Part shown: positions 1 through 64,000 of the stretch, piece by piece
Position numbering within the stretch: position 1 is the first letter of the stretch
Layout: every line of letters begins with the position of its first letter
Assembly: GCF_036507355.1 (NCBI RefSeq)
Contig: NZ_AP027877.1
DNA: 64,000 bases
Reading direction: 5' to 3' (one strand)
Source of the DNA: Escherichia coli
Lineage (GTDB): Bacteria > Pseudomonadota > Gammaproteobacteria > Enterobacterales > Enterobacteriaceae
Position numbers and translations under genes: made by a program
The notes under the pieces: model-generated
The model's database searches: none
Seen by the model: only the letters and a program-made list of their open reading frames with translations
What the model was told of the DNA's origin: nothing

Positions 1-61
1 TGGTTGCTGGAAAGAGAAAACCCCCGCACGTTGAGAGGTACAATGAATCGCCACGGATAAT

Positions 62-874
62 CTAGACACTTCCGAGCCGTTGATAATACTGGTTTTCATA
101 TTCTGTCGGTGACATCTGATCGCTGGAACCATGCCGACGCTTACTGTTATAAAACATTTCGATGTAATCAAAAATATCGCTGCGGGCTTCTTCCCGCGTT
201 CCGTAGATCTTTTTCTTTATCCGTTCGCGTTTCAACAACTGGAAAAAGCTTTCTGCAACCGCATTATCATGGCAGTTACCGCGACGGCTCATGCTGCCAT
301 CCAGGCCGTGTGATTTCAGGAACGACTGCCACTCATGGCTTGTGTACTGACTGCCCTGATCCGAATGAACCAGCACCTGTTTTTGGGGATTACGGCGCCA
401 TACAGCCATCAGCAGTGCGTTCAGGACAATGTCCTTTGTCATCCGGGATTGCATGGACCAGCCGATAATTTTGCGTGAGAACAGATCAACAACCACGGCA
501 AGATACAGCCAGCCTTCGTGGGTCCTGATGTAGGTTATGTCCGTTACCCAACGCTTATCCGGAGCATCCGGATTGAACTGTCGCTGGAGCCTGTTGGGCG
601 ACACGATACTGGCCTCGCCTTTACGTGCCCGCGGGCTCCGGTATCCGACCTGAGCCTTTATCCCGACACGTTTCATCAGTCGCCAGACTCTGTTCACTCC
701 GCACTGTTGCCCGCTGTCCCGCAGATCCAGATGGATTTTGCGATAACCATAGACGCATCCCGATTCCAGCCAGAACTGTTTAATCTGCCCTGTCAGCCTC
801 AGGTCTGCCTGATGGCGTTGTGAATGCGGCTGCTGAAGCCAGGCGTAAAAACCACTGGGATGAACATCCAGCAC
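62..874 (-). CDS. IS3-family transposase OrfB (DDE catalytic domain)
   Basis: 270-aa ORF with IS3-type DDE region (HSDQGSQYTS ... DNAVAESFF); normally made as OrfAB by -1 frameshift. Confidence 0.85.
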   Translation of the reverse strand: MLDVHPSGFYAWLQQPHSQRHQADLRLTGQIKQFWLESGCVYGYRKIHLDLRDSGQQCGVNRVWRLMKRVGIKAQVGYRSPRARKGEASIVSPNRLQRQFNPDAPDKRWVTDITYIRTHEGWLYLAVVVDLFSRKIIGWSMQSRMTKDIVLNALLMAVWRRNPQKQVLVHSDQGSQYTSHEWQSFLKSHGLDGSMSRRGNCHDNAVAESFFQLLKRERIKKKIYGTREEARSDIFDYIEMFYNSKRRHGSSDQMSPTEYENQYYQRLGSV

Positions 875-930
875 CCGACAGAGCAGGCGAACAGGCCAGC
901 AACAGGTGTTGTCACGGATAAAGGCGTACC

Positions 931-1215
931 TCAGTCGGACAGCTTTGCGAAGTACGCCGCGGCTTTTTTTAATATGTCCCGTTCGTCGGTAACCCGCTTC
1001 AGCTCTTTCTGGAGACGGCGGATCTCGGCCTGAGCATCTGACTGTTCTTTATTAGCGGAAGAATCCGGACCGTACTTCTTTATCCAGGCGTAAAGGCTGT
1101 GGGTGGTGATATCGAGACGTGTTGCAACGCTGGCAACAGAATAACCGCGATCAACAACCTGTTTGACTGCTTCAATTTTAAACTCTTCGGGATAACGCTT
1201 ACCGCTCATGGGCAC
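931..1215 (-). CDS. IS3-family transposase OrfA (HTH and leucine-zipper part)
   Basis: 94-aa ORF directly upstream of OrfB, ending in the typical ILKKAAAYFA motif. Confidence 0.8.
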   Translation of the reverse strand: MPMSGKRYPEEFKIEAVKQVVDRGYSVASVATRLDITTHSLYAWIKKYGPDSSANKEQSDAQAEIRRLQKELKRVTDERDILKKAAAYFAKLSD

Positions 1216-1357
1216 CTCTCTTTAAGCCATCTTAAATGACTCTGAGGTGTCTGTTAAACCCGTGGCGATTCAACCTGACAACAGAACGGGGGCTAATCTT
1301 GAACCAGAACAATTCAAGAATAGCCGCAAAATGTTGTCATTACAACAAGGCGGCTAT

Positions 1358-1465
1358 ATGACGCTCGCGCAGTTTGCCATGACTTTCTGGCACGACCTGG
1401 CAGCACCGATCCTGGCGGGGATTATTACCGCAGCGATTGTCGGCTGGTGGCGTAACCGGAAGTAA
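1358..1465 (+). CDS. ldr: Ldr-family small toxic peptide (type I toxin)
   Basis: 35-aa peptide MTLAQFAMTFWHDLAAPILAGIITAAIVGWWRNRK matches the Ldr family; located next to kdsA as in K-12. Confidence 0.8.
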   Translation: MTLAQFAMTFWHDLAAPILAGIITAAIVGWWRNRK

Positions 1466-1514
1466 GGTGAAAACGGGCGTCAGGCTGCCGTGATGGCAAT
1501 ATGCGCCCGAAACC

Positions 1515-1546
1515 GGCCGCAGGGGTAACAGCCTGCGGCCTTTTTT
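1515..1546 (+). terminator. Rho-independent terminator downstream of ldr
   Basis: GC-rich hairpin GGCCGCAGG-loop-CCTGCGGCC followed by a T6 run. Confidence 0.6.
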
Positions 1547-1560
1547 GTATCCGGCACCCA

Positions 1561-1600
1561 TAAAAAAAGTCTTAACGCAGAACGCTAAGACTTTATTTTT
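1561..1600 (-). terminator. Rho-independent terminator downstream of kdsA (hairpin flanked by A and T runs)
   Basis: Stem AGTCTTA / TAAGACT flanked by A7 and T-rich runs just 3' of the kdsA stop. Confidence 0.55.
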
Positions 1601-1612
1601 CAAACAAAAAGA

Positions 1613-2476
<864 letters not shown>

Positions 2477-2502
2477 TTAATCTTGAGTAAAATGTCGATT
2501 AA

Positions 2503-3312
2503 TTAATGCAGCACAATATGTTTATGCGCGATGTTATTTATTTGCGCACGGATCATTTCGCTGATCGGGTCTTCCGGACATTGTTCAACGAAATAACTTA
2601 AATCGTTCAACGCAACGTGTTCGCAATCCAGTTGCGCATAAATCAACCCGCGATCGCGAATTTCATAGGGATCTTCAGGGTTGAATTGTAATAAAGCTTC
2701 GCTGGTGCGTAACGCCAGCTCCATCTGATTTTCTTCCATCAACGAGGCTTTGAGTGTATCCAGCAATTTGCGGATTACCTCAATGTTATCAGCTTCATCA
2801 AGGTCTTCATAAAACAGTTCCGCCGACGGGCTGATATTTCCCTTTAACCATACGTCCAGCATATGTTCGCTTAACGATTCACCGTTAAAAGGATTAATCA
2901 GCCAAATTTCGCCATCCGGACATTCAATGCGCAATATCAGCTGCGTAGGGAAAATCACCGGCAGCAGCGGCAAATCGAGACGATTCGCGACCCATAATAA
3001 AACCGCACCTAATGATACCGCACTGCCCTGTCGATTCTTTAACACCTGGTCCAGCCATAATGCATCGGAAAGACGATAAACGCCGCGTGAGGCTTTAAAT
3101 CCCCAGTCGCCGTAAAACAGCGCGATCAGTTTTTCCAGCTGCTCTTCTAAAGGCAGAAGCTGGCTGATTTCTTCCTTCGCCAGACTAACGAGACGCTCCA
3201 GTTCGTCGTAAACATCTTGCGAGGGAAAATCGCGGCGGATTGCTTCGCAAGCCAGGATCATGCCTTCGCACAATGGCGCTTTATTAAATTCGAAATCAGC
3301 TAACGATCTCAT
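2503..3312 (-). CDS. sirB1: SirB1/YchA family protein
   Basis: 269-aa ORF recognised as YchA; conserved position between kdsA and sirB2. Confidence 0.9.
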   Translation of the reverse strand: MRSLADFEFNKAPLCEGMILACEAIRRDFPSQDVYDELERLVSLAKEEISQLLPLEEQLEKLIALFYGDWGFKASRGVYRLSDALWLDQVLKNRQGSAVSLGAVLLWVANRLDLPLLPVIFPTQLILRIECPDGEIWLINPFNGESLSEHMLDVWLKGNISPSAELFYEDLDEADNIEVIRKLLDTLKASLMEENQMELALRTSEALLQFNPEDPYEIRDRGLIYAQLDCEHVALNDLSYFVEQCPEDPISEMIRAQINNIAHKHIVLH

Positions 3313-3315
3313 GAC

Positions 3316-3708
3316 TTACCCCAGTAACGGTACTTTTGTGGTGGCGAGTTTAATGATGATGTACAGCACCACCAACGCCAGCGGGAAGGCAATAATGCGC
3401 GCCTGCTGACTGTGCATACGACGATAATCGAGTGCAATAAAACCCAAAACGATATAAATGATAACTCCAAACAGCTTTTCAGTCAGCCACTGTGCCTGCC
3501 CAGAAAATGGCAGGATGTGCGCTTTAGCCATCAACGCAATGCCGCTTAACAATAACACCGTATCGACAACCGGCGGCACAATGCGCGTCCAGCGAGCAAA
3601 TGCCTGTGGATGCTTCTGATAACGTAGCCAGAAACGTAAGGTTAATAGCCCAACAGAAAGCGCGATACTAATGAGATGAACGCTAAGCAGTGTAGAAAAA
3701 CTTGTCAT
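3316..3708 (-). CDS. sirB2: SirB2/YchQ inner-membrane protein
   Basis: 130-aa hydrophobic ORF recognised as YchQ; conserved synteny. Confidence 0.9.
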   Translation of the reverse strand: MTSFSTLLSVHLISIALSVGLLTLRFWLRYQKHPQAFARWTRIVPPVVDTVLLLSGIALMAKAHILPFSGQAQWLTEKLFGVIIYIVLGFIALDYRRMHSQQARIIAFPLALVVLYIIIKLATTKVPLLG

Positions 3709-4538
3709 TGATAATAGCGGCCGAGCGTTACGCGCTCATTATCACCATAGTCACGGCAGGTTTCGACGTCATGATACCCCGCAAGGATAAATGCTTGTCG
3801 CACCGCTTCGCCCTGCTGCCAGCCATGTTCCAGAAGCAGAAAGCCGCCGGATACCAGCGCGTTACGCGACTGTTCGATGATATGCACGATGTCTGCCATT
3901 CCACTGTCTGCCGCAACCAGCGCAGTGAGCGGCTCAAAGCGGACATCGCCTTGTTGAAGATGAGGGTCCTGCTCGTCAATATACGGCGGATTGCTGACAA
4001 TCATCGCAAACTGCTGCCCGGCTAGCGCGCTAAACCAGTCGCTTTGCAGAATGTGGATATTTTTGATCGCCAGATGCTGGGCATTACGTTGTGCCAGGGC
4101 GACAGCATCGGGCATACGATCTACAGCGGTAATTTCGCAGTCCGGGCGCTCGCGAGCCAGCGCAAGCGCAATCGCCCCGGTACCCGTCCCGAGATCGAGA
4201 ATACGGCAAGGTTGTTCAGGCAACCGCGCCAGTGCCTGCTCCACCAGACACTCCGTATCCGGGCGCGGAATTAAGGTCGCTGGCGAAACAAATAACGGCA
4301 ACGACCAGAATTCTCGCACCCCGGTTAAATGAGCAATGGGTTCACCATCGCGACGACGTGTCAGTAGCGCATCAAGTTGCTGACATTGTTCGTCAGTCAG
4401 CTGCGTTTCACCAAAGGCGAGAATAAAAGTACGCCCTCTGCCGGTAACATGCTCCAGCAGGATTTCAGCATCACGCCGCGGGCTTTCGCTCGCCTGAAGT
4501 TGGCTTATTGCTTCACGTAACCAGTATTGATATTCCAT
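3705..4538 (-). CDS. prmC: Release-factor glutamine N5-methyltransferase (HemK)
   Basis: 277-aa ORF with NPPY methyltransferase motif (VSNPPYI); overlaps prfA stop as in K-12. Confidence 0.95.
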   Translation of the reverse strand: MEYQYWLREAISQLQASESPRRDAEILLEHVTGRGRTFILAFGETQLTDEQCQQLDALLTRRRDGEPIAHLTGVREFWSLPLFVSPATLIPRPDTECLVEQALARLPEQPCRILDLGTGTGAIALALARERPDCEITAVDRMPDAVALAQRNAQHLAIKNIHILQSDWFSALAGQQFAMIVSNPPYIDEQDPHLQQGDVRFEPLTALVAADSGMADIVHIIEQSRNALVSGGFLLLEHGWQQGEAVRQAFILAGYHDVETCRDYGDNERVTLGRYYQ

Positions 4539-5620
4539 TATTCCTGCTCGGACAACGCCGCCAGTTGGTCGGCCTGATGTTCCTGGATAATCGGTTCAAT
4601 CAGCATATCCAGCTTACCTTCCATCACTTCATCCAGGCGGTAGAGCGTCAGGTTGATGCGGTGATCGGTAACGCGCCCCTGCGGGAAGTTGTAAGTACGG
4701 TTACGGTCGCTGCGATCGCCACTCCCCAGCAGGTTACGACGGGTAGACGCTTCGGCCTGTTGCCGTTTTGCCATTTCAGCAGCGTGGATGCGAGCACCGA
4801 GAACAGAAAGTGCTTTAGCTTTGTTTTTATGTTGTGAACGTTCGTCCTGACATTCAACAACAATCCCGGTCGGCAAGTGAGTAATACGAATTGCCGAATC
4901 GGTGGTGTTAACGTGCTGACCACCCGCCCCTGACGAGCGGAAAGTATCAATGCGTAAATCTGCTGGGTTGATGTCCGGCAGTTCTGCGTCAGGCAGTTCT
5001 GGCATTACCGCAACGGTACAAGCAGAAGTATGAATACGACCCTGCGATTCCGTAGCAGGAACACGCTGCACGCGATGACCGCCGGATTCAAATTTCAGAC
5101 GACCATACACACCATCACCGCTAATTTTGGCGATGATCTCTTTATAACCACCATGTTCACCCTCGCTGGCGCTCATGATTTCTACCCGCCAGCGGCGGGC
5201 TTCGGCATAACGGCTGTACATACGGAACAGATCACCCGCGAACAGCGCCGCTTCGTCGCCGCCGGTTCCGGCTCGGACTTCGAGGAAGGCGTTACGTTCG
5301 TCATCAGGATCTTTTGGCAGTAACAGAACCTGTAATTGCTGTTCCAGTTGCTCGCTTTTTTCTTTAGCTTCGCGCAGTTCATCCTGCGCCATCTCACGCA
5401 TTTCAGGATCATCGAGCATCATCTGTGCGGTTTCGATATCTTCCTGAACCTGTTGCCAGTCGGTAAAACAGCGCGAAACATCACTTAACTGCGCATATTC
5501 GCGTGATAATGCGCGAAAACGTTCCTGGTCGGCGATAGTTTGCGCGTCACCCAGCAACGCCTGAACTTCTTCATGGCGTTCATGCAGGGCTTCCAGTTTG
5601 GCAACGATAGAAGGCTTCAT
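4538..5620 (-). CDS. prfA: Peptide chain release factor 1
   Basis: 360-aa ORF with GGQ motif ([11 protein letters not shown]) and PxT-type RF1 region. Confidence 0.95.
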
Positions 5621-5661
5621 AGGCGTAAATGCACCCTGTAAAAAAAGAAAATGATGTACTG

Positions 5662-6918
5662 CTACTCCAGCCCGAGGCTGTCGCGCAGAATATTCAGGCG
5701 TTCGTTATCCCCGTCACGGGCGGCCTGTTGAAGTGATTTCGTTGGCGCATGGATCAAGCGGTTAGTCAGTTTCCATGCCAGATCCTGCATAATGGCTTGC
5801 GCGTCGCCGCCCTGCTCAAGGGCCGCTAACGCTTTGGCGGTTAACTCATCGCGAACTTGCTCTGCCTGGCTGCGATACTCGCGAATGGTTTCGCTGGCGC
5901 TTTGTGCTCGCAGCCACGCCATAAATTCGCTGGTTTCCTGAGCGACAATAGTTTCCGCCTCAACCGCTGCGGCTTTACGCTGCGCCAGGTTGTGCGAAAT
6001 GATGCTTTGCAGATCATCAACGCTATAAAGATAAGCATTCGCCAGTTTGCCAACTTCCGGCTCAACATCGCGCGGAACGGCAATATCCACCAACAGCATT
6101 GGTTGGTTGCGACGGCTTTTTAATGCGCGCTCCACCATGCCTTTCCCGATAATCGGTAACGGGCTGGCGGTGGAACTGATGATGATATCGGCTTCGCGCA
6201 GACGTTCGTCGATATCACTCAGGGCAATCACTTCCGCGCCGACTTCATCTGCCAGAATTTGGGCACGTTCGCGAGTGCGGTTGGCGATAATCATCTTCTG
6301 TACTTTATGTTCGCGCAGATGACGCGCTACCAGCTCGATGGTTTCGCCCGCGCCTACCAGCAACACTGTGACCGTAGAGAGCGATTCAAAGATCTGCCGC
6401 GCCAGCGTACAAGCCGCAAAAGCGACAGACACAGCGCTGGCACCGATATCTGTTTCAGTGCGAACGCGTTTCGCTACAGAGAAAGATTTCTGGAACATGC
6501 GTTCCAGTTCGCTGGCCTTCATATGGCCTTTTTGCGAATCGGCAAACGCTTTTTTAACCTGACCGAGGATCTGCGGCTCCCCAAGAACCAGTGAATCCAG
6601 GCCGCTGGCAACACGCATTAAATGGCTAACCGCGTCGTTATCCTGATGCCAGTAGAGGCTTTTACGCAGATCTTCTTCATTAAGATTGTGATAATCGCAA
6701 AGCCAGCGGATTAACGCCTCTTGCAGGTTATCCTGCTCTTCAACGCTAAGATAAAGTTCCGTGCGGTTGCACGTCGACAGCACCACGCCGCCCTGCACCA
6801 TCGGCTGCGCAAGCAGGCTGTCAAGCGCCTGATCGAGCTTATCCGGCGAAAACGATACACGTTCTCGCAGCGATACAGGTGCCGTTTTATGGTTGATACC
6901 GAGTGCTAAAAGGGTCAT
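5662..6918 (-). CDS. hemA: Glutamyl-tRNA reductase
   Basis: Recognised as HemA; true start taken at the ATG giving [15 protein letters not shown] (ORF-track N-terminal extension rejected); 418 aa. Confidence 0.93.
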
Positions 6919-7062
6919 GTCTGCGGGAAATAATACCAACGTTGATAGGGTTAGTCTGCTTGCATCATACAGGATGCGTAAGATCAATAAAAGAGAGCGC
7001 CCCCTTTTGGAGTAATTGCCGAAAGCCGTTAGATTCTGGCAATTAAGACAACTTGAACATAG

Positions 7063-7754
<692 letters not shown>

Positions 7755-7755
<1 letters not shown>

Positions 7756-8606
7756 TGCGGACACAGTGGCCCTCTCCGGCAAAACTTAATCTGTTTTTAT
7801 ACATTACCGGTCAGCGTGCGGATGGTTACCACACGCTGCAAACGCTGTTTCAGTTTCTTGATTACGGCGACACCATCAGCATTGAGCTTCGTGACGATGG
7901 GGATATTCGTCTGTTAACGCCCGTTGAAGGCGTGGAACATGAAGATAACCTGATCGTTCGCGCAGCGCGGTTGTTGATGAAAACTGCGGCAGACAGCGGG
8001 CGTCTTCCGACGGGAAGCGGTGCGAATATCAGCATTGACAAGCGTTTGCCGATGGGCGGCGGTCTCGGCGGTGGTTCATCCAATGCCGCGACGGTCCTGG
8101 TGGCATTAAATCATCTCTGGCAATGCGGGCTAAGCATGGATGAGCTGGCGGAAATGGGGCTGACGCTGGGCGCAGATGTTCCTGTCTTTGTTCGGGGGCA
8201 TGCCGCGTTTGCCGAAGGCGTTGGTGAAATACTAACGCCGGTGGATCCGCCAGAGAAGTGGTATCTGGTGGCGCACCCTGGTGTAAGTATTCCGACTCCG
8301 GTGATTTTTAAAGATCCTGAACTCCCGCGCAATACGCCAAAAAGGTCAATAGAAACGTTGCTAAAATGTGAATTCAGCAATGATTGCGAGGTTATCGCAA
8401 GAAAACGTTTTCGCGAGGTTGATGCGGTGCTTTCCTGGCTGTTAGAATACGCCCCGTCGCGCCTGACTGGGACAGGGGCCTGTGTCTTTGCTGAATTTGA
8501 TACAGAGTCTGAAGCCCGCCAGGTGCTAGAGCAAGCCCCGGAATGGCTCAATGGCTTTGTGGCGAAAGGCGCTAATCTTTCCCCATTGCACAGAGCCATG
8601 CTTTAA
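7755..8606 (+). CDS. ispE: 4-diphosphocytidyl-2-C-methyl-D-erythritol kinase
   Basis: 283-aa GHMP-kinase ORF ([14 protein letters not shown]) recognised as IspE; start overlaps lolB stop. Confidence 0.95.
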
Positions 8607-8630
8607 GCCGGGCAAGCTGAGTTTCGGTGA

Positions 8631-9704
<1,074 letters not shown>

Positions 9705-9720
9705 TCGAACCCGGCTCAAA

Positions 9721-9744
9721 GACCCGCTGCGGCGGGTTTTTTTT
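9721..9744 (+). terminator. Rho-independent terminator of prs
   Basis: Hairpin CCCGC-TGCG-GCGGG followed by T8. Confidence 0.75.
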
Positions 9745-9829
9745 GTCTGTAATATCCATTTGTATGACCTATGCCTCCTTCACCTGCCATTTAGTTGACA
9801 GATGATGCGCTCACGGATGAAACATTATT

Positions 9830-11509
9830 GTGAACAAAATATTTTCCTCACATGTGATGCCTTTCCGCGCTCTGATCGACGCTTGCTGGAAAGAAAAATA
9901 TACTGCCGCACGGTTTACCCGTGACCTGATTGCCGGGATAACCGTCGGGATTATTGCTATCCCGCTGGCGATGGCGTTGGCTATTGGTAGTGGTGTGGCA
10001 CCCCAGTACGGTTTATATACCGCAGCTGTTGCGGGGATTGTCATTGCTCTGACGGGTGGGTCACGCTTTAGCGTTTCCGGTCCGACTGCGGCATTTGTGG
10101 TAATTCTCTATCCCGTGTCGCAACAGTTTGGACTGGCAGGACTGCTGGTTGCGACCTTGCTGTCGGGGATCTTTTTGATTCTGATGGGTCTGGCACGCTT
10201 TGGTCGCCTGATTGAGTATATTCCGGTTTCCGTCACCTTAGGTTTCACCTCGGGTATCGGGATCACCATCGGTACCATGCAGATTAAAGATTTTCTCGGT
10301 CTGCAAATGGCCCATGTTCCGGAACATTATCTACAAAAAGTCGGCGCATTATTTATGGCGCTGCCGACCATTAATGTGGGTGATGCTGCCATTGGCATTG
10401 TGACGCTAGGTATTCTTGTTTTCTGGCCGCGTCTGGGCATTCGTTTACCCGGTCACCTTCCGGCCTTGCTGGCTGGTTGCGCGGTGATGGGGATTGTTAA
10501 CCTGCTCGGCGGACATGTTGCTACCATCGGTTCGCAATTCCACTACGTCCTGGCCGATGGTTCTCAGGGTAACGGTATTCCGCAACTGCTGCCGCAACTG
10601 GTGCTGCCGTGGGATCTGCCTAATTCAGAATTCACGCTAACCTGGGATTCTATTCGCACACTGCTGCCTGCGGCATTCTCAATGGCAATGCTCGGCGCAA
10701 TCGAATCTCTGCTCTGCGCCGTGGTGCTGGATGGTATGACCGGGACGAAACACAAGGCGAACAGCGAACTGGTTGGCCAGGGACTGGGGAATATTATCGC
10801 TCCGTTCTTTGGTGGTATTACCGCTACAGCTGCCATCGCGCGTTCTGCCGCTAACGTCCGTGCCGGGGCAACTTCCCCTATCTCGGCGGTTATCCACTCT
10901 ATTCTGGTTATTCTTGCCCTGCTGGTACTGGCACCGCTGCTCTCCTGGCTGCCGCTTTCCGCTATGGCAGCCCTGCTGTTGATGGTGGCGTGGAACATGA
11001 GTGAAGCGCATAAAGTGGTCGACTTGCTGCGTCATGCACCGAAAGATGACATCATTGTCATGCTGCTGTGCATGTCGCTGACCGTGCTGTTTGATATGGT
11101 TATTGCCATCAGCGTGGGGATCGTGCTGGCATCGCTGCTGTTTATGCGTCGTATCGCACGTATGACTCGCCTGGCACCGGTAGTCGTAGATGTTCCAGAC
11201 GATGTCCTGGTTCTGCGCGTTATTGGCCCGCTGTTTTTTGCTGCTGCTGAAGGCTTATTCACGGACCTGGAGTCACGTCTTGAAGGCAAACGGATTGTGA
11301 TTCTGAAGTGGGATGCCGTTCCGGTACTTGATGCTGGTGGTCTTGATGCGTTCCAGCGTTTTGTGAAGCGTCTGCCCGAAGGATGTGAACTGCGCGTGTG
11401 CAACGTGGAATTCCAGCCTCTGCGCACTATGGCTCGCGCAGGCATTCAACCGATCCCGGGACGCCTCGCGTTCTTCCCGAATCGTCGCGCGGCGATGGCG
11501 GATTTATAA
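9830..11509 (+). CDS. dauA: SulP-family C4-dicarboxylate transporter DauA (YchM)
   Basis: 559-aa polytopic membrane protein with C-terminal STAS-like domain, GTG start; recognised as DauA. Confidence 0.92.
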
Positions 11510-11563
11510 GTACGAGATTGACCAGTCAGCGCAAACTGACTGGTCAGCAAACTGCATTATTTG

Positions 11564-11842
11564 TTAGCTATGACGGCGATTATCGCTACGGCGGCAACGT
11601 TTGTCATAGTGGCGAACCCACCAGTAACGGTCGCACACCTGTTCATGCCCGCCAACACGGGCACCCGCCAGCCAGAGAATGGCACCGACGAAAATACTTA
11701 GCACTGCACCATGTGCGAAATACTGGGGCATATTAAACTGTGGTAACTGGTTGAGGATTGAATACCCCACACCGACCACCATTACCACCAGACCCAACCC
11801 CATGAGCACGTTACCGAGTAACGAAGCGTTTTTGCGTTTCAT
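11564..11842 (-). CDS. ychH: Stress-induced small membrane protein YchH
   Basis: 92-aa ORF recognised as YchH; conserved position. Confidence 0.88.
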   Translation of the reverse strand: MKRKNASLLGNVLMGLGLVVMVVGVGYSILNQLPQFNMPQYFAHGAVLSIFVGAILWLAGARVGGHEQVCDRYWWVRHYDKRCRRSDNRRHS

Positions 11843-12119
11843 ATGTCACCTCCGGAACTTTCTGGGTTGTAACAGGGAATACCCCTCTTCCTTATGTGTA
11901 AAGTATAGACAACACCCTGTGGGTTATGTGCGGGCGTGATCACAATTACAACCCTTATTTCAACAAAACTTTACAAATAAACGCCTGAACACCTTGACTT
12001 TCTAATAGTCCACTCAGGCAATTATTACGTTATCTGCATTTGATACGCAGTTTTTTGTCAAGCGGGGCCGCAACCAGTAAACTACGCGCCAGTTATGTAC
12101 ACACTCAGGACAAAAAAAC

Positions 12120-12704
12120 GTGACGATTAAATTGATTGTCGGCCTGGCGAACCCCGGTGCTGAATACGCCGCAACGCGACATAATGCTGGTGCCTGGTTC
12201 GTTGACTTACTGGCAGAGCGTTTGCGCGCTCCGCTGCGCGAAGAGGCTAAATTCTTTGGTTATACTTCGCGAGTCACCCTTGGAGGCGAAGATGTCCGCC
12301 TGTTAGTCCCGACTACATTTATGAATCTCAGCGGCAAAGCCGTTGCGGCGATGGCCAGTTTTTTCCGCATTAATCCGGACGAAATTCTGGTGGCCCACGA
12401 CGAACTGGATCTGCCTCCTGGCGTCGCCAAATTTAAGTTGGGCGGTGGCCATGGTGGTCACAATGGACTGAAAGACATCATCAGTAAATTGGGTAATAAC
12501 CCTAACTTTCACCGTTTACGCATCGGAATCGGTCATCCGGGCGATAAAAATAAAGTTGTCGGTTTTGTGTTAGGCAAACCGCCTGTTAGTGAACAGAAGT
12601 TAATTGATGAAGCCATCGACGAAGCGGCGCGTTGTACTGAAATGTGGTTTACAGATGGCTTGACCAAAGCAACGAACCGATTGCACGCCTTTAAAGCGCA
12701 ATAA
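12120..12704 (+). CDS. pth: Peptidyl-tRNA hydrolase
   Basis: 194-aa ORF, GTG start, recognised as Pth. Confidence 0.95.
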
Positions 12705-12820
12705 GTCGTTGTCTGCGGCATTTTTGTCGAGTGCCGTGTATAATAGGCAAAGTTATTTCCATTTTTGCAATCTGTTAGCAATAACAGGTTGATTATTAAG
12801 ATATTAAGGTGATTTAAATC

Positions 12821-13912
12821 ATGGGATTCAAATGCGGTATCGTCGGTTTGCCCAACGTCGGGAAATCTACCCTGTTCAACGCGCTGACCAAAGCCGGTAT
12901 TGAAGCGGCCAACTTTCCATTCTGCACCATTGAGCCGAACACAGGCGTCGTACCAATGCCTGACCCTCGCCTGGATCAACTGGCTGAAATCGTAAAACCG
13001 CAACGTACGCTTCCCACGACCATGGAATTTGTCGATATCGCCGGTCTGGTAAAAGGCGCATCGAAAGGCGAAGGTCTGGGTAACCAGTTCCTGACCAACA
13101 TCCGTGAAACCGAAGCGATCGGTCACGTTGTTCGCTGCTTTGAAAATGACAACATCATTCACGTTTCCGGCAAAGTTAACCCGGCTGACGATATTGAAGT
13201 TATCAACACCGAACTGGCGCTGGCAGACCTCGACACCTGCGAACGTGCGATTCATCGCGTACAGAAGAAAGCCAAAGGTGGCGATAAAGACGCGAAAGCT
13301 GAGCTGGCGGTCCTGGAAAAATGCCTGCCCCAGCTGGAAAACGCAGGTATGCTGCGCGCGCTGGATTTAAGCGCTGAAGAGAAAGCGGCTATTCGTTACC
13401 TGAGCTTCCTGACGCTGAAACCAACAATGTACATCGCCAACGTCAACGAAGACGGTTTTGAAAACAACCCATATCTTGACCAGGTGCGTGAAATCGCGGC
13501 GAAAGAAGGTTCTGTTGTGGTTCCGGTTTGTGCTGCTGTTGAAGCAGACATTGCCGAACTGGACGACGAAGAACGTGACGAGTTTATGCAGGAGCTTGGG
13601 CTGGAAGAGCCGGGCCTGAACCGTGTGATCCGTGCCGGTTATAAGCTGCTGAACCTGCAAACTTACTTCACCGCTGGGGTGAAAGAAGTGCGTGCATGGA
13701 CCATTCCGGTTGGAGCAACCGCGCCGCAGGCAGCGGGCAAAATCCATACTGATTTTGAAAAAGGCTTTATCCGTGCACAAACCATCTCGTTTGAAGATTT
13801 CATCACTTACAAAGGTGAACAAGGCGCGAAAGAAGCAGGCAAAATGCGTGCAGAAGGTAAAGATTACATCGTGAAAGATGGCGATGTGATGAACTTCCTT
13901 TTCAACGTCTAA
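12821..13912 (+). CDS. ychF: Ribosome-binding ATPase YchF (Obg-family)
   Basis: 363-aa ORF with P-loop GLPNVGKST; recognised as YchF. Confidence 0.95.
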
Positions 13913-13923
13913 ATAAAATTTGA

Positions 13924-14004
13924 TGTCTCATGAGGTTTCACTGAATCTCAGAACAACGGTAAAACTCTATAAAATCCACGCAATTGCGTGGATTTTTCAT
14001 TTCA
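13924..14004. repeat. Left copy of 81-bp imperfect direct repeat bounding the island (putative attL)
   Basis: 70 of 81 positions match 61769-61849; the last 37 bp are identical and include the palindrome AAAATCCACGCAATTGCGTGGATTTT. Confidence 0.8.
13971..13998 (+). terminator. Putative ychF rho-independent terminator (inside the repeat)
   Basis: Perfect palindrome followed by a T5 run, 60 bp after the ychF stop. Confidence 0.6.
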
Positions 14005-14041
14005 TGATGTCTCAAATCATCCCGTAAGAGCGCTGTCAAAA

Positions 14042-14095
14042 ATGAGTACATGAATGAGTACAACATTCTTCCATCTTCATTTTAAGTGAGTACAA
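14042..14095 (+). promoter_or_regulatory. Three (A/G)TGAGTACA repeats upstream of the integrase; candidate arm-type binding sites
   Basis: ATGAGTACA at 14042 and 14054, GTGAGTACA at 14087; similar pair ATGAGTATA / ATGAGTACA at 61669-61689. Confidence 0.4.
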
Positions 14096-14126
14096 TAACG
14101 GTATAATAAATAAACAAGGCCCCGTT

Positions 14127-15320
14127 ATGCTCACTGATACACAATGCCGCACTGCCAAACCGAAAGAAAAACTCTATCGACTCAATGATTTCAACGGTCT
14201 CTACCTCGAAGTGAAACCCAATGGTAAAAAGGCTTGGCGTTATCGGTTTAAGCTCAACGGTAAATCCAGCATGTTTGCGCTAGGTGAGTACCCGACGGTC
14301 AAGCTTGCCGAGGCTCGAGAAAAATGCGAGCAAGCGCGAAAGCAGGTTGCGGAAGGAGTCAACCCAGCGCAAGCTCGTCAGTTAGATAAGATTCGTAAGG
14401 TTAACGACGCATCCAACACCTTTGAGCTGATCGCCAAAGAGTGGCTGCAGATGAAAGACTGGGCCGAAATTACCAAAACACGCCGACTGGATATGCTTGA
14501 ACGTGTGGTTTTCCCCTCAATCGGTAAGCTTCCAGTCAGAGAGATCACCCCACACCATATCCTTAAAATTCTTCAGGAAACTGCCAAACGAGGAGCACCG
14601 ACAGTTGCCGCAGAAGCCCGTCGCACCATTTCATCAGTTTTCGAGTTGGCTGTGGCAACGCTTAGAGCTGATAGCGATCCTGTCTGGCCTGTACGCAAGG
14701 CACTTCCGGCGAATAAGACACAGCACAAACAGGCATTGAATCCACAGCAAATCGGGAAGCTATTAAGCTGTTTTGATAACAGTCGCGGCTCATATCAGGT
14801 TAACTATTGCATGTGGCTAATGTGGTGGACGCTGGCGCGACCAGCCGAAGTCACCGAGGCAGAGTGGGCAGAGTTCGATCTTGGTAACGCACTGTGGACC
14901 ATTCCGGCAAGGCGTATGAAAGCTCGTAGGGAACATGTTATTCCCCTTCCTTCCCAAGCCGTCAACATGCTCAAAACACTACAAGGATTAACCGGGCATA
15001 GGCAGCATCTTTTTCCGGGCAGGGATAATCCGCTAGGCCCAATGACATCGCACTCTCTGCGTCAACTACTTAAAAGCCTCGGATGGAATGGCACTTATAG
15101 CCCCCATGCTACCAGAACTACAGGAAGTACGCGTTTAAACGAAATGGGCTATCGACCTGATGCTATTGAGGCCCAACTTGCGCACGCTGATACCAACAAT
15201 GTTCGTCGCACATACAACCATGCAACTTATCTTGATGAGCGAAAGGTTATGATGCAAGACTGGGCAGATAAACTTGAAGGATGGGTAGGAAGCACACACA
15301 GCAATATTGATGTTTCGTAA
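14127..15320 (+). CDS. int: P4-type tyrosine integrase (island left end)
   Basis: 397-aa ORF with phage-integrase boxes (catalytic R in ARPAEV, H-x-x-R in PHATRTT, Tyr in RTYNHATY). Confidence 0.9.
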   Translation: MLTDTQCRTAKPKEKLYRLNDFNGLYLEVKPNGKKAWRYRFKLNGKSSMFALGEYPTVKLAEAREKCEQARKQVAEGVNPAQARQLDKIRKVNDASNTFELIAKEWLQMKDWAEITKTRRLDMLERVVFPSIGKLPVREITPHHILKILQETAKRGAPTVAAEARRTISSVFELAVATLRADSDPVWPVRKALPANKTQHKQALNPQQIGKLLSCFDNSRGSYQVNYCMWLMWWTLARPAEVTEAEWAEFDLGNALWTIPARRMKARREHVIPLPSQAVNMLKTLQGLTGHRQHLFPGRDNPLGPMTSHSLRQLLKSLGWNGTYSPHATRTTGSTRLNEMGYRPDAIEAQLAHADTNNVRRTYNHATYLDERKVMMQDWADKLEGWVGSTHSNIDVS

Positions 15321-15719
15321 GTCATGATACATTGGTGTGTTCATACTGATTATTAAAGATTATTTTCCACCACAATATAAAAACCACGCTTTAGCCTATA
15401 TATTAGTAACCATCTGATTTAACTAATAATGTTTGCTATACTGATCCTGCATTATACTCCCTCTGTTTTTCCATCCCTCTAATAACATAGGACATATCCA
15501 TGCGCTGATATCATGTATCCAGCAGTGAAGCCAGTATGAGAAAGACTCTGGCGAACGAGTTTTGGCTGATAAGCTGGGGATCGCTAGTTCTGATAAGATG
15601 GATGAAGCTGAACTTGTCCTGTTAGAACAACTCTACCAGTCCGTTTTTGAAGAACAGTTCCCGTAAAGACAGCTCAGCATAGCCATGCTAAAAAGCTGGC
15701 ATCCCCGCAGGGGTGGTAA

Positions 15720-17888
<2,169 letters not shown>

Positions 17889-17989
17889 CTAAGCATCACA
17901 GTGGCAGGTCGACAGGGACAAACCTGTGAGTCTGCAGGCTCGACGTTGTGACAGAAACAATCGCATCACACATCAACACCACAGCTTCC

Positions 17990-18270
17990 CGCTTCTGGTC
18001 TGTCGTCAATACTTTCGCCCAAGAACCACCTGAAGCGCCTGAAGCGCCTCCTTATCCGGCATGGCTTCAGCAAGCAGCTTCTTTGAGTCTGGCGTTCTCT
18101 TCCTCAAGCGACTCCAGGTGCTTAACCTCAAGCACCGCCATACTTCTTATGCTATGTGTAAAGAGTGGCATCGGAAATAGCGTGCTTGCAGCAGAGCTCA
18201 CGGGCAGAAACTCCAGCTTCTGCTTCACGGAGAACGCTGATTATCTGTTCGTCGGAAAAACGCTTCTTCA
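17990..18270 (-). mobile_element. Remnant of an IS3-family orfA (IS407/IS2-group-like), disrupted
   Basis: Minus-strand translation gives MKKRFSDEQIISVLREAEAGVSARELC... then ...KKYGGMEVPEVKRLKSLEEENARLKKLLAEAMLDKEAL, broken by a stop/frameshift; approximate boundaries. Confidence 0.45.
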
Positions 18271-18450
18271 TGGGAATCATATTCGGCGTCAGGGTCAATA
18301 TAAAGGCATTACTAGCATCGGGATGTACTAATCAACGGAGAGCAAGATCACATCCCTAACAGTATGACCAGATAAGCTATTCATAGTAAAAAAATATATC
18401 CACTAACCATCTAGAAGATAAGTCATGATTTTCACGGTAATGACTCCAAC

Positions 18451-18954
18451 TTATTGATAGTGTTTTATGTTCAGATAATGCCCGATGACTTTGTCATGCA
18501 GCTCCACCGATTTTGAGAACGACAGCGACTTCCGTCCCAGCCGTGCCAGGTGCTGCCTCAGATTCAGGTTATGCCGCTCAATTCGCTGCGTATATCGCTT
18601 GCTGATTACGTGCAGCTTTCCCTTCAGGCGGGATTCATACAGCGGCCAGCCATCCGTCATCCATATCACCACGTCAAAGGGTGACAGCAGGCTCATAAGA
18701 CGCCCCAGCGTCGCCATAGTGCGTTCACCGAATACGTGCGCAACAACCGTCTTCCGGAGCCTGTCATACGCGTAAAACAGCCAGCGCTGGCGCGATTTAG
18801 CCCCGACGTATCCCCACTGTTCGTCCATTTCCGCGCAGACGATGACGTCACTGCCCGGCTGTATGCGCGAGGTTACCGACTGCGGCCTGAGTTTTTTAAA
18901 TGGCGGAAAATCGTGTTGAGGCCAACGCCAATAATGCGTGCACTGGCGCGACAT
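18451..18954 (-). CDS. insB: IS1 InsB (expressed as InsAB' by frameshift)
   Basis: 167-aa ORF recognised as IS1 InsB. Confidence 0.93.
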
Positions 18955-19148
18955 CCGACGCCATTCATGGCCATATCAATGATTTTCTGGTGCGTACCGG
19001 GTTGAGAAGCGGTGTAAGTGAACTGCAGTTGCCATGTTTTACGGCAGTGAGAGCAGAGATAGCGCTGATGTCCGGCAGTGCTTTTGCCGTTACGCACCAC
19101 CCCGTCAGTAGCTGAACAGGTGGGACAGCTGATAGAAACAGAAGCCAC
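18873..19148 (-). CDS. insA: IS1 InsA
   Basis: 91-aa [43 protein letters not shown]... Confidence 0.93.
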
Positions 19149-19504
19149 TGGAGCACCTCAAAAACACCATCATACACTAAATCAGTAAGTTGGCAGCATC
19201 ACCTAAGTCTTGAGCCATTATTTCTATAAAATACATGTTAAATCATATTAGAATAGTTTATACGATAATTCGCTTGAAGAAGAAAAACACTATTCTAATT
19301 CAAACATTTTATATTATCAAGAACCATGGTAATTACAGTTAATTTACAGTATCAGTGATGTGGTTTCCAAAAAAGTATGCCCAAACATTTAAATATATGC
19401 CTTCGATAAATGAACTTTAACTCATCAGAATGACTACCCATCAATACTATTGAGTATATGAAGACAATTCACAGTCCCATCTGGCGAATTTTTCAGATGG
19501 CGAG

Positions 19505-22500
19505 TTAAATATCTTCTGGTGATTCCCCCAGATACATCTTACGGTAATGATACACTTCAAAGAATTTCCCCTTGTCTTTGTAACTACTGATAAAGTAGCA
19601 ATGTGTTAAATACTTTAGCAGGATCTCATTACCTTCAGTTTTGTGAACTTTTGCTCGTTTGGTTTTATCCGCAATCAAATTATATTCTTCCGACACGAAG
19701 GCCATAAGCGCACGATTGATGTATTCAAAAGGCAGTTCTTCACACTCTAAAAGATGATTCAAAAACACAAGTCGAGTGTCATCTTCCGAAACATTAAGAA
19801 GGAGTGCTATACTGACTTTACTATTTAGGCTTATATGGTCGAAGAAACTATTGGTATAGTGCGGCCAGAGAACATTGATGATTGAAACTTTAGTCGTCAA
19901 CTCTATATCGTCATCATTGAGCACAAGCTCAATAAGTTCATTATCGAAATCTTCGTCATCTTGCAGATAAAACTCAATATTATTTTCAAAAACAGCAAGG
20001 TTGTTTCTAATCATAAGCGACAGACACTCATTGAGGCCCTTGCGACGTTGTCCCTCATAAATGCTGAGTACGTCTTCATAGAGCGCTTCTGACAGCAAAA
20101 CTCTGTTGCTCTCACAAAGTGCTTTAAATTTTGTCAGTGGCAGGTCACTGATTACCTTGTCGATACTTACAGGCAGCACGCTGATCAACTGTGCATATAA
20201 CGCGTCTGGCTTATCCGCTGCTGAAATGATGTGATTCACAACATTATCAATAGACTCCTCAGGAACACTGACCTTATGGCCTGAAAGCACCTCTGGATGG
20301 TGAGCAAAAAACGCCCACAATATCTCATCGTCGACATCGGTATACATGTAGTTAAATATGTTATCCCAGTTGGCAGCGACACGCCCATGTTTAAACAAGA
20401 GGTCATAAACAGTGAATGACGCACCCTCAACTACCGATAGCCTGATATTTTCAACTGTCGACAACTGCTGAACTTCAAAATCCATGTTTTCAATTATAAT
20501 TTCTTTGGAACGCTCAGTAGCGTCTGAATTAATTAGTGAAATAACGGATCCAACGCTTTCCTCAGAATGAATGAAATATTCCACAATAAACATCTCAAGG
20601 TTTGTATTTACAGCCTCAATTAAGCATGGGACTTTTTCACTCATAATTAAGGTATATGGATTGCGCGATAGTTCCTCAACATTCTTTCTGTTATTAGAGT
20701 ACGCATTAAACAGTGCAGTGAGGTTATTAATATTAAATACATACAGAAAATTCTCTGCGATAAACTTCACCAACGTACGTTCACTTTCATCGTTAGCTTC
20801 ATTGACGCTATCGAATACAATATTGAGCTCTTTTAATTTTATGCTGAATGACGCAATCTCATCGGGTCGTATGTATGTAAACAACGTAGTGTCTGTTTTT
20901 AATTCATGCAGATAATCCTGAACAGCACTTTGTCGGGTAATGTTTTCTATCAGACCAAAACGAAGTAATGACACAAATAACTGCTGATAAAAATCATCAT
21001 CAGAGTCAATGTCACGGTAAGTACTCATCGCCGCCATCAATTTACCCAATGTCTTTTCATCGCTTAAAATTAAATTAATTAAGTCATGATAGTCATCATT
21101 ACTAAATTCATAAAAATACGTCCGCATAGTGCGAATGATTAAGCCATGTGAGCAATAATTAAATAAATGAATAAAAACATCACGGGCAAAACCAGCTCGG
21201 CAGTTGATCAAAAAGCTAATTATATGCGGATGAAAAATCCCCTCGTAATATTTAAATGATAGCGACTCCATTTTATCTACAACATTGGAAACGTTATTCA
21301 GATGAATATCTTTTAACTCCTCAAAATTCACCTTAGCAGCGACCTTCTGGATATAAACATTATCTGATTTACTTAATGCACCTGCATGGAAGATAGAGCG
21401 ATATTGCATGTAATCCTGCTCAATATATCCATTTGACAACATGAAAAACAACAATTCCATATTGAAATTAATCGCTGAAGGCTTGGATGCATTTTTATTT
21501 CCCTTATCGTCAGTTGATGCAACATTAAGCAACCACTCACTCAATTTCGCTAAGGTTATTTTTTCACATAATTCATGAAGTGATAGGCCATTTCGTTGAT
21601 TAAGAACACGCTGTGTGTTTAAAATATTTTTAGATAATTGCTCAACGGTTTTTTGGTTCTTATCTAAAATAACTGGTGAGCGTTTGTTATATTCACGTAA
21701 ACTCTCAGCTCGCTTATTATGTGGAATTTGGAAGGTATCTTGATATTCATACCCGTTTCTTGAATATGTGATAGCTATTCCGGATGGAAGCTCTCTGTTC
21801 AGAAAATCACAAAACAATGATTCATCCCCACAAAGTTCAACAAAGCTCCAGCTACTCCCAACTTGCCCATACTTATTATGGCTTATATAAAACACTGTAT
21901 TCGATTCAATTTGTTCAGGAAGATAACGCCTTAGAATTTCAACCCTCAGATTTAAACTGGATGTTTGCAATTCCTTTTGTACTTTCACCAACTTTTCTTT
22001 CTGCTGAGAAATCTTTATTTCCAAATCTTTAAAATACACGTCATGTAGCGTTCTCTTAGAGTAAGCATTAACTATTCTGTATAAAAAACCATCCTGATTA
22101 TCAAGCAGAGTGAAATCTTTGGTACATAAATTTTTATACATTATCAAAGAAAATAACTTCACATCAGAAATCTCACCCGTAATTAATTTTTTAAAAATAT
22201 TAAATTCATTTATAACATTATTCATCACCCGCATATCAGTCAGGTAAAGGGATACTTTCTTGAAAAACTGCTCTTTATCTACCGAATTAAAGTTTATAAC
22301 TTTACTACTTAATATGTCATACGCATTCTCACTATCTACTGCAGGTATAATCGGCACAATAAAATCAAAAAATTTTGTTTGTGATTCAGCATCCTTTAAT
22401 AAATCCTCCCTGACTGCAAAAATAAATTTAATCGGTTTCTTTTCCAATAGTCTGGAATTGTTTATCACTTGATTTATTTCACGGAGCTTAATAAAAATAT

Positions 22501-23407
22501 GACCATTGTTTAAACGGTCTAAATCTTCAAATACGACAACTCTATACTTTGTTTTAAGGAAGAAGTAAACAATCTCATCAATATACAAATTTAGCAGAGA
22601 AGCTGTATTCTGTTTTTCCGCCGCAATTTCTGCCTTTAAGAGATTTACTTTATCAAGAGCAATTTTTCTGTCAAAAAATCCTATCCGATAAAAACGAGAC
22701 AGCAGATACCAACAAATGATAAATGATAGCGAACCGATACATCCCCAACGCCATACCGGATGTATCGCAATGAAATGACTCACCGCTGACGGTAATGAAA
22801 ACGTGTTGATAATTTTTTGAGGAAACAACAATGTAGTGACAACGATTGTCAGTATGAGAACAAAAAACAGCAAACAGGATGTTATTAGTATTTGCCCAAC
22901 ACTTCGGGTGTGAATGCGCTCTACCCGCGAATCTGGCAGCGTACCTTTATCCACTTTGTATAAAATCTGCTGTAATATGCTGTATTCAATGCTTTGTTCT
23001 TTTGATAAAGACTCGGAACTTTTTAGTGTCTCATCCGTTTCAAAGTTTGCCAGTGAGATAATCACGTGCTCATCCGCTGGTTTTAAACTTGTAAACCTGA
23101 GCCAATATTTCAGGCGGTGCCACAACCGCTTTCGCCCTTCAATTTTTTTAAGGTATGAGAGAATAACCGAGCTTTTACCCGCGCCATAGGACCCCGTGAT
23201 GGCGATGTTCTTCACATCATCCCGGCTGAGGGCATAATCCAACGCCTTAAAATAGGGTTGATATCCCTCTTTATCAGGATCGACAATCGGTGTTAGCGTT
23301 TGGAATTCCCTTTCCGTTCCTGAATTGTTTTCTGAAGTAACCTGAAGCCTTGCGACTGTTTTATGCAACCAGTCTGCGATCGTTTTCAACCCGAAAGACA
23401 GCGCCAT
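19505..23407 (-). CDS. KAP-family P-loop NTPase with large C-terminal extension (1300 aa)
   Basis: Walker A GSYGAGKSS, two hydrophobic helices inserted before Walker B VVVFEDLDRL (KAP hallmark), then about 900 aa with no recognisable motif; gene visibly AT-rich. Confidence 0.75.
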   Translation of the reverse strand: MALSFGLKTIADWLHKTVARLQVTSENNSGTEREFQTLTPIVDPDKEGYQPYFKALDYALSRDDVKNIAITGSYGAGKSSVILSYLKKIEGRKRLWHRLKYWLRFTSLKPADEHVIISLANFETDETLKSSESLSKEQSIEYSILQQILYKVDKGTLPDSRVERIHTRSVGQILITSCLLFFVLILTIVVTTLLFPQKIINTFSLPSAVSHFIAIHPVWRWGCIGSLSFIICWYLLSRFYRIGFFDRKIALDKVNLLKAEIAAEKQNTASLLNLYIDEIVYFFLKTKYRVVVFEDLDRLNNGHIFIKLREINQVINNSRLLEKKPIKFIFAVREDLLKDAESQTKFFDFIVPIIPAVDSENAYDILSSKVINFNSVDKEQFFKKVSLYLTDMRVMNNVINEFNIFKKLITGEISDVKLFSLIMYKNLCTKDFTLLDNQDGFLYRIVNAYSKRTLHDVYFKDLEIKISQQKEKLVKVQKELQTSSLNLRVEILRRYLPEQIESNTVFYISHNKYGQVGSSWSFVELCGDESLFCDFLNRELPSGIAITYSRNGYEYQDTFQIPHNKRAESLREYNKRSPVILDKNQKTVEQLSKNILNTQRVLNQRNGLSLHELCEKITLAKLSEWLLNVASTDDKGNKNASKPSAINFNMELLFFMLSNGYIEQDYMQYRSIFHAGALSKSDNVYIQKVAAKVNFEELKDIHLNNVSNVVDKMESLSFKYYEGIFHPHIISFLINCRAGFARDVFIHLFNYCSHGLIIRTMRTYFYEFSNDDYHDLINLILSDEKTLGKLMAAMSTYRDIDSDDDFYQQLFVSLLRFGLIENITRQSAVQDYLHELKTDTTLFTYIRPDEIASFSIKLKELNIVFDSVNEANDESERTLVKFIAENFLYVFNINNLTALFNAYSNNRKNVEELSRNPYTLIMSEKVPCLIEAVNTNLEMFIVEYFIHSEESVGSVISLINSDATERSKEIIIENMDFEVQQLSTVENIRLSVVEGASFTVYDLLFKHGRVAANWDNIFNYMYTDVDDEILWAFFAHHPEVLSGHKVSVPEESIDNVVNHIISAADKPDALYAQLISVLPVSIDKVISDLPLTKFKALCESNRVLLSEALYEDVLSIYEGQRRKGLNECLSLMIRNNLAVFENNIEFYLQDDEDFDNELIELVLNDDDIELTTKVSIINVLWPHYTNSFFDHISLNSKVSIALLLNVSEDDTRLVFLNHLLECEELPFEYINRALMAFVSEEYNLIADKTKRAKVHKTEGNEILLKYLTHCYFISSYKDKGKFFEVYHYRKMYLGESPEDI

Positions 23408-23668
23408 TGAGTGTCCTCACAATCACGAATATTAAATTCATAAATTGGAGACAATCCTAACATGAATCAAAAGAATCATCACACAATCATGTAGTTAAAA
23501 GAACAAGCTGGAACCTGATTTTTTATAGCATTTTCACGCAGCACAGTTTTTGCCCACGATAGTATCACCGGATTACGCTCACTCAAGATCAAGCTTATCG
23601 TACACCCGCACTACATATCAGCTACACCCATCACCGTAACCGAGTCCCATCGATATTCACTGACTAGT

Positions 23669-23713
23669 GTTGATACACCCATATAGATATATATACCCAT
23701 TGAGTGTATCAAC
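23669..23713. repeat. Inverted repeat (10-bp arms GTTGATACAC / GTGTATCAAC around an AT-rich TATATATA core) between the 290-aa gene and the KAP NTPase gene
   Basis: Perfect 10-bp arms separated by 25 bp; candidate operator or attenuator. Confidence 0.4.
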
Positions 23714-23765
23714 TGATGGATTACATGCGTCTAAACGCTTATAGACATCCTGTCTTATGGACAAA

Positions 23766-24638
23766 CTACTTACGGGTTCTCACCCCAGAGGTAAATGTCA
23801 GTCCAGTAAACCCCATCTCATCCTGCTTACATAACGCCCGTGCCAACAGAACAGGCGGCAGCCTGTGTTTGGGGGTACGGCGTTTTCCTGCCTCATCAGG
23901 ATAAGGTCTTACTTCCAGCCACATCCCCTTGAAGCAGTATGTTACCTGCTCGTCAAAATCCTTCAGCTTCTGGCTTTTCATCGGCCGACTGATTATCCCC
24001 GCTCTGGCCCGCATATTTTTATCCCTCTTCATCGCCTTTCTTAGCGTTTTGAGCGCCCCCGGCTCTCTCGGCATCAGTAGATGCAGGTGAGGCATCCAGC
24101 GCTGGATATCGGTGTGAAAATCCAACTCGTAGTCACCCACTATTTTGCCCGTAAATCCGGCTCTTTTTATCATCTTGTAGACCCGCTCCCGGAACTTCTT
24201 ATGATCCCAGCGGCTGATCTCGTCTTCTTTCAGCATGGCATCGTAATAAACCAGCGTAACCACTCTGTACGCGCCCTTAGAGGCCCTCAGTGGGAGCAAT
24301 TCAGTCAGCTTACGTAACCTGTGCAGGCGGAAACACTGTGGGCAGGCCGCGCTACCACATTGATGTTCTGGCATACAGCCCTCCAGTTTTCTCTTTAACC
24401 GAAACATCCGCCCTCGCCACTTTTTGTGTGCTTTTCTGACTTCTTTGCTCTCATCCTGATTATCATTCCTGTTCTGCCGCACAGCCTTTCGTATTGCTTT
24501 TATGCGGTACAGGCGTTCCTTCTCCATTTGCTCCCGGGTTTCAAAACCCGGAATGGTAAGAGCTAACTTTTCCAGTTGGCGCTCTTCTTCTGTCAGTGAT
24601 GCATACACTGCTCGCGCAATACGGTTTGTACCAAACAT
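23766..24638 (-). CDS. Hypothetical protein with Cys-rich zinc-finger-like motif, immediately downstream of alpA
   Basis: ORF 23766-24689; start placed at the ATG at 24638 adjacent to the alpA stop; contains CMPEHQCGSAACPQC; no confident family. Confidence 0.6.
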   Translation of the reverse strand: MFGTNRIARAVYASLTEEERQLEKLALTIPGFETREQMEKERLYRIKAIRKAVRQNRNDNQDESKEVRKAHKKWRGRMFRLKRKLEGCMPEHQCGSAACPQCFRLHRLRKLTELLPLRASKGAYRVVTLVYYDAMLKEDEISRWDHKKFRERVYKMIKRAGFTGKIVGDYELDFHTDIQRWMPHLHLLMPREPGALKTLRKAMKRDKNMRARAGIISRPMKSQKLKDFDEQVTYCFKGMWLEVRPYPDEAGKRRTPKHRLPPVLLARALCKQDEMGFTGLTFTSGVRTRK

Positions 24639-24639
24639 A

Positions 24640-24834
24640 TCAGCAACCTCCTCTGGTCCCACGGGAAGCAATCCACTCATTGACTTCACTTTCCAGCCAG
24701 GCCACCGCTCGTCCTCCTGTCAGGGATTTTTGGCGTGGGAAAGTCCCTTTTTCAATCATCCGGTACAGTGTGGCGCGGCTCACCGCACAGCGTTCCAGCA
24801 CAGCCTGAATTTTGACCAGTTTCATATCATTCAT
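24640..24834 (-). CDS. alpA: AlpA-family phage transcriptional regulator / excisionase-like protein
   Basis: 64-aa ORF with AlpA-type HTH (RCAVSRATLYRMIEKGTFP). Confidence 0.85.
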   Translation of the reverse strand: MNDMKLVKIQAVLERCAVSRATLYRMIEKGTFPRQKSLTGGRAVAWLESEVNEWIASRGTRGGC

Positions 24835-24941
24835 GTTTCAACGTTCCTCAACAAGGAAAGGGAACGCGCTATTAACAAGATCCAAAATCGGGGCTCTGTG
24901 AGGGGGGGGTTGGGACGTCTACTGGCTCGTTTCATACCTAT

Positions 24942-25547
24942 TTGTCGGGCCGACACTTTATGTCCATTGTCGGTCCGACAAAAGAGTCGTTAGAATGCTC
25001 AAAAATGAATGCATCAACGGGAGTTCGCGTGACAGGAAAAAGGCAGACCAGCCGCCAGAAACGGTCAGATAAAATGAGGAAAAATGCAGGATTGACTCAA
25101 GTGAAGGTTTACCTGGATGAAACCACTCTGCAGTTACTGGGGTTACTTCAGGAAAATATGTCAGAAGGTGATATGAAGGGTGATGAGGTCAATATGTTCC
25201 GTAGCATGGCTATAACGGCCAGTATCCACACCCTGGCAAAAGAACGACTGGGGGAACAAGAAGTATCGCATATGGTGATCAAGAACCTCGGTGCTGACTG
25301 CCCATCCGACGAAGCGACAGAAAACCCACGTAAGTTTCTTCTCCGGACGATGATTAACCACCTGTATGATAATGGCACACACAATCCGCACCGCCGTCGA
25401 TTGTCAGAAGTGGCTGGAATTATGAATGAAAGCAGTTTCAGGAACCCGAAGAACAAAAAAGGGGGATGGAGTGAAAATGATATCAGTCACTATGTCAGCA
25501 ATGACATAAAACTGGAAAATGATACCTCGGTTGATGTACCGGGCTAA
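24942..25547 (+). CDS. Hypothetical protein, divergent from alpA
   Basis: 201-aa ORF; true start uncertain; no recognisable motif. Confidence 0.45.
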   Translation: MSGRHFMSIVGPTKESLECSKMNASTGVRVTGKRQTSRQKRSDKMRKNAGLTQVKVYLDETTLQLLGLLQENMSEGDMKGDEVNMFRSMAITASIHTLAKERLGEQEVSHMVIKNLGADCPSDEATENPRKFLLRTMINHLYDNGTHNPHRRRLSEVAGIMNESSFRNPKNKKGGWSENDISHYVSNDIKLENDTSVDVPG

Positions 25548-25760
25548 GCAAATCTATACACCAATATATTTATCTCTGGAATACCCTGGTCGGGGAGCAC
25601 GAATTAGTTATTCATCAGGGGTGGTGAGTTGGTCGTGCTTTCCCGGAAGGCAGGTGCGCCAACGCCAGTACTTGGTATACCTGTGGGCTATCAAAAATAG
25701 TCTCTGGCCCCGTTTGATGGTTTTAACCAACAGGCTGCGGTGGTCATCCCCCATGAAAGC

Positions 25761-26708
25761 TTACCAGCAACATAGCGCCCTGGAGGCTCTGTCTACAGCC
25801 TGCCTGCCCCTACAGTCATAGCGTGTGGTCGTGGATATATCCGCATGTCCTGCCAACTGGCGCACCACATTAATGTCCACTCCCTGCTCCAGCAGGCGGG
25901 TGATGAATGTCCGTCGCAGGTCGTGGGGGGTGAAGTAATCCACTTCTGCAGCTTCGCGTAACTGCGCCAACAGCCCTGTAAGACCCGTGGTGGTAAGCCG
26001 TTGTCGTCCTGGCTGCCCCGCACGACTGATGCGACTGAACAGCGGCCCGGCATGATACCCCCGGAGCTTCAGCCATCGCCGCAGTTGCATGCAGACTTTT
26101 CCGGAAAGGTGGATTTCCCGGATTTTGCGCCCCTTTCCCTGCCTGACAATCACGATCCCCGTGGCTACATCTATATCTCCCACGTCCAGGGCTACCAGTT
26201 CGGCGGCACGCAGACCTGCGCCACACAGAAGCAGCAAAATAGCCCGATTACGCTGGCAACGTACAGCGTCAGCCTTTCCGGCCGCCGCCAGCATGGCCCG
26301 AATTTCGGTCCTGTCCAACGCCCTGCCCAAGCGGGTGGCACTGCCAGTGACACGCCTGACTGAACGTATGCGCGTCAGTCTGTCAGCATCCAGAATCCCC
26401 ATACTGAAAGCCGCTCCGGCAACCGATTTCAGCGCCGACAGCGCCATGTTCACCGTGGCAACAGCATAGCCCTCATCCAGCAGCACCGAGCGTACCCGCA
26501 TCACGCTCGTGTAGTCCAACGTATGCCAGGGGTAGGTGTCGGGCTTCGCCCCCGGACGGAGGATACCGGCACATCGTCGGAGTAAGCTTTGCATCCCCCT
26601 GCGCCCGGCTGGCGTCAGGCTTGCCAGCCACAGCAATGCTGGGTTGATGGAGAGGGCATTTTGCGGGTGGACAGATGCCGCGCGTTTACCATTGCGGCTC
26701 GTGGTCAT
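25761..26708 (-). CDS. Tyrosine-type site-specific recombinase (XerC/XerD-like, about 315 aa)
   Basis: Catalytic-box residues (R in LRAAEL, HDLRRTF, ISTTTRY); visibly GC-rich relative to neighbours. Confidence 0.8.
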   Translation of the reverse strand: MTTSRNGKRAASVHPQNALSINPALLWLASLTPAGRRGMQSLLRRCAGILRPGAKPDTYPWHTLDYTSVMRVRSVLLDEGYAVATVNMALSALKSVAGAAFSMGILDADRLTRIRSVRRVTGSATRLGRALDRTEIRAMLAAAGKADAVRCQRNRAILLLLCGAGLRAAELVALDVGDIDVATGIVIVRQGKGRKIREIHLSGKVCMQLRRWLKLRGYHAGPLFSRISRAGQPGRQRLTTTGLTGLLAQLREAAEVDYFTPHDLRRTFITRLLEQGVDINVVRQLAGHADISTTTRYDCRGRQAVDRASRALCCW

Positions 26709-26784
26709 AATATCATCCTTATTATTGATAGTGGGATATCCCGGTCAGGTCTGACCGGGAGTGAGGGTTAATATGTCTTCGTAG

Positions 26785-27405
26785 TCAGCGTTTTTTCACA
26801 CCATAATGCTGAAGGTAGCGATTCAGGCTCCGACCAGCGCCAGTCTCAAAATTCCATGTCCGCCAGATAAGCTGCCCCACTGTGTCGCGTATCACCAACC
26901 GGAAGTGGGTATGCAGGTCATCCTCAATGGCGACATTTTTATACGTCGCAACCACAGCCTCTGCTTCCAAACGAGTAAACGAATCTGGGGGCAGTTGTGG
27001 CGTCTGTATTGTGGGCTCTGGTGCTGCGCGGTCAGGACGTGAATGCCGTCCCTGTGTGATGTGACTGACGGCTTGGTAACTGCTCTGCCTCAGAAGTCCG
27101 GTGGTCTTCCTTGCCCGGAGAATATCAATGGAGGTAATGTGCGGAGACTGGGGGATAAAGCTGACATTACCCTGGTCTGTACGTACCAGGTCGTACTTTT
27201 CAACAATAGAATTCAGGGCCTCCGTCAGTGATATCTCTGCATCAATGTATGCCTGAATGGCACCTTTCCCGCTAAACGGCGTGTCGCTGAGAGTGAGTCC
27301 GTAGTGCTTCTCCAGCAAGTAAGCCAGCAGAGTGTGCCAGACATCAGCAGGGGACAGGCAACACGATAGTGTCCGATTTGGTGAGACCGGTTGTTTTTTC
27401 ATCAC
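26785..27405 (-). CDS. CbtA/YpjF/YkfI-family toxin (type IV TA), C-terminally extended
   Basis: N-terminal ~120 aa match the CbtA family ([11 protein letters not shown] ... [13 protein letters not shown]); about 80 extra C-terminal residues. Confidence 0.75.
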
Positions 27406-27511
27406 TGTATTCTCGCGGATAACATTGAAAAAGACGCGCGAACGTGAACATCAATTGAACGTCCGCACTTATTGGAATCCGTCGGCCAGACGGGCAAAAA
27501 GTGACTTCCAT

Positions 27512-27871
27512 CTACTGTCCCGAAGACCGGGAAGCCATGGGATAAATGGCGATATATACGTAGCCACAGGAGCCGAGCGTGTTAGCCTCGCAGATCAGCC
27601 CTTCTACCTGTAGCGTGATCCCCTTCGCCCTGCGCGGGTCCAGTTCACCGGACAGCAGAATGCTTTCCATCTGCCTCATGAGCAGCGGAAATATCTGGTC
27701 CAGATGGCGTGCGTCTCTGTCGCTGAACGTACCGGTGAATTCAGCCCGGTCAGCCAGAAAATGCAGGCAGCCGCCCTCCTGCACCAGACGCGCCCCGAAG
27801 CATGGCGTCACGTTGCACTGTAGCCCCCACAGATCTGTGGGTGGCGTATCGTAGTCTTTCAGATCTGTCAT
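27512..27871 (-). CDS. CbeA/YfjZ/YafW-family antitoxin
   Basis: WGLQCNVTPCFGARLVQEG motif; ATG at 27871 preceded by a GAGGA ribosome-binding site. Confidence 0.8.
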   Translation of the reverse strand: MTDLKDYDTPPTDLWGLQCNVTPCFGARLVQEGGCLHFLADRAEFTGTFSDRDARHLDQIFPLLMRQMESILLSGELDPRRAKGITLQVEGLICEANTLGSCGYVYIAIYPMASRSSGQ

Positions 27872-27931
27872 GTCAGGTGTCCTCAAAAGTCGCACTGCCA
27901 GTGCATCAATCTGGCAATGCTGGGTAGTTCT

Positions 27932-28369
27932 TCAGCTTTCCCACAGCACGCGCGTGGTGTAGACCCCGCTGGCGTAGTAGCTCAGGAAGTTACGCTCCCA
28001 CAGGCTGTAAAGCGCCCTTACTTCCGTTAGAGGCAAATCCCCCGTACAGTAGTGCCAGACATAGCCCTGCGACCAACTGATATCGATGATTTTCTCCAGC
28101 TCCGGGTAGACCGTGCCGACATAGCCAAAATCGGTGGCGTAGTCCAGGCACCACTCATCGCCCTGATGAATTAGCCGGATCTCCACCGGGTGATAACCCC
28201 CCCGCTCCACACTGTAGTCCGGGTCCCGGAAGTTGAATGTCACGGCGGTGATCCGATGTTTATGGGCGGGTATTTCGCCCGCCTCTGCCATCAGCAGTTC
28301 GTACAGTTGCAGACTGACAGGCAGCATAAAGCCTGCCGGCTGAATAACGGCATTGATGTTCAAGAGCAA
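27932..28369 (-). CDS. Hypothetical protein between the RadC-like and antitoxin genes
   Basis: 145-aa ORF in the position occupied by small DUF proteins in CP4-type cryptic prophages; no motif recognised. Confidence 0.55.
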   Translation of the reverse strand: MLLNINAVIQPAGFMLPVSLQLYELLMAEAGEIPAHKHRITAVTFNFRDPDYSVERGGYHPVEIRLIHQGDEWCLDYATDFGYVGTVYPELEKIIDISWSQGYVWHYCTGDLPLTEVRALYSLWERNFLSYYASGVYTTRVLWES

Positions 28370-28454
28370 AACCTCAGTGTTTACAGTTTAAAAAAACGTG
28401 AAGGGATAAAGCGGACGTGTCTTAGCGTGGATAATGTGTATTAAACCAGGTAAC

Positions 28455-28943
28455 TCACAGTAGCCCGTGTTCAGCGAAAGACCAGGCTTTGTCGCCTCCC
28501 ACAATGAGATGGTCGGTCACGCGGATATCCAGCAACGCCAGTGCGTCTGTAATTTTTTGGGTAATGAGTTTATCGGCCTGGCTCGGTTCAGGCTCACCAC
28601 TGGGATGGTTATGCACCAGTATCACAGCAGCAGCGTTGTGCGTCAGTGCCAAGCTGACTATTTCGCGGGGATAAACCATCGTCTGGCTCAGCGTACCGAT
28701 AAACAATGTCTGGTAGCCGAGAATATGATGTTGCTGTGAAAGCATTATCACACCAAAAGATTCACGGTTTTCAAGCGCCAGCTTCATCACCAGCCACTGA
28801 CGTACATCTTCAGATGAGGTGATTTTTCGGCGATTGCGAAACTGGCGGGTCAGCAATGAATGGGCAAACCGGATAATCTGTTCGCGGGTAACCGGCTCCA
28901 GCGTCTGATAATGACCGCTACGATCACTTGCGATAAACGTCAT
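28455..28943 (-). CDS. RadC-like JAB-domain protein (YeeS/YfjY/YkfG family)
   Basis: JAMM-like motif HNHPSGEPEPS; start at the ATG at 28943 with GGAG ribosome-binding site. Confidence 0.85.
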   Translation of the reverse strand: MTFIASDRSGHYQTLEPVTREQIIRFAHSLLTRQFRNRRKITSSEDVRQWLVMKLALENRESFGVIMLSQQHHILGYQTLFIGTLSQTMVYPREIVSLALTHNAAAVILVHNHPSGEPEPSQADKLITQKITDALALLDIRVTDHLIVGGDKAWSFAEHGLL

Positions 28944-28965
28944 GATGTACTCCTTACCTTTTAGT

Positions 28966-29589
28966 TCAGAATTCACGTTCAACAAAGTAAATGGCATCCG
29001 GCAGCAACGTATGGCGCTTCAGCTCAGGTTGTACTGAAAACGTGTCCTTTCGCTGGCTGCGTATCCCCAGGCTATCAAACAAAAACAACCGGGTAGCATC
29101 GGTACGAACCACCACTGACCAGTGCCATGTGGTCCCCATAATCACCACGCGCTGCGCCTGATTCTCCGGTGAAGCCAGCCAGTCGCTGATATCATGAAAT
29201 ATTCGGTGAGTTCTCAAGGTTCGATAACGGAAGGGAGTATGAAAATAGAGGGGATAATGTTGGGCGTAATGCCCTCTCAGCAGAACATCTGCTATCAGGT
29301 GGTCCATCTGCTCTTCATCCAGGCCAAGCGTCAGGAGATCAAATAAGTCCCATCGTCGCTTATAGCTGCTTAGCAGGCGGTACATTAATTTTTCCCGCCT
29401 TACCCTGCCGTCATAGAGGTAACTCAGGGTATTAATCAGGCTGTAGATGCCACACAAATAGTCATGCTGTCCCTGGCGGGACGCATGAACGTCTCGAGGA
29501 AGTGTCATTGTAAATTTCCGGGATAAGTGATGGCTGTGAACCAGCCGGAATGGTGGTGATACAGTGGCTGAGCGCATGATGGCAGCCAC
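28966..29589 (-). CDS. Hypothetical protein
   Basis: 207-aa ORF in the same operon-like array; start uncertain. Confidence 0.5.
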   Translation of the reverse strand: MAAIMRSATVSPPFRLVHSHHLSRKFTMTLPRDVHASRQGQHDYLCGIYSLINTLSYLYDGRVRREKLMYRLLSSYKRRWDLFDLLTLGLDEEQMDHLIADVLLRGHYAQHYPLYFHTPFRYRTLRTHRIFHDISDWLASPENQAQRVVIMGTTWHWSVVVRTDATRLFLFDSLGIRSQRKDTFSVQPELKRHTLLPDAIYFVEREF

Positions 29590-29665
29590 TGTATAAATTA
29601 TAACAAAATCAATACATTAATGCAAGTGATTCTTGTTATCACTTATCCAGCGACTCCTTCACTTG

Positions 29666-30046
29666 TTACTGGTTAACGTCTCCTTCAGACAGGTCCCTTG
29701 CAACCTGAGCCAGAGCCTGCTGCAAAAGTTTATCCCTAGAGGCCGGTTTCATGGTACGGAACAACTGTATCCACAGGTTAAGCTGCTCGTCTGCTGAAGT
29801 ATCTGCCGCATCCCGCTCACTTTTCAACGCCATCCCTGCCGCGCTGATATGGTACAGAAACCCCTTCCCACTGGTGCGTTTGCGGCGGATTTCCGGATGT
29901 AGGGCTGTGAGCTTTTCCAGACGTAGCCGCGCCCATTTCGCTGTGCCCGGCATTCCTTCCATTCCGGCAAACTGCTCTGCTGTAAGCCACTCCCCACTGT
30001 CCGTCATTCCGGCATCACAGGGCTCAGTCATCTGTTCACTGCTCAT
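29666..30046 (-). CDS. Hypothetical protein, possibly DNA-binding
   Basis: 126-aa ORF; IS5 inserted about 30 bp upstream of its start codon. Confidence 0.5.
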   Translation of the reverse strand: MSSEQMTEPCDAGMTDSGEWLTAEQFAGMEGMPGTAKWARLRLEKLTALHPEIRRKRTSGKGFLYHISAAGMALKSERDAADTSADEQLNLWIQLFRTMKPASRDKLLQQALAQVARDLSEGDVNQ

Positions 30047-30078
30047 AAAATTTCACCTCTTATCAAAGCGTTAGTTAA

Positions 30079-31272
<1,194 letters not shown>

Positions 31273-31368
31273 CTAAATGAGCGCAAATAACCACAAAAGG
31301 AACTTGATAACTTCCCTTTGTTTGCTTTTAATATCTCCGGTACTAACAACCCGGAGTGAATACATTGA

Positions 31369-31635
31369 GTAACTCAACAGATTCGCAAAAAAAAGCGAAG
31401 TAAGGGAAGTGCTGTTAACTGGCACCGGGCAGATATTGTCGCCGCCCTGCATAAGCGGGGACTTTCCCTGTCAGCTCTCTCCCGGCAACACGGGCTGGCT
31501 TCCAGGACGCTGAATAACGCTTTTGAGCGCCACTATCCGCGGGCGGAAAAGATTATTGCGGAGGCACTGAACACTACGCCCGAAACCATCTGGCCTGAGC
31601 GCTATGCAGGTAGGTCTGTCAAAAACGAAAGCTGA
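31369..31635 (+). CDS. Ner/Nlp-like small DNA-binding protein; no canonical start codon in frame (possible pseudogene)
   Basis: Open frame encodes ...VNWHRADIVAALHKRGLSLSALSRQHGLASRTLNNAFERHYPRAEKIIAEALNTTPETIWPERYAG; no in-frame ATG/GTG/TTG after the stop at 31366. Confidence 0.45.
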   Translation, partial: VTQQIRKKKRSKGSAVNWHRADIVAALHKRGLSLSALSRQHGLASRTLNNAFERHYPRAEKIIAEALNTTPETIWPERYAGRSVKNES

Positions 31636-31647
31636 AGAAAGCATGTT

Positions 31648-32175
31648 ATGTCGACCACCATTACTGAAGTAACGGAATGCTTTGAGTACCTTTTTAGTTC
31701 CCTTTACCGGAAAGCATTTGTCAAAACCCTGCGCCTTAACGAATGCAGTGAACGGGAGTTGCTACCGCTGGTACGCTGCTACCTGCTGGGTTGGTTTGCC
31801 GACAGCGTCTCACCGGAAGTCCGGGGGAAACTGCCCGGCAGTATCTCCGGGCATGGCTATATTGATTTCGTCATTGACGATGTGGCAGTGGAGTTCGCCG
31901 TCCGTAAGCCAGGAGCCGCCCGTTCTGCACTGTCAGCCTCAGTCAACAGCACGGAGGTAAAGAAACTGATGAAGTATGACGGCAAAGCCCTGCTGGTACT
32001 GTTCGATTTTTCTGACACGCCCTATACCGAAGAACAGATTGAATCCTTCAGAAACTGGCCCTCCCTGGGCCGAGGCAACCATCGTAAATCCGCGTTCAAT
32101 GTTGCGTATTTCTTTGTGGAAAAACGCAGCCCGCTGACACCCAGGAAAATCACCAGAAATATCCGCATCCGTTAA
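31648..32175 (+). CDS. Hypothetical protein
   Basis: 175-aa ORF; start 13 nt after the Ner-like stop; no confident family. Confidence 0.55.
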   Translation: MSTTITEVTECFEYLFSSLYRKAFVKTLRLNECSERELLPLVRCYLLGWFADSVSPEVRGKLPGSISGHGYIDFVIDDVAVEFAVRKPGAARSALSASVNSTEVKKLMKYDGKALLVLFDFSDTPYTEEQIESFRNWPSLGRGNHRKSAFNVAYFFVEKRSPLTPRKITRNIRIR

Positions 32176-32228
32176 CGGTAGCGCGCATAACGGATAATGA
32201 AAACGTCAATGAAAGGAGATCACCGAAG

Positions 32229-32747
32229 ATGAGGAAAACCGCTGCCATGTTGCTTCTGGCATTTTCAGGTTGTGCCGGGGCAAAAACACTCCCCGCAGAA
32301 AATTTGCAGGGGCTGTATGAGGCTTATGCCACCCTGAATACCTGCCACCAGTATGGTTACACTGGCGATGAGGCCTTAACTGCACTGGACAAACTTATCC
32401 GCAGCAATCGCTATCAGGATAATAGCGGCAACATCATGACATTAATGAAGGACAATATTAACTATTACCATTCCCTTCAGGACCGCTTTATTCTTGAGCA
32501 GCAATTCAAAAGCGAAGGAATAAACCAGAGCGGTATCCGGCTCCAGATAAAAACCCTCTGCGACCAGATGAACGCCGCTGTTGGTGGGAAGTTGGGTGTG
32601 AAAACCCGTGTTATTTCACCGGATGACCTTCCCACCAGCGCAAAACCTGTTTTTGACAAACCGGTCACTAACAGTGCCCCGGCAATTCCGGAAGACCGAC
32701 CGATGACATGGGACAACAGTCCGGTCCAGGGTATTCCGGTTCAGTGA
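32229..32747 (+). CDS. Putative lipoprotein
   Basis: N-terminal signal peptide with lipobox-like LLLAFSGCAG. Confidence 0.6.
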   Translation: MRKTAAMLLLAFSGCAGAKTLPAENLQGLYEAYATLNTCHQYGYTGDEALTALDKLIRSNRYQDNSGNIMTLMKDNINYYHSLQDRFILEQQFKSEGINQSGIRLQIKTLCDQMNAAVGGKLGVKTRVISPDDLPTSAKPVFDKPVTNSAPAIPEDRPMTWDNSPVQGIPVQ

Positions 32748-32758
32748 GGGGTAACACC

Positions 32759-33073
32759 ATGAAGAAGCATATTATTACCGCACTGCTCATCACAACAGTA
32801 TCCGCTCCGGCGCTGGCAGCGTACCCGGTAAGCCAGCCTGCTCAGGCCGCAGAAGTGATGGTCAGTATATGCCAGCAGCAGCGTTCGGGTATGGACAAGA
32901 ACCAGGCCATCCGTAAAGTCTATGGCACCGTAAGCGACTGGCCCATAGCTTCAACAACTGAAGTTGCTGCTGCGATGGATGAAGGATGGAATTTTGCTGT
33001 ACAAAATCCAGAGATAAGTTGCGACAGAATTTATCTCATGATGATTGACATGCTGGATGGGAAAAAGGATTGA
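32759..33073 (+). CDS. Small secreted protein
   Basis: Start at ATG 32759 with GAGGGG ribosome-binding site; signal peptide MKKHIITALLITTVSAPALAA. Confidence 0.6.
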   Translation: MKKHIITALLITTVSAPALAAYPVSQPAQAAEVMVSICQQQRSGMDKNQAIRKVYGTVSDWPIASTTEVAAAMDEGWNFAVQNPEISCDRIYLMMIDMLDGKKD

Positions 33074-33379
33074 GAAACCAAGCTTAACTTAAGTTGGCAA
33101 AACTAATCTGCATCAATTAAAATTTTACATAGCAATGTGCCCTCCAGCAGGGCACAATTATTATAAACCGTCTGCTATGAGCTGTGAGTTCAATGGGTCG
33201 ATGCAACGCTATTCTTAAATGAGAAGGACATTGACCGACTACGGTCAATAAAACAGTTTGAAGCAAAATCAGATTGCCTCAGCCCCTATCGTTCAGCATG
33301 ATTTTCCTGGAGAAAAGCGGTTTTGTGGCGGACCTGAACGGGCCGCCAGGTAAAACTCTGCTGCGAGAAAGAGGCCACA

Positions 33380-34146
33380 TCAGGCGGTGTGGTTGCTATC
33401 ATCTTGCATGAGATGGTTGGCTCGAAAGACCATCATCCCTTTTTGTCGAATAGCGTCAATCCACAAATCTGCCATCCACGAGTTGATGCCATAATGCTGG
33501 ATACAACATTCACGTATCAGCCGGTGTTCGTTCGCAATGGTAGTTGGCATCAAGGCGCTGTCATCCGTATTTAAACACACCGCCAGCGGCCCGCTGCGCA
33601 GGCCGTATTGGTTAAATTTTCCGCCGGTCGCCAACCATTCTGGATTAGGTGGATTCCAGCGAAAAAGCGGGTGTTCGTGATATTTCTCAAACCGACCAAT
33701 ATAAATATTTGAGGTTGGGCAGGCTTCAAACACTAAACCAAGACGGCTGTATTTTTCGGTTAGGTAATCCTGAATGGCTTCATACAGCTTAAGCTCCCCC
33801 TGAGAAATGAAATCCTCATCTTCAGACAGGGGCGACAAATAGCTATCAGTATCGTTAGGACAACAGTTAATGCAAATAATCCGGTTGGCGGGCTCCTTTT
33901 CATGCAAACCGCTGTTGAGATAGCGTTGCCATAAACGATAAGCAGTGACATTTTTCACTGACGGCGTATGATCTTCTTGCAACGCATCCCAGTCAGGGGC
34001 CCATTCCAGCCTATTCGCGCTGACGGACTCCAAGTTAGCATAATCAGGCCAATTGCGGCGCAGCAGCCACGCCTGATAAAGTAAGTTAGGCGTATAGATA
34101 TCTTTAAATATCCGCTGCGACCAGTGATGAATTTTATCGCGCAATT
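33380..34146 (-). pseudogene. Adenosine/AMP-deaminase-like metal-dependent hydrolase, C-terminal fragment truncated by IS1
   Basis: Contains deaminase-like motif region HEHPLFRW ... LAVCLNTDDSALMPTTIANEH; frame stays open up to the IS1 terminus at 34147, no genuine start. Confidence 0.5.
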
Positions 34147-34201
34147 GGTGATGCTGCCAACTTACTGATTTAGTGTATGATGGTGTTTTTGAGGTGCTCC
34201 A

Positions 34202-34477
34202 GTGGCTTCTGTTTCTATCAGCTGTCCCTCCTGTTCAGCTACTGACGGGGTGGTGCGTAACGGCAAAAGCACCGCCGGACATCAGCGCTATCTCTGCTCT
34301 CACTGCCGTAAAACATGGCAACTGCAGTTCACTTACACCGCTTCTCAACCCGGTACGCACCAGAAAATCATTGATATGGCCATGAATGGCGTTGGATGCC
34401 GGGCAACTGCCCGCATTATGGGCGTTGGCCTCAACACGGTTTTACGTCACTTAAAAAACTCAGGCCGCAGTCGGTAA
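34202..34477 (+). CDS. insA: IS1 InsA
   Basis: 91-aa ORF near-identical to the insA of copy 1. Confidence 0.93.
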
Positions 34478-34899
34478 CCTCGCGCATACAACCGGGCAGT
34501 GATGTGATTGTCTGCGCTGAAATGGACGAACAGTGGGGCTACGTCGGTGCTAAATCACGTCAGCGCTGGCTGTTTTACGCGTATGACAGGATACGGAGGA
34601 CAGTTGTGGCGCACGTTTTCGGTGAACGCACTCTGGCCACACTGGAGCGTCTTCTGAGCCTGCTGTCGGCCTTTGAGGTCGTGGTATGGATGACGGATGG
34701 CTGGCCGCTGTATGAATCACGCCTGAAGGGAAAGCTGCACGTTATCAGCAAGCGTTACACTCAGCGCATTGAGCGACATAATCTGAATCTGAGACAACAT
34801 CTGGCAAGGCTGGGACGGAAGTCACTGTCGTTCTCAAAATCGGTGGAGCTGCATGACAAGGTCATCGGGCATTATCTGAACATAAAACACTATCAGTAA
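34396..34899 (+). CDS. insB: IS1 InsB
   Basis: 167-aa ORF near-identical to the insB of copy 1. Confidence 0.93.
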
Positions 34900-35069
34900 G
34901 TTGGAGTCACTACCGTAGAAGTTAAATCAGGAAAATCGAAAAAAATGAAACGTTCGGCATTGTCGTCGAGTTCCGCTTAATGACGTATCCATCCCGTTTT
35001 CCCCTTCACGTTTTCATGTTTGATAGAGGGCAAAATTGAGCCCTCTCAATCAAGATAATGAGTGAAAAC

Positions 35070-38000
35070 CTATACCGTCCAGCTGTTCGACACCACTTCA
35101 GCCTGCTTCAGTATCAGTTCAACTGCATAAGGTGTTTTATCTGGCGGATACTTGTACTTACGCAGCGTCTGACGCACCAGAATACGTAACCGCGCACGCA
35201 CGCTTTCTCGCACCTGCCAGTCTACGGTTGTGGACTGGCGCAATTTTAACGTGACTTCGATAGCCAGTTTCTTAAGGACGTCATCACCCAGCTCCCGTAC
35301 CGCACTTTCGTTTTCTGCCAGCGCATCGTAGAACGCGATTTCGTCCGGGTTTAGCCCCAGCGCTTCATCACGCGCCATCGCTTCCTGAAACTCTTTTGCC
35401 ATCTGGATCAGTTCTTCAATCACCTGCGCAGTTTCAATGGCGCGGTTATTGTATTTGAGAAGCACGGCTTTCAGGCGATCTGAGTATTTCTTCTCCTGCA
35501 CCACGTTGTTTTTGGTGCGGGCATGAATGCCGTCGTTCAGCAGTTTCTCCAGCAACTCGACTGCCAGATTACGCTGCGGCAATTCGCGCACTTCTTCCAG
35601 AAACTCGTCTGACAACAATCCAATATTCGGCTTATCCAGACCCGCCAGCGCAAACACATCATCCACGCCCGTCGCAATAATGGCGTTATCGAGGATTTTA
35701 CCGAGTAGCGTATTTTTCTCTGACTGACTGAATTTTTTGTCGGTTGTCGTCAGCTTGATAATCGCCACTTTCACCGCCGACAAAAACGCGATCTCTTTTT
35801 GCAAGGGTTTAGCTTCATCTAACGTACTGCACAGCGACCAGGCTTTGTTCATCGCCAGCACGACATCGAAAAAGCGCTTCTTACCGTCATCAAGGCCCAG
35901 CACATAATCTGCGGCTTTGAGTAAAAACCGTTGGGGCACCTCTGCAAAACCGGTGTAATCAAACCCGGCGGCGGTTGGTGTTTTGGCAAACATTCCATGA
36001 ATCACATCCAGCTTTTCAAGCAGGATGGAGAACGCTTCATGAGCATCGACTGTCGTCTGTCCTTTACCTTTTGAATCGGTATAAGTTTTCAGCGCCTGTT
36101 TCAGTTCATTGGCGATACCGATGTAATCCACCACTAAACCGCCCGGTTTATCTTTGAAGACGCGGTTGACGCGCGCAATGGCCTGCATCAGATTATGCCC
36201 GCGCATCGGTTTGTCGATATACATGGTATGACAACATGGCGCATCAAACCCGGTAAGCCACATATCGCGCACAATCACCAGTTTCAACGGGTCGTTGAGA
36301 TCTTTAAAGCGCGCTTCAAGGCGTTTTTTGGTTTGCTTATTGTAGATGTGCGGCTGAAGGAATTTATTATCGGAGGCTGAGCCGGTCATGATGATTTTGA
36401 TTTCACCTTTCTCGACGTCATCACTGTGCCATTCCGGGCGTAGAGCCACCAGCGCATCATACAGCTTCACGCAGATCTCACGGCTCATGGCAACAATCAT
36501 TGCTTTGCCATTCATTGTGGCGTTACGTGCCTCAAAATGCTGAACCAGATCGGCGGCCACCTCATTGATACGAGGTTCAGAACCAACCAGTTTTTCCAGA
36601 CGGCTCCAGTCACTTTTGGTTTTCTCTTTCTGATCGGTCTCTTCATCTTCGACCAGCTCATCCACCTGATTAGACAGCGTTTCCAGCTCTTCGTGGTTGA
36701 GGTCGAGTTTTGCCAGGCGCGATTCATAGTAGATAGGCACGGTTGCGCCATCTTCCACCGCATCCTGTATATCGTAGATAGAGACGTAATCACCAAACAC
36801 CGCGCGGGTGTCTTTATCTTCGGAAGAAACCGGTGTTCCGGTAAAGCCCATAAACGACGCATTGGGTAACGCATCGCGCATATGTTTGGCGTAACCGTAT
36901 TTATAAGCGCCAGTCTCCCGGTTCAGCGTGGCGCTAAGACCATACTGGCTGCGGTGCGCTTCATCGGAAATGACGACGATATTGCTGCGCAGGTTTAGCG
37001 CCGGGTGAGTCTGTTCGCCATCAAGCGGGGCAAATTTTTGTACGGTGGTAAAAATAATCCCGCCTGATTCACGGACATTGAGCATCTCGCGGAGCTGGTC
37101 GCGATCGTTTGCCTGTAACGGTTCCTGCTTAAGCAAATCCTGTGCCTGGCAGAAGGTGGCATACAGTTGGCCGTCGAGATCGTTACGGTCGGTCACCACC
37201 ACGATGGTCGGGTTGTTCATTTCCGCTTGTTGTAGCAGTTTTCCGGCGTAACAACACATCGAGATACTCTTACCGGAACCCTGCGTATGCCACACCACAC
37301 CGGCTTTTTTACTGCCTGGCGTGATGTTGCTGCGCAGCGGCAAGTGTTTACCGGTAGAGGCCACAATCGTCGCCGTCACCGCTTCACGTACTGCGTGGAA
37401 TTGGTGGTAAGCGGCAATCTTTTTAATCAGTCGTTTGCCGTCGCTTTCAAACAGGATGAAGTAACGAATGTAGTCGAGCAGCAGTTCGCGGTTAAAGAAC
37501 CCTTTTACTACCGTTTCAAGCTGCCATTCAAACAGCGGTTTGTCGTCTTCATTAGACAGCGTTTTCCACGGCAAGAAGCGCTCTTCGTTCGCGGTGAGAG
37601 AGCCAATACGGGCGTTGTAGCCATCGCTGACCACCAGCGCTTCGTTGCAGATGAACAGATCGCTGAGTTCGTTTTTATAGGTCTGCAACTGATTAAATGC
37701 CGCCCAGATATCGGCATTAGCATCAATCGGGCTTTTCAGCTCAATCACTACTACTGGCAATCCGTTGATATAGCAGATAACGTCCGGGCGACGTACCTGC
37801 TTCGTTCCCTGGATGGCCACCTGATTCACCACCGTAAAGTGGTTATTATTTGGGTGGTTAAAATCCATCAGTAGCGCTTTGTCGTGGATAACTTTGTCAT
37901 CCTGCTTGTACTGCACCGGCACGCCGTCGAGCAGCAGGTGATGGAAGGCTTTGTTACTGACGACCAGATCCGGGCTTTGCGCATGGGCGATACGCAGTAT

Positions 38001-38204
38001 CACCTCATCCAGCACGGCAACCGGGAGATGTGGGTTAATCTTTTGCAACTGCTCCAGTAGCACCGGGCGCAAAAACACATCGTGGAACGACGCACGCAGC
38101 GGATTGTTGCCATCTGGCGCAATATCCGGCCCGTGCAATACTTCCCAGCCCAGTTCAGCAAACCATTGCAGGCTTTGCTGTTCTAAATCGTCTTCGCTCA
38201 GCAT
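35070..38204 (-). CDS. hsdR: Type I restriction enzyme R subunit (HsdR)
   Basis: 1044-aa ORF with helicase motifs (Walker [13 protein letters not shown] box [10 protein letters not shown]). Confidence 0.9.
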
Positions 38205-39391
38205 CAGGTTTCCTCTGTCTCGGTTTCTTCCATTTCTTCGGGCACGTTTGAAATCTCTTTGAGCGCCATATTCAGTGGGGCAATAAAGGGATCTAACGCT
38301 TTTTCAAATGCCGTCAGGTTTACCAGTAGCCAGTCGATCATTTCAGGCCAGTTGGCTTCATCAAGGCTGATGGCCGGGCTGGCATAGGAAATTCGACACG
38401 ATTTTTTACCCGGCAGAGGTTCCCACTTAAGCGCATGGCCAAACGCGTTTTCAATTGCCTCTTTGCGTTCATGTAGCCAGTTAAAAGCAAAGGTATTGCT
38501 CTCTGCGGAAGCTTTGGCAATCCACAGCTCAACCCGAATCTCTTTTTTACTGAAAATCAGGTTATACGACACCGCGCTAATACCAGAGCCCGCACTGATC
38601 CAGTGATCGGTAGAGGGGCTGATATTGTTATATAAGTGGCAGGAGCTGGCTTTGAGGCGCTCCAGCATCTTTGTCCAGAAAGCTTTACGCATTAATTGGA
38701 CTGGCTTTACTCCGCCGCTGACGGATTGTTCTTCCGCCTCTTTTTGCGCCATACCGATCATGTAAGATTCTGCTTCCGGTGTGGGGATAACCTGACGGAT
38801 ATCAACGAATACATCGTCGTTGAACTTATAGGGTTTAACCTTAAAGCACTGTACCCGCAGACCAAATTGCATGAGCCACAGGGCAGTGTTGGTCACCTCT
38901 TTGCGAAAGTTGGCTGCGACCATGATGATTCGCTGTGTACGGCTCTGGTTGATTAAGGCTTCATCCAGCGTTTCATATTCGAGGAATTCAGCAAGCACCT
39001 CTGCCGCCGGGCGATTTTCCTCTGGGTCGTATTTATCCAGATAAAGCTGGAAGATCTGCAGAATTTGCTCTTTACGCAGGTTGGCGCAATACCCGGCATA
39101 TTTGAGCGCTTGCCAGACGACGTCGCGACCTGAATCATCGAGCTTATTCTCGATGATCACCAGATTGCCTTTTTTATCGATAGCCAGCAGGTCAAGGCGC
39201 TCTTTGGTGTCGTCAAAACCGGCGAACTCTTTCTGTATAATCAGTAGTTCATCGTCATTATCGCGAGTTAACGCTTGGGGATTCTGCGCCAGCCATTCCT
39301 GCAGATTGCCACGTTCGGTAAAACCAAGACTACTGAAAGAGACTTCCTGTAGGGAGTGTAAGCTGTTAGTCGGCGTATCAACTTTATACAT
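38204..39391 (-). CDS. PD-(D/E)xK nuclease-like protein embedded between hsdS and hsdR
   Basis: N-terminal D...ExK-like motif ([18 protein letters not shown]); ATG at 39391 overlaps the hsdS stop, and its stop overlaps the hsdR start. Confidence 0.6.
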
Positions 39392-40769
39392 TTTCCACCT
39401 CACTGACTGCCTGTTCTGCTTCCTGCAGGGTAATTTCACCCGAGAGAAGTTTGGGGAGAAGGGTGTCGCGGAGTTGGGTTAGTGATTCAGTTTGTACACT
39501 GAGCGATTTAATCTCATTAAATAAATGTGTACATTTGGCATGAAATAACTCCAATACTTTAGCATCAGGCTGAGCGATTTTAATTCCTGAGAAAGTAGAC
39601 GTATTGACATTTAAAGTTGCACTACCTGCGCTACCTAAAATGTGAAGATGATCTTTCAATCCCAACATACAAAAATAAAGATAATAGAGTAAGGAACTCT
39701 TATGAGGTGTAACAGAATTTATTTGCTGATTGGTATGAGATGGTTCATTGGTGATAGAAACAACACCAATAGTAGCTATACAACTAACACAGATAGAATT
39801 TGCGGGTACAAGTTTTTTTAGTTGCGACTTTGAACCGGCTTCGCTTAAATATTCATTAGTTTTAAGCACAAAAAGTTGCCCATGCATATCTGGTATCTTT
39901 ATGAATGGAACATCACTACCGTAATACTCTGGTTCTTTTTTTGACGGAGTTTTGCCACAAGTAACCTTCCCCATCTCACTAATTGACGCCACCCCCCATC
40001 CTTTAGGAATCGCCCCTAACTCACTGTCCTGCATCGCTGCCGGAAACAGTTCTGCCGTGGCTTTTAACTCGGCATATTGCTCAGGGTGTTCACGCTCAAA
40101 AACCGCCAGCGCATCCGCATCTTTCCCAGAAATGGCGGTCATGGCGGCAAGTGTTGCGTCTGCCTGCGAACCGCCCGCATCCAGTACTGCCATTTTGGCT
40201 TTTACGGGGTCAAAATCAACAAACCAACTTTTGAACAGGGCTTGTGCCATTTGTTCGAGGGTTTGGTTGATGCGATTATTACTATCAATTTTTTTACTTA
40301 ACGTAAAAATTAGCTTTGTACATCTTTTTTGATATTTTAAAGAAGGAATCTTTATTTTGTAGCTCAGCATGGCCCCTTTATCACCTCGAGGCATTTTTGC
40401 GCCCTTGGATGTAAGATGGCTATAATTAATAAAATCATCACTGCTTAAAATCAAATGTAAATATTCACTTGTGAGTTTTTCATGTGTAGTCCTAAATACT
40501 AGCACATCAGGAGAAACACCTCCGTAAAATGTGGCAAACCATACTTTTTTAAAGTACGTTCGAATATTAGAAAATAAAGTATCACCTATTTCAAAAGAAT
40601 TAAATTTGTTGACATCAGGGATGCCTGATGAAATAGTTACACCCTGACGGTCAGGCAACATATTTTCCGTGGAAATATAATTAGTAACATCTATAATAGA
40701 TGCATCACATTTTTTTGTGACTATCTCTACAAAGTTACCTAACTCAGTTTCGATGAACTCAAAACTCAT
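39384..40769 (-). CDS. hsdS: Type I restriction-modification specificity subunit (HsdS)
   Basis: Two target-recognition-domain architecture, AT-rich; start at 40769 overlapping the hsdM 3' end. Confidence 0.88.
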   Translation of the reverse strand: MSFEFIETELGNFVEIVTKKCDASIIDVTNYISTENMLPDRQGVTISSGIPDVNKFNSFEIGDTLFSNIRTYFKKVWFATFYGGVSPDVLVFRTTHEKLTSEYLHLILSSDDFINYSHLTSKGAKMPRGDKGAMLSYKIKIPSLKYQKRCTKLIFTLSKKIDSNNRINQTLEQMAQALFKSWFVDFDPVKAKMAVLDAGGSQADATLAAMTAISGKDADALAVFEREHPEQYAELKATAELFPAAMQDSELGAIPKGWGVASISEMGKVTCGKTPSKKEPEYYGSDVPFIKIPDMHGQLFVLKTNEYLSEAGSKSQLKKLVPANSICVSCIATIGVVSITNEPSHTNQQINSVTPHKSSLLYYLYFCMLGLKDHLHILGSAGSATLNVNTSTFSGIKIAQPDAKVLELFHAKCTHLFNEIKSLSVQTESLTQLRDTLLPKLLSGEITLQEAEQAVSEVENV

Positions 40770-42468
40770 AACCCAGCCCCCCCAGATTCGCCTTAATCTG
40801 CGCTTCCAACTTCGCGCTCTCTTCAAGCTGATCTTTAAGCTGCGCCGTCAGGCGCGCCATCTTCTCGGCAAACGGTTCATCATCTTCAGCTTGCTCGGCG
40901 GCACCAACGTAGCGCCCAGGGGTCAGCACAAAGTCGTTTTTCTGGATATCCTCCAGCGTTGCTGAGAAGCAGAATCCGGCTTCGTCTTCGTAGTCTTTAT
41001 CCGTCTGCCAGGCGTGGAAGGTATCGGCAATTCTGGCGATATCTTCGCGGGTAAAGTCGCGCAACACGCGATCTTTCATATAACCAATCTGGCGCGCGTC
41101 GATAAACAGCACTTCACCTTTACGGTGCGCTTTGCCGTTGCCACCGGATTTATCTTTGGTCAGGAACCAGATACAGGCTGGGATTTGGGTGTTGGTAAAC
41201 AGTTGCCCTGGCAGCGCCACCATACATTCCACCAGATCCGCTTCAATCAGGTTGCGGCGGATCTCGCCTTCATTGTTAGTGTTGGAACTCATCGAACCGT
41301 TCGCCAGCAGCAGCGCCATCGAACCTTTTGGCGCGAGGTGGTGGATCATGTGCTGCATCCACGCAAAGTTGGCGTTGCCCTGCGGCGGTGTGCCGTATTT
41401 CCAGCGCACGTCGTTTTCCAGCTTCGCGTTCCACCACTCCTTCATGTTGAACGGCGGGTTTGCCATCACGAAGTCAGCGCGCAGATCCGGGTGCTGGTCG
41501 TCTAGCAGGGTGTCGGCGTTTTTGGCACCAAAGTTAAAGTCGATACCGCGGATCGCCATGTTCATCGCCGCCAGCTTCCAGGTGGTCGGATTCGACTCCT
41601 GGCCGTAAACGGAAATATTGCGCTTCTGCTCAGCGGCGTTGTAATTCTTTTCGCCCGCGTGCTCTTCAATGAAACGGTCGCTGGAAACGAAGAACCCGCC
41701 GGAACCCATTGCCGGGTCATACACCCGCCCGTTGTACGGTTGCAGCATTTCGACAATCAGGGTCACGATGCTTTTTGGCGTGTAGTACTGACCTCCCTGT
41801 TTACCTTCCGCCAGCGCGAATTGCCCCAGGAAATATTCGTAAACGTGGCCGAGAATATCTTTGCTCTTTAAGCTGAGTTTCTCGCCGTTATATTCCGGGT
41901 TGCTGAAGTTTGCGTCAGAGAAGGTATTAATCAGCCCGGTCAGCACCTCGTTACTCAGTTGATACTGGCTGATGCGATTCAGAATACCTTTCAGTTTCGG
42001 GTTGGTTTTTTCGATTTCATCCAGCGCGTTATCCACCAGCCAGGAGACAGAGCGCAGCGTCACATCCTTGCCGGTGGTTTCATCCACCCACAGCACGGTG
42101 CCGGTCGGCAACATGGCTTTGTTTTTCAGCGTGTCCCAGCGCGCGGCTTTTGGCACCCAGAAGATGTTCTTTTCGGTGTAGTAATCTTCAACTTCCAGCT
42201 CTTCCTGGATAGCCTGAGCGTATTCTTCGTCGGAACCGTAATCATCGCGCGACATGGCGTAGATGTTGTCGGGATTACCGACATCGCGGAACAGGGTCGT
42301 CAGCTCCTGCTGACGCGCCTCGAAGGCATCAGAAACATACTTCAGGAAGATTAGCCCCAGCACCACATGCTTGTAGTTGGCGGCATCCATATTGGCGCGC
42401 AGTTTGTCGGCGGCCTTCCAGAATTTGTTATCCAGCTCGTTCAGAAATAGCTGTTCAGCGTTGTTCAT
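40759..42468 (-). CDS. hsdM: Type I restriction-modification DNA methyltransferase (HsdM)
   Basis: N6-adenine methyltransferase motif NPPF (VMANPPFNMKEW); start at ATG 42468 with GAGGA ribosome-binding site. Confidence 0.92.
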   Translation of the reverse strand: MNNAEQLFLNELDNKFWKAADKLRANMDAANYKHVVLGLIFLKYVSDAFEARQQELTTLFRDVGNPDNIYAMSRDDYGSDEEYAQAIQEELEVEDYYTEKNIFWVPKAARWDTLKNKAMLPTGTVLWVDETTGKDVTLRSVSWLVDNALDEIEKTNPKLKGILNRISQYQLSNEVLTGLINTFSDANFSNPEYNGEKLSLKSKDILGHVYEYFLGQFALAEGKQGGQYYTPKSIVTLIVEMLQPYNGRVYDPAMGSGGFFVSSDRFIEEHAGEKNYNAAEQKRNISVYGQESNPTTWKLAAMNMAIRGIDFNFGAKNADTLLDDQHPDLRADFVMANPPFNMKEWWNAKLENDVRWKYGTPPQGNANFAWMQHMIHHLAPKGSMALLLANGSMSSNTNNEGEIRRNLIEADLVECMVALPGQLFTNTQIPACIWFLTKDKSGGNGKAHRKGEVLFIDARQIGYMKDRVLRDFTREDIARIADTFHAWQTDKDYEDEAGFCFSATLEDIQKNDFVLTPGRYVGAAEQAEDDEPFAEKMARLTAQLKDQLEESAKLEAQIKANLGGLGYEF

Positions 42469-42830
42469 GTAAATCCTCGGGGTAGATCGCAGCGAAAGAG
42501 CAACCATGCCTTATCGCAAATTCAGTTTTGGAATGCAGTTCGCAAAATGATACCCGGTACACTTACGATTACAAATGCGCGGTATAAAGAAGTTTGCATT
42601 TGATCGGTGAATAATAGGAAACTCAGTCACTGTTTCGTCTGCAAAATCAGCCATTTCGCCTTCATACGTAGTTCTTCGGTTGAATAGTAAGGTCTATCAT
42701 GCTGCATCGAACGGTGATTTTGATGGATGTTGGAAGTGAGTAGCTGTACGTAATTTTTGATTAAAAGTAATCAAAATGTTGCCAATGGTTATGCTATCGT
42801 GTGTTTTTTGAATATATAACAGGTAAAACT

Positions 42831-43724
42831 ATGTCCTGGCTTAATTCTGTCTTATTGGCGCTTACCTCGGTGCAACCTTATATGGTACCGGCAACCGTTA
42901 TCGGCCTCGTCAGTTTTGCATTCCTCTGTTTTATTTTCTTTTATTTTTTTAGAGCAGTTAAAATTATTAACGGCCTGAAAAAATATACTCAGTCAATTAA
43001 TGGCATCGAAAATAATGAGCCTGGTAATCAGCTTCAGCATCTGCAAAGTTTGTTTGTACAGCCTGAGTTAAAGCACGCCTGGAATGAATTCGAAGAATCG
43101 TTGCACTCACAATATGAACTGGAGGACGGGGAAGAGAAAATCGTCCGTATTAGGGCTACTGCACCGAGCGCCAGTTTCTTCTCGGAGCAACAACTGGTCG
43201 ATATTCCGCTGAACACCGAATTTTTCAAACACCTGCCCGGTATTCTGACCGGTGTGGGGATTATCGGTACCTTCTACGGTCTGATGATTGGTCTCAACCA
43301 CTTCGACCCCAGCACACCAGAGCAGGTCTCCAGCAGCGTCAATAATCTGCTTCGCGATGTGCTGTACGCCTTCCTCGGTTCAGCATTTGCGATTACGTTC
43401 TCTATCCTTATCACCTGGCTGGAGAAATTCTGTCTGGCGAAATGCTACAAATATCTGGAAAAATTCACCGCAGCTCTCGACGCCCTCTATGACAGCGGTG
43501 TTGGCGAGGAGTACCTTGCCTCACTGGTAAAATCCAGTAATGAAAGCGCGACCCAGGCACGCCATCTGAAAGAGAGCCTGGTTACCGATTTACGCGATAT
43601 GCTGCTGCATCTGGCCAACAGCCAGAAAGTGGAAAACGAGCGGCTAGCGACCACCCTCAGCACCACCTATCGCGAAACAGGACAACAGTTTGCCGAGCAA
43701 GTCAGCGGTGCGATTGAAAACTGA
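42831..43724 (+). CDS. MotA/TolQ/ExbB-like membrane protein, 3' end interrupted by IS629-like element
   Basis: Three predicted TM helices; motif LPGILTGVGIIGTFYGLMIGL resembles MotA/ExbB proton-channel proteins; the stop codon TGA is the first 3 nt of the IS. Confidence 0.55.
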   Translation: MSWLNSVLLALTSVQPYMVPATVIGLVSFAFLCFIFFYFFRAVKIINGLKKYTQSINGIENNEPGNQLQHLQSLFVQPELKHAWNEFEESLHSQYELEDGEEKIVRIRATAPSASFFSEQQLVDIPLNTEFFKHLPGILTGVGIIGTFYGLMIGLNHFDPSTPEQVSSSVNNLLRDVLYAFLGSAFAITFSILITWLEKFCLAKCYKYLEKFTAALDALYDSGVGEEYLASLVKSSNESATQARHLKESLVTDLRDMLLHLANSQKVENERLATTLSTTYRETGQQFAEQVSGAIEN

Positions 43725-43775
43725 ACCGCCCCGGGAATCCTGGAGACTAAACTTCCTGAGAAAGAGGTAAACAGG

Positions 43776-44102
43776 ATGACTAAAAATACTCGTTTTTCCC
43801 CCGAAGTCCGTCAACGGGCAGTCCGTATGGTTCTGGAAAGTCAGAGCGAATATGACTCACAATGGGCGACAATTTGTTCCATTGCTCCAAAGATTGGCTG
43901 TACGCCGGAGACTCTGCGTGTCTGGGTTCGCCAGCATGAGCGGGATACCGGGGGCGGTGATGGAGGGCTCACCACCGCTGAACGTCAGCGTCTGAAAGAG
44001 CTGGAACGTGAAAATCGTGAACTGCGCCGCAGTAACGATATCCTTCGCCAGGCTTCCGCTTATTTTGCGAAGGCGGAGTTCGACCGCCTCTGGAAAAAAT
44101 GA
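43776..44102 (+). CDS. IS3-family transposase OrfA (IS629-like)
   Basis: 108-aa [31 protein letters not shown]... Confidence 0.9.
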
Positions 44103-44989
44103 TGCCACTGCTGGATAAGCTGCGTGAGCAGTACGGGGTCGGACCGCTATGCAGCGAACTGCATATTGCCCCGTCAACGTATTACCACTGTCAGCAACAG
44201 CGACATCATCCGGATAAACGCAGTGCCCGTGCGCAGCGCGATGACTGGCTGAAGAAAGAGATACAGCGCGTATACGATGAAAATCACAAGGTATACGGTG
44301 TGCGTAAAGTCTGGCGTCAGTTGTTACGGGAAGGTATCAGAGTGGCCAGATGCACTGTGGCACGTCTCATGGCGGTTATGGGACTTGCCGGTGTTCTCCG
44401 GGGTAAAAAGGTCCGTACGACCATCAGCCGGAAAGCCGTTGCCGCAGGCGACCGCGTAAACCGTCAGTTCGTGGCAGAACGACCTGACCAGCTGTGGGTG
44501 GCTGATTTTACTTACGCCAGCACATGGCGGGGCTTCGTCTATGTGGCGTTCATCATTGATGTGTTTGCCGGATACATCGTGGGGTGGCGGGTCTCATCGT
44601 CCATGGAAACGACATTCGTGCTGGATGCACTGGAGCAGGCGTTATGGGCCCGTCGACCGTCCGGCACGGTCCATCACAGTGATAAAGGTTCTCAGTATGT
44701 ATCGCTGGCCTACACACAGCGGCTTAAGGAAGCCGGATTACTGGCATCAACAGGAAGTACAGGCGACTCGTATGACAACGCGATGGCGGAGAGCATCAAT
44801 GGTCTTTACAAAGCGGAGGTAATACACCGTAAGAGCTGGAAAAACCGTGCAGAAGTGGAACTGGCCACACTCACGTGGGTGGACTGGTATAACAATCGAC
44901 GATTGCTGGAAAGGCTGGGCCATACTCCTCCGGCAGAAGCAGAAAAAGCTTATTATGCTTCCATCGGAAACGATGATCTGGCAGCCTGA
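44099..44989 (+). CDS. IS3-family transposase OrfB (IS629-like, DDE domain)
   Basis: 296-aa ORF overlapping the orfA stop. Confidence 0.9.
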
Positions 44990-45153
44990 GTTCACAGATA
45001 AAACACTCTCCAGGAAACCCGGGGCGGTTCACACTATTATTTCTCCGGTTAGCCTACAACAACGTTTTTATCAGAAGCTCAACCAGCAGATAATAGAAAT
45101 GAAAAACCCATTGCAGTGAAATTATTTTTGACAACATACAGCAGGAGTAAAAA

Positions 45154-45999
45154 ATGTTACGTGGTTCAGAAAGAAAAGAAGCATTAGCCAGTCTCAAAAG
45201 TGCAACTAACCGTTATGAAGTACAGGCTAAAGACACCCAGGATGAGATCACTGCCCTCTTTCTGTTACGCCAGAAATGCAGTAAGGACCTGATTGCCCGT
45301 GGTGAAAATTTTGTTAATCGACTGGCGAATACACCGAAAGAGTTTGATAAATCCTGGAGCGAATTGAAAGCGGAAATCGCTGAATTTGATAACGTGGTGG
45401 AAAAACTGGAAGAAGAATACCGCGCATCACATATTGGTAAAGGAACGGCTGCTGCGGGGGTTGCCGTTGGGGCGGGGGTCGCCGCATTTGCCCCTACGGC
45501 TGCGCTGGCGGTCGCAACAACTTTTGGTACAGCATCCACGGGTACCGCTATTGCTACGTTAAGCGGAGCTGCCGCAACAAATGCAGCCCTGGCATGGCTC
45601 GGCGGCGGCGCACTGGCTGCGGGTGGCGGTGGCATGTCAGCAGGAAGCGCACTACTGGCTCTGGCGGGTCCAATAGGCTGGGGGATTGGTGCTGTAGGCA
45701 TCGCTGGCGGAACCTTACTAGCCCGTCGCAAAAACGGTAAAATCATTGATGAAGCACAACAGGAAGAGCGCCAGGTTCGCGCAAAAACCAGCGAACTTCG
45801 CGTGATGGAACGTGGTGCGCAAGAACTCAAGATGCTCACATCCGAGCACTATCATGGTACTGAAAGCATTATTGATGTGCTGGAAAAGGCTGCGCCTCAA
45901 GACTATTGCCAGTTTAATACCCATCAGAAAGATCAATTAGGGGCATTGATTAACCATATCAATGCATTATCAAAACTGATCAACAAGAAAATCCAGTAA
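45154..45999 (+). CDS. Hypothetical coiled-coil protein with central Gly/Ala-rich transmembrane segment
   Basis: AGGAG ribosome-binding site; about 100-aa Gly/Ala-rich glycine-zipper-like hydrophobic region flanked by coiled-coil-like sequence. Confidence 0.6.
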   Translation: MLRGSERKEALASLKSATNRYEVQAKDTQDEITALFLLRQKCSKDLIARGENFVNRLANTPKEFDKSWSELKAEIAEFDNVVEKLEEEYRASHIGKGTAAAGVAVGAGVAAFAPTAALAVATTFGTASTGTAIATLSGAAATNAALAWLGGGALAAGGGGMSAGSALLALAGPIGWGIGAVGIAGGTLLARRKNGKIIDEAQQEERQVRAKTSELRVMERGAQELKMLTSEHYHGTESIIDVLEKAAPQDYCQFNTHQKDQLGALINHINALSKLINKKIQ

Positions 46000-47444
46000 T
46001 GAGCATTAACCATAATACAGTTGGCGACCAGCTTATCGGCAGCGCGGTTAACGCCATTAATCAGACCCGCATTGATAATGAACTGTTAAAACTATCGCAG
46101 CAGGATCGTGCATTTGAGTTGGCTGGCGAACAAATGCAAAAGGTGCGTGATTTCATCGCGTCACCGGGTAACATCCTGGGCTCAATGAGCACCAAACACG
46201 GTGAAATTGCTGAGCAGGTAGAAGTTGGCGTGCGCAATGCTCGCCAGGCAATAGAAGAAAGGGTTCAGGATGCCTCTGATCTTAGCGCCACGTTTGACGG
46301 AGTGGGTCGAACCGCTCCGGCGGATTATATGATAGATGGCGTTGACGTGCAGTCAAAGTTTATCAACGGAGTTAATAATAACCTGAACCATGTCCTTCAG
46401 CACATGGAAACCTATCCCAATTTCACCCGGGGAGAATCCTTTTACCATATCCCCAAAGACTCCTGGCAAACGATTCAGGATGTTATTGATGGGAAGCCGG
46501 TGGAGGGCTTGAGCGAAAAAACAATACAGGCTATCAGGGATAAAGTTGCAGAAATTGAAAGTACAACGGGAAGATCCTTTAATGATGTCGTGCGTCCTGG
46601 AGTTTCTGATTACAAAGATGTTCAGTGGGGAAAAATTGACGAAACTCTTGATAAACATGATCAGGAATTAGCGGAACAGAACGAGGCAAAAAAAGCAGAA
46701 ATTATTGACGATCACCAACCCTCCCTAAGTGAAGGCATGCGTGCAACCGCAATGGGAGCCGCTTTCGGTGGAACCTTTGCTCTTGTAACAGGTATATATA
46801 GCAAATACCGTGACGGTAAAAATATATTTCGTGGAGATTTCAACAGACAGGACTGGCAGGATGTCGGCTTAGATACATTGAAAGGTGCCGCTATTGGCGG
46901 TGTATCCGCCGGAGCAATTTATACCCTGACCAATTATGCCTCTCTGGGAGCACCGTTCGCCAGCGCGCTGGTCACTGCCGCTAAAGGTGTAAGCAATCTT
47001 GCTCTCTCCTATCAGCGCGGTGAGATTAATGCTGATGAATTTACCGATCTTGGCCTTATCATCTGCGCGGAATCGGCCATCGTTGGCGCAATGTCTGTCG
47101 CAGGTCAGGCAATCATCCCTGTGCCTGTTTTGGGGGCATTGGTTGGTTCTATCTCAGGGAAGTTTATGGTTACCGTAGCTAAAAATCTGGACAGTAAAGC
47201 ACGCCAATTGCTGGCGAAAAAAATGGAGCAATTTACATGTCGCTTAAGTGAGATTGAGCAGAAAGCACTCAACCGAATTTTGAACGAGTTCGCGGCGCTG
47301 GGTGAGCTTACCGCAGCTGCATTTAGCGTGGAAAACAATCGCCGGTTGCTGGAAGCAAGCATCACGCTTGCCCAAGCCCACGGTGTTGAAGAGGCGAAGA
47401 TAATCAAAAATGCGGATGATCTTGACACATTTATGATGGCGTAG
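45999..47444 (+). CDS. Hypothetical membrane protein (N-terminal soluble domain, C-terminal Gly-zipper TM bundle)
   Basis: Start overlaps upstream stop (TAATG); C-terminal GxxxG/A-rich hydrophobic helices. Confidence 0.6.
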   Translation: MSINHNTVGDQLIGSAVNAINQTRIDNELLKLSQQDRAFELAGEQMQKVRDFIASPGNILGSMSTKHGEIAEQVEVGVRNARQAIEERVQDASDLSATFDGVGRTAPADYMIDGVDVQSKFINGVNNNLNHVLQHMETYPNFTRGESFYHIPKDSWQTIQDVIDGKPVEGLSEKTIQAIRDKVAEIESTTGRSFNDVVRPGVSDYKDVQWGKIDETLDKHDQELAEQNEAKKAEIIDDHQPSLSEGMRATAMGAAFGGTFALVTGIYSKYRDGKNIFRGDFNRQDWQDVGLDTLKGAAIGGVSAGAIYTLTNYASLGAPFASALVTAAKGVSNLALSYQRGEINADEFTDLGLIICAESAIVGAMSVAGQAIIPVPVLGALVGSISGKFMVTVAKNLDSKARQLLAKKMEQFTCRLSEIEQKALNRILNEFAALGELTAAAFSVENNRRLLEASITLAQAHGVEEAKIIKNADDLDTFMMA

Positions 47445-47480
47445 CACTCGAATAAAAATTACAGCAAGGATAAAACCACA

Positions 47481-50003
47481 ATGCTACAGATAATTGGTGC
47501 GTTAATTTTACTGGTAATCGGTTTTGTTATTATAAAAGCGTTGTTTAAGGCATCTCTCAATATTCTAGGTGTGATATTAGGATTGGGTGCATTGATTGTT
47601 GCAGGCCCACCTTTATTGGCGGGCTATATTGTAGAGCGCGTAACCTATGCGCTTCACTCACGTTGGCTGCTGGGTGTACCTCTTGCCATAGCAGGAATGG
47701 TGATTAGCTTTATGTGGGGACTTGATGGTAAACATATTGCCTACGAAGCCTATTCATTTGATTCAATGAAGTTTATTTTAACCGCTGCATTTGCCAGTGG
47801 CCTGCTTGCAGTACCTGTACAAACCAAGGCTATTCTACAAAACGGGCTTATACCAGCCGATATCAATGCCAAACTTAAAGAGTATTATTGCTGTTTTTAT
47901 ACGTCTTACTTTTTGATGGCCTGCTCTGCGGCTACACCGTTTATAGCCTGGCAATATAATATCTCATCTTCACTGATGTGGTGGACAGGATTGCTATACT
48001 GGATAGCAGCCTTACTGACACAGTTCTATGCGGCAAACCAAATTCAGGAACTCAAGAAGTTAACTAATGCCATCAATACAGGGTTAAATGAGCAAAAAGC
48101 GATCAATAACCAACTTTGGCTGACGGAACTAAAAGAAGGAAGTAACCTCTCAGCAGAATTCGTAGAGACTATCTATCTTAAGTTGGTCTCACAGCATATT
48201 TTTCAGGGCGATACTCGAGAGCAGGATCTGGCTGGTGAAAACTGGCTTTTAAATGATGCCTGGTATGAAAGAAAGATGGCTGAATTTAATGAGCAGTTAA
48301 ACAGTAAAATTGTACACTCATCAGATGAGCTAAGAAGCCTTTTTGGTAATAGGCTGAATTTACCCTCTGCTGCGAATGATGATCTCCTGAACCGTTATCT
48401 TGATGGTGGGAACTATTATTCTTTTTCGGATGGTCGAAAATTTGTCTCGTTTCACTATGTCGACGAGCTTTGTACCTGCACTTCATGCGGTTTGAGCGAG
48501 ATTAAAAACGCAAAACACCAGGACGGTTGTGGGAGCCAGGAATGGTATTGCTCTGATATTTGCCGGGAAACGGAAAAACTCTGCATTGAAATTCACAAGC
48601 GACCACAGGCTGAATTTATTTCCAGTGCAGCAACAAACGGTCTGATTCTCATGACGCTCCCGGAGGCCTGGAATACTAACGAAAAAATGTTTGCAGTGGG
48701 AGGACAAGGACATGGTTTTGCAGCCGAACGGGGAAATCATCTTACTGACAAAATCCAACTAAAAGATGCACATATTCTCGGTGATGATAATGCGAAAAAT
48801 GGTGCAGACAGGCTGGTTAACGGTTCAGAGATTCAGACCAAATACTGTGCAACCGCTGCACGTAGCGTCGGTGCTGGTTTTGACGGACAAAACGGTAATT
48901 ATCGCTATTATGACAGTAACGGAACCCCAATGCAGTTAGAGGTTCCGAAAGACCAGTATTCGAAAGCGCTTGAAACGATGGAGAACAAAATTCGCGATGG
49001 CAAAGTCCCCGGCGTTACCGATCCTGCAGAAGCCACAAAACTTGTACGTCAGGGACACCTGACTTATAGCCAGGCACAAAACATTACTAAGTTTGGCACG
49101 TTCGAATCTATCACTTACGACATTGCGGAAGGATCTATCATCAGCCTCGCAGCTGGAGGTATCAGCTTCGGTCTGACAGCTTCTATTTTCTACCTCAATA
49201 CCGGCGATCGTAAGGCTGCGTTGCAAACGGCAGCAATACAGGCAGGTAAAACATTTACCCGCACACTGACAGTTTATGTGACGGTACAGCAATTACACCG
49301 TATCAGTGCCGTTCAGGGGTTACTTAAAAATATTGATTTTGCCGCTGCCAGCCCGACAGTTCGTAATGCGCTTCAACAGGGAGTCGGAGCTAACAATCTC
49401 AACTCCCTTAACAAGATGATGCGTGGCACACTGGTTACCTCTTTCGCACTGGTCGCCGTGACCACTGGTCCGGATATGATCAAAATGGTGCGAGGTCGTA
49501 TTTCTGGGGCACAGTTTATAAAAAATCTGGCAGTTACTTCATCTGGTGTGGCTGGGGGGGCAATTGGTTCTATTGCTGGCGGAATGATGCTTAGTCCATT
49601 AGGTCCTTTCGGTGCTTTAGCAGGACGCGCAGCTGGTGGCTTGTTAGGCGGTATGATTGCCACAGCGATTTCCAAAAAAATAGCGGGTGCACTGGTTGAA
49701 GACGACCGAGTAAAAGTGCTGGCTCTCATCCAGGAACAGGTTACATGGCTTGCAACAAGTTTCATGCTTACAGCACACGAACTTGAAAACCTGAACGCGA
49801 ATCTGGCAACAGTAATTGACCAAAAAACCCTGGAGGTTATCTTCGCCGCAAAAGAGCAAGACCGAGCAACGGCCAATATGCTGATTAAACCACTTGTAGT
49901 AAGTGTGGTTAAGCAACGACCGGTCCTGAGCTATGAACAATCGCAAATCTGCGAAATGGTCGATCAGCTTGATACATCGGTTTCATTATCTGCTGTTGCA
50001 TAA
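47481..50003 (+). CDS. Hypothetical large membrane protein (N-terminal TM helices, Cys-rich central region, C-terminal Gly-rich TM region)
   Basis: 840-aa ORF with AAGGA ribosome-binding site; Cys cluster CTCTSCG...CGSQEWYCSDIC; Gly-rich C-terminus. Confidence 0.6.
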   Translation: MLQIIGALILLVIGFVIIKALFKASLNILGVILGLGALIVAGPPLLAGYIVERVTYALHSRWLLGVPLAIAGMVISFMWGLDGKHIAYEAYSFDSMKFILTAAFASGLLAVPVQTKAILQNGLIPADINAKLKEYYCCFYTSYFLMACSAATPFIAWQYNISSSLMWWTGLLYWIAALLTQFYAANQIQELKKLTNAINTGLNEQKAINNQLWLTELKEGSNLSAEFVETIYLKLVSQHIFQGDTREQDLAGENWLLNDAWYERKMAEFNEQLNSKIVHSSDELRSLFGNRLNLPSAANDDLLNRYLDGGNYYSFSDGRKFVSFHYVDELCTCTSCGLSEIKNAKHQDGCGSQEWYCSDICRETEKLCIEIHKRPQAEFISSAATNGLILMTLPEAWNTNEKMFAVGGQGHGFAAERGNHLTDKIQLKDAHILGDDNAKNGADRLVNGSEIQTKYCATAARSVGAGFDGQNGNYRYYDSNGTPMQLEVPKDQYSKALETMENKIRDGKVPGVTDPAEATKLVRQGHLTYSQAQNITKFGTFESITYDIAEGSIISLAAGGISFGLTASIFYLNTGDRKAALQTAAIQAGKTFTRTLTVYVTVQQLHRISAVQGLLKNIDFAAASPTVRNALQQGVGANNLNSLNKMMRGTLVTSFALVAVTTGPDMIKMVRGRISGAQFIKNLAVTSSGVAGGAIGSIAGGMMLSPLGPFGALAGRAAGGLLGGMIATAISKKIAGALVEDDRVKVLALIQEQVTWLATSFMLTAHELENLNANLATVIDQKTLEVIFAAKEQDRATANMLIKPLVVSVVKQRPVLSYEQSQICEMVDQLDTSVSLSAVA

Positions 50004-50192
50004 TGAAAGGTATAAATTCATTACCATCGTGATATGGTGCTTCAGACGAAGCAAACTTAAATACCATTAACCCCATGATACTATTGTAAAATCCAAAAAA
50101 AATAATAGTAATCATCATAATGAACTGGTTCGAACAGACTGCGGAAGAGTATGGAGAATTAACAAATAAGGGGGCATTTGCCCCCTTCATCA

Positions 50193-50618
50193 TTATTTCA
50201 GTCGTTTACCTGCATCATCAACGACTTTCTCGCCGTCTTCCTTAGCAAATGCGCCTTTTTGCGCATCCGGAAGAATATCCAGTACCACTTCGGAAGGACG
50301 GCACAGACGCGTTCCCAATGGTGTCGCCACAATCGGGCGATTAATCAGGATCGGATACTGAAGCATAAAATCGACTAACTGATCGTCAGTAAACTTATCT
50401 TCCGCAAGCCCCAGTTCTTCATAAGGTTCAACATTTTTACGCAATAGTGCCCGTACCGTTATCCCCATATCTGCGATGAGTTTGAGCACCTCATCGCGTG
50501 AAGGTGGATTTTCAAGGTAAAGAATAACGTTCGGTTCAGTACCGCTGTTGCGGATCATCTCCAGCGTATTACGCGACGTGCCGCAGGCTGGGTTGTGATA
50601 AATAGTGATGTTGCTCAT
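50193..50618 (-). CDS. arsC: Arsenate reductase (glutaredoxin-type)
   Basis: 141-aa ORF MSNITIYHNPACGTSRNTLEMI... recognised as ArsC. Confidence 0.92.
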   Translation of the reverse strand: MSNITIYHNPACGTSRNTLEMIRNSGTEPNVILYLENPPSRDEVLKLIADMGITVRALLRKNVEPYEELGLAEDKFTDDQLVDFMLQYPILINRPIVATPLGTRLCRPSEVVLDILPDAQKGAFAKEDGEKVVDDAGKRLK

Positions 50619-50630
50619 ATCAATATCTCA

Positions 50631-50840
50631 TTACAAAGTGAAAGAGAGACGTAGCGCCAGCGCGGCCAGCGTTACAAACAGCACAGGCAGAGTCATGATG
50701 ATCCCGGTGCGGAAATAGTATCCCCAGGTGATGGTCATGCTCTTCTGTGAAAAGACATGCAGCCAGAGTAGCGTTGCCAGGCTACCAATAGGTGTAATTT
50801 TCGGCCCCAGATCGCAGCCAATCACGTTGGCATAAATCAT
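50631..50840 (-). pseudogene. arsB: Arsenite efflux pump ArsB, C-terminal fragment only
   Basis: 69-aa ORF matches only the C-terminus of ArsB; no upstream arsB or arsR sequence. Confidence 0.8.
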
Positions 50841-51072
50841 CGCCTCTTTGATAACGCATCATACTGCCAGCGGAATAACTCTCTTCGTCAATACGGCTCT
50901 CGCTGTACGCTTACCCATCTAGAGAGGTTTCAGGTGATTATCGATGTCAGAAGACTGAATGATTCAGTCGTTTACTTTGAGATAGATCAGAGGTTTTTCA
51001 CTACCTGTGTTCATCACATGGCTACGAATAGTAGAATCCAAGCATAAATTAACGCTTAGAAAAGTTGAGCTC

Positions 51073-52272
51073 ATGAGATTCCACCCTGAAGGGCCTTCCA
51101 TACCCGATATCCTCTTAGAACGCTGTGATACAGGTCGAGTTGTATTTCTCTGTGGCGCTGGGGTTTCATTACCTTCAGGGATGCCAAGCTTTGTAGAGCT
51201 TACCCAGCATGTAATTGAATACTTTGACCCACCACACGATTCAGAAATCATGGCAGCATTTCGCCCATGGCTTCACGACCAATCTTCAGCTAATGTCCCT
51301 CTCGACCAAATTTTCAACCTCCTACATCTGGAATATGGCAAGGATGAGGTGAATGCTTTGGTATCAAAGCGTCTGGGGACTGCAAGAACTGATATAGAGA
51401 TTGGACGTGAGCATGCCCTGATTAAAAGAATTTCCTCAAATCAGAGTGGTGTCCCACAGATTGTCACAACGAACTTTGACCGACTGTTCGAGGATAACCA
51501 AGCGCAAGATAATCTAACTCGATATGTGCCGCCAGCTTTCCCAAATCTGAATTTCGGTTCGACAATTGAGGGAATAACATATCTTCACGGCCGCCTGGTC
51601 GACGAAAATGCTGTAAACCATCCTTATGTGCTGAGCAGTGCAGACTTTGGAAGAGCATATCTTTCAGAAGGATGGGCGACCAATTTTATTAAGCTTCTTC
51701 TGGAACGATACATCGTTGTTTTGGTCGGTTATCAGGCAGAAGACCCACCAGTTAAATACCTCCTTCAGGGTCTCAATCATGATGGCCAGTATGATCGTTC
51801 CAGACTTTATGCATTTGATCGCGGCCTTGCCGAGGATATCGAAGCCAAATGGCGTGACAGAGGAGTTACAGCCATAGCCTATTCCGATCATCCAGCTCTT
51901 TGGAAGACTTTGGAAGCATGGGCTGAGCGAGTAGATGATCCACGTCGATGGCGAGCTTCTATTATCGCTAAAAGCCAGCAAGATCCGAAAGTTCTAGCAC
52001 CGTATGAACGTGGTCAACTTGCCCATATACTTCGCACTACACAAGGTGCGAAATTGTTCTCTGAAGCTGTTCCTCTTCCCCATCCAGAGTGGCTTTGTGT
52101 GATGGATGCAAATATTCGGTCAGCCAAACAGAAGAAAAGATACTACGAACTTGATGACAATGATGCAGAGACCTTCGATCCACAAGAAGCTTATGGGCTT
52201 GATGACGATCTGCAAGATATCGCTGATGATGAACGTAAACGTGGAGTGAGTAACGATAATCTCCTTGAATAG
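51073..52272 (+). CDS. SIR2-like (sirtuin-family) domain protein; first segment of a larger interrupted reading frame
   Basis: SIR2-type motifs VVFLCGAGVSLPSGMPSF and VTTNFDRLFE; ends at an in-frame TAG (52270). Confidence 0.7.
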   Translation: MRFHPEGPSIPDILLERCDTGRVVFLCGAGVSLPSGMPSFVELTQHVIEYFDPPHDSEIMAAFRPWLHDQSSANVPLDQIFNLLHLEYGKDEVNALVSKRLGTARTDIEIGREHALIKRISSNQSGVPQIVTTNFDRLFEDNQAQDNLTRYVPPAFPNLNFGSTIEGITYLHGRLVDENAVNHPYVLSSADFGRAYLSEGWATNFIKLLLERYIVVLVGYQAEDPPVKYLLQGLNHDGQYDRSRLYAFDRGLAEDIEAKWRDRGVTAIAYSDHPALWKTLEAWAERVDDPRRWRASIIAKSQQDPKVLAPYERGQLAHILRTTQGAKLFSEAVPLPHPEWLCVMDANIRSAKQKKRYYELDDNDAETFDPQEAYGLDDDLQDIADDERKRGVSNDNLLE

Positions 52273-52308
52273 CGCGACGAAGATGATAACCCGTCAGATT
52301 ACCATCGC

Positions 52309-52998
52309 TTGGCTGGATGTTTGGAGACAATGCCGAAACGATTGAGCCATCTCATGGTCTGGTTCTGCAAATCTCTTGATAGCCCCGTGATGGCTTGGTG
52401 GGCTATCCGAAAAATCAGTATTCATCCTCTACTACTACAAAATATTGAACGCAATATTGAGCATTCAACATCAATCCACAAACGCGCTCGTCAACTGTGG
52501 GGCTTAATTCTTGAACATCATAAAGATCCCCGCAATCGTCGTTATGACGTCGATTGGTACGACTTAAAAGCTCGAATTACAAAACAAGGCTGGACAGCTG
52601 GTGTCTTACGAGAATTTCGTAGGGTAATGACACCCCGATTGGAAAAGAAGTTGCCGTATGGATTGGGTGAAGTCAGACCGCCAAGCGGCTCCTGGGAGGA
52701 AATTCAGTTCAGCGAATTTGGCCAATTTGAAGTTGTGTTCACCGAAAGACATGATGACGATTTAGACGTACCTGACAATGTATTACTACAAGTATTTAAT
52801 GCCTTAGAAGCGCAAATAATAATTGCCTCCGGAATGTTAGAGGATATTGATACGCACTACTTTCCAAGCCCAAGTTGTTATCCAGAACGTGCGGTTGAAG
52901 GAGAAGAACATTTCGCGAAAGGTGCGGAGGTATTAACTTGGTTTGTCCAACTTTTAGACCGAGTTGTTATGAAGTGGCCAGAATTGGCTAAGGCATAA
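52309..52998 (+). CDS. Hypothetical protein; same frame as the upstream SIR2 ORF, likely central part of one disrupted gene
   Basis: Frame open from 52273 with no stop; ends at an in-frame TAA (52996). Confidence 0.5.
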   Translation: MAGCLETMPKRLSHLMVWFCKSLDSPVMAWWAIRKISIHPLLLQNIERNIEHSTSIHKRARQLWGLILEHHKDPRNRRYDVDWYDLKARITKQGWTAGVLREFRRVMTPRLEKKLPYGLGEVRPPSGSWEEIQFSEFGQFEVVFTERHDDDLDVPDNVLLQVFNALEAQIIIASGMLEDIDTHYFPSPSCYPERAVEGEEHFAKGAEVLTWFVQLLDRVVMKWPELAKA

Positions 52999-53103
52999 GT
53001 AACAACTTGGCCAGTTAAGGAGCCATTTTTCTTCCGAAAGCTTAGACTTTATGCATTCAGTAAAAAAGGCGTCTTTGAGGCTGACCGTGTTGCCGAAGAG
53101 CTT

Positions 53104-54882
53104 TTGTCTTTGGATCAAAGTGGATTTTGGGACACAAATATTACCCGCGAACTTCTTTTTCTGCTCACTGATCGTTGGGAAGAATTCTCGCAAGAAAATC
53201 AGAATCGAATTATAGAGCATATATTAACCGGCCCGAACCATTTACTTTATTTGTCTGAGGAAGACATTCCAAAAGAAAGAGAGATATTAGCAGCTAGATA
53301 CGCTCGTTATCTCGAACTAAACGGCTGTAAAGTAACCACTATTCATCGTGACCAACTAACTGCGATGATTAAAAGAATTCCTGACTGGAATGATGGCTGG
53401 GCTACATCTGTTGTCATCAATTGGGGTTCACGGACAGGTTGGGTTCGTACAGACGAAAAGCCAGATATAATCTTAGATCTTCCAGCAAACGAAATAATCC
53501 CAAAAGTAAAAGAGATACTTAAACGAGAGGATGATAGCTTTACTAGTAGGCAACCCTTTGTCGGATTGATAAAAGAAAATCCGCGTAAAGCTTTGTCTGC
53601 ACTCGCTATTGCAGGGAGAGGCGGTGATTACCCTAAGGAATTTTGGTCGCCAATGATAAGTGAGTTACCTATAGATCTTAAACCAAGGGTGAGACGAGTA
53701 TTCCTGAACCGAATTGTGCGATTGCCAGTTACAGCTTTGGTCGAGTTACGACATACATTAAGTAACTGGCTTGAACAAAATTTAGCTGCGACTCTTGAAT
53801 TTGATGAGGATCTCGGGTGGGCAGTTTACGATCATGTCATAGCAGGCATACTGAGTGGTGGCGCCAGTGCAATACGGAGTAGTTTCGGAGAAGTTATCCG
53901 GAATGGAGAAGTTGTAATACAGTCTCGCCGCACGTTCAGTCATGCAATCAATGGTCCTGTCGGTAAATGTACTCAAGCGCTTTTTCAAGCAATGCCAAGT
54001 GAAGAGAAAAAAGCTGGTTCGCTTATTCCTTACTCTATTAAGTCTCGTATTGAACATCTTTTTACTGCACCAGGAGAAGGAGCGGACCACGCTATAGCTA
54101 TAACGTCTCGCAATCTAAATTGGCTAATGTTTGTTGATCCTGCATGGGTAAAGGAATGGCTTATACCCCTTTTGGATTTAAAACATCCTGCAGCAGAACC
54201 AGCATGGAATGGTTATCTTCAGTGCAATGCTATGCCTTCAATTGCAGTAGCTGAACTTATTAAACCAGCTTTTCTTAACCTTATCCCTTGGATCGAATCT
54301 CTTTCTTGGGAAAAAGATTATTCAGTTCGAGCTTCGCAATGGCTTGGCTTAATGAGAATGTTTCACCCTGATGAGCCCTCCAGTCCTTCCAGGAATGAAA
54401 TGCGCTCCATATTACGAGCATTATCTGACGAGGCTCGAAATCGTTTTATTTCCTGGTTAGGATTGGTCGGGCAGAAAAACGAGAGTGGCTGGGTTAAGTA
54501 TGTGATCCCATTAATCAGAGAGGACTGGCCCAAAGAACGCCAATATAGAACCACGAGCTCTGTAAAAGCATGGATTGGTTTACTTGACGATACTGGCGAT
54601 AAGTTTCCGGAGGTTTACGATTCAGTAAAAACATACTTAGTACCAATCGAGACAATTGATCATTTGTTCTACAGATTCACTCGGGAGCTCGGTGGTAAAG
54701 GAGCAATTGCGGCTATTTTTCCAGAAACCACGCTTGATTTAATGGACAAAATAACACCACTGATATTCACGCGTACATCAGGAGAGCTGCAGAAGATTCT
54801 TGAGCTAATTGAAGATACAGATACAAGTCTGATCAAGGATTCTCGGTACTTACGGCTTATTGCACTGGTTGAGAAAAATTAG
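53104..54882 (+). CDS. Hypothetical protein; same frame as the two upstream ORFs, likely C-terminal part of the SIR2-containing gene
   Basis: Frame open from 52999 with no stop; 592-aa helical protein, no motif recognised. Confidence 0.5.
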   Translation: MSLDQSGFWDTNITRELLFLLTDRWEEFSQENQNRIIEHILTGPNHLLYLSEEDIPKEREILAARYARYLELNGCKVTTIHRDQLTAMIKRIPDWNDGWATSVVINWGSRTGWVRTDEKPDIILDLPANEIIPKVKEILKREDDSFTSRQPFVGLIKENPRKALSALAIAGRGGDYPKEFWSPMISELPIDLKPRVRRVFLNRIVRLPVTALVELRHTLSNWLEQNLAATLEFDEDLGWAVYDHVIAGILSGGASAIRSSFGEVIRNGEVVIQSRRTFSHAINGPVGKCTQALFQAMPSEEKKAGSLIPYSIKSRIEHLFTAPGEGADHAIAITSRNLNWLMFVDPAWVKEWLIPLLDLKHPAAEPAWNGYLQCNAMPSIAVAELIKPAFLNLIPWIESLSWEKDYSVRASQWLGLMRMFHPDEPSSPSRNEMRSILRALSDEARNRFISWLGLVGQKNESGWVKYVIPLIREDWPKERQYRTTSSVKAWIGLLDDTGDKFPEVYDSVKTYLVPIETIDHLFYRFTRELGGKGAIAAIFPETTLDLMDKITPLIFTRTSGELQKILELIEDTDTSLIKDSRYLRLIALVEKN

Positions 54883-55040
54883 CATTTATGGTTTTTTACC
54901 GTTGTTGATTACTCAGCAACACTTTTCGACATGCCGTAGCGCTTATCGCCTGTTCTTGACTAAGATGAGAAGCAGGCGTTAAAGTTTGGTTAAAGGAGAA
55001 CCTCTAACCATTCCTTCTGGAAGAAATAATCTTTGGAGTA

Positions 55041-55769
55041 TTATTGAAATTGCTCAAATATACCATGCAACCCAATAAATTTTATTTTTAGTGCAGGATC
55101 ATGCCTTAGAACAGTCTCAAGTGAGTTCCGCTCATAAATTATTGATTGTGCTTGTATTGAGCCGTTCCATGAAGGCAAAAGCAGTAAAGCAGATGTTTCC
55201 AAATCAATACCCCACCAATCGTTAACATAGCAATTTAAAAAATCAACAAGAGCCTTAATCGCAATAAAAGCATCTTTTTCGGTATATGTTTCAGGATCGA
55301 GGGATATACCTGATATATTACTTTTAGCTTGCTCGGAATTAATATTAGACTGGTGTTGATAAGCAATTTTTCCTTCACCCGGTTTAGTTTCTATTGTATC
55401 AGTGAAAATTTTAATCTTAGGATGCACCAATGCATTTCGTTGTGCTATTAATTCTTTTATTATTTGTGTTTGAGTGGTTCCACGAGGTAAAGACATGTCT
55501 TTATGCCATTGAAGAGTATAGTCAAATTTATCAAGTGAAGAGAACCTGTCAATTTGATCTTTTAACTTTTGCGTTATTTCTATAGAAGATAAAAATGAGT
55601 TAGCTGCAGCCTCAATAGCGTAGTTAATTGAAAGTACACTTGATTTGGCAAGTGTTTTTTTGATGTGTGATTTTTTTGTTGCAGCTGATAATTCATAAAG
55701 AGTTATTGCATCAGAAAAAAGCTCAAAAAAGCTGTTCTTGGTTATTTCAACTTTTCTTTTCACACGCAA
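55041..55769 (-). CDS. Hypothetical protein (third gene of AT-rich operon)
   Basis: 242-aa ORF, visibly AT-rich; no motif recognised. Confidence 0.6.
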   Translation of the reverse strand: MRVKRKVEITKNSFFELFSDAITLYELSAATKKSHIKKTLAKSSVLSINYAIEAAANSFLSSIEITQKLKDQIDRFSSLDKFDYTLQWHKDMSLPRGTTQTQIIKELIAQRNALVHPKIKIFTDTIETKPGEGKIAYQHQSNINSEQAKSNISGISLDPETYTEKDAFIAIKALVDFLNCYVNDWWGIDLETSALLLLPSWNGSIQAQSIIYERNSLETVLRHDPALKIKFIGLHGIFEQFQ

Positions 55770-55852
55770 CCCTCTGCATAAAAAATAAAATCATATAGAC
55801 AGAATACAATTTCCTATAATCTTTACATTCTACTAATTGTGGATATAAATGG

Positions 55853-57325
55853 CTATCGAGAATAAGAACTGGGTTTAGGAAAACCACCTCTGACGACGAC
55901 AACAACAATTGCAACTTGAGATTGACCTGTTGGATGAGTGAATACTTCAATATCATCCTCTATTACTCCCACCGGCGCTGATTTTGACGTTGATTCCAGA
56001 ACAACCAAAATACCGATACGCTTACCTAATCCAATGGCATAAGCTGCTGTTTGATCGAAATATTTTTGAAAATCCTTGGGAAAAAGAACCTTATTATTTT
56101 CAACTTTTAGTTCTATCGGAATGTCTTCAAATGTGAGATCCGTTATCCCGCCAGCAGCCTCTGGATGGCCTTGTAATTTCTCGCCAATCTCATTCCTACT
56201 TCTAAGCATTTCGGCTATTTTACGCTGAAATTTTTGCTCTGATGTGCCAGCAATAAATAAACTAGCTTTAAGAGCTTGTGCTGCAACATTTCCTAAGCCG
56301 CCAAGTATAACCATTGTATTAGCAATGTCATCTGAGTGTAATCCAGGGAAAGCTCGTAATATGTTACGAATTTTTATAAGATGCCTATCGACGTTTGAAA
56401 ATCCAGTTAATGGAGCTTGAGCGGAATCACTCCCTTCAAGTAGTAAGCGCCTATGTCCTACGATAGCAATATTTTGGCAATTACTTAAATTGTCAAACTC
56501 GGCAGCATATAGGAATTCGTAAGGTCTCGAGCCAAATGAATTTGCCACTTCCAAGACGACACGACCGATCCCCTTCAGTGTGAAGGGGCCTTCCCCCTCT
56601 GGTTTCTCAAATCTAAAATCAGGCAACCAGTCTCGCTCACGAGCATCAATTGTCACTGGCTTTAATGAGAGGAAATTTGCACTTTTTGGCCAATTTGAAA
56701 CCCTGACCTCTATGTTAAGGTCATAAGCCGTACCCGGCTTAAGATAATTCCATTGCTGAGCTGGTTCCCCATCAATATCAAACTTTAGAAATGCAACTGT
56801 CGATTCTTGTGTTTTATTCTCTTTTGTCTCTTTACTAGATATTCCTTGCCTAATCTCCTCAATATTTTTATCGCGAAGATTTGCGAATAAGAGTAGTGGC
56901 AATGACCAGCTTGTTAACTGGTCTTGTATTTGTTTTAATGAATCTAATTTACTGATTGAACGGACTTGCTCTATAAATTCATTAAATTGTTTGTTCTCCG
57001 AGAGACTCGTCGTCATGTCGATCTCTGATGCTTTTAATTGTGCTGAATTTAAAAACCTTTGAGCATCAGTCTCAGCATTACGTATAGCATGTTTCCACTC
57101 AGCTAGAGTTACAAATATAGTCATTGCTATATAATATGCACGATATTGATCTTCAACATATCCCTGACCGAGCTCATCGAGCGTTTCATTGAGCTTTTGA
57201 CACGCTTCTTTAAGTTTCACCAAGTCATTCGGAATGGACTTGAGTGCACCATCCAACGCTGCTGCAATCTCAACCCTCGGAGAAAAAGCTTGGCGGAAAA
57301 TCTCGAAATTTGGCTCGTTCTTCAT
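55853..57325 (-). CDS. Hypothetical protein (second gene of AT-rich operon)
   Basis: ORF 55853-57367; start placed at ATG 57325; overlaps the 3' end of the upstream gene. Confidence 0.6.
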   Translation of the reverse strand: MKNEPNFEIFRQAFSPRVEIAAALDGALKSIPNDLVKLKEACQKLNETLDELGQGYVEDQYRAYYIAMTIFVTLAEWKHAIRNAETDAQRFLNSAQLKASEIDMTTSLSENKQFNEFIEQVRSISKLDSLKQIQDQLTSWSLPLLLFANLRDKNIEEIRQGISSKETKENKTQESTVAFLKFDIDGEPAQQWNYLKPGTAYDLNIEVRVSNWPKSANFLSLKPVTIDARERDWLPDFRFEKPEGEGPFTLKGIGRVVLEVANSFGSRPYEFLYAAEFDNLSNCQNIAIVGHRRLLLEGSDSAQAPLTGFSNVDRHLIKIRNILRAFPGLHSDDIANTMVILGGLGNVAAQALKASLFIAGTSEQKFQRKIAEMLRSRNEIGEKLQGHPEAAGGITDLTFEDIPIELKVENNKVLFPKDFQKYFDQTAAYAIGLGKRIGILVVLESTSKSAPVGVIEDDIEVFTHPTGQSQVAIVVVVVRGGFPKPSSYSR

Positions 57326-59843
57326 ATTCTTTCTCCAACTCAGCCGTAAGACCATTCCATTTTTCAATTAAGTCATTATAGGGTTCGCAAACACTTATGG
57401 CATGTTCAATGCTAGCTGCTTCTGTAACTAAAGCAGCCTTAAGTTTCCATTGTGTATTTCTTTCATCATTTGGAATTTCTTCCAGTAGTTCCTTTAAACA
57501 AACATTTGCAGTTACGTTATCACCACACTTGCTTAACGCAGCCACGTACACTAATGCTTCAATAAATTGTTGAGGTTTAAATGGTTTCAGAGCATTGAAT
57601 GCTTTTTGGAGATCGTCTTTACAATTTCGAAGCTCATTATGTGGCGCTCTTAATATCACTGAGATGCAGTCATCAATAGAAATACTGCGAGTATACTCAT
57701 CCTGAATTGCTTTGAGTGCGACTTTGACAAAACCGGGAATATCATCAAAATGAAAACGCAATCGATTGATAGCATCATAAAGTGCACTTCCTTCTAAAAT
57801 TAATAATATATTAGAAAGAAGCAATCCAATTTTCCCCTTTCTCTCTTCATCTGATAAGCAAAGAGAAGAAAAAACGTCAATGCATTCTACAATGAAATTA
57901 TCTTTTTTATCTTGTTGAATATAATAGCAAATTAGATTCCATAGCCGGGATCTCACAAGTCCCCGTTTCTCCTCAGGAAAAGATCTACGGCTCAAAGCGC
58001 GAACAGCATACTGATGCACCATAACATATTGATCTAATAGCAAGACTGAATATGCTTCGAAGAATAAATCTGGGAAATTCTTCACTAAATCATAGGGAAC
58101 ATTTTCCCACGCTTGTACGGCACGTGCTCGAATCAATGTACTCTCATCCATAAGAGCACGATACCAATCGGAGAGCACTAGTGTTAGGCTGTCAATACCA
58201 GTTAATAACTTAGAAACATGGGCAATCATGTTCCCACGCATTTGAGTTTGTTCTTCTGGTAAGCTTCTATAGAGATGAAGAAAATCATCGATTCCTTCAC
58301 TCCCTCTAGATTTAGCTCCAATCGCAGCCCATTCAATCAATGCACCCTGTAAGCCATCAATAGCATTACGCTTATTACTTTTATCTAAATGATCTAGAAA
58401 ACTCTCATTTATTTCTATGATTTTTTCTTTATTCAACGCCTCAAATTTCTCGCTTAGCGTTGCAGCCGCTCCGATCAAATCGTCAAAATTATCAACTGCA
58501 AGCTCAGCAAATTCGTCCCAAGAGTGTCTAAAGAATTGTCCTGCATCATCCATGCTATCCTCTGGATTTTCCACAGCAGCCCAGAGCAAACGCCTAAAAG
58601 CTATTTTTTGTGTCTTTCCTGTTTTACTTTTTTTTCTATAGTTATTTCGCAGTACAGATCTGTAAGCTCTATTGGCCTCATGTCTCCCAATATCATCTTT
58701 GTCAGCAAGATAGGATTGAATAACTTTATCGCTTTCATCGGGAAATCTATCTAAGTATTTCGTAGCAGCCTCCCGAAGAAAGAAAAGAATGCTGCTATCT
58801 CTCCGCTCCTCCGGGAGTAGAGTCCGTCGACGCATCAGCTTAGCAAATATACTTCTAATATGTCTTAGAAGCAGCTCATCATCATCCGATGCAATAATTA
58901 TCTCAATAGCAAATTGAAATTTTCCCCGGTGAGTATCTTTTATGTATTCATCAACAACATCACAGATATCAGCTTGTCTTTTTTTAAAAAGTGACTGAAT
59001 GGGGCCTTTATTAAGTACTTTTCGCTCAAATGTGCCAATCATCATTCCAGGAGGAGATTCAACAGCCATTCTAACAAAGTGGTAAAGGACTTTTAAGAAA
59101 TCATCTTCAGATAGATTCTCTGCTTCCAAGAGGATTGCTTCTATAGCTGGTGGACAATATTCGAAGTTGTTTATTAAATATACTGAAATTGCCAGTTTTT
59201 CCGCTTGTGATAATTCAGTTCTTATTAAAGCTTTTGCTGCTGGCATTGAATATGGTAATTTCTCATGTAACACTGCAGGCAACAAGTGTTCAATTATTTT
59301 ACTTGTAAATGTCTCAGGTGCCAGATTAGCAAGTTGTTCCAAACGGGGATCGTTGTTCTCTATATCCTCTTGATCGAGTTCATCAAGCAAATCAAGCACA
59401 AACGTTTCTTCTAGAGTAAGTGAAAGACGTAATACTGCTCGTTCTTGTTGTCTATTGAGCTGCTTCTGCTTTCTCTGCCTTTCTTCTTCTTTGCGAGCCA
59501 AATTTCGTTCTTCGGCAGATTTTTCTCTTGGGCCTACAAACTCTAAAATATTGGGAAATCCCACCGGAACCCGTTGATTACAATGTTTACAGTTCTGTTT
59601 ATAGAAGCTGTAAACCGAGTCTTCCAGCAGCCAGCTAAGCATTGAACTTTGCTTAACAAATTTGCATTGAACTCCCATGTGACCAATGGGTAACCCTGTT
59701 TCAGCCTCAATCATGCCTCTCCCCTCTGATCGAATGAATTCAGAGTGAGAACACCAGTTACTAAGTAGGTGTACAGCACGGAGATTTCGTTGACCAGCTT
59801 CGATTGCCTCTTCAAATCTTTTTTTATCTTCAAAATCATCCAT
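57270..59843 (-). CDS. Hypothetical large protein (first gene of AT-rich operon), N-terminal Cys/His cluster
   Basis: 857 aa; N-terminal C/H-rich segment (CSHSEF...C...CKHCNQ), then charged coiled region and helical repeats; no NTPase motif. Confidence 0.6.
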   Translation of the reverse strand: MDDFEDKKRFEEAIEAGQRNLRAVHLLSNWCSHSEFIRSEGRGMIEAETGLPIGHMGVQCKFVKQSSMLSWLLEDSVYSFYKQNCKHCNQRVPVGFPNILEFVGPREKSAEERNLARKEEERQRKQKQLNRQQERAVLRLSLTLEETFVLDLLDELDQEDIENNDPRLEQLANLAPETFTSKIIEHLLPAVLHEKLPYSMPAAKALIRTELSQAEKLAISVYLINNFEYCPPAIEAILLEAENLSEDDFLKVLYHFVRMAVESPPGMMIGTFERKVLNKGPIQSLFKKRQADICDVVDEYIKDTHRGKFQFAIEIIIASDDDELLLRHIRSIFAKLMRRRTLLPEERRDSSILFFLREAATKYLDRFPDESDKVIQSYLADKDDIGRHEANRAYRSVLRNNYRKKSKTGKTQKIAFRRLLWAAVENPEDSMDDAGQFFRHSWDEFAELAVDNFDDLIGAAATLSEKFEALNKEKIIEINESFLDHLDKSNKRNAIDGLQGALIEWAAIGAKSRGSEGIDDFLHLYRSLPEEQTQMRGNMIAHVSKLLTGIDSLTLVLSDWYRALMDESTLIRARAVQAWENVPYDLVKNFPDLFFEAYSVLLLDQYVMVHQYAVRALSRRSFPEEKRGLVRSRLWNLICYYIQQDKKDNFIVECIDVFSSLCLSDEERKGKIGLLLSNILLILEGSALYDAINRLRFHFDDIPGFVKVALKAIQDEYTRSISIDDCISVILRAPHNELRNCKDDLQKAFNALKPFKPQQFIEALVYVAALSKCGDNVTANVCLKELLEEIPNDERNTQWKLKAALVTEAASIEHAISVCEPYNDLIEKWNGLTAELEKEYEERAKFRDFPPSFFSEG

Positions 59844-60246
59844 TTAGATAACACCCTTATAAGGAACATGTACTCATCTAAAATGCTGTTACCGGATTAT
59901 TATACCTAAAACAATGAATGCTGTGTATTATGAAATGTGATATAAGTCAATTAGTTACATATAAAAACCAACTCACATCCAAAAGGATAGTATTTCGAGG
60001 TTTGTAGCATCATTAAATGTGAACTTATTTATCGCCCCCTCAAGTTAACTAATAAATAAGTTATAATTTACATATACTTCTGGAATTTAGAAACCTTATA
60101 TCTAATAGTTGAGTAAGTTAATAATCAACTTGAGTGTGATTCATAAAAAAAATAATTATTATTTTCAGCCCCTCCATTATGGAGGAGCAATAATAGTATA
60201 GTTTTCCTGTATTCCTAACGATCCAGTTAGGCTTAGAGAAATCTAA

Positions 60247-61443
60247 TTATGAAGCACTCCTGAGAGCAACCCTTCCAACTTTATCAATATAATCCGCATA
60301 CCACTGCATCATCTCTCTCCTGCCTTCCAAATACAGCGCATGGTTGTACGTCCCGCGAATCGCATTCTTATCGACATGCGCAAGCTGGGTTTCAATCCAT
60401 GCGGTATTGAACCCTTCCTCATGCAAAATCGTACTCATCGTGTGGCGGAAACCATGCCCCGTTACCTTCCCCGTGTACCCAATCCGCTTAAACACCTGAT
60501 TAATACTCGCTTCGCTCATTGTTTTGCGGGGATCATTCCTCCCAGGAAACACCAGAGGATATTGCCCAGACATCACTTTGAGCTGCTGTACGATCTCCAG
60601 CGCTTGGGTAGAGAGGGGCACCAGGTGAGGCCGTTTCATCTTCATGCGCTCTGCAGGTATTTCCCACACCGCTTTTTCAAGATCAAACTCACTCCAGAAA
60701 GCACCTCGAAGCTCACCGGTGCGAACCCCCGTAAGGATCAGCAAACGTGCGGCAAGAACAACCAGCGGGCTGCCTGTATAGCCAGAAAGAGCTTTAAAGA
60801 AATCTGGTAACTCCTCAACGGTAAGGAAGGGATAATGCTTCGATTCATGCCCTGACATCGCGCTGGTTAGATCCGCAGCCGGATTGTATTCCGCACGACC
60901 GGTAACTATGGCGTAGCGAAAGACTTCGCTGCAGCGCTGGCGAACTTTCTTGGCCTTCTCTGTCGCACCACGGCTTTCCATTCGACGCAGTACATTCAAC
61001 AGAACAAGAGGCTTAATTTCATTGACTGGCTGCTGACCGATATAGGGAAAAATATCTTTATTTAAAGCTTCGATAATGTCCGATGCATACCCTTCTGACC
61101 ATCTGCTCACCTTCGTACCGTGCCACTCAAGCGCCACAGACTGGAACGTATTATTGAGCTGCACATCACGAACCAGCTTTTCTTCTTTCTTGGCAAACGA
61201 TGGATCGATACCCTCGGCCAGCTTTTTCTTGGCTTCATCGCGTAGTGCCCTCGCTTGAGCAAGGGACACTGCCGGATAAACGCCAAAAGCCATACGCTTC
61301 TCTTTTCCATTGAAGCGATATTTCATTCGCCAGTATCGAGAACCAGAGGGAACGACTTCAAGATACAAACCAGCACCATCTGCCAGCTTATAGGCTTTCT
61401 CTCTGGGTTTAGCTGCATCTACCTGTCGCGCATTTAGCTTCAT
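60247..61443 (-). CDS. int: P4-type tyrosine integrase (island right end)
   Basis: Start taken at MKLNARQVDAAKP (ATG 61443); boxes VRTGELR, GHGFRHT, RGTYNHALY; paralogous to the integrase at 14127. Confidence 0.9.
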   Translation of the reverse strand: MKLNARQVDAAKPREKAYKLADGAGLYLEVVPSGSRYWRMKYRFNGKEKRMAFGVYPAVSLAQARALRDEAKKKLAEGIDPSFAKKEEKLVRDVQLNNTFQSVALEWHGTKVSRWSEGYASDIIEALNKDIFPYIGQQPVNEIKPLVLLNVLRRMESRGATEKAKKVRQRCSEVFRYAIVTGRAEYNPAADLTSAMSGHESKHYPFLTVEELPDFFKALSGYTGSPLVVLAARLLILTGVRTGELRGAFWSEFDLEKAVWEIPAERMKMKRPHLVPLSTQALEIVQQLKVMSGQYPLVFPGRNDPRKTMSEASINQVFKRIGYTGKVTGHGFRHTMSTILHEEGFNTAWIETQLAHVDKNAIRGTYNHALYLEGRREMMQWYADYIDKVGRVALRSAS

Positions 61444-61606
61444 TGGGGGCATCTCCCTGGACCGAACACAGAATGCCCCCACTTATGCCCCCAACTGTAA
61501 CTTGATTCCGGTTGAGTCCAGTTGATAACAGGAGATAAAATACGGGCTAGAAACCGCAGTATACGGGCTTTTAGTTGATTTCGGTAGACTTGGGAAGAGT
61601 TTGAAA

Positions 61607-61655
61607 TGGTGCCGATAATAGGAGTCGAACCTACGACCTTCGCATTACGAATGCG
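61607..61655 (-). other. thrW: tRNA-Thr(CGU) 3' fragment, 49 nt (anticodon arm to CCA); att-core remnant, not a complete tRNA
   Basis: Reverse complement CGCATTCGTAATGCGAAGGTCGTAGGTTCGACTCCTATTATCGGCACCA folds as anticodon stem-loop (anticodon CGT), T-arm and acceptor 3' strand; 5' half absent. Confidence 0.8.
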
Positions 61656-61768
61656 AGCCAGTTCGAAAATGAGTATAACTATGAGTACATAAAAAACAAA
61701 TAATTAATAAAAATATATTAATCAATATGATATCACATAAGTTACGGTTCAACGTCTAATTAATTTAT

Positions 61769-61849
61769 TGTCTCATGAGGTTTCGCTAAATCTCATGAAG
61801 AGCGCAAAAGTATATAAAATCCACGCAATTGCGTGGATTTTTCATTTCA
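61769..61849. repeat. Right copy of 81-bp imperfect direct repeat bounding the island (putative attR)
   Basis: Matches 13924-14004, with the last 37 bp identical including the palindrome. Confidence 0.8.
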
Positions 61850-62603
61850 CCGAGTCCTAATCATTCTTGTAACATCCTACACTTTTGTGCTTATTGCCTA
61901 CAGTGAACCACGAGAATAATTAAAGACATAAGTGTTCAGATGACGGATATCTCATTAGCAGTGATATAACGTCAGTTTTTGTTCCACTACACATCAGCCC
62001 CCTTCACAGCTGATCAATATTGATCACGCTCCAATATACTGGCGAGAAAAGGACTTACCTGAAGGGTAATATCCCGCAGATAAAGTCCCCGAATAACGTG
62101 ATTACGTGCGATCCTGGCAAGATGAAAATGATAACCAATAGCACGATAATAACGATATGCCAGAACATCCATTGATCAAAAATGAATATCGATGTTTTTT
62201 GCTTTTTCTTATTAGTAATGCAAAAATGGCGCATATTGTTTTTGTTATGCAGATACATCAAGCGAAAATCCCATAACTAATTAGGATTATTACCAAAAAA
62301 TATTCACCAAATTATTTAACCGCTGTTTGTTGTAATGTTTTTGTCATATTCATAGTAACGAATTGGAATAAGTAACGACAACTTAGGGAATAACTCGATC
62401 TAAACTTACCTTTGTAATGGGGATGTTAAATATATATTAATTCCTGTGTTTCTGATTTTACCCGGTAATAGAGAATTATTCTCATAGCAGCTCATCATGA
62501 TTGCACCATACAAATATCATGATGATAAGAGGATATTATTCATTGACTTAAACAAAATGACAAAATTCATAGACCCATAGCCTGGGTACTATATAGGAGT
62601 GGT

Positions 62604-63127
62604 ATGGGCATCAAACAACACAATGGGAATACCAAAGCCGATCGTCTCGCTGAATTAAAAATCCGTTCGCCCTCAATTCAACTGATAAAATTTGGCGCTA
62701 TTGGTTTGAATGCAATTATCTTTTCCCCCCTGCTGATAGCTGCTGATACAGGAAGTCAATATGGCACCAATATTACTATTAATGATGGTGACAGAATTAC
62801 AGGAGATACCGCCGATCCATCAGGAAACCTCTATGGTGTAATGACCCCAGCAGGAAACACGCCTGGCAATATCAACCTGGGTAATGATGTCACCGTCAAT
62901 GTCAACGACGCCTCTGGATATGCAAAAGGAATCATTATTCAGGGCAAAAACAGCTCCCTGACAGCTAACCGACTCACAGTAGATGTTGTTGGTCAAACCT
63001 CTGCCATCGGCATTAATTTAATTGGTGACTATACCCATGCTGACTTAGGCACAGGCAGCACCATTAAGAGTAACGATGACGGCATCATTATTGGGCATAG
63101 CTCAACACTAACAGCCACTCAATTAAC
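62604..63127 (+). pseudogene. Autotransporter/adhesin-like gene, N-terminal 174 codons, truncated by the IS3-family copy at 63128
   Basis: ATG with AGGAG ribosome-binding site; hydrophobic signal-like segment then G/N/T-rich beta-helix-like repeats; reading frame runs into the IS terminus. Confidence 0.5.
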
Positions 63128-64000
63128 TGAATCGCCACGGATAATCTAGACACTTCCGAGCCGTTGATAATACTGGTTTTCATATTCTGTCGGTGACATC
63201 TGATCGCTGGAACCATGCCGACGCTTACTGTTATAAAACATTTCGATGTAATCAAAAATATCGCTGCGGGCTTCTTCCCGCGTTCCGTAGATCTTTTTCT
63301 TTATCCGTTCGCGTTTCAACAACTGGAAAAAGCTTTCTGCAACCGCATTATCATGGCAGTTACCGCGACGGCTCATGCTGCCATCCAGGCCGTGTGATTT
63401 CAGGAACGACTGCCACTCATGGCTTGTGTACTGACTGCCCTGATCCGAATGAACCAGCACCTGTTTTTGGGGATTACGGCGCCATACAGCCATCAGCAGT
63501 GCGTTCAGGACAATGTCCTTTGTCATCCGGGATTGCATGGACCAGCCGATAATTTTGCGTGAGAACAGATCAACAACCACGGCAAGATACAGCCAGCCTT
63601 CGTGGGTCCTGATGTAGGTTATGTCCGTTACCCAACGCTTATCCGGAGCATCCGGATTGAACTGTCGCTGGAGCCTGTTGGGCGACACGATACTGGCCTC
63701 GCCTTTACGTGCCCGCGGGCTCCGGTATCCGACCTGAGCCTTTATCCCGACACGTTTCATCAGTCGCCAGACTCTGTTCACTCCGCACTGTTGCCCGCTG
63801 TCCCGCAGATCCAGATGGATTTTGCGATAACCATAGACGCATCCCGATTCCAGCCAGAACTGTTTAATCTGCCCTGTCAGCCTCAGGTCTGCCTGATGGC
63901 GTTGTGAATGCGGCTGCTGAAGCCAGGCGTAAAAACCACTGGGATGAACATCCAGCACCCGACAGAGCAGGCGAACAGGCCAGCAACAGGTGTTGTCACG
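63128..64000 (-). mobile_element. IS3-family insertion sequence, second copy (partial in window), direct orientation relative to copy at 44-1272
   Basis: Identical to copy 1 from its terminus TGAATCGCCACGG onward; the two flanks differ, so these are separate insertions. Confidence 0.85.
63146..63958 (-). CDS. IS3-family transposase OrfB (copy 2)
   Basis: 270-aa ORF identical to the one at 62-874. Confidence 0.85.
   Translation of the reverse strand: MLDVHPSGFYAWLQQPHSQRHQADLRLTGQIKQFWLESGCVYGYRKIHLDLRDSGQQCGVNRVWRLMKRVGIKAQVGYRSPRARKGEASIVSPNRLQRQFNPDAPDKRWVTDITYIRTHEGWLYLAVVVDLFSRKIIGWSMQSRMTKDIVLNALLMAVWRRNPQKQVLVHSDQGSQYTSHEWQSFLKSHGLDGSMSRRGNCHDNAVAESFFQLLKRERIKKKIYGTREEARSDIFDYIEMFYNSKRRHGSSDQMSPTEYENQYYQRLGSV

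What the first reader, a model, noticed from the sequence alone, without database searches (positions are those of the whole stretch)
1272..1465. Single ldr toxin gene with an IS inserted 86 bp upstream
Only one Ldr peptide gene is present where K-12 carries tandem ldr/rdl repeats, and the IS3-family element ends 86 bp upstream of the ldr start, within the region expected to hold the ldr promoter/leader and the antisense Rdl RNA. This may have uncoupled the toxin from its antitoxin RNA or silenced it.
Basis: partly seen in the sequence, partly recalled or inferred. Interest (0 to 1): 0.35.

Follow-up and report, generated by a model that had tools for sequence, protein, structure and literature searches.

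The report
IS element splits an ldr/rdl toxin locus
A 1.2-kb insertion sequence has landed inside the small antisense antitoxin gene (rdl) of one copy of the E. coli Ldr toxin repeat, cutting the intact toxin gene off from its promoter; this is an ordinary, previously documented way for such toxin-antitoxin copies to be knocked out.

Summary
An intact 35-aa Ldr toxin gene (1358-1465, +) lies 85 nt to the right of a 1229-bp IS3-family element (44-1272). The locus is the kdsA-proximal LDR copy, the K-12 ldrA/rdlA position, not ldrD.

With the IS removed, the two flanks rejoin exactly as in K-12 LDR-A, apart from one duplicated base. The insertion point is between nt 38 and 39 of the 67-nt RdlA RNA, at the apical loop of its terminator stem-loop. 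Rfam's rdlD model scores 86-92 bits on every intact copy and finds nothing in the window.

Right of the IS, the rdl promoter candidate, Rdl nt 1-38, the ldrX leader ORF, ldr and its terminator are all intact. The ldr promoter and about 100 nt of leader are now 1.2 kb away, beyond the window edge.

Most likely this copy is disabled: ldr is transcriptionally orphaned and rdl is truncated and reads into the IS. That functional outcome is inferred, not shown.

"Single ldr" cannot be judged, because the window begins 43 bp left of the IS. Related genomes carry one to three copies at this locus.

IS disruption of hok/sok and ldr loci is already documented, so interest is low. This exact junction occurs in none of 5,426 complete E. 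coli genomes.

The parts
1..43 (+). Left fragment of the LDR repeat (ldr 5' leader). On the minus strand it holds the 3' part of rdl (nt 39-67, about window 42->14), including the 3' arm of the Rdl terminator hairpin and the U-run.
   Evidence: Identical to K-12 L002 2361-2403. Collinear with K-12 LDR-A once the IS is removed. Terminator-like site on the minus strand at 39->20.
44..1272 (-). IS3-family insertion sequence, copy 1 (1229 bp). Inverted repeats at 44-81 and 1235-1272. orfA 931-1209 and orfB 62-874 on the minus strand (programmed frameshift). Own promoter-like site TTAACA-17-TAAGAT at 1257->1229.
   Evidence: Inverted repeats. Pfam HTH_Tnp_1 and rve. 99.8-99.9% identical copies in many E. 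coli genomes, annotated 'IS3 family transposase, programmed frameshift'. 1 mismatch in 1229 against L004. Promoter-like site.
1273..1310 (-). 5' fragment of rdl (Rdl nt 1-38): the single-stranded 5' tail and the 5' arm of the stem-loop. Transcription start at 1310, reading leftward into the IS.
   Evidence: Maps to K-12 rdlA L002 2324-2361. Rfam rdlD structure. The stub has no stable fold: -3.7 kcal/mol against -27.1 for native RdlA.
1317..1345 (-). Candidate rdl promoter (-35 TTGTAA at 1345-1340, 17-nt spacer, -10 TATTCT at 1322-1317). Intact and identical to K-12 LDR-A.
   Evidence: Relaxed hexamer scan, 8 of 12 matches, ending 6 nt before the annotated rdlA 5' end. Sequence identity to K-12. 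Position is inferred, not shown experimentally.
1299..1361 (+). ldrX-type leader ORF (TTG start, 20 codons, LNQNNSRIAAKCCHYNKAAI). Shine-Dalgarno GGGGG at 1288-1292. Its TGA stop overlaps the ldr ATG (ATGA). Its start region is complementary to the Rdl 5' part.
   Evidence: ORF and frame conserved in K-12 LDR-A, B and C. Fits the published description of ldrX as overlapping the toxin's translation initiation region. Equating this ORF with ldrX is my inference.
1358..1465 (+). ldr toxin gene, 35 aa, intact. The peptide is identical to K-12 LdrB.
   Evidence: PF13940, 91.6 bits.
1515..1546 (+). ldr intrinsic terminator (9-bp GC-rich stem followed by a T-run).
   Evidence: The same hairpin follows each K-12 ldr copy.
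63128..64000 (-). Second copy of the same IS, in the same orientation, cut off by the window end. It lies inside ycgV.
   Evidence: 100% identity over 873 bp. Mapped into ycgV by comparison with ET826.

Best explanation
A 1229-bp IS3-family element transposed into the kdsA-proximal LDR repeat, the K-12 ldrA/rdlA position. It entered at the apical loop of the Rdl terminator stem-loop, between Rdl nt 38 and 39.

Shown:
- rdl is split into a promoter-proximal 38-nt stub (1310->1273) and a 3' fragment with the terminator (about 42->14) on the far side of the IS.
- ldr, its ribosome-binding site, the ldrX leader ORF and the ldr terminator are intact and identical to functional copies.
- They are separated by the IS from everything upstream of leader position about -86.

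Inferred:
- The ldr promoter lies about 185 bp upstream of the ATG, so it is now 1.2 kb away and beyond the window edge.
- Transcripts from it would have to cross the IS antisense to the transposase genes as untranslated RNA, so little or no ldr mRNA is made.
- The rdl promoter still fires. It produces an Rdl(1-38)::IS read-through RNA that lacks the stabilising stem-loop and meets no terminator until the displaced native rdl terminator on the other side of the IS.
- In that read-through RNA the IS inverted-repeat sequence CACCUC pairs with the orfA Shine-Dalgarno GAGGUG, so transposase translation is probably not boosted.

Net effect: this copy of the type I toxin-antitoxin module is disabled. 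Other Rdl copies elsewhere in the genome could cover any leaky ldr expression.
For: - Both flanks map contiguously onto K-12 LDR-A with a 1-base overlap.
- K-12 annotates rdlA at L002 2324-2390, and the insertion corresponds to L002 2361.
- Rfam rdlD scores 86-92 bits on all five intact copies in K-12 and ws5-3. It gives no hit in window 1-6000 at E<=1.
- Native RdlA folds at -27.1 kcal/mol (z = -4.7), with nt 35-38 and 42-45 forming the apical stem. The 38-nt stub folds at only -3.7 kcal/mol.
[quoted passage not shown] They also state that ldrX, in that UTR, is translationally coupled to ldr.
- A published RNase III dsRNA peak lies within the rdlD/ldrD overlap, so the ldr mRNA starts upstream of the insertion point.
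- A relaxed scan places a TAGTAT -10 at L002 2472-2467. This gives a leader of about 184 nt.
- No promoter-like site of 8 or more matches out of 12 faces ldr in the IS end. There is one weak plus-strand terminator at 945-962, and no minus-strand terminator inside the IS.
- Precedent: the chromosomal hok/sok copies of K-12 are inactivated by IS elements among other lesions. IS150 insertions arose independently in the chaA/ldrC and ldrC/ldrB intergenic regions of evolved E. coli B.
Against: - There are no expression data. Silencing of ldr is inferred from geometry only.
- The ldr transcription start was not available from an accessible primary source. The strict promoter scan finds no promoter in the LDR even in K-12, so promoter positions rest on weak matches and on published statements about the overlap.
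- Read-through across the IS, or a weak IS-internal promoter, could still give some ldr mRNA. Two 7-of-12 matches lie at 1114-1142 and 1151-1179 on the plus strand. Such an mRNA would keep the ldrX and ldr translation signals.
- The target duplication is 1 bp, not the 3 bp seen at other copies of this IS. The insertion event was therefore not entirely canonical.
Confidence: 0.8

Rival explanations
1. The toxin gene is still expressed. Transcription reads through the IS from the displaced ldr promoter or starts at a weak promoter inside the IS end. This gives an mRNA with a foreign 5' leader that keeps the ldrX and ldr translation signals. It is held in check in trans by Rdl from other LDR copies, or by the Rdl(1-38)::IS chimera. 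The locus would then be rewired rather than dead.
For: - The ldrX Shine-Dalgarno and start, the ldr ribosome-binding site, the coding sequence and the terminator are all intact.
- Only one weak plus-strand terminator-like site lies inside the IS.
- Two 7-of-12 promoter-like matches lie on the plus strand in the IS end.
- The first 38 nt of Rdl, complementary to the ldrX start region, are still downstream of an intact promoter candidate.
- 5,425 of 5,426 E. coli genomes carry at least one intact rdl region, with a median of four.
Against: - About 1.2 kb of untranslated antisense RNA is a typical substrate for Rho-dependent termination (general knowledge, not tested here).
- It would also meet convergent transcription from the rdl and IS promoters.
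- The promoter-like matches are no better than chance: the strict scan finds 2 in the region against 1.4 expected.
- An unregulated toxin would be counter-selected.
Confidence: 0.13
2. The main functional consequence is for the IS rather than the toxin-antitoxin module. The constitutive rdl promoter now drives transcription into the IS in the sense direction of orfA/orfB, raising transposase expression and the transposition rate of this element.
For: - The rdl start at 1310 reads leftward into the IS end that precedes orfA (ATG at 1209).
- No minus-strand terminator occurs before the native rdl terminator at 39->20.
- A second identical copy lies 62 kb away in the same window. Some strains carry up to 18 matching places for the window 1-1470 query.
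Against: - In the predicted fold of the read-through RNA, the IS-end sequence CACCUC pairs with the orfA Shine-Dalgarno GAGGUG. This is the usual way IS elements block translation of transcripts that enter from outside.
- The chimera's fold as a whole is not better than shuffled controls (z = -0.72), so this is only suggestive.
- Rdl promoter strength in this context is unknown.
Confidence: 0.05
3. The junction is an assembly artefact: a repeat-induced mis-join of IS and LDR repeats, not a real insertion.
For: - Both the IS and the LDR are multicopy repeats.
- The target duplication is atypical: 1 bp instead of 3 bp.
- The junction is found in no other genome or metagenome searched.
Against: - Both flanks rejoin to within one base at a single point of the same LDR copy. 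A random mis-join would not produce that.
- The IS is complete, with both ends.
Confidence: 0.02

Closest known systems
E. coli K-12 ldrA/rdlA (LDR-A), the kdsA-proximal unit of the ldrABC tandem type I toxin-antitoxin repeats
   Same: - Same chromosomal position next to kdsA.
- Once the IS is removed, the leader, rdl, the ldrX region and the terminator are identical or nearly identical to LDR-A: 9 differences over about 390 aligned bases, none in the rdl/ldrX region.
- The toxin is 35 aa and matches PF13940.
   Different: - rdl is split by a 1229-bp IS, and ldr is detached from its promoter.
- The peptide has the K-12 LdrB sequence (T9, G29), not LdrA (I9, S29). The copy is therefore a mosaic of repeat types.
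Chromosomal hok/sok loci of E. coli K-12 inactivated by insertion sequences (Pedersen and Gerdes 1999, as cited in PMC2654758)
   Same: A chromosomal type I toxin/antisense-RNA module with an intact toxin ORF, disabled by an IS inserted in its regulatory or transcript region.
   Different: - A different toxin family (Hok versus Ldr) and different IS elements.
- From my own recollection, not checked here, the K-12 hok insertions lie downstream of the toxin ORF. Here the IS is in the 5' leader and antitoxin gene.
IS150 insertions in the chaA/ldrC and ldrC/ldrB intergenic regions during experimental evolution of E. coli B REL4536 (PMC5419217)
   Same: - Same locus (the chaA-kdsA LDR array) and the same class of event: an IS3-family element inserted into the non-coding part of an LDR unit.
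- The authors interpret those insertions as inactivation of the toxin-antitoxin system.
   Different: - A different IS (IS150, against this unnamed 1229-bp IS3-family element).
- A different LDR unit, and laboratory lines rather than a natural genome.
- The exact positions of those insertions relative to rdl were not mapped here.

Membership tests
Ldr/Rdl type I toxin-antitoxin module (LDR repeat) | 35-aa hydrophobic Ldr peptide matching Pfam PF13940 | tested here: met
   91.6 bits against a cut-off of 27, full-length match 1-35. Identical to K-12 LdrB.
Ldr/Rdl type I toxin-antitoxin module (LDR repeat) | Intact cis-encoded Rdl antisense RNA gene (Rfam RF01813) upstream of ldr on the opposite strand | tested here: not met
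   No rdlD hit in window 1-6000 at E<=1. All five control copies score 86-92 bits. The gene is split into nt 1-38 (1310->1273) and nt 39-67 (about 42->14) by the IS.
Ldr/Rdl type I toxin-antitoxin module (LDR repeat) | Long contiguous ldr 5' UTR containing the ldrX leader ORF, which overlaps the ldr start | tested here: inconclusive
   An ldrX-type ORF at 1299-1361 with an ATGA overlap is present and conserved. The UTR is interrupted 85 nt upstream of the ATG, and its 5' part and promoter lie beyond the IS and the window edge.
Ldr/Rdl type I toxin-antitoxin module (LDR repeat) | Location in the chaA-kdsA intergenic LDR array | tested here: inconclusive
   The kdsA side is confirmed. The chaA side lies outside the window.
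Ldr/Rdl type I toxin-antitoxin module (LDR repeat) | Toxicity of Ldr and its repression by Rdl | not testable with these tools
   Needs expression and viability experiments.
IS3-family insertion sequence | orfA (helix-turn-helix) and orfB (DDE/rve integrase core) joined by a programmed -1 frameshift | tested here: met
   HTH_Tnp_1 at 72 bits and rve at 115 bits. Copies differing by 1 nt are annotated 'IS3 family transposase, programmed frameshift'.
IS3-family insertion sequence | Imperfect terminal inverted repeats ending 5'-TG...CA-3' | tested here: met
   38-nt arms, 74% complementary, TGAATCGCC...GGCGATTCA.
IS3-family insertion sequence | 3-bp direct target duplication | tested here: not met
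   Three other copies have 3-bp repeats (GCG, AGA, TCC). This copy shows GGTACAA|IS|ACCTG against native GGTACAACCTG, so only 1 base is duplicated. This concerns the insertion event, not the identity of the element.
IS-inactivated chromosomal type I toxin-antitoxin locus | IS inserted in the transcript or regulatory region while the toxin ORF stays intact | tested here: met
IS-inactivated chromosomal type I toxin-antitoxin locus | Loss of toxin expression or killing activity | not testable with these tools
   Requires RNA or protein measurement, or a killing assay.

The most novel reading that the evidence does not exclude
The insertion may not be a random hit. IS3-family elements (this one, and IS150 in evolved E. 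coli B) may preferentially enter the hairpin-forming rdl/leader DNA of LDR repeats. The resulting Rdl(1-38)::IS fusion transcript would put transposase mRNA under the constitutive antitoxin promoter. The same RNA would keep the 5' tail that pairs with the ldrX start region. One RNA would then serve as both transposase message and residual antitoxin.
Probability: 0.06. Interest if true: 0.4.

Novelty: new member of a known kind. Interest (0 to 1): 0.12.

Why it matters
Mostly it does not. This is one more natural example of mobile-element decay of a redundant chromosomal type I toxin-antitoxin copy, a process already described for hok/sok in K-12 and for ldr in evolved laboratory lines.

Its modest value is as a clean, base-resolved case:
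- The toxin ORF and all its translation signals are intact.
- The antitoxin RNA is cut exactly in its terminator loop.
- The toxin promoter is displaced.

A strain with this allele would be a natural 'promoterless ldr, truncated rdl' mutant. It could be used to test the still unproven ldrX-coupling model of Rdl action.

Tried and rejected
Rejected as the comparator. The flanking genes and exact flank matches show the locus is the ldrA/rdlA position. ldrD/rdlD was fetched only to relate the published dsRNA data.
- **Strict sigma-70 scan for the ldr and rdl promoters.** It finds none, even in intact K-12 LDR-A. I used a relaxed hexamer scan instead and treat its promoter positions as weak inference.
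- **Primary and review papers with transcript maps** (Kawano 2012 RNA Biol; Fozo 2008 MMBR). They are not held in the library. I could not cite the experimentally mapped ldr 5' end.
- **The Rfam 'sok' match at 1245-1360** (18 bits, E = 0.91, gathering score 59). Dismissed as chance.
- **ET881 as the pre-insertion ancestor.** Rejected. Its 100% identity is confined to the mobile island, and the backbone at ldr-kdsA is only about 99% identical.
- **Searches for the same junction, to read leftward.** Nothing was found in 5,426 complete E. coli genomes, the GTDB representative genomes or the metagenome contigs. The ldr copy number in the source genome remains unknown.
- **Counting IS-disrupted rdl copies across E. 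coli with an rdl-centred query**. The search reports only the best place per record, so it shows that nearly every genome keeps at least one intact copy. It does not show how many copies are broken.
- **ISfinder name of the element.** Not determinable with these tools; RefSeq records call it only 'IS3 family transposase'.

Full report
**What is in the sequence**

- Window 44-1272 is a complete 1229-bp IS3-family insertion sequence.
  - It has 38-nt imperfect terminal inverted repeats at 44-81 and 1235-1272, running TGAATCGCC...GGCGATTCA.
  - orfA (931-1209, minus strand) matches HTH_Tnp_1. orfB (62-874, minus strand) matches the rve integrase core.
  - Copies 99.8-99.9% identical occur in many E. 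coli chromosomes and plasmids, annotated 'IS3 family transposase, programmed frameshift'. The window copy differs from one of them by 1 base in 1229.
- To its right, 1358-1465 (+) encodes a 35-aa peptide that matches Pfam Ldr_toxin over its full length at 91.6 bits. The peptide is identical to K-12 LdrB.
- A GC-rich hairpin with a T-run at 1515-1546 is the ldr terminator.
- kdsA (1613-2467, minus strand), sirB1 and sirB2 follow.
The IS ends at 1272, the ATG is at 1358, and 85 nt lie between them.

**Which ldr locus this is**

The gene neighbourhood and exact flank matches place the locus in the chaA-kdsA LDR array. It is the unit next to kdsA, which in K-12 is ldrA/rdlA, not ldrD/rdlD.

**Where exactly the IS sits**

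- Window 1-43 matches K-12 L002 2361-2403 exactly. Window 1273-1312 matches L002 2322-2361 exactly.
- With the IS removed, the window is collinear with K-12 LDR-A through the junction (GAGAGGTACAACCTGACAAC). Only one base (A) is present on both sides.
- K-12 annotates rdlA at L002 2324-2390 on the strand opposite ldr. The IS therefore lies between Rdl nt 38 and 39.
- In the Rfam rdlD consensus structure and in the minimum-free-energy fold of RdlA (-27.1 kcal/mol, z = -4.7), nt 35-38 pair with nt 42-45. The IS is thus at the edge of the apical loop of the long terminator stem-loop.
- Positive control: RF01813 scores 86-92 bits on all three K-12 copies and both ws5-3 copies. Nothing is found in window 1-6000, even at E<=1.

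**What survives on the ldr side (1273-1546)**

- Rdl nt 1-38 (1310->1273, minus strand), which alone has no stable structure at -3.7 kcal/mol.
- A promoter candidate for rdl, TTGTAA-17-TATTCT at 1345->1317. It ends 6 nt before the annotated rdlA 5' end and is identical to K-12.
- A 20-codon ORF at 1299-1361.
  - It starts at TTG, preceded by GGGGG at 1288-1292.
  - Its TGA stop overlaps the ldr ATG as ATGA.
  - It is conserved in frame in K-12 LDR-A, B and C.
  - It fits the published description of ldrX: a small ORF in the long 5' UTR that overlaps the toxin's translation initiation region and is translationally coupled to it, with Rdl proposed to block ldrX translation. Equating the two is my inference.
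- The ldr ribosome-binding site, coding sequence and terminator.

**What is displaced**

- Reviews state that Rdl overlaps the long ldr 5' UTR rather than the ribosome-binding site or start codon.
- An RNase III dsRNA peak has been mapped inside the rdlD/ldrD overlap. By my conversion of genome-version coordinates, which is approximate, it covers roughly rdlD nt 5-44.
- The ldr mRNA therefore begins upstream of the insertion point, and its promoter must be on the far side of the IS.
- A relaxed scan of K-12 LDR-A gives ATGAAG-18-TAGTAT at L002 2496->2467. This implies a leader of about 184 nt and an mRNA of about 370 nt.
  - That length agrees with my recollection of the size reported by Kawano et al. 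2002, which I could not check.
  - The position would be about 60 bp beyond the left edge of the window.
  - The strict scan finds no LDR promoters even in K-12, so these positions are weak inference.

**Likely consequences (inferred)**

- Transcripts from the ldr promoter would have to cross 1.2 kb of IS, antisense to the transposase genes. They would be untranslated and would run against the rdl and IS promoters.
- One weak terminator-like hairpin lies on that strand at 945-962.
- No promoter-like site better than 7 of 12 matches faces ldr from the IS end.
- The simplest expectation is that ldr is silent.
- The rdl promoter now reads into the IS in the sense direction of orfA. No minus-strand terminator occurs until the displaced native rdl terminator at 39->20.
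- In the predicted fold of this read-through RNA, the IS-end sequence CACCUC pairs with the orfA Shine-Dalgarno GAGGUG.
  - Transcripts from the IS's own promoter-like site (1257->1229) would start downstream of CACCUC and escape this pairing.
  - This resembles the usual protection of IS elements against outside transcription, so a large boost of transposase is not expected.
  - The chimera's fold as a whole is no better than shuffled controls (z = -0.72), so this is only suggestive.
- Any leaky ldr expression could be covered in trans. 5,425 of 5,426 complete E. coli genomes keep at least one intact rdl region, with a median of four places per genome.

**The 'single ldr' claim**

- The window begins 43 bp left of the IS, and those 43 bp are LDR sequence. 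Further units, if any, lie outside the window.
- At this locus ws5-3 has 2 ldr genes. K-12, ET881 and ET826 have 3.
- Many B2 strains such as UTI89 and S88 have a single matching place in the whole genome.
- Copy number is thus naturally variable. The claim is undecidable here and would be unremarkable if true.
- No other ldr is present inside the window.

**Rarity and precedent**

- The exact junction is absent from 5,426 complete E. coli genomes. The best places cover only the IS, 84% of the query.
- It is also absent from the GTDB representative genomes and the metagenome contigs.
- The kind of event is well known.
  - IS150, also of the IS3 family, inserted independently into the chaA/ldrC and ldrC/ldrB intergenic regions in evolved E. 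coli B. The authors interpreted this as toxin-antitoxin inactivation.

**Oddity**

Three other copies of this IS are flanked by 3-bp direct repeats: GCG, AGA and TCC. Here only one base is duplicated. I have no explanation. Possibilities are a non-canonical strand transfer, or a later 2-bp loss at the IS end where the terminal CA coincides with the target CAA.

**Verdict**

This is a real, precisely mapped IS insertion that splits rdl and orphans an otherwise intact ldr/ldrX unit. It is most probably a dead toxin-antitoxin copy. It is a new instance of a known kind of event and of low interest.

Noticed in passing
window 63128-64000: A second copy of the same 1229-bp IS3-family element lies here. 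It is 100% identical over the 873 bp visible, has the same orientation as copy 1, and is inserted inside ycgV. The two direct copies bracket about 61.8 kb that includes essential genes (kdsA, prfA, hemA, lolB, ispE, prs, pth) and a mobile island.
   Followed up: partly
window 43/44 and 1272/1273: The target duplication at IS copy 1 is only 1 bp: GGTACAA|IS|ACCTG against native GGTACAACCTG. Three other copies of this IS in E. coli have 3-bp direct repeats (GCG, AGA, TCC). Unexplained.
   Followed up: partly
window about 14100-61500: A large mobile and defence island lies between ychF and ycgV, bounded by two integrase genes (about 14127-15320 and about 60247-61443). Going by the ET826 annotation, it carries IS21, IS1 and ISKpn26 elements, a CbtA/YeeU-type toxin-antitoxin remnant, a type I restriction-modification system (hsdR at about 35070-38200), a SIR2-family protein (about 51000-53000) and ars remnants. 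It is 99.98-100% identical to islands in E. coli ET881 and ET826, whereas the backbone is only about 99-99.6% identical.
   Followed up: partly
window 42801-44989: The type I Zorya system is mostly deleted relative to ET826. zorA1 is truncated at 43724 (a 307-aa ORF). It sits directly next to a different IS3-family element (ORFs 43776-44102 and 44099-44989). About 7.2 kb is missing: the 3' part of zorA1, zorB1, zorC and zorD. This looks like an IS-adjacent deletion.
   Followed up: partly
window 19505-23407 (minus strand): An intact 1300-aa ORF; related genomes annotate matching DNA as a P-loop NTPase (YobI family). About 3.9 kb of it (19208-23149) is absent from ET826, where an IS1 sits at the breakpoint.
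   Followed up: partly
window 1358-1465 against flanks 1-43 and 1273-1357: The Ldr peptide has the K-12 LdrB sequence (T9, G29). The leader and rdl region are A-type, and the downstream flank is the kdsA-proximal one. The unit is therefore a mosaic, consistent with gene conversion or unequal recombination among LDR repeats.
   Followed up: partly
window 1236-1361 and 1247-1465: The insertion creates two open fusion frames. An ATG at 1236 inside the IS end is in frame with ldrX (41-aa ORF). A GTG at 1247 is in frame with ldr (72-aa ORF). Neither has an obvious ribosome-binding site, so they are probably meaningless.
   Followed up: no
window 1245-1360 (+): A weak Rfam match to the sok antitoxin model (18 bits against a gathering score of 59, E = 0.91) spans the IS end and the ldr leader. 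I judged it a chance match.
   Followed up: yes

What the first reader, a model, noticed from the sequence alone, without database searches (positions are those of the whole stretch)
14042..14095. ATGAGTACA-type repeats flank both island ends on the same strand (second set at 61669-61689)
Three (A/G)TGAGTACA repeats lie between the left att repeat and the first integrase; two related copies (ATGAGTATA, ATGAGTACA) lie between the tRNA fragment and the right att repeat. Both sets are on the plus strand. They resemble integrase arm-type binding sites and imply that both island ends retain recombination architecture.
Basis: seen in the sequence. Interest (0 to 1): 0.35.

Follow-up and report, generated by a model that had tools for sequence, protein, structure and literature searches.

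The report
Integrase arm sites at island ends
The short repeats at both ends of this E. coli defence island are almost certainly the docking sites that the island's own integrase uses to cut itself in and out beside the ychF gene, which is an ordinary design but belongs to a widespread integrase family for which I found no earlier description.

Summary
RTGAGTAYA occurs on the + strand at 14042, 14054 and 14086, and at 61669 and 61681. The window has 7 matches against 1.2 expected. Both tandem pairs have a 12-bp pitch.

int1 (14127-15320) has a P4/IntS-type arm-binding domain. In 80 related loci from about 60 genera, int1 homologs always sit after ychF and carry three repeats at fixed offsets. 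The repeated word changes with the integrase clade (TGAGTAY, GTGNNTAY, CSGGGTAY), and so does a strand of the arm-binding domain.

In nine independent two-ended elements, a pair of the element's own word lies 79-80 and 67-68 bp before the core. In 1.6 Mb of fetched DNA such pairs occur only at these two positions. Sites decay where int is broken (p = 6e-5). Phage HK620, whose arm sites are mapped experimentally, has the same layout.

- The crossover lies in the last ychF codons (AACGTCT), not in the 100-bp repeat.
- That repeat is an element-borne copy of the ychF terminator region.
- The tRNA-Thr fragment and int2 belong to a separate thrW island.

Binding itself is untested. This is a new member of a known kind and is of moderate interest.

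The parts
12821..13912 (+). ychF, the target gene. Its last four codons plus stop form the recombination core.
   Evidence: Pfam YchF-GTPase_C and MMR_HSR1; RefSeq annotation in identical E. coli records.
13901..13912 (+). Left core block TTCAACGTCTAA (attL). The inferred 7-bp strand-exchange region AACGTCT is 13904-13910.
   Evidence: Empty sites run from ychF straight into the right copy. attL matches begin exactly here. Natural mismatches in L076 (TTT..TAA / TTC..TAG) and L073 (..TAA / ..TGA) bracket AACGTCT. In EcPF18 the repeat is only this block.
13913..14004 (+). Element-borne imitation of the native ychF 3' UTR and terminator hairpin (hairpin 13974-13993). It forms the proximal part of the P' arm.
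   Evidence: It differs from K-12-type empty sites, whereas the right copy is identical to them (alignment A3). It is conserved in Enterobacterales elements.
14042..14050 (+). P'1 arm-type site ATGAGTACA (+141 from core start, -85 from the int1 ATG).
   Evidence: positional conservation.
14054..14062 (+). P'2 arm-type site ATGAGTACA (+153; 12-bp pitch with P'1).
14086..14094 (+). P'3 arm-type site GTGAGTACA (+185, -41 from the ATG), 7 bp upstream of a TATAAT hexamer at 14102-14107.
   Evidence: The promoter role is only inferred; the promoter scan was negative.
14127..15320 (+). int1, a 397-aa tyrosine integrase with an N-terminal arm-binding domain. It is the protein proposed to bind the sites.
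   Evidence: PF13356, PF22022 and PF00589; PDB 3JU0/3JTZ at E about 1e-18 over residues 2-90; 2287 homologs; always found after ychF.
61669..61677 (+). P1 arm-type site ATGAGTATA (-79 from the right core start).
   Evidence: Same offset in nine independent elements.
61681..61689 (+). P2 arm-type site ATGAGTACA (-67; 12-bp pitch with P1).
   Evidence: Same as P1.
61720..61732 (+). AATCAATATGATA, a conserved TCAATnnnATA block in the otherwise free AT-rich spacer. It is a candidate IHF or other bending-protein site.
   Evidence: Invariant TCAAT...ATA in five Enterobacterales right arms and TTCAATCAGATA in EcPF18. The match to the IHF consensus WATCAANNNNTTR is 8 of 9 by my own count. IHF binding is inferred, not tested.
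61748..61759 (+). Right core block TTCAACGTCTAA (attR); exchange region 61751-61757.
61760..61849 (+). Native ychF 3' UTR and terminator, displaced to the right end. It is host DNA, not part of the element.
   Evidence: Identical to the J53 and ERL05 empty sites.

Best explanation
The five RTGAGTAYA repeats are the arm-type binding sites of int1, a heterobivalent tyrosine integrase of the P4/IntS (PF13356) class that inserts its element into the last codons of ychF.

In the excised circle the two ends would join to form an attP of about 275 bp. On the far arm, P1 and P2 start 79 and 67 bp before the core. The core is TTCAACGTCTAA, with strand exchange inside AACGTCT. On the int-side arm, P'1, P'2 and P'3 lie at +141, +153 and +185, and the int1 ATG is at +226.

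In this model the N-terminal domain of Int holds the arm words while its C-terminal domains hold the core. The DNA is bent in between, probably at the conserved TCAATnnnATA block, so that an intasome can form for integration (attP x attB) and excision (attL x attR).

After integration, three sites stay next to int1 in attL and two end up 48 kb away in attR. This is what the window shows, so both ends are still competent substrates.

Because P'3 lies just upstream of the int1 start and a TATAAT hexamer, Int bound there probably also represses its own gene, as in KplE1, P4 and PAI I536.

Shown: the sites, their geometry, their conservation, their co-variation with the integrase and the position of the crossover. 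Inferred: physical binding by Int, bending by IHF, autoregulation and present-day mobility.
For: 1. Enrichment: 7 matches against 1.2 expected, and both pairs have a 12-bp pitch.

2. Protein: int1 carries PF13356 and matches the solved arm-binding domains 3JU0 and 3JTZ at E about 1e-18.

3. Left-arm conservation: all 80 genome loci with int1 homologs (56-96% aa identity) that have enough upstream sequence place int 195-224 bp after the ychF stop. They carry three words in a 12-bp plus about 32-bp layout at about -85/-73/-41. In 28 distinct Enterobacterales arms (mean pairwise identity 0.75) the site columns hold 1.90 bits, the TGAGTA columns 1.98 and the spacer columns 1.32.

4. Co-variation: the word changes by integrase clade. 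It is RTGAGTACA in Enterobacterales, YTGAGTACG/RTGAGTATA in the Thauera/Comamonas/Pseudomonas group, GTG(A/C)(A/C)TAC and GTGTATAY in the PA7/Bordetella/Cupriavidus groups, and CCGGGTAY or GCGGGTAY in the most distant clades. The third predicted beta-strand of the arm-binding domain changes in step: SSMF/ASMF..GEYP, then GSWF/ASWF..GDYP, then KES(V/T/M)FA(I/V)G.

5. Right-arm conservation: nine independent elements have a pair of their own word at -79/-80 and -67/-68 from the core. These are the window (ET729 and ET826 carry the same right end), EcPF18-type E. coli, Phytobacter L015, L073, Pantoea L076, Providencia L075, and three elements from other word classes: L065 (ATGTATATG/GTGACTACA), L077 (CCGGGTATA/GCGGGTATG) and L083 (GCGGGTACA/GCGGGCACA).

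6. Specificity: across 1.60 Mb, 48 of 56 pairs are upstream of int, 8 are right arms and none is elsewhere.

7. Coupling to int: 35 of 37 loci with an intact int keep three sites, against 3 of 10 with a broken int (Fisher p = 6e-5).

8. Shared protein: Int is the only protein common to all elements. L065 is int plus an XRE-type HTH protein, and L015 has no AlpA-type gene.

9. Characterised relative: HK620, an IntS-family phage whose integrase is 36% identical to int1, has a 12-bp-pitch pair starting 80 bp before its annotated core, and further words running up to the int ATG and overlapping an annotated promoter.

10. Autoregulation precedents: KplE1 (PMC2951348), and P4 and PAI I536 (PMC7286903).
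Against: - No binding, footprint or recombination data exist for this integrase.
- No excised circle or tandem junction was found in 5,426 E. coli genomes or 72,556 plasmids. The only attP-like junction is the Providencia tandem array, L075.
- The sigma-70 scan calls no promoter upstream of int1, because the -35 is poor, so autoregulation is weakly based.
- The co-variation rests on three or four clades, so the number of independent events is small. The site-decay test cannot separate loss of Int from general ageing of an element.
- The IHF-like block is my own consensus count, and it is not evident in the GC-rich clades.
Confidence: 0.85

Rival explanations
1. The repeats bind an accessory protein, such as a recombination directionality factor (AlpA/Xis/TorI-like) or a small HTH regulator, rather than the integrase.
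For: RDF sites are also short direct repeats near att cores and int promoters, as with the TorI sites in KplE1. The window encodes an AlpA-family protein at 24640-24834, and the minimal element L065 encodes an XRE-type HTH protein.
Against: No accessory gene is shared by all elements; L015 has neither type, and the window's AlpA gene sits with a different recombinase module. The word co-varies with residues of the integrase arm-binding domain. The sites lie on both arms at the same positions as the annotated attP arm repeats of HK620, where IntS arm binding is established for the KplE1/HK620 family.
Confidence: 0.06
2. The repeats are operators of the int1 promoter only and have no role in synapsis. 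The right-end pair would be a duplicated or relic copy.
For: P'3 lies 7 bp upstream of a TATAAT hexamer (14102-14107) and all three left sites are within 85 bp of the start codon. Autorepression is documented for related integrases.
Against: The right-end pair keeps a fixed distance (-79/-67) to the core in nine elements, including clades where both the word and the spacer sequence have changed completely. That fits a geometric role in the recombination complex and does not fit a relic. No promoter was called. The two roles are not exclusive, and the best explanation already includes regulation.
Confidence: 0.04
3. The right-end pair serves int2, the thrW-type integrase next to the tRNA-Thr fragment, and not int1.
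For: The pair starts 13 bp from the end of the tRNA-Thr fragment that is int2's attachment remnant, and int2 also has a PF13356 domain.
Against: int2 has its own, different words in front of it: TGGGGGCATA and GGGGGCATT at a 12-bp pitch, plus an inverted ATGCCCCC. The Pantoea int2-like gene uses GTGTATA. The pair is present without any int2 in L015, L073 and EcPF18, and without any tRNA fragment in Providencia L075. The pair's word always equals the int1 P' word.
Confidence: 0.03
4. The repeats are a chance occurrence of an AT-rich 9-mer in AT-rich intergenic DNA.
For: Two further isolated copies occur in the window (57692, 59869), and the flanks are AT-rich.
Against: No shuffle out of 100 reached 7 matches. 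Pairs at a 12-bp pitch occur only at the two arm positions in 1.6 Mb. Positions are conserved across about 60 genera.
Confidence: 0.01

Closest known systems
KplE1 / HK620 IntS recombination module (E. coli cryptic prophage KplE1 = CPS-53, and phage HK620)
   Same: - The integrase is a full-length homolog, 36% identical, with the same domain set.
- int reads away from the core, and attL overlaps the int upstream region.
- The far arm has a direct pair at a 12-bp pitch starting 80 bp before the core, and the near arm has words running up to the int start.
- IntS arm-type sites are established experimentally and IntS represses its own promoter (PMC2951348).
   Different: - The word differs: GGGTAAAA against TGAGTACA.
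- Some HK620 P' words are inverted, while all five here are direct.
- The target is the argW tRNA gene rather than the 3' end of a protein gene.
- The near arm here is about 50 bp longer and carries a copy of the host terminator.
- KplE1 has a dedicated RDF (TorI), while none is conserved here.
- The element here is an island, not a phage.
Phage P4 integrase and P4-like (CP4-like) island integrases: HPI, HAI7, PAI I-VI of E. coli 536
   Same: The N-terminal arm-binding fold is the same (3JTZ, 3JU0) and so is the Pfam architecture. The element carries a copy of the 3' end of its target so that the gene is restored. Int represses its own promoter, and an IHF site is present in the int upstream region (PMC7286903).
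   Different: Those integrases target tRNA genes. I could not retrieve their arm-site sequences (the paper PMC2797237 is not held), so the words could not be compared. int1 is at most 41% identical to any phage integrase in the collection.
Phage lambda attP (P1, P2 / P'1-P'3 arm-type sites)
   Same: There are five arm sites split 2 + 3 around a 7-bp overlap, with the three-site arm next to int. The integrase is heterobivalent and an accessory bending site lies between arm and core. The lambda layout is recalled from general knowledge of lambda, with the domain logic as summarised in PMC2951348 and PMC8138268.
   Different: The arm-binding domain family is different. The arm lengths are reversed: here the int-side arm is the long one, about 195 bp against about 80 bp. 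The target is a gene end conserved across Proteobacteria rather than one intergenic site.

Membership tests
Heterobivalent tyrosine-integrase attP with arm-type sites | The integrase has a separate N-terminal arm-binding domain. | tested here: met
   PF13356 at residues 2-85, E = 1e-26. PDB 3JU0/3JTZ arm-type binding domains, E about 1e-18.
Heterobivalent tyrosine-integrase attP with arm-type sites | Repeated words, different from the core sequence, lie on both sides of the crossover within about 200 bp. | tested here: met
   P1/P2 at -79/-67 and P'1-3 at +141/+153/+185 relative to the core TTCAACGTCTAA. The crossover is mapped.
Heterobivalent tyrosine-integrase attP with arm-type sites | The sites are conserved in position among related elements and are specific to the cognate integrase. 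| tested here: met
   Fixed offsets in 80 loci and nine two-ended elements. The word co-varies with the integrase clade and with the arm-binding-domain strand.
Heterobivalent tyrosine-integrase attP with arm-type sites | The Int N-domain binds the words physically, and the words are required for recombination. | not testable with these tools
   This needs EMSA or footprinting, and in vivo assays with mutated sites.
Heterobivalent tyrosine-integrase attP with arm-type sites | A site for an accessory DNA-bending protein (IHF) lies between an arm and the core. | tested here: inconclusive
   A conserved TCAATnnnATA block lies 16-28 bp before the core in six Enterobacterales right arms. It matches the IHF consensus at 8 of 9 positions by my count. 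It is not evident in the GC-rich clades.
IntS/P4-like module in which attL overlaps the int promoter (KplE1 paradigm) | int is adjacent to attL, is transcribed away from the core, and has P' sites in its upstream region. | tested here: met
   P'1-3 lie 85-33 bp upstream of the int1 ATG, and the core lies 226 bp upstream. HK620 has the same layout.
IntS/P4-like module in which attL overlaps the int promoter (KplE1 paradigm) | The int promoter overlaps the Int sites and Int represses it. | tested here: inconclusive
   TATAAT at 14102-14107 is 7 bp after P'3, and -10-like and RBS-like blocks are conserved. The consensus scan calls no promoter. Repression cannot be tested here.
IntS/P4-like module in which attL overlaps the int promoter (KplE1 paradigm) | A cognate recombination directionality factor is encoded by the element. 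| tested here: inconclusive
   An AlpA-family ORF lies at 24640-24834 (annotated as such in ET826). It sits beside a different recombinase, and no such gene is present in the small elements L015 and L065.
IntS/P4-like module in which attL overlaps the int promoter (KplE1 paradigm) | Integration is into the 3' part of a tRNA gene (typical of the class, not strictly defining). | tested here: not met
   The target is the 3' end of the protein gene ychF in every locus with enough upstream sequence. The tRNA-Thr fragment in the window belongs to the nested thrW island.

The most novel reading that the evidence does not exclude
The int1 elements are an undescribed family of small integrative elements found across Proteobacteria. 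They all use the near-universal F-N-V-stop codons of ychF as their core.

Their arm words and arm-binding domain have co-diversified, on an invariant attP scaffold, into at least three mutually orthogonal recognition classes. That would be a natural specificity code for the PF13356 domain.

In addition, the Enterobacterales lineage carries a tRNA-Thr relic directly beside P1. This relic may act as a built-in docking site for thrW-type islands, which would explain how the 48-kb composite defence island in this window was assembled island-within-island.
Probability: 0.3. Interest if true: 0.55.

Novelty: new member of a known kind. Interest (0 to 1): 0.35.

Why it matters
By itself this is a textbook feature: the arm sites of a tyrosine integrase. 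It matters in three modest ways.

First, it shows that this 48-kb defence island (type I Zorya, type I R-M, SIR2, YobI-like ATPase) still has a complete integration and excision apparatus. The island should therefore be treated as potentially mobile rather than as a fixed part of the chromosome.

Second, the comparison defines a whole integrase family. It has more than 2,000 protein clusters, is present in about 11% of complete E. coli genomes and occurs in about 60 other genera. It targets one 7-bp sequence in the last codons of ychF, and I found no description of it in the held literature.

Third, the family keeps one rigid attP geometry while its arm words and one strand of the arm-binding domain change together. 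That gives a ready-made natural data set for working out how PF13356 domains read DNA, and for choosing orthogonal integrase and att pairs as tools.

Tried and rejected
1. Crossover in the 37-bp identical hairpin block of the 100-bp repeat. Rejected: the right copy is wholly native and the left copy differs from empty sites. In EcPF18 the two ends share only the 12-bp core.

2. The two extra copies at 57692 and 59869 as part of the system. Rejected: they are isolated singles on the opposite strand, inside a segment that is 100% identical to a thrW island in strain Z226-5. Their number fits chance.

3. int2 as the user of the right-end pair. Rejected; see the rival explanations.

4. Search for an excised circle or tandem junction, using the predicted 348-bp attP sequence. 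No place covered 80% or more of the query in E. coli genomes or plasmids.

5. Sigma-70 promoter and terminator scan of 13850-14200. Nothing was called, even though a hairpin and a TATAAT hexamer are visible by eye.

6. Literature on ychF-targeting integrases. I found only serine-recombinase pipolins in Gram-positives and a pneumococcal prophage upstream of ychF, both unrelated. The structural paper on the HPI and HAI7 arm domains is not held, so known P4-family arm words could not be compared directly. HK620 was used instead.

7. A BLAST search for a second repeat copy inside the fetched loci found only two right ends. A search for the ychF terminal block found more.

8. I considered a metagenome pattern scan for more right ends and dropped it. 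A right junction alone does not identify the integrase clade, and requiring the pair in the pattern would have been circular.

Full report
**1. What is in the sequence**

The pattern RTGAGTAYA occurs 7 times in the window on both strands, against 1.22 expected from dinucleotide-preserving shuffles, and no shuffle out of 100 reached 7. The two remaining copies (57692 and 59869, minus strand) are isolated.

**2. The setting**

The window is E. coli chromosome at the ychF-ycgV junction. ychF (12821-13912) is followed by an integrase gene, int1 (14127-15320). int1 carries the P4-type Arm-DNA-bind_3 domain PF13356, plus PF22022 and PF00589. Its residues 2-90 match the solved arm-type binding domains of the HAI7 and HPI integrases (3JU0, 3JTZ) at E about 1e-18.

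A second integrase, int2, lies at the right end. Its ORF is 60247-61482 on the minus strand, and the RefSeq start corresponds to 61443. It is 38% identical to int1 and sits beside a 49-nt 3' fragment of tRNA-Thr (61607-61655, minus strand).

The interior is a mosaic defence island: IS elements, an AlpA-family gene with a third small recombinase, CbtA/YeeU, type I R-M, type I Zorya, SIR2 and a YobI-like ATPase.

**3. Where the crossover is**

The two ends share an imperfect direct repeat of about 100 bp (13901-14004 and 61748-61849). It covers the last 12 nt of ychF and a terminator hairpin.

Empty sites in K-12-type and other E. coli run from ychF straight into the right-hand copy, which is identical to them. 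The left-hand copy differs inside the repeat. So the left copy is an imitation of the ychF 3' UTR and terminator that the element carries, and recombination must occur at the left edge, in TTCAACGTCTAA.

Three further results confirm this:
- attL matches to a synthetic attP begin exactly at that block.
- In the common E. coli variant (EcPF18 type) the two ends share only this 12-bp block.
- Two natural mismatches narrow the exchange region to the 7-bp AACGTCT. Pantoea L076 reads TTTAACGTCTAA on the left and TTCAACGTCTAG on the right. L073 reads ...TAA on the left and ...TGA on the right.

Relative to the first base of the core:

| Feature | Offset |
|---|---|
| P1 | -79 |
| P2 | -67 |
| P'1 | +141 |
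| P'2 | +153 |
| P'3 | +185 |
| int1 ATG | +226 |

**4. Comparative test, left arm**

int1 belongs to a very large family, with 2287 protein clusters at E <= 1e-30. About 627 of 5,426 complete E. coli genomes have such a gene next to ychF.

A genome-wide scan gave 80 loci from about 60 genera of gamma-, beta- and alpha-proteobacteria, at 56-96% identity. In every locus with enough upstream sequence, int lies 195-224 bp after the ychF stop.

All loci have the same layout of three words, two at a 12-bp pitch and a third about 32 bp further on, ending about 33 bp before the start codon. Within Enterobacterales there are 28 distinct arm sequences with mean pairwise identity 0.75. The nine-base site columns carry 1.90 bits, the TGAGTA core 1.98 and the intervening spacer columns 1.32.

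The word changes with the integrase clade, and one strand of the arm-binding domain changes in step:

| Clade | Word | Arm-binding strand |
|---|---|---|
| Enterobacterales | RTGAGTACA | SSMF/ASMF...GEYP |
| Thauera, Comamonas, some Pseudomonas | YTGAGTACG, GTGAGTACA, RTGAGTATA | SSMF/ASMF...GEYP |
| P. aeruginosa PA7, Bordetella, Cupriavidus groups | GTGACTACG or GTGAATACG, with GTGTATAY | GSWF/ASWF...GDYP |
| Most distant clades | CCGGGTAY or GCGGGTAY | KES(V/T/M)FA(I/V)G, with PYKL for LYRL |

This is a clade-level correlation covering three or four independent changes. It is not a statistical proof, but it is what co-evolving protein and site would produce.

**5. Comparative test, right arm**

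Right ends were found in two ways: by looking for pairs of words, and, with less bias, by looking for a second copy of each locus's ychF terminal block and then reading what precedes it. Nine independent elements have both ends available:

| Element | Right-arm pair |
|---|---|
| Window (ET729 and ET826 share this right end) | ATGAGTATA / ATGAGTACA |
| EcPF18-type E. coli | ATGAGTACG / ATGAGTACA |
| Phytobacter L015 | ATGAGTATA / ATGAGTACA |
| Enterobacteriaceae L073 | ATGAGTATA / ATGGGTACA |
| Pantoea L076 | ATGAGTACA / ATGAGTATT |
| Providencia L075 | ATGAGTACA / CTGAGTACA |
| L065 | ATGTATATG / GTGACTACA |
| L077 | CCGGGTATA / GCGGGTATG |
| L083 | GCGGGTACA / GCGGGCACA |

In all nine the pair has a 12-bp pitch, starts 79-80 bp before the core and uses that element's own left-arm word. 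The spacer between pair and core is AT-rich in Enterobacterales and GC-rich in L077 and L083, yet its length is constant.

Across 1.60 Mb of fetched DNA there are 56 pairs of the TGAGTA-type word at this pitch. Of these, 48 are upstream of int, 8 are right arms and none is elsewhere.

**6. Coupling to the integrase**

Among TGAGTA-clade loci, 35 of 37 with an intact int keep all three left sites, against 3 of 10 with a frameshifted or truncated int (Fisher p = 6e-5).

The integrase is the only protein shared by all elements. The 2-kb element L065 has only int and an XRE-type HTH gene, and the 4.7-kb element L015 has no AlpA-type gene.

int2 has different words of its own (TGGGGGCATA, GGGGGCATT and an inverted ATGCCCCC at 61445-61493). 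The int2-like gene of Pantoea uses GTGTATA. The ATGAGTAYA sites therefore belong to int1.

**7. Comparison with what is known**

No phage integrase in the collection exceeds 41% identity to int1.

The closest characterised system is the IntS module of KplE1 and HK620, at 36% identity over the full length. There, IntS arm-type sites in attL overlap the intS promoter and IntS represses itself (PMC2951348).

In the HK620 record the annotated attP repeats show the same blueprint. ATGGGTAAAATA|GCGGGTAAAATA is a 12-bp-pitch pair starting 80 bp before the annotated core, and GGGTAAAA words run up to the int ATG and overlap an annotated promoter.

P4 Int and the P4-like IntI of PAI I536 also repress their own promoters, the latter with IHF (PMC7286903).

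The ychF elements differ in four ways: their word, their target (a protein-gene end rather than a tRNA), their all-direct site orientation, and a longer int-side arm that carries a host terminator look-alike.

I found no description of a ychF-end tyrosine integrase family in the held literature. That is a statement about this library, not about all publications.

**8. Mechanism proposed**

In the circular form the two ends would make an attP of about 275 bp. Int would bridge arm words and core through its two DNA-binding parts. The DNA would be bent in the P arm, perhaps at the conserved TCAATnnnATA block (61720-61732), which matches the IHF consensus at 8 of 9 positions and is conserved in six Enterobacterales arms. 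Strand exchange would take place in AACGTCT.

Integration leaves ychF intact, because the element supplies the stop codon, 3' UTR and terminator.

P'3 lies 7 bp before a TATAAT hexamer (14102-14107), so Int probably also limits its own expression. This last point is inference only, because the promoter scan was negative.

In the window the five sites, the two cores and int1 are all intact, so the island looks competent for excision. No excised junction was found in E. coli assemblies.

**9. Verdict**

This is a new member of a known kind. It is ordinary in principle, but the comparison delimits a large and apparently undescribed integrase family with a rigid attP scaffold and co-varying arm words.

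Noticed in passing
window 61607-61655 (minus strand) and 45029-61655; L086, L015 14384-14432, L073, L076, L090: The tRNA-Thr fragment covers tRNA positions 28-76. Window 45029-61655, including int2, is 100% identical to an island at the real thrW gene next to proA in E. coli Z226-5. Yet a diverged tRNA-Thr relic with the same junction (…AATGCG|AGCC) sits beside P1 in Phytobacter, L073, Pantoea and EcPF18, mostly without any int2. The relic may serve as a docking site for thrW-type islands, giving island-in-island growth. No second tRNA copy is left in the window, so this is unproven.
   Followed up: partly
window 61445-61493: int2 has its own candidate arm sites, read on the minus strand: TGGGGGCATA and GGGGGCATT at a 12-bp pitch, plus an inverted ATGCCCCC touching its RefSeq start codon. 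The Pantoea int2-like gene has GTGTATA words in the same arrangement. The 12-bp pitch looks general for PF13356 integrases.
   Followed up: partly
window 13913-14004: The element carries a look-alike of the native ychF 3' UTR of about 90 bp, with both hairpins, including the terminator at 13974-13993. ychF therefore keeps a stop codon and a terminator after insertion. This mimicry, not the crossover, is what creates the 100-bp 'att repeat'.
   Followed up: yes
window 14000-14041; same region in L006-L085: Between the terminator copy and P'1 there are further conserved words and dyads that also change by clade: TTTCAT / GTCTCA / TCTCAT in Enterobacterales, GTTGCATGCAAC in the Cupriavidus group, and GCTGCT...AGCAGC in the Thauera group. 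These could be sites for a second protein, or core-type Int sites.
   Followed up: no
window 24640-24834 (-) and 25761-26708 (-): An AlpA-family 64-aa ORF and a third, small (315-aa) tyrosine recombinase sit together inside the island, next to a CbtA/YeeU, RadC and DUF2787 module typical of CP4-type islands. Whether this AlpA protein acts as an excision factor for int1 is unknown.
   Followed up: no
window 19505-23407, 35070-42507 and about 42800-60000: The cargo is largely anti-phage defence: a YobI-like P-loop ATPase, type I R-M, type I Zorya (annotated in ET826) and a SIR2-family protein. The related island in ET729 has the same two ends but is only about 25 kb, so the cargo turns over by IS-mediated change while the arms stay.
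   Followed up: partly
window 62-874 and 63146-63958: The same set of ORFs (270 aa on the minus strand, 119 aa and 101 aa on the plus strand) appears at both ends of the window. This suggests two copies of one IS element bracketing the whole region.
   Followed up: no
L075 9747-20300 (Providencia vermicola): A 123-bp perfect repeat that includes the P' arm, followed by a second partial int, indicates a tandem array of two ychF elements. The internal junction is the only attP-like (P arm - core - P' arm) junction seen.
   Followed up: partly
L009 (Martelella alba) and L085 (Phycisphaerales MAG): An alphaproteobacterial assembly carries an enterobacterial-type ychF (89% identical to E. coli) and int1 (94%). 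A Phycisphaerales MAG also carries a family member. These may be contaminating contigs rather than real host range.
   Followed up: no

Follow-up and report, generated by a model that had tools for sequence, protein, structure and literature searches.

Two copies of IS1 in inverted orientation bound a segment of about 15 kb in a 64,000-nt stretch of Escherichia coli DNA (contig NZ_AP027877.1; hereafter, the window). This arrangement raises the question of whether the segment flips between its two boundaries, was brought in by them as a unit, or simply lies between two separate insertions. The initial annotation had proposed that homologous recombination between the copies would invert the segment, and that a truncated deaminase gene at one inner junction was consistent with IS1-mediated rearrangement.

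The IS1 pair and the genes around it

An inverted repeat search returned a single pair, 18434-19203 and 34147-34916, of 770 nt with 93% complementarity and 14,943 nt apart. Pairwise alignment reduced each copy to its true bounds of 768 bp (Table 1), in agreement to the base with the initial annotation, and the extra 2 nt in the repeat-search bounds were found to be a chance GT match outside IS1. The left and right copies, IS1-L and IS1-R, differ by 54 mismatches over 768 bp (93% identity) with no indels. The longest perfect runs (119, 82, and 43 bp) all lie inside IS1 positions 1-246, a stretch with just two mismatches. Identity of 93% over 768 bp greatly exceeds anything expected by chance, and the two sequences are copies of a mobile element that is very abundant.

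Both copies combine the length of about 768 bp with the imperfect terminal inverted repeats of about 23 bp that define the IS1 family. The repeats are present as GGTGATGCTGCCAACTTACTGAT / GGTAATGACTCCAACTTATTGAT, and the other terminus of both copies is the reverse complement of ...ATCA(A/G)TAAGTTGGAGTCA(T/C)TACC. The insA and insB' ORFs are intact in both, with the Pfam domains Zn_ribbon_InsA, HTH_Tnp_IS1, and DDE_Tnp_IS1, and both carry the A6C motif for -1 frameshifting, AAAAAAC (within TTAAAAAACTC). In copies identical to those of the window, RefSeq annotates a programmed-frameshift transposase. The copy at the IS1-L site in strain B27 is named "IS1A family". IS1-L and IS1-R are two different isoforms.

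Direct comparison of the 9-bp flanks of IS1-L (GATTTTCAC / TAAGTCTTG) and of IS1-R (CGCGCAATT / GTAGAAGTT) revealed no target-site duplication; the 8-9-bp duplication that the IS1 family leaves around a simple insertion is thus absent from either copy. The flanks were also unmatched when swapped, as after an inversion, or when the outer flanks were compared with each other, as for a composite transposon. The lack of a duplication at each copy speaks against a simple insertion and leaves the identification as IS1 untouched. Missing target-site duplications typically result from adjacent deletion or IS-IS recombination (PMC11708052), and their absence here is attributed to the flanking deletions seen in comparison with strain A19 (below).

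The segment between the copies is part of a chromosomal E. coli anti-phage defence island located between ychF and ycgV. The defence systems of this island comprise Tmn, RADAR, a type I restriction-modification (R-M) system, Zorya, PDC-M09, a Dsr1-like gene, and Olokun, several of which are IS-truncated remnants. The genes listed initially (KAP, alpA, a toxin-antitoxin pair, and IS5) were all recovered, as a KAP/YobI NTPase, AlpA, YeeU with a CbtA remnant, and ISKpn26, and two of the genes could be named more closely. The large NTPase was identified as the defence gene Tmn, predicted from a single full-length KAP/YobI-type gene that matches the PADLOC profile (E = 4e-222; profile positions 7-1250 of 1273) and Pfam YobI-ATPase (E = 1.3e-96). 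The truncated deaminase was re-annotated as the rdrB remnant of a dead RADAR system. It retains the last 254 codons, and its match to the PADLOC RdrB profile spans positions 606-853 of 855 (the C-terminal 248 residues). RADAR is composed of rdrA and a full-length rdrB; the N-terminal approximately 600 codons of rdrB and the entire rdrA are missing from the window according to PADLOC, and RADAR is therefore dead in the window.

Table 1. Features of the IS1-bounded segment and its flanks.
Feature	Coordinates	Strand	Remarks
Degenerate IS3-family transposase remnant	17748..18435	-	Outer left flank; adjoins decayed IS21/IS100kyp
IS1-L, complete, 768 bp	18436..19203	-	IRR end outward (18436), IRL end inward (19203); RefSeq "IS1 family transposase"
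Tmn, predicted single-gene anti-phage system	19505..23407	-	KAP/YobI P-loop NTPase, 1300 aa, intact; Pfam and PADLOC
Hypothetical gene	23766-24638	-	Island backbone
AlpA regulator	24640-24834	-	Island backbone
Hypothetical gene	24960-25547	+	Island backbone
Tyrosine recombinase	25761-26708	-	Island backbone
DUF905, CbtA toxin remnant, YeeU antitoxin, DUF2787, RadC/JAB, two hypothetical genes	26785..30046	-	Coordinates carried over from the ET881 annotation (offset +7999)
IS5-family ISKpn26	30079..31273	+	Simple insertion by comparison with IS-free islands; repeated TAA/YTAA target
Frameshifted HTH gene	31365-31635		ISKpn26 lies upstream
Three hypothetical genes	31648..33073	+	Kept in every island version; no PADLOC match
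rdrB remnant (RADAR adenosine deaminase)	33380..34144	-	Adjoins inner end of IS1-R
IS1-R, complete, 768 bp	34147..34914	+	IRL inward (34147), IRR outward (34914); RefSeq "IS1X2 family"
Type I R-M (hsdR, DUF4268, hsdS, hsdM) and first ~297 zorA codons	34915..43721		Outer right flank
hsdR	35070-38204		

Comparison with IS1-free and sibling islands

The island was compared across 5,426 complete E. coli genomes, a set that does not include the window's own genome. The closest matches to window positions 17000-36500 in that set were ET881 (92% covered) and ET826 (80%). IS1-free versions of the island were found in A19 and in 20 or more further genomes; the interior of the window segment is colinear with them and runs the same way with respect to ychF and the left flank. 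Against A19, colinearity and orientation hold to the left and right of IS1-L and throughout the interior. In place of A19 positions 10445-14354 the window has IS1-L, with the outer left flank ending at A19 position 10444; the stretch lost is a 3.9-kb module of helicase, DarT-family, and ADP-ribosylglycohydrolase genes. The inner junction of IS1-R falls at A19 position 28096, inside rdrB. PADLOC analysis of A19 identified the genes missing from the window as those for a DarT-family protein, a UvrD-like helicase beside it, and RdrA and RdrB, both at full length. The origin of the truncated deaminase in an IS1-mediated rearrangement was thereby supported, with a junction inside the rdrB of IS1-free islands and no target-site duplication.

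The hsdR flank outside IS1-R was found in 64 genomes, and in both genomes inspected (JKHS016 and E24377A) it is part of another island, located at the pao locus, where it follows a UvrD-like helicase gene. Because no genome was found with RADAR contiguous to the R-M/Zorya module, the outer junction of IS1-R could have been made by recombination between IS1 copies of two different elements, not by simple deletion.

Sibling strains carry further versions of the same junctions. With 0-1 differing bases per kb of island DNA, the window, ET881, ET826, and ET729 are nearly identical, indicating that the deletions are recent and occurred within one lineage. The outer-left junction with IS1-L is identical in these four and in B27. 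The inner end of IS1-L abuts window position 19204 in the window and ET881, 19272 in B27, 23150 in ET826, and 23397 in ET729. ET826 and ET729 have each lost Tmn, through independent deletions that are flush with this end. The outer end of IS1-R abuts position 34915 in the window and ET826, or 52573 in ET881, from which 34915-52572 has been wholly deleted, flush with IS1-R. Each of the sibling-strain deletions (68 bp, 3.9 kb, 4.2 kb, and 17.7 kb) begins exactly at an IS1 terminus. ET729 and B27 have IS1-L without IS1-R.

The breakpoints are thus exact and free of target-site duplications, they form a nested series with one fixed junction, and the interior keeps its ancestral orientation. Very probably, two IS1 isoforms inserted independently into a multi-system defence island and each has acted as a deletion generator, their inverted orientation being incidental. 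One IS1 end would remain fixed while adjoining DNA of variable length is lost. By this process IS1-L would have taken out the helicase/DarT-family/ADP-ribosylglycohydrolase module, and IS1-R would have taken out the rdrB N-terminus with rdrA, joining the remnant to the upstream region of the type I R-M/Zorya module; both elements would then have kept deleting in the sibling strains. In mutation accumulation experiments, IS1 ranks with the most active insertion sequences of E. coli, and IS-associated deletions gather around pre-existing copies (PMC5009759).

Insertion presumably preceded deletion; a simple IS1 insertion with its target-site duplication, the state before each founding deletion, was not found in any genome. 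The molecular route may have been intramolecular replicative transposition in one step; alternatively, IS1 may first have made a local hop in direct orientation, after which the two copies recombined, as proposed in PMC5009759. These routes are indistinguishable from the final sequences because both leave the same product.

Inversion and transposition as alternatives

Recombination through the two IS1 copies could also make the segment flip, with the two orientations coexisting or alternating among strains. The minimal processing segment of RecA/RecBCD recombination is about 25-30 bp, which the perfect runs of 119 and 82 bp in these 768-bp inverted repeats exceed. The IS1-L of B27, moreover, differs from that of the ET strains by a clustered patch of 13 substitutions, which shows that homologous exchange of sequence among IS1 copies does take place here. 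Inversions bounded by insertion sequences are also recorded in E. coli evolution experiments, as cited in PMC5009759.

Chimeric queries were built for both predicted post-inversion junctions and run against the complete genomes. Neither junction was present in any of the 5,426, where each assembly gives one consensus orientation and a low-frequency inversion in culture would be invisible; no match exceeded 70% coverage, a level equal to one flank plus IS1. An invertible segment would be expected in both orientations among genomes, but the siblings and the IS-free relatives share a single one, which all four genomes with IS1-L keep. The flanks, as described above, do not pair in the swapped configuration. 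Mismatch repair lowers recombination between diverged copies, and the overall divergence of 7% is expected to cut exchange strongly. Flipping would also alter no gene-promoter relationship in an obviously useful way. Among related genomes, the outcome is largely the one that the initial annotation had said would refute its proposal, a single orientation. An actively flipping segment is therefore improbable. Of the initial proposal, the physical capacity for inversion stood, given 246 bp with two mismatches, but its occurrence among related islands did not; RecA-mediated inversion between IS1-L and IS1-R, without evident function, is possible in principle. The rearrangements actually documented at this locus are deletions anchored at IS1 ends, not inversions.

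Composite transposons are formed by IS1 in either arrangement, with direct copies in Tn9 and inverted copies in Tn1681. Positions 18436-34914 superficially fit the latter, as two complete and apparently functional inverted copies enclose cargo with a defence gene, and Tmn and its neighbors might have come in as one piece. However, no 9-bp duplication surrounds the whole unit (GATTTTCAC versus GTAGAAGTT), IS1-free islands at this chromosomal locus hold the cargo at the same place, with its order and orientation unchanged, and ET729 and B27 lack one of the two boundaries. Among E. coli genomes the IS1-bounded unit was found only between ychF and ycgV in sibling strains. The one plasmid that carries the interior, Salmonella pIndS104-CTX, holds the whole IS1-free island; other plasmid matches were to ISKpn26 alone. 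Lacking a duplication around the unit and any occurrence at unrelated loci or replicons, the composite transposon is contradicted, and we consider it very unlikely.

IS1 transposes replicatively and can yield deletion or inversion products. A duplicative inversion, in which intramolecular replicative transposition of one IS1 leaves in a single step inverted copies around an inverted segment, would allow the missing target-site duplications at both copies, but it is contradicted and hardly credible: a newly made copy would match its parent perfectly, whereas IS1-L and IS1-R have 54 mismatches in 768 sites and bear different RefSeq isoform names, the interior shows no inversion when set against IS1-free islands, and IS1-L occurs without IS1-R in B27 and ET729.

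Wider setting and related systems

The inverted IS1 pair is an ordinary feature of an already known kind, and the process behind it is textbook. As neither a switch nor a transposon, but two ordinary insertions, it matters little beyond housekeeping. The sibling comparison, on the other hand, provides a tidy natural example of insertion sequences pruning defence islands gene by gene, and bears on how fast immune repertoires turn over. The near-identical island of the five genomes might further be read as a series of snapshots, in nature, of immune systems being lost to insertion sequences over time, with the repeated loss of Tmn reflecting selection against a costly defence gene beyond the mutational bias of IS1, a reading that we regard as doubtful. 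Part of it, held just as tentatively, is that at least seven independent deletions were anchored by the fixed ends of the two IS1 copies and one IS3-family element. If true, a DarT-family module, RADAR, Tmn (in two events that end at different points), type I R-M, and Zorya would have been stripped successively.

The island resembles the E. coli defence islands at integrase-marked hotspots in bearing an integrase and many defence systems, and differs from them in that several systems here are IS-truncated remnants (Hochhauser et al., 2023; PMC10121019). Neither ychF nor ycgV is mentioned in the main text of that survey. With the IS-flanked inversions of the E. coli long-term evolution experiment, the locus shares the required substrate, a same-family inverted IS pair on one replicon; unlike those, the window copies are not identical but 7% diverged, and the inverted product occurs in no genome. 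The likeness to Tn9 and Tn1681 lies in cargo between two complete IS1 copies, and B27, in which Tmn alone lies between two direct IS1 copies, has the arrangement of Tn9; the window differs in having no flanking target duplication, no second locus, and cargo in its ancestral island context. Adjacent deletions are classical for IS1, as in the gal region, and are explained by intramolecular replicative transposition. Those deletions share with the present ones a fixed IS1 end, variable endpoints flush at the terminus, loss of the target-site duplication, retention of the element, and deleted lengths from tens of bp to tens of kb. The present cases come from natural isolates and the classical ones from selection experiments, with no mechanistic difference between them.

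IS1 copies and island content

Exactly one long inverted repeat is present in the window, with arms at 18434-19203 and 34147-34916 that are 93% complementary and lie 14,943 nt apart. When the arms and their flanks were aligned, the homology was bounded by the canonical IS1 termini, and the elements are thus a left copy (IS1-L) and a right copy (IS1-R) of equal length, exactly at the coordinates that the initial annotation gave for two inverted IS1 copies. The insA and insB′ reading frames are intact in both copies, which also retain the A6C frameshift motif and contain the Pfam InsA zinc-ribbon, InsA HTH, and IS1 DDE transposase domains. The copies differ by 54 substitutions and no indels. Two of the mismatches fall within IS1 positions 1-246 (perfect runs of 119, 82, and 43 bp), and the remaining two-thirds of the element show approximately 10% divergence. 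According to RefSeq names taken from identical copies in sibling genomes, IS1-R is "IS1X2 family" and IS1-L is "IS1 family." The copies are thus two isoforms and not a recent duplication.

At the IS1-L site, the IS1 of sibling genome B27 (locus L005, 20601-21368) carries 13 substitutions relative to that of the ET strains and the window, grouped within IS1 positions 220-304, and one more at 471. This cluster looks like a conversion tract from another IS1 copy, suggesting that IS1 copies at this site exchange sequence.

The island is located on the E. coli chromosome, where the core genes ychF and ycgV flank it. The KAP NTPase, alpA, toxin–antitoxin genes, and IS5 element expected between the IS1 copies were recovered as a full-length match to the single-gene defence system Tmn, AlpA, YeeU with a CbtA remnant, and ISKpn26. 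Right of the IS1 pair, PDC-M09 A/B (E = 2e-120 and 3e-214) and Olokun OloB/OloA (E = 6e-58 and 8e-77) are further intact defence candidates within the regions 45154-47444 and 55853-59843. The Dsr1-like SIR2 gene (51007-52998) carries a G-to-A change at 52271 (W422* relative to ET826), and this nonsense change is one of only two differences from ET826 in 15.6 kb. Even in ET826, two genes make up the Dsr1-like protein, one for the SIR2 part and the other (window 53104-54882) for the C-terminal part. The second integrase is of P4 type and lies beside ycgV (60247-61482, minus strand); the sibling genomes have a plus-strand integrase beside ychF.

Features of the island and IS junctions in the window and sibling genomes (inner and outer ends of an IS1 copy face the interior, i.e., the island DNA between the copies, and away from it, respectively)
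Feature	Window position	Strand	Description
IS1-L	18436-19203	-	768 bp; arm alignment
IS1-L inner end, window and ET881	abuts 19204		
IS1-L inner end, B27	abuts 19272		68 bp lost
IS1-L inner end, ET826	abuts 23150		3,946 bp lost
IS1-L inner end, ET729	abuts 23397		4,193 bp lost
Tmn	19505-23407	-	1300-aa KAP/YobI P-loop NTPase; interior; full-length match to PADLOC model, E = 4e-222
AlpA regulator, tyrosine recombinase, RadC, DUF2787, several hypothetical genes	interior		
YeeU antitoxin, CbtA remnant	interior		
ISKpn26 (IS5 family)	30079-31273		interior; simple insertion relative to IS-free islands
rdrB remnant	adjoins IS1-R		254-codon ORF; C-terminal end of RADAR adenosine deaminase RdrB, profile positions 606-853 of 855
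IS1-R	34147-34914	+	768 bp; arm alignment
IS1-R outer end, window and ET826	abuts 34915		
IS1-R outer end, ET881	abuts 52573		17,658 bp lost, R-M system included
Type I R-M system, then truncated zorA	outside IS1-R		
zorA remnant	42801-43721		
IS3-family element	43722-~44990		cuts zorA after ~297 codons
PDC-M09, Dsr1-like SIR2 gene, Olokun, second integrase	beyond zorA remnant		

Comparison with IS1-free islands and orientation of the interior

The same island, approximately 99.5% identical and lacking both IS1-L and IS1-R, is present in more than 20 complete genomes. Base-level mapping to one of them, strain A19, demonstrated that the window is colinear and in the same orientation over the left flank and the whole interior. 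IS1-L stands in place of 3,910 bp of A19 (locus positions 10445-14354), which encode a UvrD-like helicase (annotated as 3'-5' exonuclease), a DarT-family ADP-ribosyltransferase, and an ADP-ribosylglycohydrolase. The inner junction of IS1-R corresponds to A19 position 28096, within rdrB, and the remaining rdrB and the whole of rdrA are absent from the window. Comparison of the flanks revealed no 9-bp target-site duplication at either copy; GATTTTCAC, TAAGTCTTG, CGCGCAATT, and GTAGAAGTT were unmatched in direct, post-inversion, or composite-transposon outer-flank pairing. A missing duplication is expected after adjacent deletion or IS–IS recombination (PMC11708052).

On plasmids, the interior was found only in Salmonella enterica pIndS104-CTX (CP101356.1; 323 kb), as a complete IS1-free island (149124-182201, 99.6% identity) that adjoins transfer genes and carries the DarT module, Tmn, and intact rdrA/rdrB. 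Either the whole island or a large part has therefore been transferred from one replicon and one genus to another.

The initial annotation proposed that homologous recombination between IS1-L and IS1-R would invert the interior. Its view that an IS1-mediated rearrangement took place is borne out by the cut in rdrB at the IS1-R inner junction, but the inversion itself is unsupported. When related islands were compared for both orientations, the interior had one orientation in every relative, the same as in the IS1-free islands; therefore, the present arrangement is itself no inversion product. Queries were built for the two predicted junctions, one running from the left flank through IS1 into the reverse-complemented rdrB remnant and the other from the reverse-complemented Tmn-side flank through IS1 into the hsdR flank. 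Among 5,426 complete E. coli genomes, assemblies of which give the consensus orientation only, coverage of either query never exceeded 70%, the share made up by one flank plus IS1. The true junctions were matched in siblings at 100%. The near-identical 246-bp stretch is longer than the shortest homology on which RecA/RecBCD can act, which makes recombination physically possible, and the apparent sequence exchange at the IS1-L site also speaks for recombination, but the 7% overall divergence of the copies should depress exchange and flipping has no apparent regulatory consequence. Short reads are blind to such IS-bounded inversions (PMC5009759).

An IS1 composite transposon was excluded, with no outer duplication and the cargo in its ancestral context; two genomes have IS1-L but no IS1-R, and the IS1-bounded unit was found at no other site. 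Duplicative inversion as the origin of the pair was excluded by the 54 copy differences and the ancestral interior orientation.

Deletions anchored at IS termini

The outer-left junction of IS1-L is common to four complete genomes, ET881, ET826, and ET729 from frog faeces and sediment (Shantou) and B27 from a housefly (Thailand), and the junction between the rdrB remnant and IS1-R is common to two of these (ET881 and ET826). Across the island, all three ET genomes show 0–1 differences per kb from the window, indicating that the shared junctions are identical by descent. Each sibling has its own losses, every one of which starts exactly at an IS terminus, and Tmn was removed independently in ET826 and ET729. 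Classically, IS1 adjacent deletion is recognised by one fixed IS end, variable endpoints, and no duplication, and the sibling pattern, as read from the junction sequences, matches this signature. This pattern also fits E. coli mutation-accumulation lines, where IS-associated deletions cluster near pre-existing IS1 and IS5 copies (PMC5009759). Each deletion could have arisen by one-step intramolecular transposition or in two steps, with a local hop first and recombination between direct copies second; the final sequences are compatible with both routes.

In other genomes inspected, the hsdRMS–Zorya DNA that lies outside IS1-R here is part of another island, situated at the pao locus, where a UvrD-like helicase gene precedes it, and RADAR contiguous with this module was found in no genome. 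The outer junction of IS1-R may have formed when part of a tandem island was deleted or when IS1 copies of two elements recombined.

A second IS family, IS3, shows the same terminus-anchored nested deletions. ET826 keeps intact zorABCD as far as the IS3-family element, whose left end is at 43722; flush with this end, the window lacks 7,170 bp (mid-zorA through zorD, including zorB and zorC). The deletion in ET729 has the same anchor and is larger, taking window 33277-43721, and IS1-R with it, on top of these 7,170 bp. Overall, the IS1 pair represents ordinary insertions whose terminus-anchored deletions have trimmed a defence island, a kind of event already known; its value is modest, as a clean natural example of the IS-driven loss of anti-phage systems.

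Surrounding window and the island of B27

IS3-family copies in direct orientation are also located at 41-1272 and 63128-64000, with 300 nt at 100% identity and the match running to the window end. The ldr toxin repeat region holds the left copy and, in B27, an IS3 as well. Recombination between these copies would delete approximately 62 kb, including ychF-prs-hemA. Left of the island, core genes at 9000-14000 (prs-dauA-pth) show 3–11 differences per kb from ET881, ET826, ET729, B27, and A19 alike, and the island is identical to that of the ET strains; the backbone at prs-dauA-pth and the island seem to have different recombination histories.

A further IS1B in B27 connects window 23464 with 62202, and the rest of the island (23465-62201) is lost. 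Tmn alone remains between two direct IS1 copies, IS1A-like and IS1B (L005 20601-26329), a layout that resembles Tn9.

What the first reader, a model, noticed from the sequence alone, without database searches (positions are those of the whole stretch)
19505..24834. alpA-linked operon ending in a 1300-aa KAP-family P-loop NTPase
alpA (24640-24834), a 290-aa Cys-motif protein (23766-24638) and a very large KAP NTPase (19505-23407) are co-directional. The NTPase has Walker A GSYGAGKSS, two TM helices inserted before Walker B VVVFEDLDRL (the KAP signature), and about 900 aa of unassigned C-terminal sequence. The gene is AT-rich and ends at IS1 copy 1. KAP NTPases are sporadic in bacteria and some are implicated in phage defence; I do not recognise this as a characterised E. 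coli system.
Basis: partly seen in the sequence, partly recalled or inferred. Interest (0 to 1): 0.65.

Follow-up and report, generated by a model that had tools for sequence, protein, structure and literature searches.

The report
Known Tmn phage-defence gene in island
The 1300-residue gene is an intact copy of Tmn, an already characterised single-gene membrane ATPase that protects E. coli from phages. It sits as swappable cargo next to the excision and replication genes (alpA and a Rep-like gene) of a mobile island, so it is an ordinary finding rather than a new three-gene system.

Summary
The three co-directional ORFs, the Walker motifs, the two hydrophobic helices between them and the low GC are all real. 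The large ORF (19505-23407, minus strand) is Tmn. It matches the PADLOC Tmn model end to end (E=4e-222) and the Pfam YobI-ATPase domain (E=8e-97), against only 4.7e-5 for KAP_NTPase. It keeps all 12 residues whose mutation abolished defence in the studied Tmn-25. Its C-terminal 860 residues model as a coiled coil with a small beta domain, followed by a helical solenoid, as published for Tmn. It is only about 29% identical to the plasmid Tmn that was tested, and it lies on the chromosome in 23 of 5426 complete E. coli genomes.

The operon reading fails. alpA and the 290-residue gene form a conserved pair in the backbone of an island beside ychF. In other genera that same pair is followed by a type I restriction system, Lamassu-like genes or GmrSD instead of Tmn. 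Close Tmn relatives elsewhere never have this pair as neighbours.

The 290-residue protein looks like a rolling-circle Rep. A conserved hairpin-and-repeat block follows it and marks the junction between backbone and cargo.

Verdict: already known, low interest.

The parts
19505..23407 (-). [quoted passage not shown]
   Evidence: PADLOC PDLC02220 Tmn, E=4e-222, residues 13-1275 against profile positions 7-1250 of 1273. The C-terminus matches the full-length Pectobacterium homologue. dN/dS is 0.05-0.33.
22079..23254 (-). [quoted passage not shown] It contains Walker A (residues 72-79, nt 23171-23194), TM1 (173-191, nt 22835-22891), TM2 (about 218-239, nt 22691-22756) and Walker B (290-298, nt 22514-22540).
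   Evidence: Pfam PF20693, E=8.2e-97, model positions 1-363 of 363. Motifs and hydropathy.
19508..22072 (-). C-terminal arms (residues about 446-1300): a coiled coil with a small beta domain (proximal arm), then a run of about 35 short helices (distal solenoid arm). Inferred to be the phage-trigger sensor.
   Evidence: No Pfam hit. The AlphaFold2 model has mean pLDDT 86.8 with that secondary structure, and it matches the architecture described for Tmn in PMC13001434.
23408..23650 (-). 5' region specific to the Tmn cargo. The proximal 85-120 nt travel with tmn in unrelated loci, so this is the likely own promoter and ribosome-binding site (GAGG lies 9 nt before the ATG).
   Evidence: Homology to the Providencia and Enterobacter ludwigii tmn loci starts at 23491 and 23526. 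Backbone homology with Enterobacter hormaechei ends at 23651. No strong sigma-70 consensus was found.
23655..23765 (-). Conserved non-coding block at the junction of backbone and cargo: direct repeats TGTCCATAAG and TGTCTATAAG, plus a 13-nt inverted repeat around an AT-rich loop. Candidate origin, nick site or recombination site.
   Evidence: Near-invariant across E. coli, Enterobacter and Aeromonas. Inverted-repeat arms lie at 23669-23681 and 23701-23713. The single-stranded DNA hairpin folds with z=-3.5. Present only once in the window.
23766..24638 (-). 290-aa protein of the island backbone, probably an HUH-type replication initiator with a four-cysteine cluster. Not a partner of Tmn.
   Evidence: Invariant residues include C88/C94/C99/C102, T128 with Y132 (L129 nearly invariant), H184/H186 and Y234 (K237 nearly invariant). 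The model has pLDDT 85.7. AFDB50 structural neighbours are named 'Replication protein'. Weak Pfam Rep_1 and REP_ORF2-G2P hits occur in a few members. It sits upstream of different cargo in other genera.
24640..24834 (-). alpA: AlpA-family excisionase and transcriptional regulator, 1 nt upstream of the 290-aa gene. Part of the island backbone.
   Evidence: Pfam Phage_AlpA, E=3.4e-16. PHROG excisionase family, E=6.5e-14. The same 1-nt spacing is seen in all homologous loci.
18436..19203 (-). IS1 copy 1, 301 nt downstream of the tmn stop codon. In this strain it occupies the place of the DarTG genes found in IS1-free relatives.
   Evidence: Terminal repeat at 19181-19203. InsA and InsB ORFs. Comparison with strain 998. 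The 18436 end is calculated from the 768-bp length of IS1 and was not checked.

Best explanation
The 1300-residue ORF is an intact, chromosomal member of the Tmn family, a self-contained single-gene anti-phage system.

**Shown here.** It has the YobI-type P-loop NTPase domain with two membrane helices inserted between Walker A and Walker B. It has the helical proximal and distal arms. It retains every residue known to be essential in the studied Tmn-25.

**Inferred by homology.** As in Tmn-25, it would assemble as a membrane-anchored oligomer. Its cytosolic arms would bind an early phage protein. ATP turnover would then rise, and the resulting Mg2+ export and ATP depletion would cause plasmolysis that stalls phage development. 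The trigger and phage range are probably different from those of Tmn-25, because the arms are only about 20% identical and the specificity position L867 is a tyrosine here.

**Genomic setting, shown here.** tmn is AT-rich cargo in the variable slot of a mobile island inserted beside ychF. That slot lies between a P4-type integrase and a conserved backbone module made of alpA, a Rep-like gene and a hairpin-and-repeat block. alpA and the 290-residue protein most likely serve excision and replication of the island, not defence.
For: - **Family match.** PADLOC Tmn E=4e-222 over the full length. Pfam YobI-ATPase E=8e-97 over the whole model.
- **Motifs.** Walker A at residue 72, Walker B at residue 290, and hydrophobic helices at 173-191 and about 218-239 between them.
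- **Essential residues.** The plasmid protein WP_064055658.1 carries the expected residue at all 15 positions mutated in Tmn-25. Aligned to it, all 12 defence-essential positions are conserved here (G77, K78, Y281, D295, R298, N316, K345, F346, R393, F532, Y573, R576). The two dispensable positions and the specificity position differ.
- **Arms.** The C-terminal model (pLDDT 86.8) shows a coiled coil, a small beta domain and a long helical array, as published.
- **Selection.** dN/dS is 0.05-0.33.
- **Published mechanism.** PMC13001434.
- **Cargo status.** Homologues of the 290-aa gene always follow alpA. They precede a type I restriction system in Enterobacter, Lamassu-like genes in Aeromonas veronii, or GmrSD in A. 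caviae.
- **Tmn without the pair.** Tmn relatives in Pectobacterium, Providencia, E. ludwigii and Raoultella, and the plasmid Tmn genes, have no alpA or 290-aa neighbour.
- **Boundaries.** Backbone homology stops at 23651 and tmn carries its own conserved 5' region. GC drops at the same boundary.
- **Neighbours.** DarTG, RADAR, type I restriction and Zorya genes lie in this island in this or related strains.
Against: - No experiment was done on this variant. It is only 28.9% identical to the Tmn-25-like plasmid protein, and I could not establish whether the chromosomal variant tested in PMC13001434 is this one, because its supplements are not held.
- The mechanism comes from a preprint with an 11.6 Å map and a single trigger (T2 RIIB), so extending it to this branch is inference.
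- NCBIfam has no model that matches the protein, and RefSeq names it only 'YobI family P-loop NTPase' or 'P-loop NTPase fold protein'.
- No clear sigma-70 promoter or terminator was found in the 358-nt gap, so read-through transcription from alpA cannot be excluded.
Confidence: 0.88

Rival explanations
1. alpA, the 290-aa cysteine-motif protein and the NTPase form one dedicated three-gene defence operon, in which AlpA regulates and the 290-aa protein is a partner or effector of the NTPase.
For: The genes are co-directional. alpA and the 290-aa gene are 1 nt apart. No convincing terminator lies between the 290-aa gene and tmn. The arrangement is conserved at 99.7% or more in 22 E. coli genomes.
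Against: - Those 22 genomes hold one near-identical island, so they are not independent observations.
- In 10 loci read from Enterobacter and Aeromonas the same pair precedes type I restriction, Lamassu-like or GmrSD cargo.
- Six Tmn loci read from four other genera at 49-83% identity, and two plasmid Tmn loci, lack the pair.
- In strain B27 tmn persists between two IS1 copies without alpA or the 290-aa gene, and a Salmonella record has IS2 inserted in the gap.
- PMC13001434 found no conserved operon around Tmn.
Confidence: 0.04
2. The ORF is a KAP-family NTPase in the strict sense (a PifA or Kidins220 relative), with a role different from Tmn.
For: Weak Pfam KAP_NTPase hit (E=4.7e-5, model positions 2-198 of 293). 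Transmembrane helices inserted in the P-loop domain are the feature in the title of the paper that defined KAP (reference 16). Tmn was itself called a KAP NTPase in 2022-2023.
Against: The YobI-ATPase profile fits about 92 orders of magnitude better and over its whole length. The full-length PADLOC Tmn match includes the arms. All homologues listed carry PF20693.
Confidence: 0.04
3. The gene is a decaying or inactive remnant in an island riddled with insertion sequences.
For: IS1, IS21 and other IS fragments flank it. Neighbouring defence genes are truncated: an RdrB C-terminal fragment and a ZorA N-terminal fragment. A sister strain has tmn cut down to 94 codons by IS1.
Against: The reading frame is uninterrupted over 1300 codons and is colinear end to end with homologues. 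All essential residues are retained. dN/dS is well below 1 in every domain. About 300 nt of native 3' flank are preserved.
Confidence: 0.04

Closest known systems
Tmn-25 and the F-plasmid Tmn of E. coli (ECOR25 type; WP_064055658.1-like, named 'anti-phage transmembrane ATPase' in RefSeq), studied in PMC13001434, bioRxiv 10.1101/2022.08.21.504612 and PMC11846954
   Same: Same family by full-length profile and same domain order: N-terminal segment, Walker A, two transmembrane helices, Walker B, proximal arm, distal solenoid. Similar length (1300 against 1273 aa). All 12 defence-essential residues are conserved. It is a single-gene system with no fixed neighbours.
   Different: Only 28.9% identity overall, and about 20% in the arms. 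This copy is chromosomal in an island beside ychF rather than in the leading region of F-type plasmids. It is rare: 23 of 5426 complete E. coli genomes, against about 440 plasmid places with the other type. The specificity residue differs (L867 is Y903 here). The trigger and phage range are unknown.
Bacillus subtilis YobI, the founder of Pfam PF20693 (YobI-like P-loop NTPase)
   Same: Same Pfam domain, covering the whole model at E=8e-97, with helices inserted in the P-loop domain.
   Different: I did not compare the proteins directly. YobI's role is uncharacterised as far as I know (own knowledge).
KAP-family NTPases (Pfam PF07693), including F-plasmid PifA
   Same: Membrane-associated P-loop NTPases linked to defence. 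There is a weak partial profile match (E=4.7e-5).
   Different: The profile match is far weaker than to YobI. According to PMC13001434, PifA lacks transmembrane helices. In Raoultella a separate 710-aa KAP_NTPase gene sits next to a Tmn homologue, which shows that the two are distinct families.
Avs / STAND antiviral NTPases
   Same: One large polypeptide that combines an NTPase switch with a helical-repeat sensor binding a phage protein. This analogy is drawn in PMC13001434.
   Different: Different NTPase family, soluble rather than membrane-inserted, and with separate effector domains. No sequence match was seen here.
CP4-57-type integrative islands of E. coli (int, alpA, yfjJ/yagK Rep-like gene, RadC, CbtA/CbeA) and the defence hotspots of P4-like satellites (PMC9122126)
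   Same: The backbone around tmn has a P4-type integrase, AlpA, a Rep-like gene, RadC, DUF2787, CbeA/CbtA and DUF905. It also has a slot that holds different defence systems in different hosts.
   Different: The 290-aa Rep-like protein matches no Pfam family above threshold, including YagK_YfjJ_C. The island also carries a second, XerC-like recombinase. No capsid-hijacking genes were seen. I have not shown excision, replication or helper-phage dependence.

Membership tests
Tmn defence system (PADLOC / DefenseFinder; PMC13001434) | Full-length match to the Tmn profile | tested here: met
   PDLC02220, E=4e-222, residues 13-1275 against profile positions 7-1250 of 1273.
Tmn defence system (PADLOC / DefenseFinder; PMC13001434) | [quoted passage not shown] | tested here: met
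   PF20693, E=8.2e-97. GSYGAGKS at residue 72 and VVVFEDLDR at residue 290.
Tmn defence system (PADLOC / DefenseFinder; PMC13001434) | Two transmembrane helices inserted inside the P-loop domain, between Walker A and Walker B | tested here: met
   Hydropathy peaks at 173-191 (2.88) and about 218-239 (1.37), aligned with the two peaks of the plasmid Tmn proteins. Based on hydropathy only; no dedicated topology predictor was available.
Tmn defence system (PADLOC / DefenseFinder; PMC13001434) | Residues whose mutation abolished defence in Tmn-25 are conserved | tested here: met
   12 of 12 conserved. The two dispensable positions and the specificity position differ.
Tmn defence system (PADLOC / DefenseFinder; PMC13001434) | Helical C-terminal arms: a proximal coiled coil with an alpha/beta domain, then a distal alpha-solenoid | tested here: met
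   AlphaFold2 model of residues 441-1300, pLDDT 86.8. Long helices and a four-strand beta unit are followed by about 35 short helices.
Tmn defence system (PADLOC / DefenseFinder; PMC13001434) | Acts alone, with no conserved operon partner | tested here: met
   Neighbours differ in the 9 loci read from six genera and from plasmids.
Tmn defence system (PADLOC / DefenseFinder; PMC13001434) | Protects against phage; decameric membrane complex; trigger-stimulated ATP turnover, Mg2+ export and plasmolysis | not testable with these tools
   Requires wet-lab assays. Known only for Tmn-25 and a few other variants.
KAP-family P-loop NTPase (Pfam PF07693) | Significant match to the KAP_NTPase profile over most of its length | tested here: inconclusive
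   E=4.7e-5, score 23.2, model positions 2-198 of 293 only. This is consistent with a distant relationship, not with membership.
AlpA family (Pfam PF05930), for the 64-aa gene | Full-length match to Phage_AlpA, in a small helix-turn-helix protein next to island integration genes | tested here: met
   E=3.4e-16, model positions 1-51 of 51. PHROG excisionase family. Two integrase genes lie in the island.
HUH rolling-circle replication initiators (Rep_1 / G2P-like), for the 290-aa gene | HUH metal-binding motif and catalytic-tyrosine motif (YxxK) on a ferredoxin-like core, next to an origin with a hairpin | tested here: inconclusive
   - Invariant H184-L-H186 and Y234 (K237 nearly invariant).
- Only sub-threshold Pfam hits: Rep_1 at 3.9e-3 and REP_ORF2-G2P at 2.9e-2 in 2 and 1 of 19 members.
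- AFDB50 neighbours are named 'Replication protein'.
- PDB fold matches are not significant and are ferredoxin-like folds at E of about 0.2-0.9.
- A conserved hairpin and repeats lie just downstream.

The most novel reading that the evidence does not exclude
Two readings remain open.

1. This branch of Tmn comprises 18 clusters at 49% identity or more, then a gap to 32% or less. It may sense a different phage trigger, and possibly give a different output, from Tmn-25. Its proximal arm appears to be exchanged as a module between close relatives.
2. The backbone module of alpA, the Rep-like gene and the hairpin may define an undescribed family of replicating integrative elements, found in Enterobacteriaceae and Aeromonas. 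In that family, defence cargo would be swapped exactly at the hairpin loop.
Probability: 0.3. Interest if true: 0.45.

Novelty: already known. Interest (0 to 1): 0.2.

Why it matters
The main value is correct annotation. RefSeq labels this gene only 'P-loop NTPase fold protein' or 'YobI family P-loop NTPase', yet it is a full-length Tmn defence gene in a dense defence island that also holds type I restriction genes and remnants of RADAR and Zorya.

Two points have modest further use. First, this is a diverged chromosomal Tmn branch and could be tested for a new phage trigger. Second, the alpA, Rep-like gene and hairpin module marks a slot where different defence systems are found in different genera, so it could serve as a landmark for finding further cargo.

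Tried and rejected
- **Searches of the large ORF that found nothing.** NCBIfam gave no family, PHROGs none and PDB sequences none. Pfam on residues 601-1300 gave nothing even at E=10.
- **Which published clade this is.** I tried to learn which Tmn clade it belongs to and whether this exact variant was tested. The supplements of PMC13001434 are not held, and the Gao 2020 and Wu 2024 papers are not held. No ECOR strain name appears among the listed matching genomes.
- **False independent contexts.** Strains ET826 and B27 at first looked like independent contexts. They are IS1-mediated deletions of the same island, so I did not count them as co-occurrence evidence.
- **Island ends.** A search for att-type direct repeats found only an 82-nt repeat of the ychF terminator region at 61769-61849, which I did not resolve.
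- **Promoter and terminator scan.** It gave no more sites than shuffled sequence and none usable in the 358-nt gap.
- **Literature on the ychF hotspot.** The search found nothing specific.


Full report
**1. Observation**

The mechanical ORF for the middle gene extends to a GTG at 24689. RefSeq uses the 290-aa start, and the first methionine is invariant among 19 homologues.

- Walker A (GSYGAGKS) starts at residue 72 and Walker B (VVVFEDLDR) at residue 290.
- Between them lie two hydrophobic segments, at residues 173-191 and about 218-239.
- GC falls to 29-43% over the large gene, against about 46-61% in the alpA-side flank.

Two details need correcting:

- IS1 does not abut the gene. Its terminal repeat is at 19181-19203, 301 nt past the stop codon, and IS1-free strains align from 19201 onward.
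- There is a 358-nt non-coding gap between the 290-aa gene and the large ORF.

**2. Identity of the large ORF**

The profile evidence is unambiguous.

| Search | Result |
|---|---|
| PADLOC Tmn (PDLC02220) | E=4e-222, residues 13-1275 against profile 7-1250 of 1273 |
| Pfam YobI-ATPase (PF20693) | E=8e-97, whole model, residues 52-443 |
| Pfam KAP_NTPase | E=4.7e-5, partial |
| Pfam on the last 700 residues | nothing |
| NCBIfam, PHROGs, PDB sequences | nothing |

Tmn is a characterised defence system. PMC13001434 describes it as a YobI-family NTPase with two transmembrane helices inside the P-loop domain. According to that preprint it forms a membrane decamer and binds phage T2 RIIB through a solenoid-like arm. 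ATP turnover then rises, Mg2+ is exported, plasmolysis follows and phage development is arrested. ATP depletion also activates Gabija and Septu. Earlier work called it a KAP NTPase, and an anti-Tmn phage protein is known.

**3. How close it is to the studied proteins**

A plasmid protein, WP_064055658.1 ('anti-phage transmembrane ATPase'), carries the expected residue at all 15 positions mutated in Tmn-25, so it shares Tmn-25 numbering. The window protein is 28.9% identical to it.

All 12 positions whose mutation abolished defence are conserved: G77, K78, Y281, D295, R298, N316, K345, F346, R393, F532, Y573 and R576. The two dispensable positions and the T1-specificity position (L867, here Y903) differ.

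An AlphaFold2 model of residues 441-1300 (47-sequence alignment, pLDDT 86.8) shows long coiled-coil helices and a small beta unit, followed by about 35 short helices. This matches the published proximal and distal arms. The '900 aa unassigned' region is therefore the Tmn sensor region.

Codon comparisons with four relatives give dN/dS of 0.05-0.33, so the gene is under purifying selection.

**4. Distribution**

- The exact protein cluster has 448 member sequences.
- There are 18 clusters at 49% identity or more (E. coli, Pectobacterium, Providencia, Salmonella, Enterobacter, Raoultella, Citrobacter). A gap then follows to 32% or less, where the plasmid-type Tmn proteins (27-30% by tblastn) fall.
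- Among 5426 complete E. coli genomes, 23 carry the full gene at 99.8% nucleotide identity or more, always on the chromosome. About 440 plasmid places carry the distant type.
- RefSeq names this variant only 'P-loop NTPase fold protein' or 'YobI family P-loop NTPase'.

**5. The operon claim**

I tested co-occurrence in both directions.

*From the 290-aa gene.* Its family is small: 27 clusters, from Enterobacteriaceae, Aeromonas and unnamed metagenome sequences. In every locus read it follows alpA by 1 nt inside a conserved backbone: an HTH gene, RadC, DUF2787, CbeA/CbtA, DUF905, a 315-aa XerC-like recombinase, a divergent gene of about 165 aa, then alpA and the 290-aa gene. What follows varies, and a P4-type integrase lies beyond the cargo in the Aeromonas and E. 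coli loci:

| Host | Cargo after the pair |
|---|---|
| Enterobacter hormaechei | HsdM, HsdS, DUF5655, HsdR (type I restriction) |
| Aeromonas veronii | genes with MC3 and LmuB_C domains (Lamassu-like) |
| Aeromonas caviae | GmrSD plus a 304-aa gene |
| E. coli | Tmn, with DarTG in IS1-free strains |

*From Tmn.* Neighbours differ in each locus, and none has the alpA and 290-aa pair:

| Host | Identity to the window protein | Context |
|---|---|---|
| Pectobacterium | 83% | beside ychF and a broken integrase |
| Providencia | 66% | beside DUF932, an antirestriction gene and an nSTAND3-Mrr gene |
| Enterobacter ludwigii | 63% | among small unrelated genes |
| Raoultella | 49% | beside M78/DUF4411 and a KAP_NTPase gene |
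| Plasmid copies | about 29% | among VapBC, Gabija-like and colicin genes |

DNA homology agrees with this. The backbone match to Enterobacter ends at 23651. The tmn loci of Providencia and E. ludwigii match from 23491 and 23526, so tmn brings 85-120 nt of its own upstream sequence.

The pair and Tmn are therefore backbone and cargo, not partners. This matches the published statement that Tmn has no conserved operon. Read-through transcription from alpA cannot be excluded, because no clear promoter or terminator was found in the gap.

**6. Setting**

The window matches E. coli ET881 at 100% over 19200-25000. It differs from ET881 beyond the second IS1.

The island lies after ychF and begins with a P4-type integrase. 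In strain 998 the same island carries DarTG next to tmn, and RADAR further on. In the window, IS1 replaces DarTG.

The window also holds:

- an RdrB C-terminal fragment (33380-34144), cut by IS1 copy 2;
- a type I restriction system with a PDC-S11 gene (35070-42507);
- a ZorA N-terminal fragment (42801-43724).

**7. Side findings on the backbone**

The 290-aa protein has three groups of conserved residues:

- four invariant cysteines: C88, C94, C99 and C102;
- a VVTLxYY segment;
- invariant H184-L-H186, and Y234 with the nearly invariant K237, which resemble the HUH and YxxK motifs of rolling-circle Rep proteins.

Its model is confident (pLDDT 85.7). Its AFDB50 neighbours are named 'Replication protein'. 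Pfam support is below threshold and PDB fold matches are not significant.

Directly after its stop codon lies a block of about 110 nt (23655-23765) that is near-invariant from E. coli to Aeromonas. It holds two TGTCCATAAG-type repeats and a 13-nt inverted repeat around an AT-rich loop.

The Pectobacterium tmn locus, which lacks the backbone, begins its homology at 23690, inside that loop. The hairpin may therefore be a breakpoint for recombination or nicking. This is an inference and was not tested.

**8. Verdict**

It is wrong on novelty and on the operon.

The feature is a known kind of system, and standard tools already detect this member. What is not known is the phage range and trigger of this diverged branch.

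Interest is low (0.2). The backbone and cargo junction is the only part that might repay further work.

Noticed in passing
window 23655-23765: A non-coding block just after the 290-aa gene is more conserved from E. coli to Aeromonas than the gene itself. It has two TGTCCATAAG-type direct repeats and a 13-nt inverted repeat around an AT-rich loop, and homology between islands ends right after it. It is a candidate origin, nick site or recombination site.
   Followed up: partly
window 23766-24638 (minus strand): The 290-aa 'Cys-motif' protein has invariant HUH-like (H184-L-H186) and YxxK-like (Y234, with K237 nearly invariant) motifs plus four invariant cysteines. Its structural neighbours in AFDB are named 'Replication protein'. 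No curated family matches above threshold.
   Followed up: partly
L008-L012 (Enterobacter hormaechei), L013 (Aeromonas veronii), L014-L017 (A. caviae); cargo starts at about 9260-9500 in L008-L015 and at the equivalent point downstream of the 290-aa gene in L016 and L017: The same backbone (XerC-like recombinase, alpA, 290-aa gene) carries a type I restriction system, Lamassu-like genes or GmrSD in the slot that holds Tmn in E. coli. It is a cross-genus defence-cargo slot, and ychF lies nearby in the A. caviae loci L014, L015 and L017.
   Followed up: partly
L018 6726-6760, matching window 23690-23651: In Pectobacterium, tmn sits between ychF with a frameshifted P4-type integrase and core genes, with no backbone. 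Homology to E. coli begins inside the AT-rich loop of the conserved hairpin, as if the hairpin were a breakpoint.
   Followed up: partly
window 21368-22072 (Tmn residues 446-680): Against the Pectobacterium homologue, the NTPase domain is 95.7% identical and the distal arm 91.6%. The proximal arm is only 47% identical, with dS of 1.27 against 0.17-0.28 elsewhere. This suggests exchange of the proximal-arm module by recombination.
   Followed up: partly
window 33380-34169: A 254-aa ORF matches the last 248 residues of the RADAR deaminase RdrB (E=1e-142). It ends 2 nt before the terminal repeat of a second IS1 copy (34147-34169), so RADAR has been truncated here. Strain 998 has intact rdrAB at this position.
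   Followed up: partly
window 35070-43724: A type I restriction-modification system (HsdR 1044 aa, a PDC-S11-like 411-aa gene, HsdS 480 aa, HsdM 582 aa) is followed by a 307-aa ORF that matches only the first 295 of 727 positions of ZorA, so it is probably a Zorya fragment.
   Followed up: no
window 18436-19203, compared with L002 11225-14983: IS1-free relatives carry a 3'-5' exonuclease/helicase-like gene plus DarT and DarG between the IS21 remnant and tmn. In the window that 3.8-kb segment is absent and IS1 sits in its place.
   Followed up: partly
window 13924-14004 and 61769-61849: The 82 nt just after ychF, including its 26-nt palindromic terminator, recur at 89% identity about 48 kb downstream. 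These could be att-type repeats bounding a composite island, or simply a repeated terminator element.
   Followed up: no
L007 (CP101356.1, Salmonella 'plasmid' pIndS104-CTX, 322 kb): This record contains ychF and the whole island with a 99.9% identical Tmn, and an IS2 is inserted in the gap between the 290-aa gene and tmn. A chromosomal segment seems to be present in, or mis-assigned to, a plasmid record.
   Followed up: no
window 25761-26708 (minus strand): A 315-aa tyrosine recombinase resembling XerC and integron integrases (E=1e-35 and 5e-22, both below family cut-offs) is conserved in the backbone, two genes upstream of alpA, in addition to the P4-type integrase. Its role, for example in cargo exchange or dimer resolution, is unknown.
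   Followed up: no

What the first reader, a model, noticed from the sequence alone, without database searches (positions are those of the whole stretch)
24835..24941. G8 homopolymer in the divergent intergenic region between alpA and the 24942 ORF
A run of eight G at 24902-24909 lies in the short shared promoter region of two divergent genes. Such tracts can change promoter spacing by slipped-strand mispairing and give phase-variable expression.
Basis: inference. Interest (0 to 1): 0.25.

Follow-up and report, generated by a model that had tools for sequence, protein, structure and literature searches.

The report
Variable poly-G run upstream of alpA
The eight-G run is real and its length differs between E. 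coli strains (6, 7 or 8 G), but it behaves as a slowly evolving, stably inherited length variant outside every predicted promoter core, not as a fast on/off switch.

Summary
The G8 run at 24902-24909 is confirmed. The window is E. coli ET881, in a genomic island beside ychF. One G/C run of 8 or more in 64 kb is about what chance gives (0.65 expected).

Across about 50 assemblies carrying the same island, the run is G6 (majority), G7 or G8. G8 occurs in 8 assemblies from several projects, so it is not an artefact. The length follows the flanking SNP haplotype: 3 ordered steps on a 25-assembly tree, against a mean of 14 for shuffled labels. No length variation occurs within any haplotype among the trusted assemblies except the central one, which carries G7 and G8.

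The run is absent from sister lineages in E. coli KL53, Salmonella and Aeromonas.

No sigma-70-like promoter candidate on either strand has the run in its spacer. Candidate scores are identical for G6 to G9. The + gene really starts at GTG 25029. Its conserved promoter (24967-24996) overlaps two invariant palindromes 58 bp or more from the run. The alpA promoter is not located.

One point favours a regulatory effect. The run sits in a segment that is exactly 29 nt in all other lineages and in G6 islands, but 31 nt here.

Verdict: an ordinary slippage polymorphism. A slow rheostat effect on alpA remains possible but untested.

The parts
24902..24909 (.). G8 homopolymer (C8 on the alpA strand). 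Alleles G6, G7 and G8 occur in other carriers.
24835..25028 (.). True divergent intergenic region (194 bp) between alpA and the + gene.
24640..24834 (-). alpA, 64 aa, AlpA/excisionase-type HTH regulator. SD GAGGAA lies at 24845-24850 (complement).
23766..24638 (-). 290-aa gene directly after alpA (same operon by position). No family hit.
24875..24891 (.). alpA-proximal conserved block ACAAGATCCAAAATCGG (block A). Function unknown.
24912..24920 (.). Conserved block GGGACGTCT just beyond the run. Block A end to its TCT is 29 nt in all other lineages and 31 nt here.
24943..24955 (.). Palindrome IR1, TGTCGGgCCGACA. The 12-nt core TGTCGGGCCGAC is invariant from E. coli to Aeromonas. Candidate operator.
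24967..24981 (.). Palindrome IR2, TTGTCGGtCCGACAA. Candidate operator that supplies the -35 of the + gene promoter.
24967..24996 (+). Predicted promoter of the + gene, TTGTCG-18-TAGAAT (12.0 bits). Its position is conserved in all enterobacterial lineages.
24955..24981 (-). Best minus-strand (alpA) promoter candidate, TTGTCG-15-TAAAGT (8.4 bits). It is weak and not conserved. If used, the run would be transcribed in the alpA leader.
25029..25547 (+). Divergent gene, 172 aa from GTG 25029 (RBS GGGAG 25019-25023). Orphan family found in E. coli, Salmonella and Aeromonas.
25761..26708 (-). XerC/D-like tyrosine recombinase, a conserved member of the four-gene module.

Best explanation
The run is a lineage-specific homopolymer in a poorly conserved spacer segment upstream of alpA. 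It lies in the regulatory region of a conserved four-gene island module: 290-aa gene and alpA on one strand, facing the 172-aa gene and a XerC-like recombinase. The ancestral state of this island lineage is G6, which has the same spacing as every related lineage. Replication slippage added one G, then another, in one sub-clade. The window strain ET881 inherited the G8 allele. Each allele is then transmitted stably. The run lies outside the core of every predicted promoter. The + gene promoter and its palindromic operators are 34-58 bp or more away, and their internal geometry does not change with tract length. Shown: the run, its alleles, their phylogenetic distribution, its absence from sister lineages, and the promoter predictions. 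Inferred: the direction G6 to G7 to G8, the slippage mechanism, and the lack of switch function.
For: The window is identical to ET881 over 12.8 kb.

Alleles read directly:
- G8 in 8 assemblies from several projects, including short-read-style drafts.
- G7 in 6 assemblies.
- G6 in about 35 assemblies.

Among trusted assemblies there are no other indels in 2.2-3.4 kb of flank.

Tract length tracks the SNP haplotype: 3 ordered-parsimony steps on 25 assemblies with 23 SNP columns, and 0 of 2000 label shuffles reached 3 or fewer. That is 2-3 tract events against 23 substitutions in 2.24 kb, roughly 200-300 times the per-base rate. This is the order expected for a G6-8 run, because indel rates rise exponentially with run length in E. 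coli (PMC8510543).

The run is absent from KL53-type, Salmonella and Aeromonas versions. KFu019 reaches G7 by substitution at unchanged total length.

The + promoter is conserved in position. One G/C run of 8 or more per 64 kb is close to expectation.
Against: Assemblies are consensus sequences, so within-culture heterogeneity cannot be seen. Sampling is not random, because the longest contigs are read first and similar places are collapsed. The alpA promoter was not located, so a position just upstream of its -35 cannot be excluded. The segment holding the run has an exactly conserved length (29 nt) from E. coli to Aeromonas even though its sequence is not conserved. G7 and G8 break this, which hints that length matters. 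All 2-3 changes occurred in the clade that already had 7 or more G, consistent with mutability rising with length.
Confidence: 0.7

Rival explanations
1. Promoter-proximal rheostat. The run sits just upstream of the alpA core promoter, or between it and an upstream regulator site. Each added G shifts the distance and helical phase between them, so G6, G7 and G8 are heritable expression settings for the AlpA excisionase/regulator. Through AlpA they would set different levels of island excision.
For: The distance from the alpA-proximal conserved block to the conserved TCT is exactly 29 nt in KFu019, three KL53-type loci, Salmonella and four Aeromonas-type loci, and in G6 islands. It is 30 nt in G7 and 31 nt in G8. 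Block A to IR1 is 54 nt in enterics and 75 nt in Aeromonas, a difference of 21 nt or two helical turns. If the conserved TGT.AAT of block A is a -10-like element, the run falls at about -39 to -46, adjacent to the -35 position (my reading). Precedents exist: the sabA T-tract (PMC4081817) and a one-base fimX promoter allele with a 3.8-fold effect (PMC1891110). AlpA dose drives excision in CP4So (PMC5148205).
Against: No acceptable sigma-70 match exists at block A; no minus-strand promoter candidate at block A reached the 4-bit reporting threshold. IR1-IR2 spacing itself varies between lineages (25, 27, 28 nt), so the region is not uniformly rigid. The alleles are stable over evolutionary time, with no sign of frequent reversible change. 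The run is absent from related modules, so it is not a built-in regulatory device.
Confidence: 0.18
2. Leader-ORF frame toggle. alpA is transcribed from the operator region, and a short upstream ORF reads through the C-run. Tract length sets where that ORF stops relative to the alpA start codon, and so changes translational coupling.
For: An ORF opens at GTG 24956, with an in-frame ATG at 24935. It gives 41 aa with its stop overlapping the alpA ATG (ATGA) for G8, 38 aa ending 3 nt before the ATG for G6, and 27 aa ending 37 nt upstream for G7. The best minus-strand promoter candidates lie in the IR region in all enteric lineages.
Against: There is no Shine-Dalgarno sequence before either start. 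GTG 24956 lies inside the operator palindrome and upstream of the TSS implied by the best candidate promoter. The peptides are not conserved, and the conserved DNA block AGACGTCCCAA is read in different frames in different lineages. The leader has no significant RNA structure (z = +1.1).
Confidence: 0.04
3. Sequencing or assembly artefact: the true tract is G6 everywhere, and G7/G8 are homopolymer miscalls.
For: Two assemblies (CP163840.1 and GCA_974498875.1) with unexpectedly short tracts also carry a second 1-nt indel in another G-run that frameshifts a gene. G-run miscalling therefore does occur in this data set.
Against: G8 is present in 8 assemblies from at least 5 submissions, including fragmented drafts typical of short reads. 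G7 is present in 6, including one metagenome assembly. These assemblies have no other indel in 2.2-3.4 kb. The alleles co-segregate with SNP haplotypes, which random error would not do.
Confidence: 0.03

Closest known systems
Bordetella pertussis fimX promoter homopolymeric tract, described as micro-evolution at HPTs (Gogol et al. 2007, PMC1891110)
   Same: A G/C homopolymer in a promoter region exists as alternative alleles differing by one base. Each allele is fixed in its own set of strains rather than switching within cultures.
   Different: There the longer allele was shown to lower transcript 3.8-fold, and the promoter is known. Here neither the effect nor the alpA promoter is known.
Helicobacter pylori sabA T-tract rheostat and the hp_0350/pyrG divergent pair (Aberg et al. 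2014, PMC4081817)
   Same: A homopolymer lies in an intergenic, partly divergent promoter region outside the -35/-10 spacer. Its effect would come through the alignment of upstream elements with the core promoter.
   Different: Those tracts are A/T runs of 9-16 or more, highly variable between and within strains, with measured multiphasic output. This one is G6-8 in a mismatch-repair-proficient species, with 2-3 changes in the whole sample.
Classical promoter-spacer contingency loci: N. meningitidis porA/opc poly-G/C and H. influenzae hifA/hifB TA repeats in overlapping divergent promoters (own knowledge; survey in PMC5084427)
   Same: A simple repeat lies between two divergent genes, and slippage is the mutational mechanism. 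In the survey, homopolymers of 8 nt or more were the ones found variable by deep sequencing.
   Different: In those loci the repeat lies between -35 and -10, and its length sets sigma-factor docking. Here no predicted promoter contains the run.
AlpA-controlled cryptic prophages/islands CP4-57 and CP4So (Zeng et al. 2016, PMC5148205)
   Same: alpA encodes a small HTH excisionase/regulator whose level controls element excision, and its promoter is the control point (Pfam and PHROG hits).
   Different: Control there is by H-NS at the alpA promoter. No repeat tract is described. The intergenic DNA here, with its TGTCGGnCCGACA palindromes, has no match outside this small module family: 30 of 5426 E. 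coli genomes, one Salmonella record labelled as a plasmid in the plasmid collection, and no phage record.

Membership tests
SSR phase-variable (contingency) promoter locus | Repeat lies within the core promoter (between -35 and -10, or overlapping them) | tested here: not met
   The consensus scan and my PWM scan found no candidate on either strand spanning 24902-24909. The candidate set and scores are identical for G6-G9. This is prediction only; no TSS data exist.
SSR phase-variable (contingency) promoter locus | Tract length polymorphic between strains | tested here: met
   G6, G7 and G8 in otherwise 99.4% or more identical islands.
SSR phase-variable (contingency) promoter locus | Rapid, reversible change: different lengths among near-identical isolates, and homoplasy on the tree | tested here: not met
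   3 ordered steps on 25 assemblies; shuffled labels gave a mean of 14.2 and a minimum of 8. About 35 G6 carriers are invariant.
SSR phase-variable (contingency) promoter locus | Length heterogeneity within a single culture (read level) | not testable with these tools
   Only consensus assemblies are available.
SSR phase-variable (contingency) promoter locus | Tract longer than composition predicts | tested here: inconclusive
   1 G/C run of 8 or more observed against 0.65 expected in 64 kb. G8 is at the lower edge of the lengths found variable in Neisseria.
SSR phase-variable (contingency) promoter locus | Expression of the adjacent gene changes with tract length | not testable with these tools
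   Needs reporter fusions or RNA measurements.
Promoter-proximal SSR rheostat (sabA type) | Tract adjacent to or upstream of the -35, between the core promoter and an upstream element whose alignment matters | tested here: inconclusive
   The invariant 29-nt spacing across lineages is broken by G7/G8, but the alpA promoter is not identified.
Promoter-proximal SSR rheostat (sabA type) | Great length variability among strains | tested here: not met
   Only three trusted alleles exist, and they are phylogenetically structured.
AlpA family (PF05930) regulator/excisionase (the flanking gene) | Match to the Phage_AlpA model above its gathering score | tested here: met
   59.5 bits against a cut-off of 21 over residues 4-55. 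PHROG 2790 and PHROG 66, 'excisionase and transcriptional regulator'.

The most novel reading that the evidence does not exclude
The G6/G7/G8 alleles are functional settings. By lengthening an otherwise invariant 29-nt spacer between two conserved blocks upstream of alpA, they would change AlpA output, either transcriptionally or through the stop position of a leader ORF. The alleles would thereby fix different, heritable excision or stability levels of this island. That would be a slow, slippage-driven rheostat on a mobile element in a mismatch-repair-proficient enterobacterium.
Probability: 0.15. Interest if true: 0.5.

Novelty: new member of a known kind. Interest (0 to 1): 0.2.

Why it matters
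As it stands this is mostly a cautionary result. A G8 run between divergent genes looks like a contingency locus, yet comparison across about 50 carriers shows stable, clade-specific alleles and no promoter that contains the run. If the spacing effect were real, simple slippage would tune the mobility of a genomic island in E. coli, a species where repeat-driven regulation is rare. The comparison also gives a corrected gene start, a conserved promoter/operator layout for a small uncharacterised island module, and a warning that G-run miscalls in some assemblies mimic tract alleles.

Tried and rejected
- **Collection scans with the flanking-anchor pattern.** Genome contigs gave 0 hits, viral contigs 0, and metagenome contigs only 2. 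These added little. A search of the phage collection found no match.
- **Rfam scan of 24500-25300.** The only hit was a chance miR-223 match, E = 0.17.
- **RNA folding of the putative alpA leader.** It is no more structured than shuffles (z = +1.1), so a leader-structure role for the C-run was dropped.
- **Identity of the 172-aa protein as a repressor.** There is no Pfam, NCBIfam, PHROG or PDB sequence hit. The AlphaFold model is poor (pLDDT 65.5), so no fold search was run. The exhaustive profile search found only 5 proteins, one of them repetitive junk. My guess of a ribbon-helix-helix N-terminus therefore stays unsupported.
- **Promoters with the run in the spacer.** I examined TAGACG-17-CAGAGC (minus strand) and TCTGTG-17-TCTACT (plus strand) by eye. 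Both are far below threshold, consistent.
- **G-quadruplex idea.** G7 or longer creates only a relaxed-loop motif and never a strict one. This is speculative and was not pursued.
- **G5 and the G6-in-G8-haplotype alleles.** I discounted both as probable G-run under-calls.

Full report
**Observation.** The sequence reads CTGTGA-GGGGGGGG-TTGGGACG, with the eight G at 24902-24909. The run lies between alpA (24640-24834, minus strand; PF05930 at 59.5 bits against a cut-off of 21) and a divergent plus-strand gene. It is the only G/C run of 8 or more in the window. A first-order Markov model expects 0.65 such runs in 64 kb, so the run alone is not beyond chance.

PGAP uses ATG 24960. All 14 homologues start at the residue encoded by GTG 25029, which follows GGGAG at 25019-25023. 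The intergenic region is therefore 24835-25028, 194 bp.

**Context.** The window is identical to the E. coli ET881 chromosome (NZ_CP100890.1) over 12.8 kb. The region belongs to an island next to ychF. The island carries:
- a P4-type integrase and IS elements;
- a YobI-type NTPase;
- the 290-aa gene with alpA, facing the 172-aa gene and a XerC-like recombinase;
- DUF905, CbtA/CbeA, DUF2787 and RadC genes.

The four-gene core (290-aa gene, alpA, 172-aa gene, recombinase) recurs in E. coli, Salmonella and Aeromonas. Only 30 of 5426 complete E. coli genomes carry it.

**Tract length across strains.** I read the run directly in loci fetched from complete genomes, draft assemblies and metagenomes. 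For the remaining complete genomes I inferred it from match length.

| Allele | Carriers |
|---|---|
| G8 | ET881, ET729, ET826, GCA_017164705.1, GCA_023610695.1, GCA_020163775.1, GCA_030238165.1, GCA_052959575.1 |
| G7 | Z226-1, GCA_010994105.2, GCA_949281635.1, GCA_030799605.1, GCA_012340775.1, one ENA metagenome contig |
| G6 | about 35 carriers, including 20 RefSeq complete genomes and a Salmonella record |

Two outliers were set aside. CP163840.1 has G5, and GCA_974498875.1 has G6 in a G7/G8 haplotype. Each has a second 1-nt indel in another G-run (25925 and 25461) that frameshifts a gene, so I treat both as G-run under-calls.

The G7 and G8 assemblies have no other indel in 2.2-3.4 kb of flank. 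They come from several submissions, so these alleles are real.

**Tempo of change.** Over window 24460-26700 there are 23 SNP columns among 25 non-redundant assemblies. Tract length follows the SNP haplotype:
- both G6 clades are invariant;
- G7 marks the clade defined by T at 25673;
- G8 occurs in two haplotypes one SNP away from a G7 haplotype.

Ordered parsimony needs 3 steps, or 2 if the polytomy is resolved favourably. Shuffling the labels gives a mean of 14.2 and a minimum of 8, and 0 of 2000 shuffles reach 3 or fewer. KFu019, a 98.4% relative, has cGGGGGGGcg. It reaches G7 by substitution with the total length of the G6 form. G6 spacing is therefore ancestral, and G7 and G8 are successive expansions.

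The tempo is 2-3 tract events against 23 substitutions in 2.24 kb, about 200-300 times the per-base substitution rate. Taking about 2e-10 per bp per generation for E. coli (own knowledge, Lee et al. 2012), this is of order 1e-8 to 1e-7 per generation. That is a rough, neutrality-assuming inference. It sits far below the 1e-5 or more usually required for phase variation (own knowledge). It fits the exponential dependence of indel rate on run length reported for E. coli (PMC8510543). The same contrast between phase variation and micro-evolution at homopolymers was drawn for Bordetella (PMC1891110).

**Conservation of the tract.** In the alignment of ten intergenic regions from five lineages, only the window lineage has the run. 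KL53-type loci have GCTACGTTTTGGGACG, Salmonella has GCTACGTTTTGTGACA, and the Aeromonas-type loci have unrelated sequence. The tract is therefore not a built-in element of this regulatory region.

**Promoters.** The consensus scan and my PWM scan (the weights are approximations from memory of classical compilations) find TTGTCG-18-TAGAAT at 24967-24996 on the plus strand (12.0 bits). The same alignment columns give a promoter in KFu019, the KL53 type and Salmonella (8.3, 8.2 and 6.7 bits). It fits a start about 26 nt before GTG 25029.

This promoter overlaps two palindromes, TGTCGGgCCGACA (24943-24955) and TTGTCGGtCCGACAA (24967-24981). The 12-nt core of IR1, TGTCGGGCCGAC, is invariant from E. 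coli to Aeromonas, and the IR2 core differs only at its central positions. Aeromonas has three copies. They are probably operators; the binding protein is unknown.

On the minus strand the best candidate is TTGTCG-15-TAAAGT (24981 to 24955, 8.4 bits). KL53-type and Salmonella loci have different candidates in the same IR region. None is convincing.

The alpA promoter is therefore not located. There are two possibilities:
- It lies in the operator region, so the run is transcribed at about +30 to +45 of a roughly 110-nt leader.
- It lies at the conserved alpA-proximal block, so the run sits at about -39 to -46.

**The one point in favour of function.** The distance from the end of the alpA-proximal block (ACA[AG]G.ATC.AAA) to the conserved TCT of GGGACGTCT is exactly 29 nt in nine loci of four other lineages, including Aeromonas. 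This holds even though the intervening sequence is almost unconserved. The distance is 29 nt in G6 islands, 30 in G7 and 31 in the window.

Block A to IR1 is 54 nt in enterics and 75 nt in Aeromonas, a difference of 21 nt or two helical turns. This suggests a spacing or phase constraint that G7 and G8 violate. IR1-IR2 spacing varies (24-28 nt), so the whole region is not rigid.

A sabA-like rheostat (PMC4081817) or a fimX-like allele effect is therefore possible. AlpA level is known to drive excision in a related element (PMC5148205). I give this rival 0.18.

**Other readings.**
- **Leader ORF.** A minus-strand ORF through the C-run changes its stop position with tract length: an ATGA overlap with alpA for G8, 3 nt before the ATG for G6, and 37 nt upstream for G7. 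It lacks a Shine-Dalgarno sequence, starts inside an operator, and is not conserved as a peptide. I give it 0.04.
- **Leader structure.** The leader has no significant structure.
- **RNA families.** No Rfam family matches.
- **G-quadruplex.** G7 or longer creates only a relaxed G-quadruplex motif.

**Verdict.** Most likely this is an ordinary, stably inherited homopolymer length polymorphism (0.7). Interest is low (0.2). The residual novel reading is a slow rheostat on island excision, with probability about 0.15.

Noticed in passing
window 24942-25031: The start of the + gene is over-called (TTG 24942 by ORF listing, ATG 24960 by PGAP). All 14 homologues begin at the position of GTG 25029, behind GGGAG at 25019-25023. 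The annotated N-terminal 23 residues would lie over the gene's own promoter and operators.
   Followed up: yes
window 24943-24955 and 24967-24981: Two palindromes TGTCGGnCCGACA lie 25 bp apart. The IR1 core TGTCGGGCCGAC is invariant from E. coli to Aeromonas, which has three copies at 24-25 bp spacing. They overlap the conserved + gene promoter and are probably operators for an unidentified regulator.
   Followed up: partly
window 24875-24920: An exactly conserved 29-nt spacing separates two conserved blocks across lineages whose intervening sequence is unconserved. Aeromonas has a 21-nt (two-turn) insertion further upstream. The nature of the alpA-proximal block (minus strand CYTGTNAATR) is unexplained.
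   Followed up: partly
window 25029-25547 (+): The 172-aa divergent gene belongs to a very small orphan family: 18 clusters at 90% identity, and 5 hits among 1.84 billion representatives. It has an invariant N-terminal motif AGLxQVKVYLD. No Pfam, NCBIfam, PHROG or PDB match was found, and the AlphaFold model is poor (pLDDT 65.5).
   Followed up: partly
window 23766-24638 (-): The 290-aa gene directly after alpA has no family hit. It contains a Cys cluster (CGSAACPQC) and an HLHLL motif reminiscent of HUH nucleases; this is my reading of the sequence only.
   Followed up: no
L029 (CP163840.1) at window-equivalent 25925; L048 (GCA_974498875.1) at 25461: Both assemblies have a shortened tract and also a second 1-nt deletion in another G-run that frameshifts the recombinase or the + gene. 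This is probably systematic G-run under-calling, a caution for typing tract alleles from assemblies.
   Followed up: yes
L011, L012, L017 at window-equivalent 23460-24222: The 3' half of the 290-aa gene and its downstream flank is a recombinant version (58 SNPs plus indels). The rest of the module differs from the window at only 1-2 SNPs, and an HsdM-type methylase gene lies downstream instead of the YobI NTPase.
   Followed up: partly
plasmid-labelled record CP101356.1 164896-165801 (Salmonella enterica): The alpA/+ gene segment is 99.6% identical to the E. coli one (G6 form by length), so the module is shared between E. coli and Salmonella.
   Followed up: no
window 24836-24858 (minus-strand RNA): A small hairpin, GUUCC...GGAAC, covers the alpA Shine-Dalgarno sequence in both the MFE and centroid folds. 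The KL53 lineage has a different but stronger hairpin at the same place by eye.
   Followed up: no
window 15400-19400: IS21/IS100kyp-type and IS1 insertions lie between the island integrase and the YobI NTPase gene. They are shared with ET729 and ET826 but absent from most other carriers, which instead have ADP-ribosylglycohydrolase, 3'-5' exonuclease and IS30 genes.
   Followed up: no
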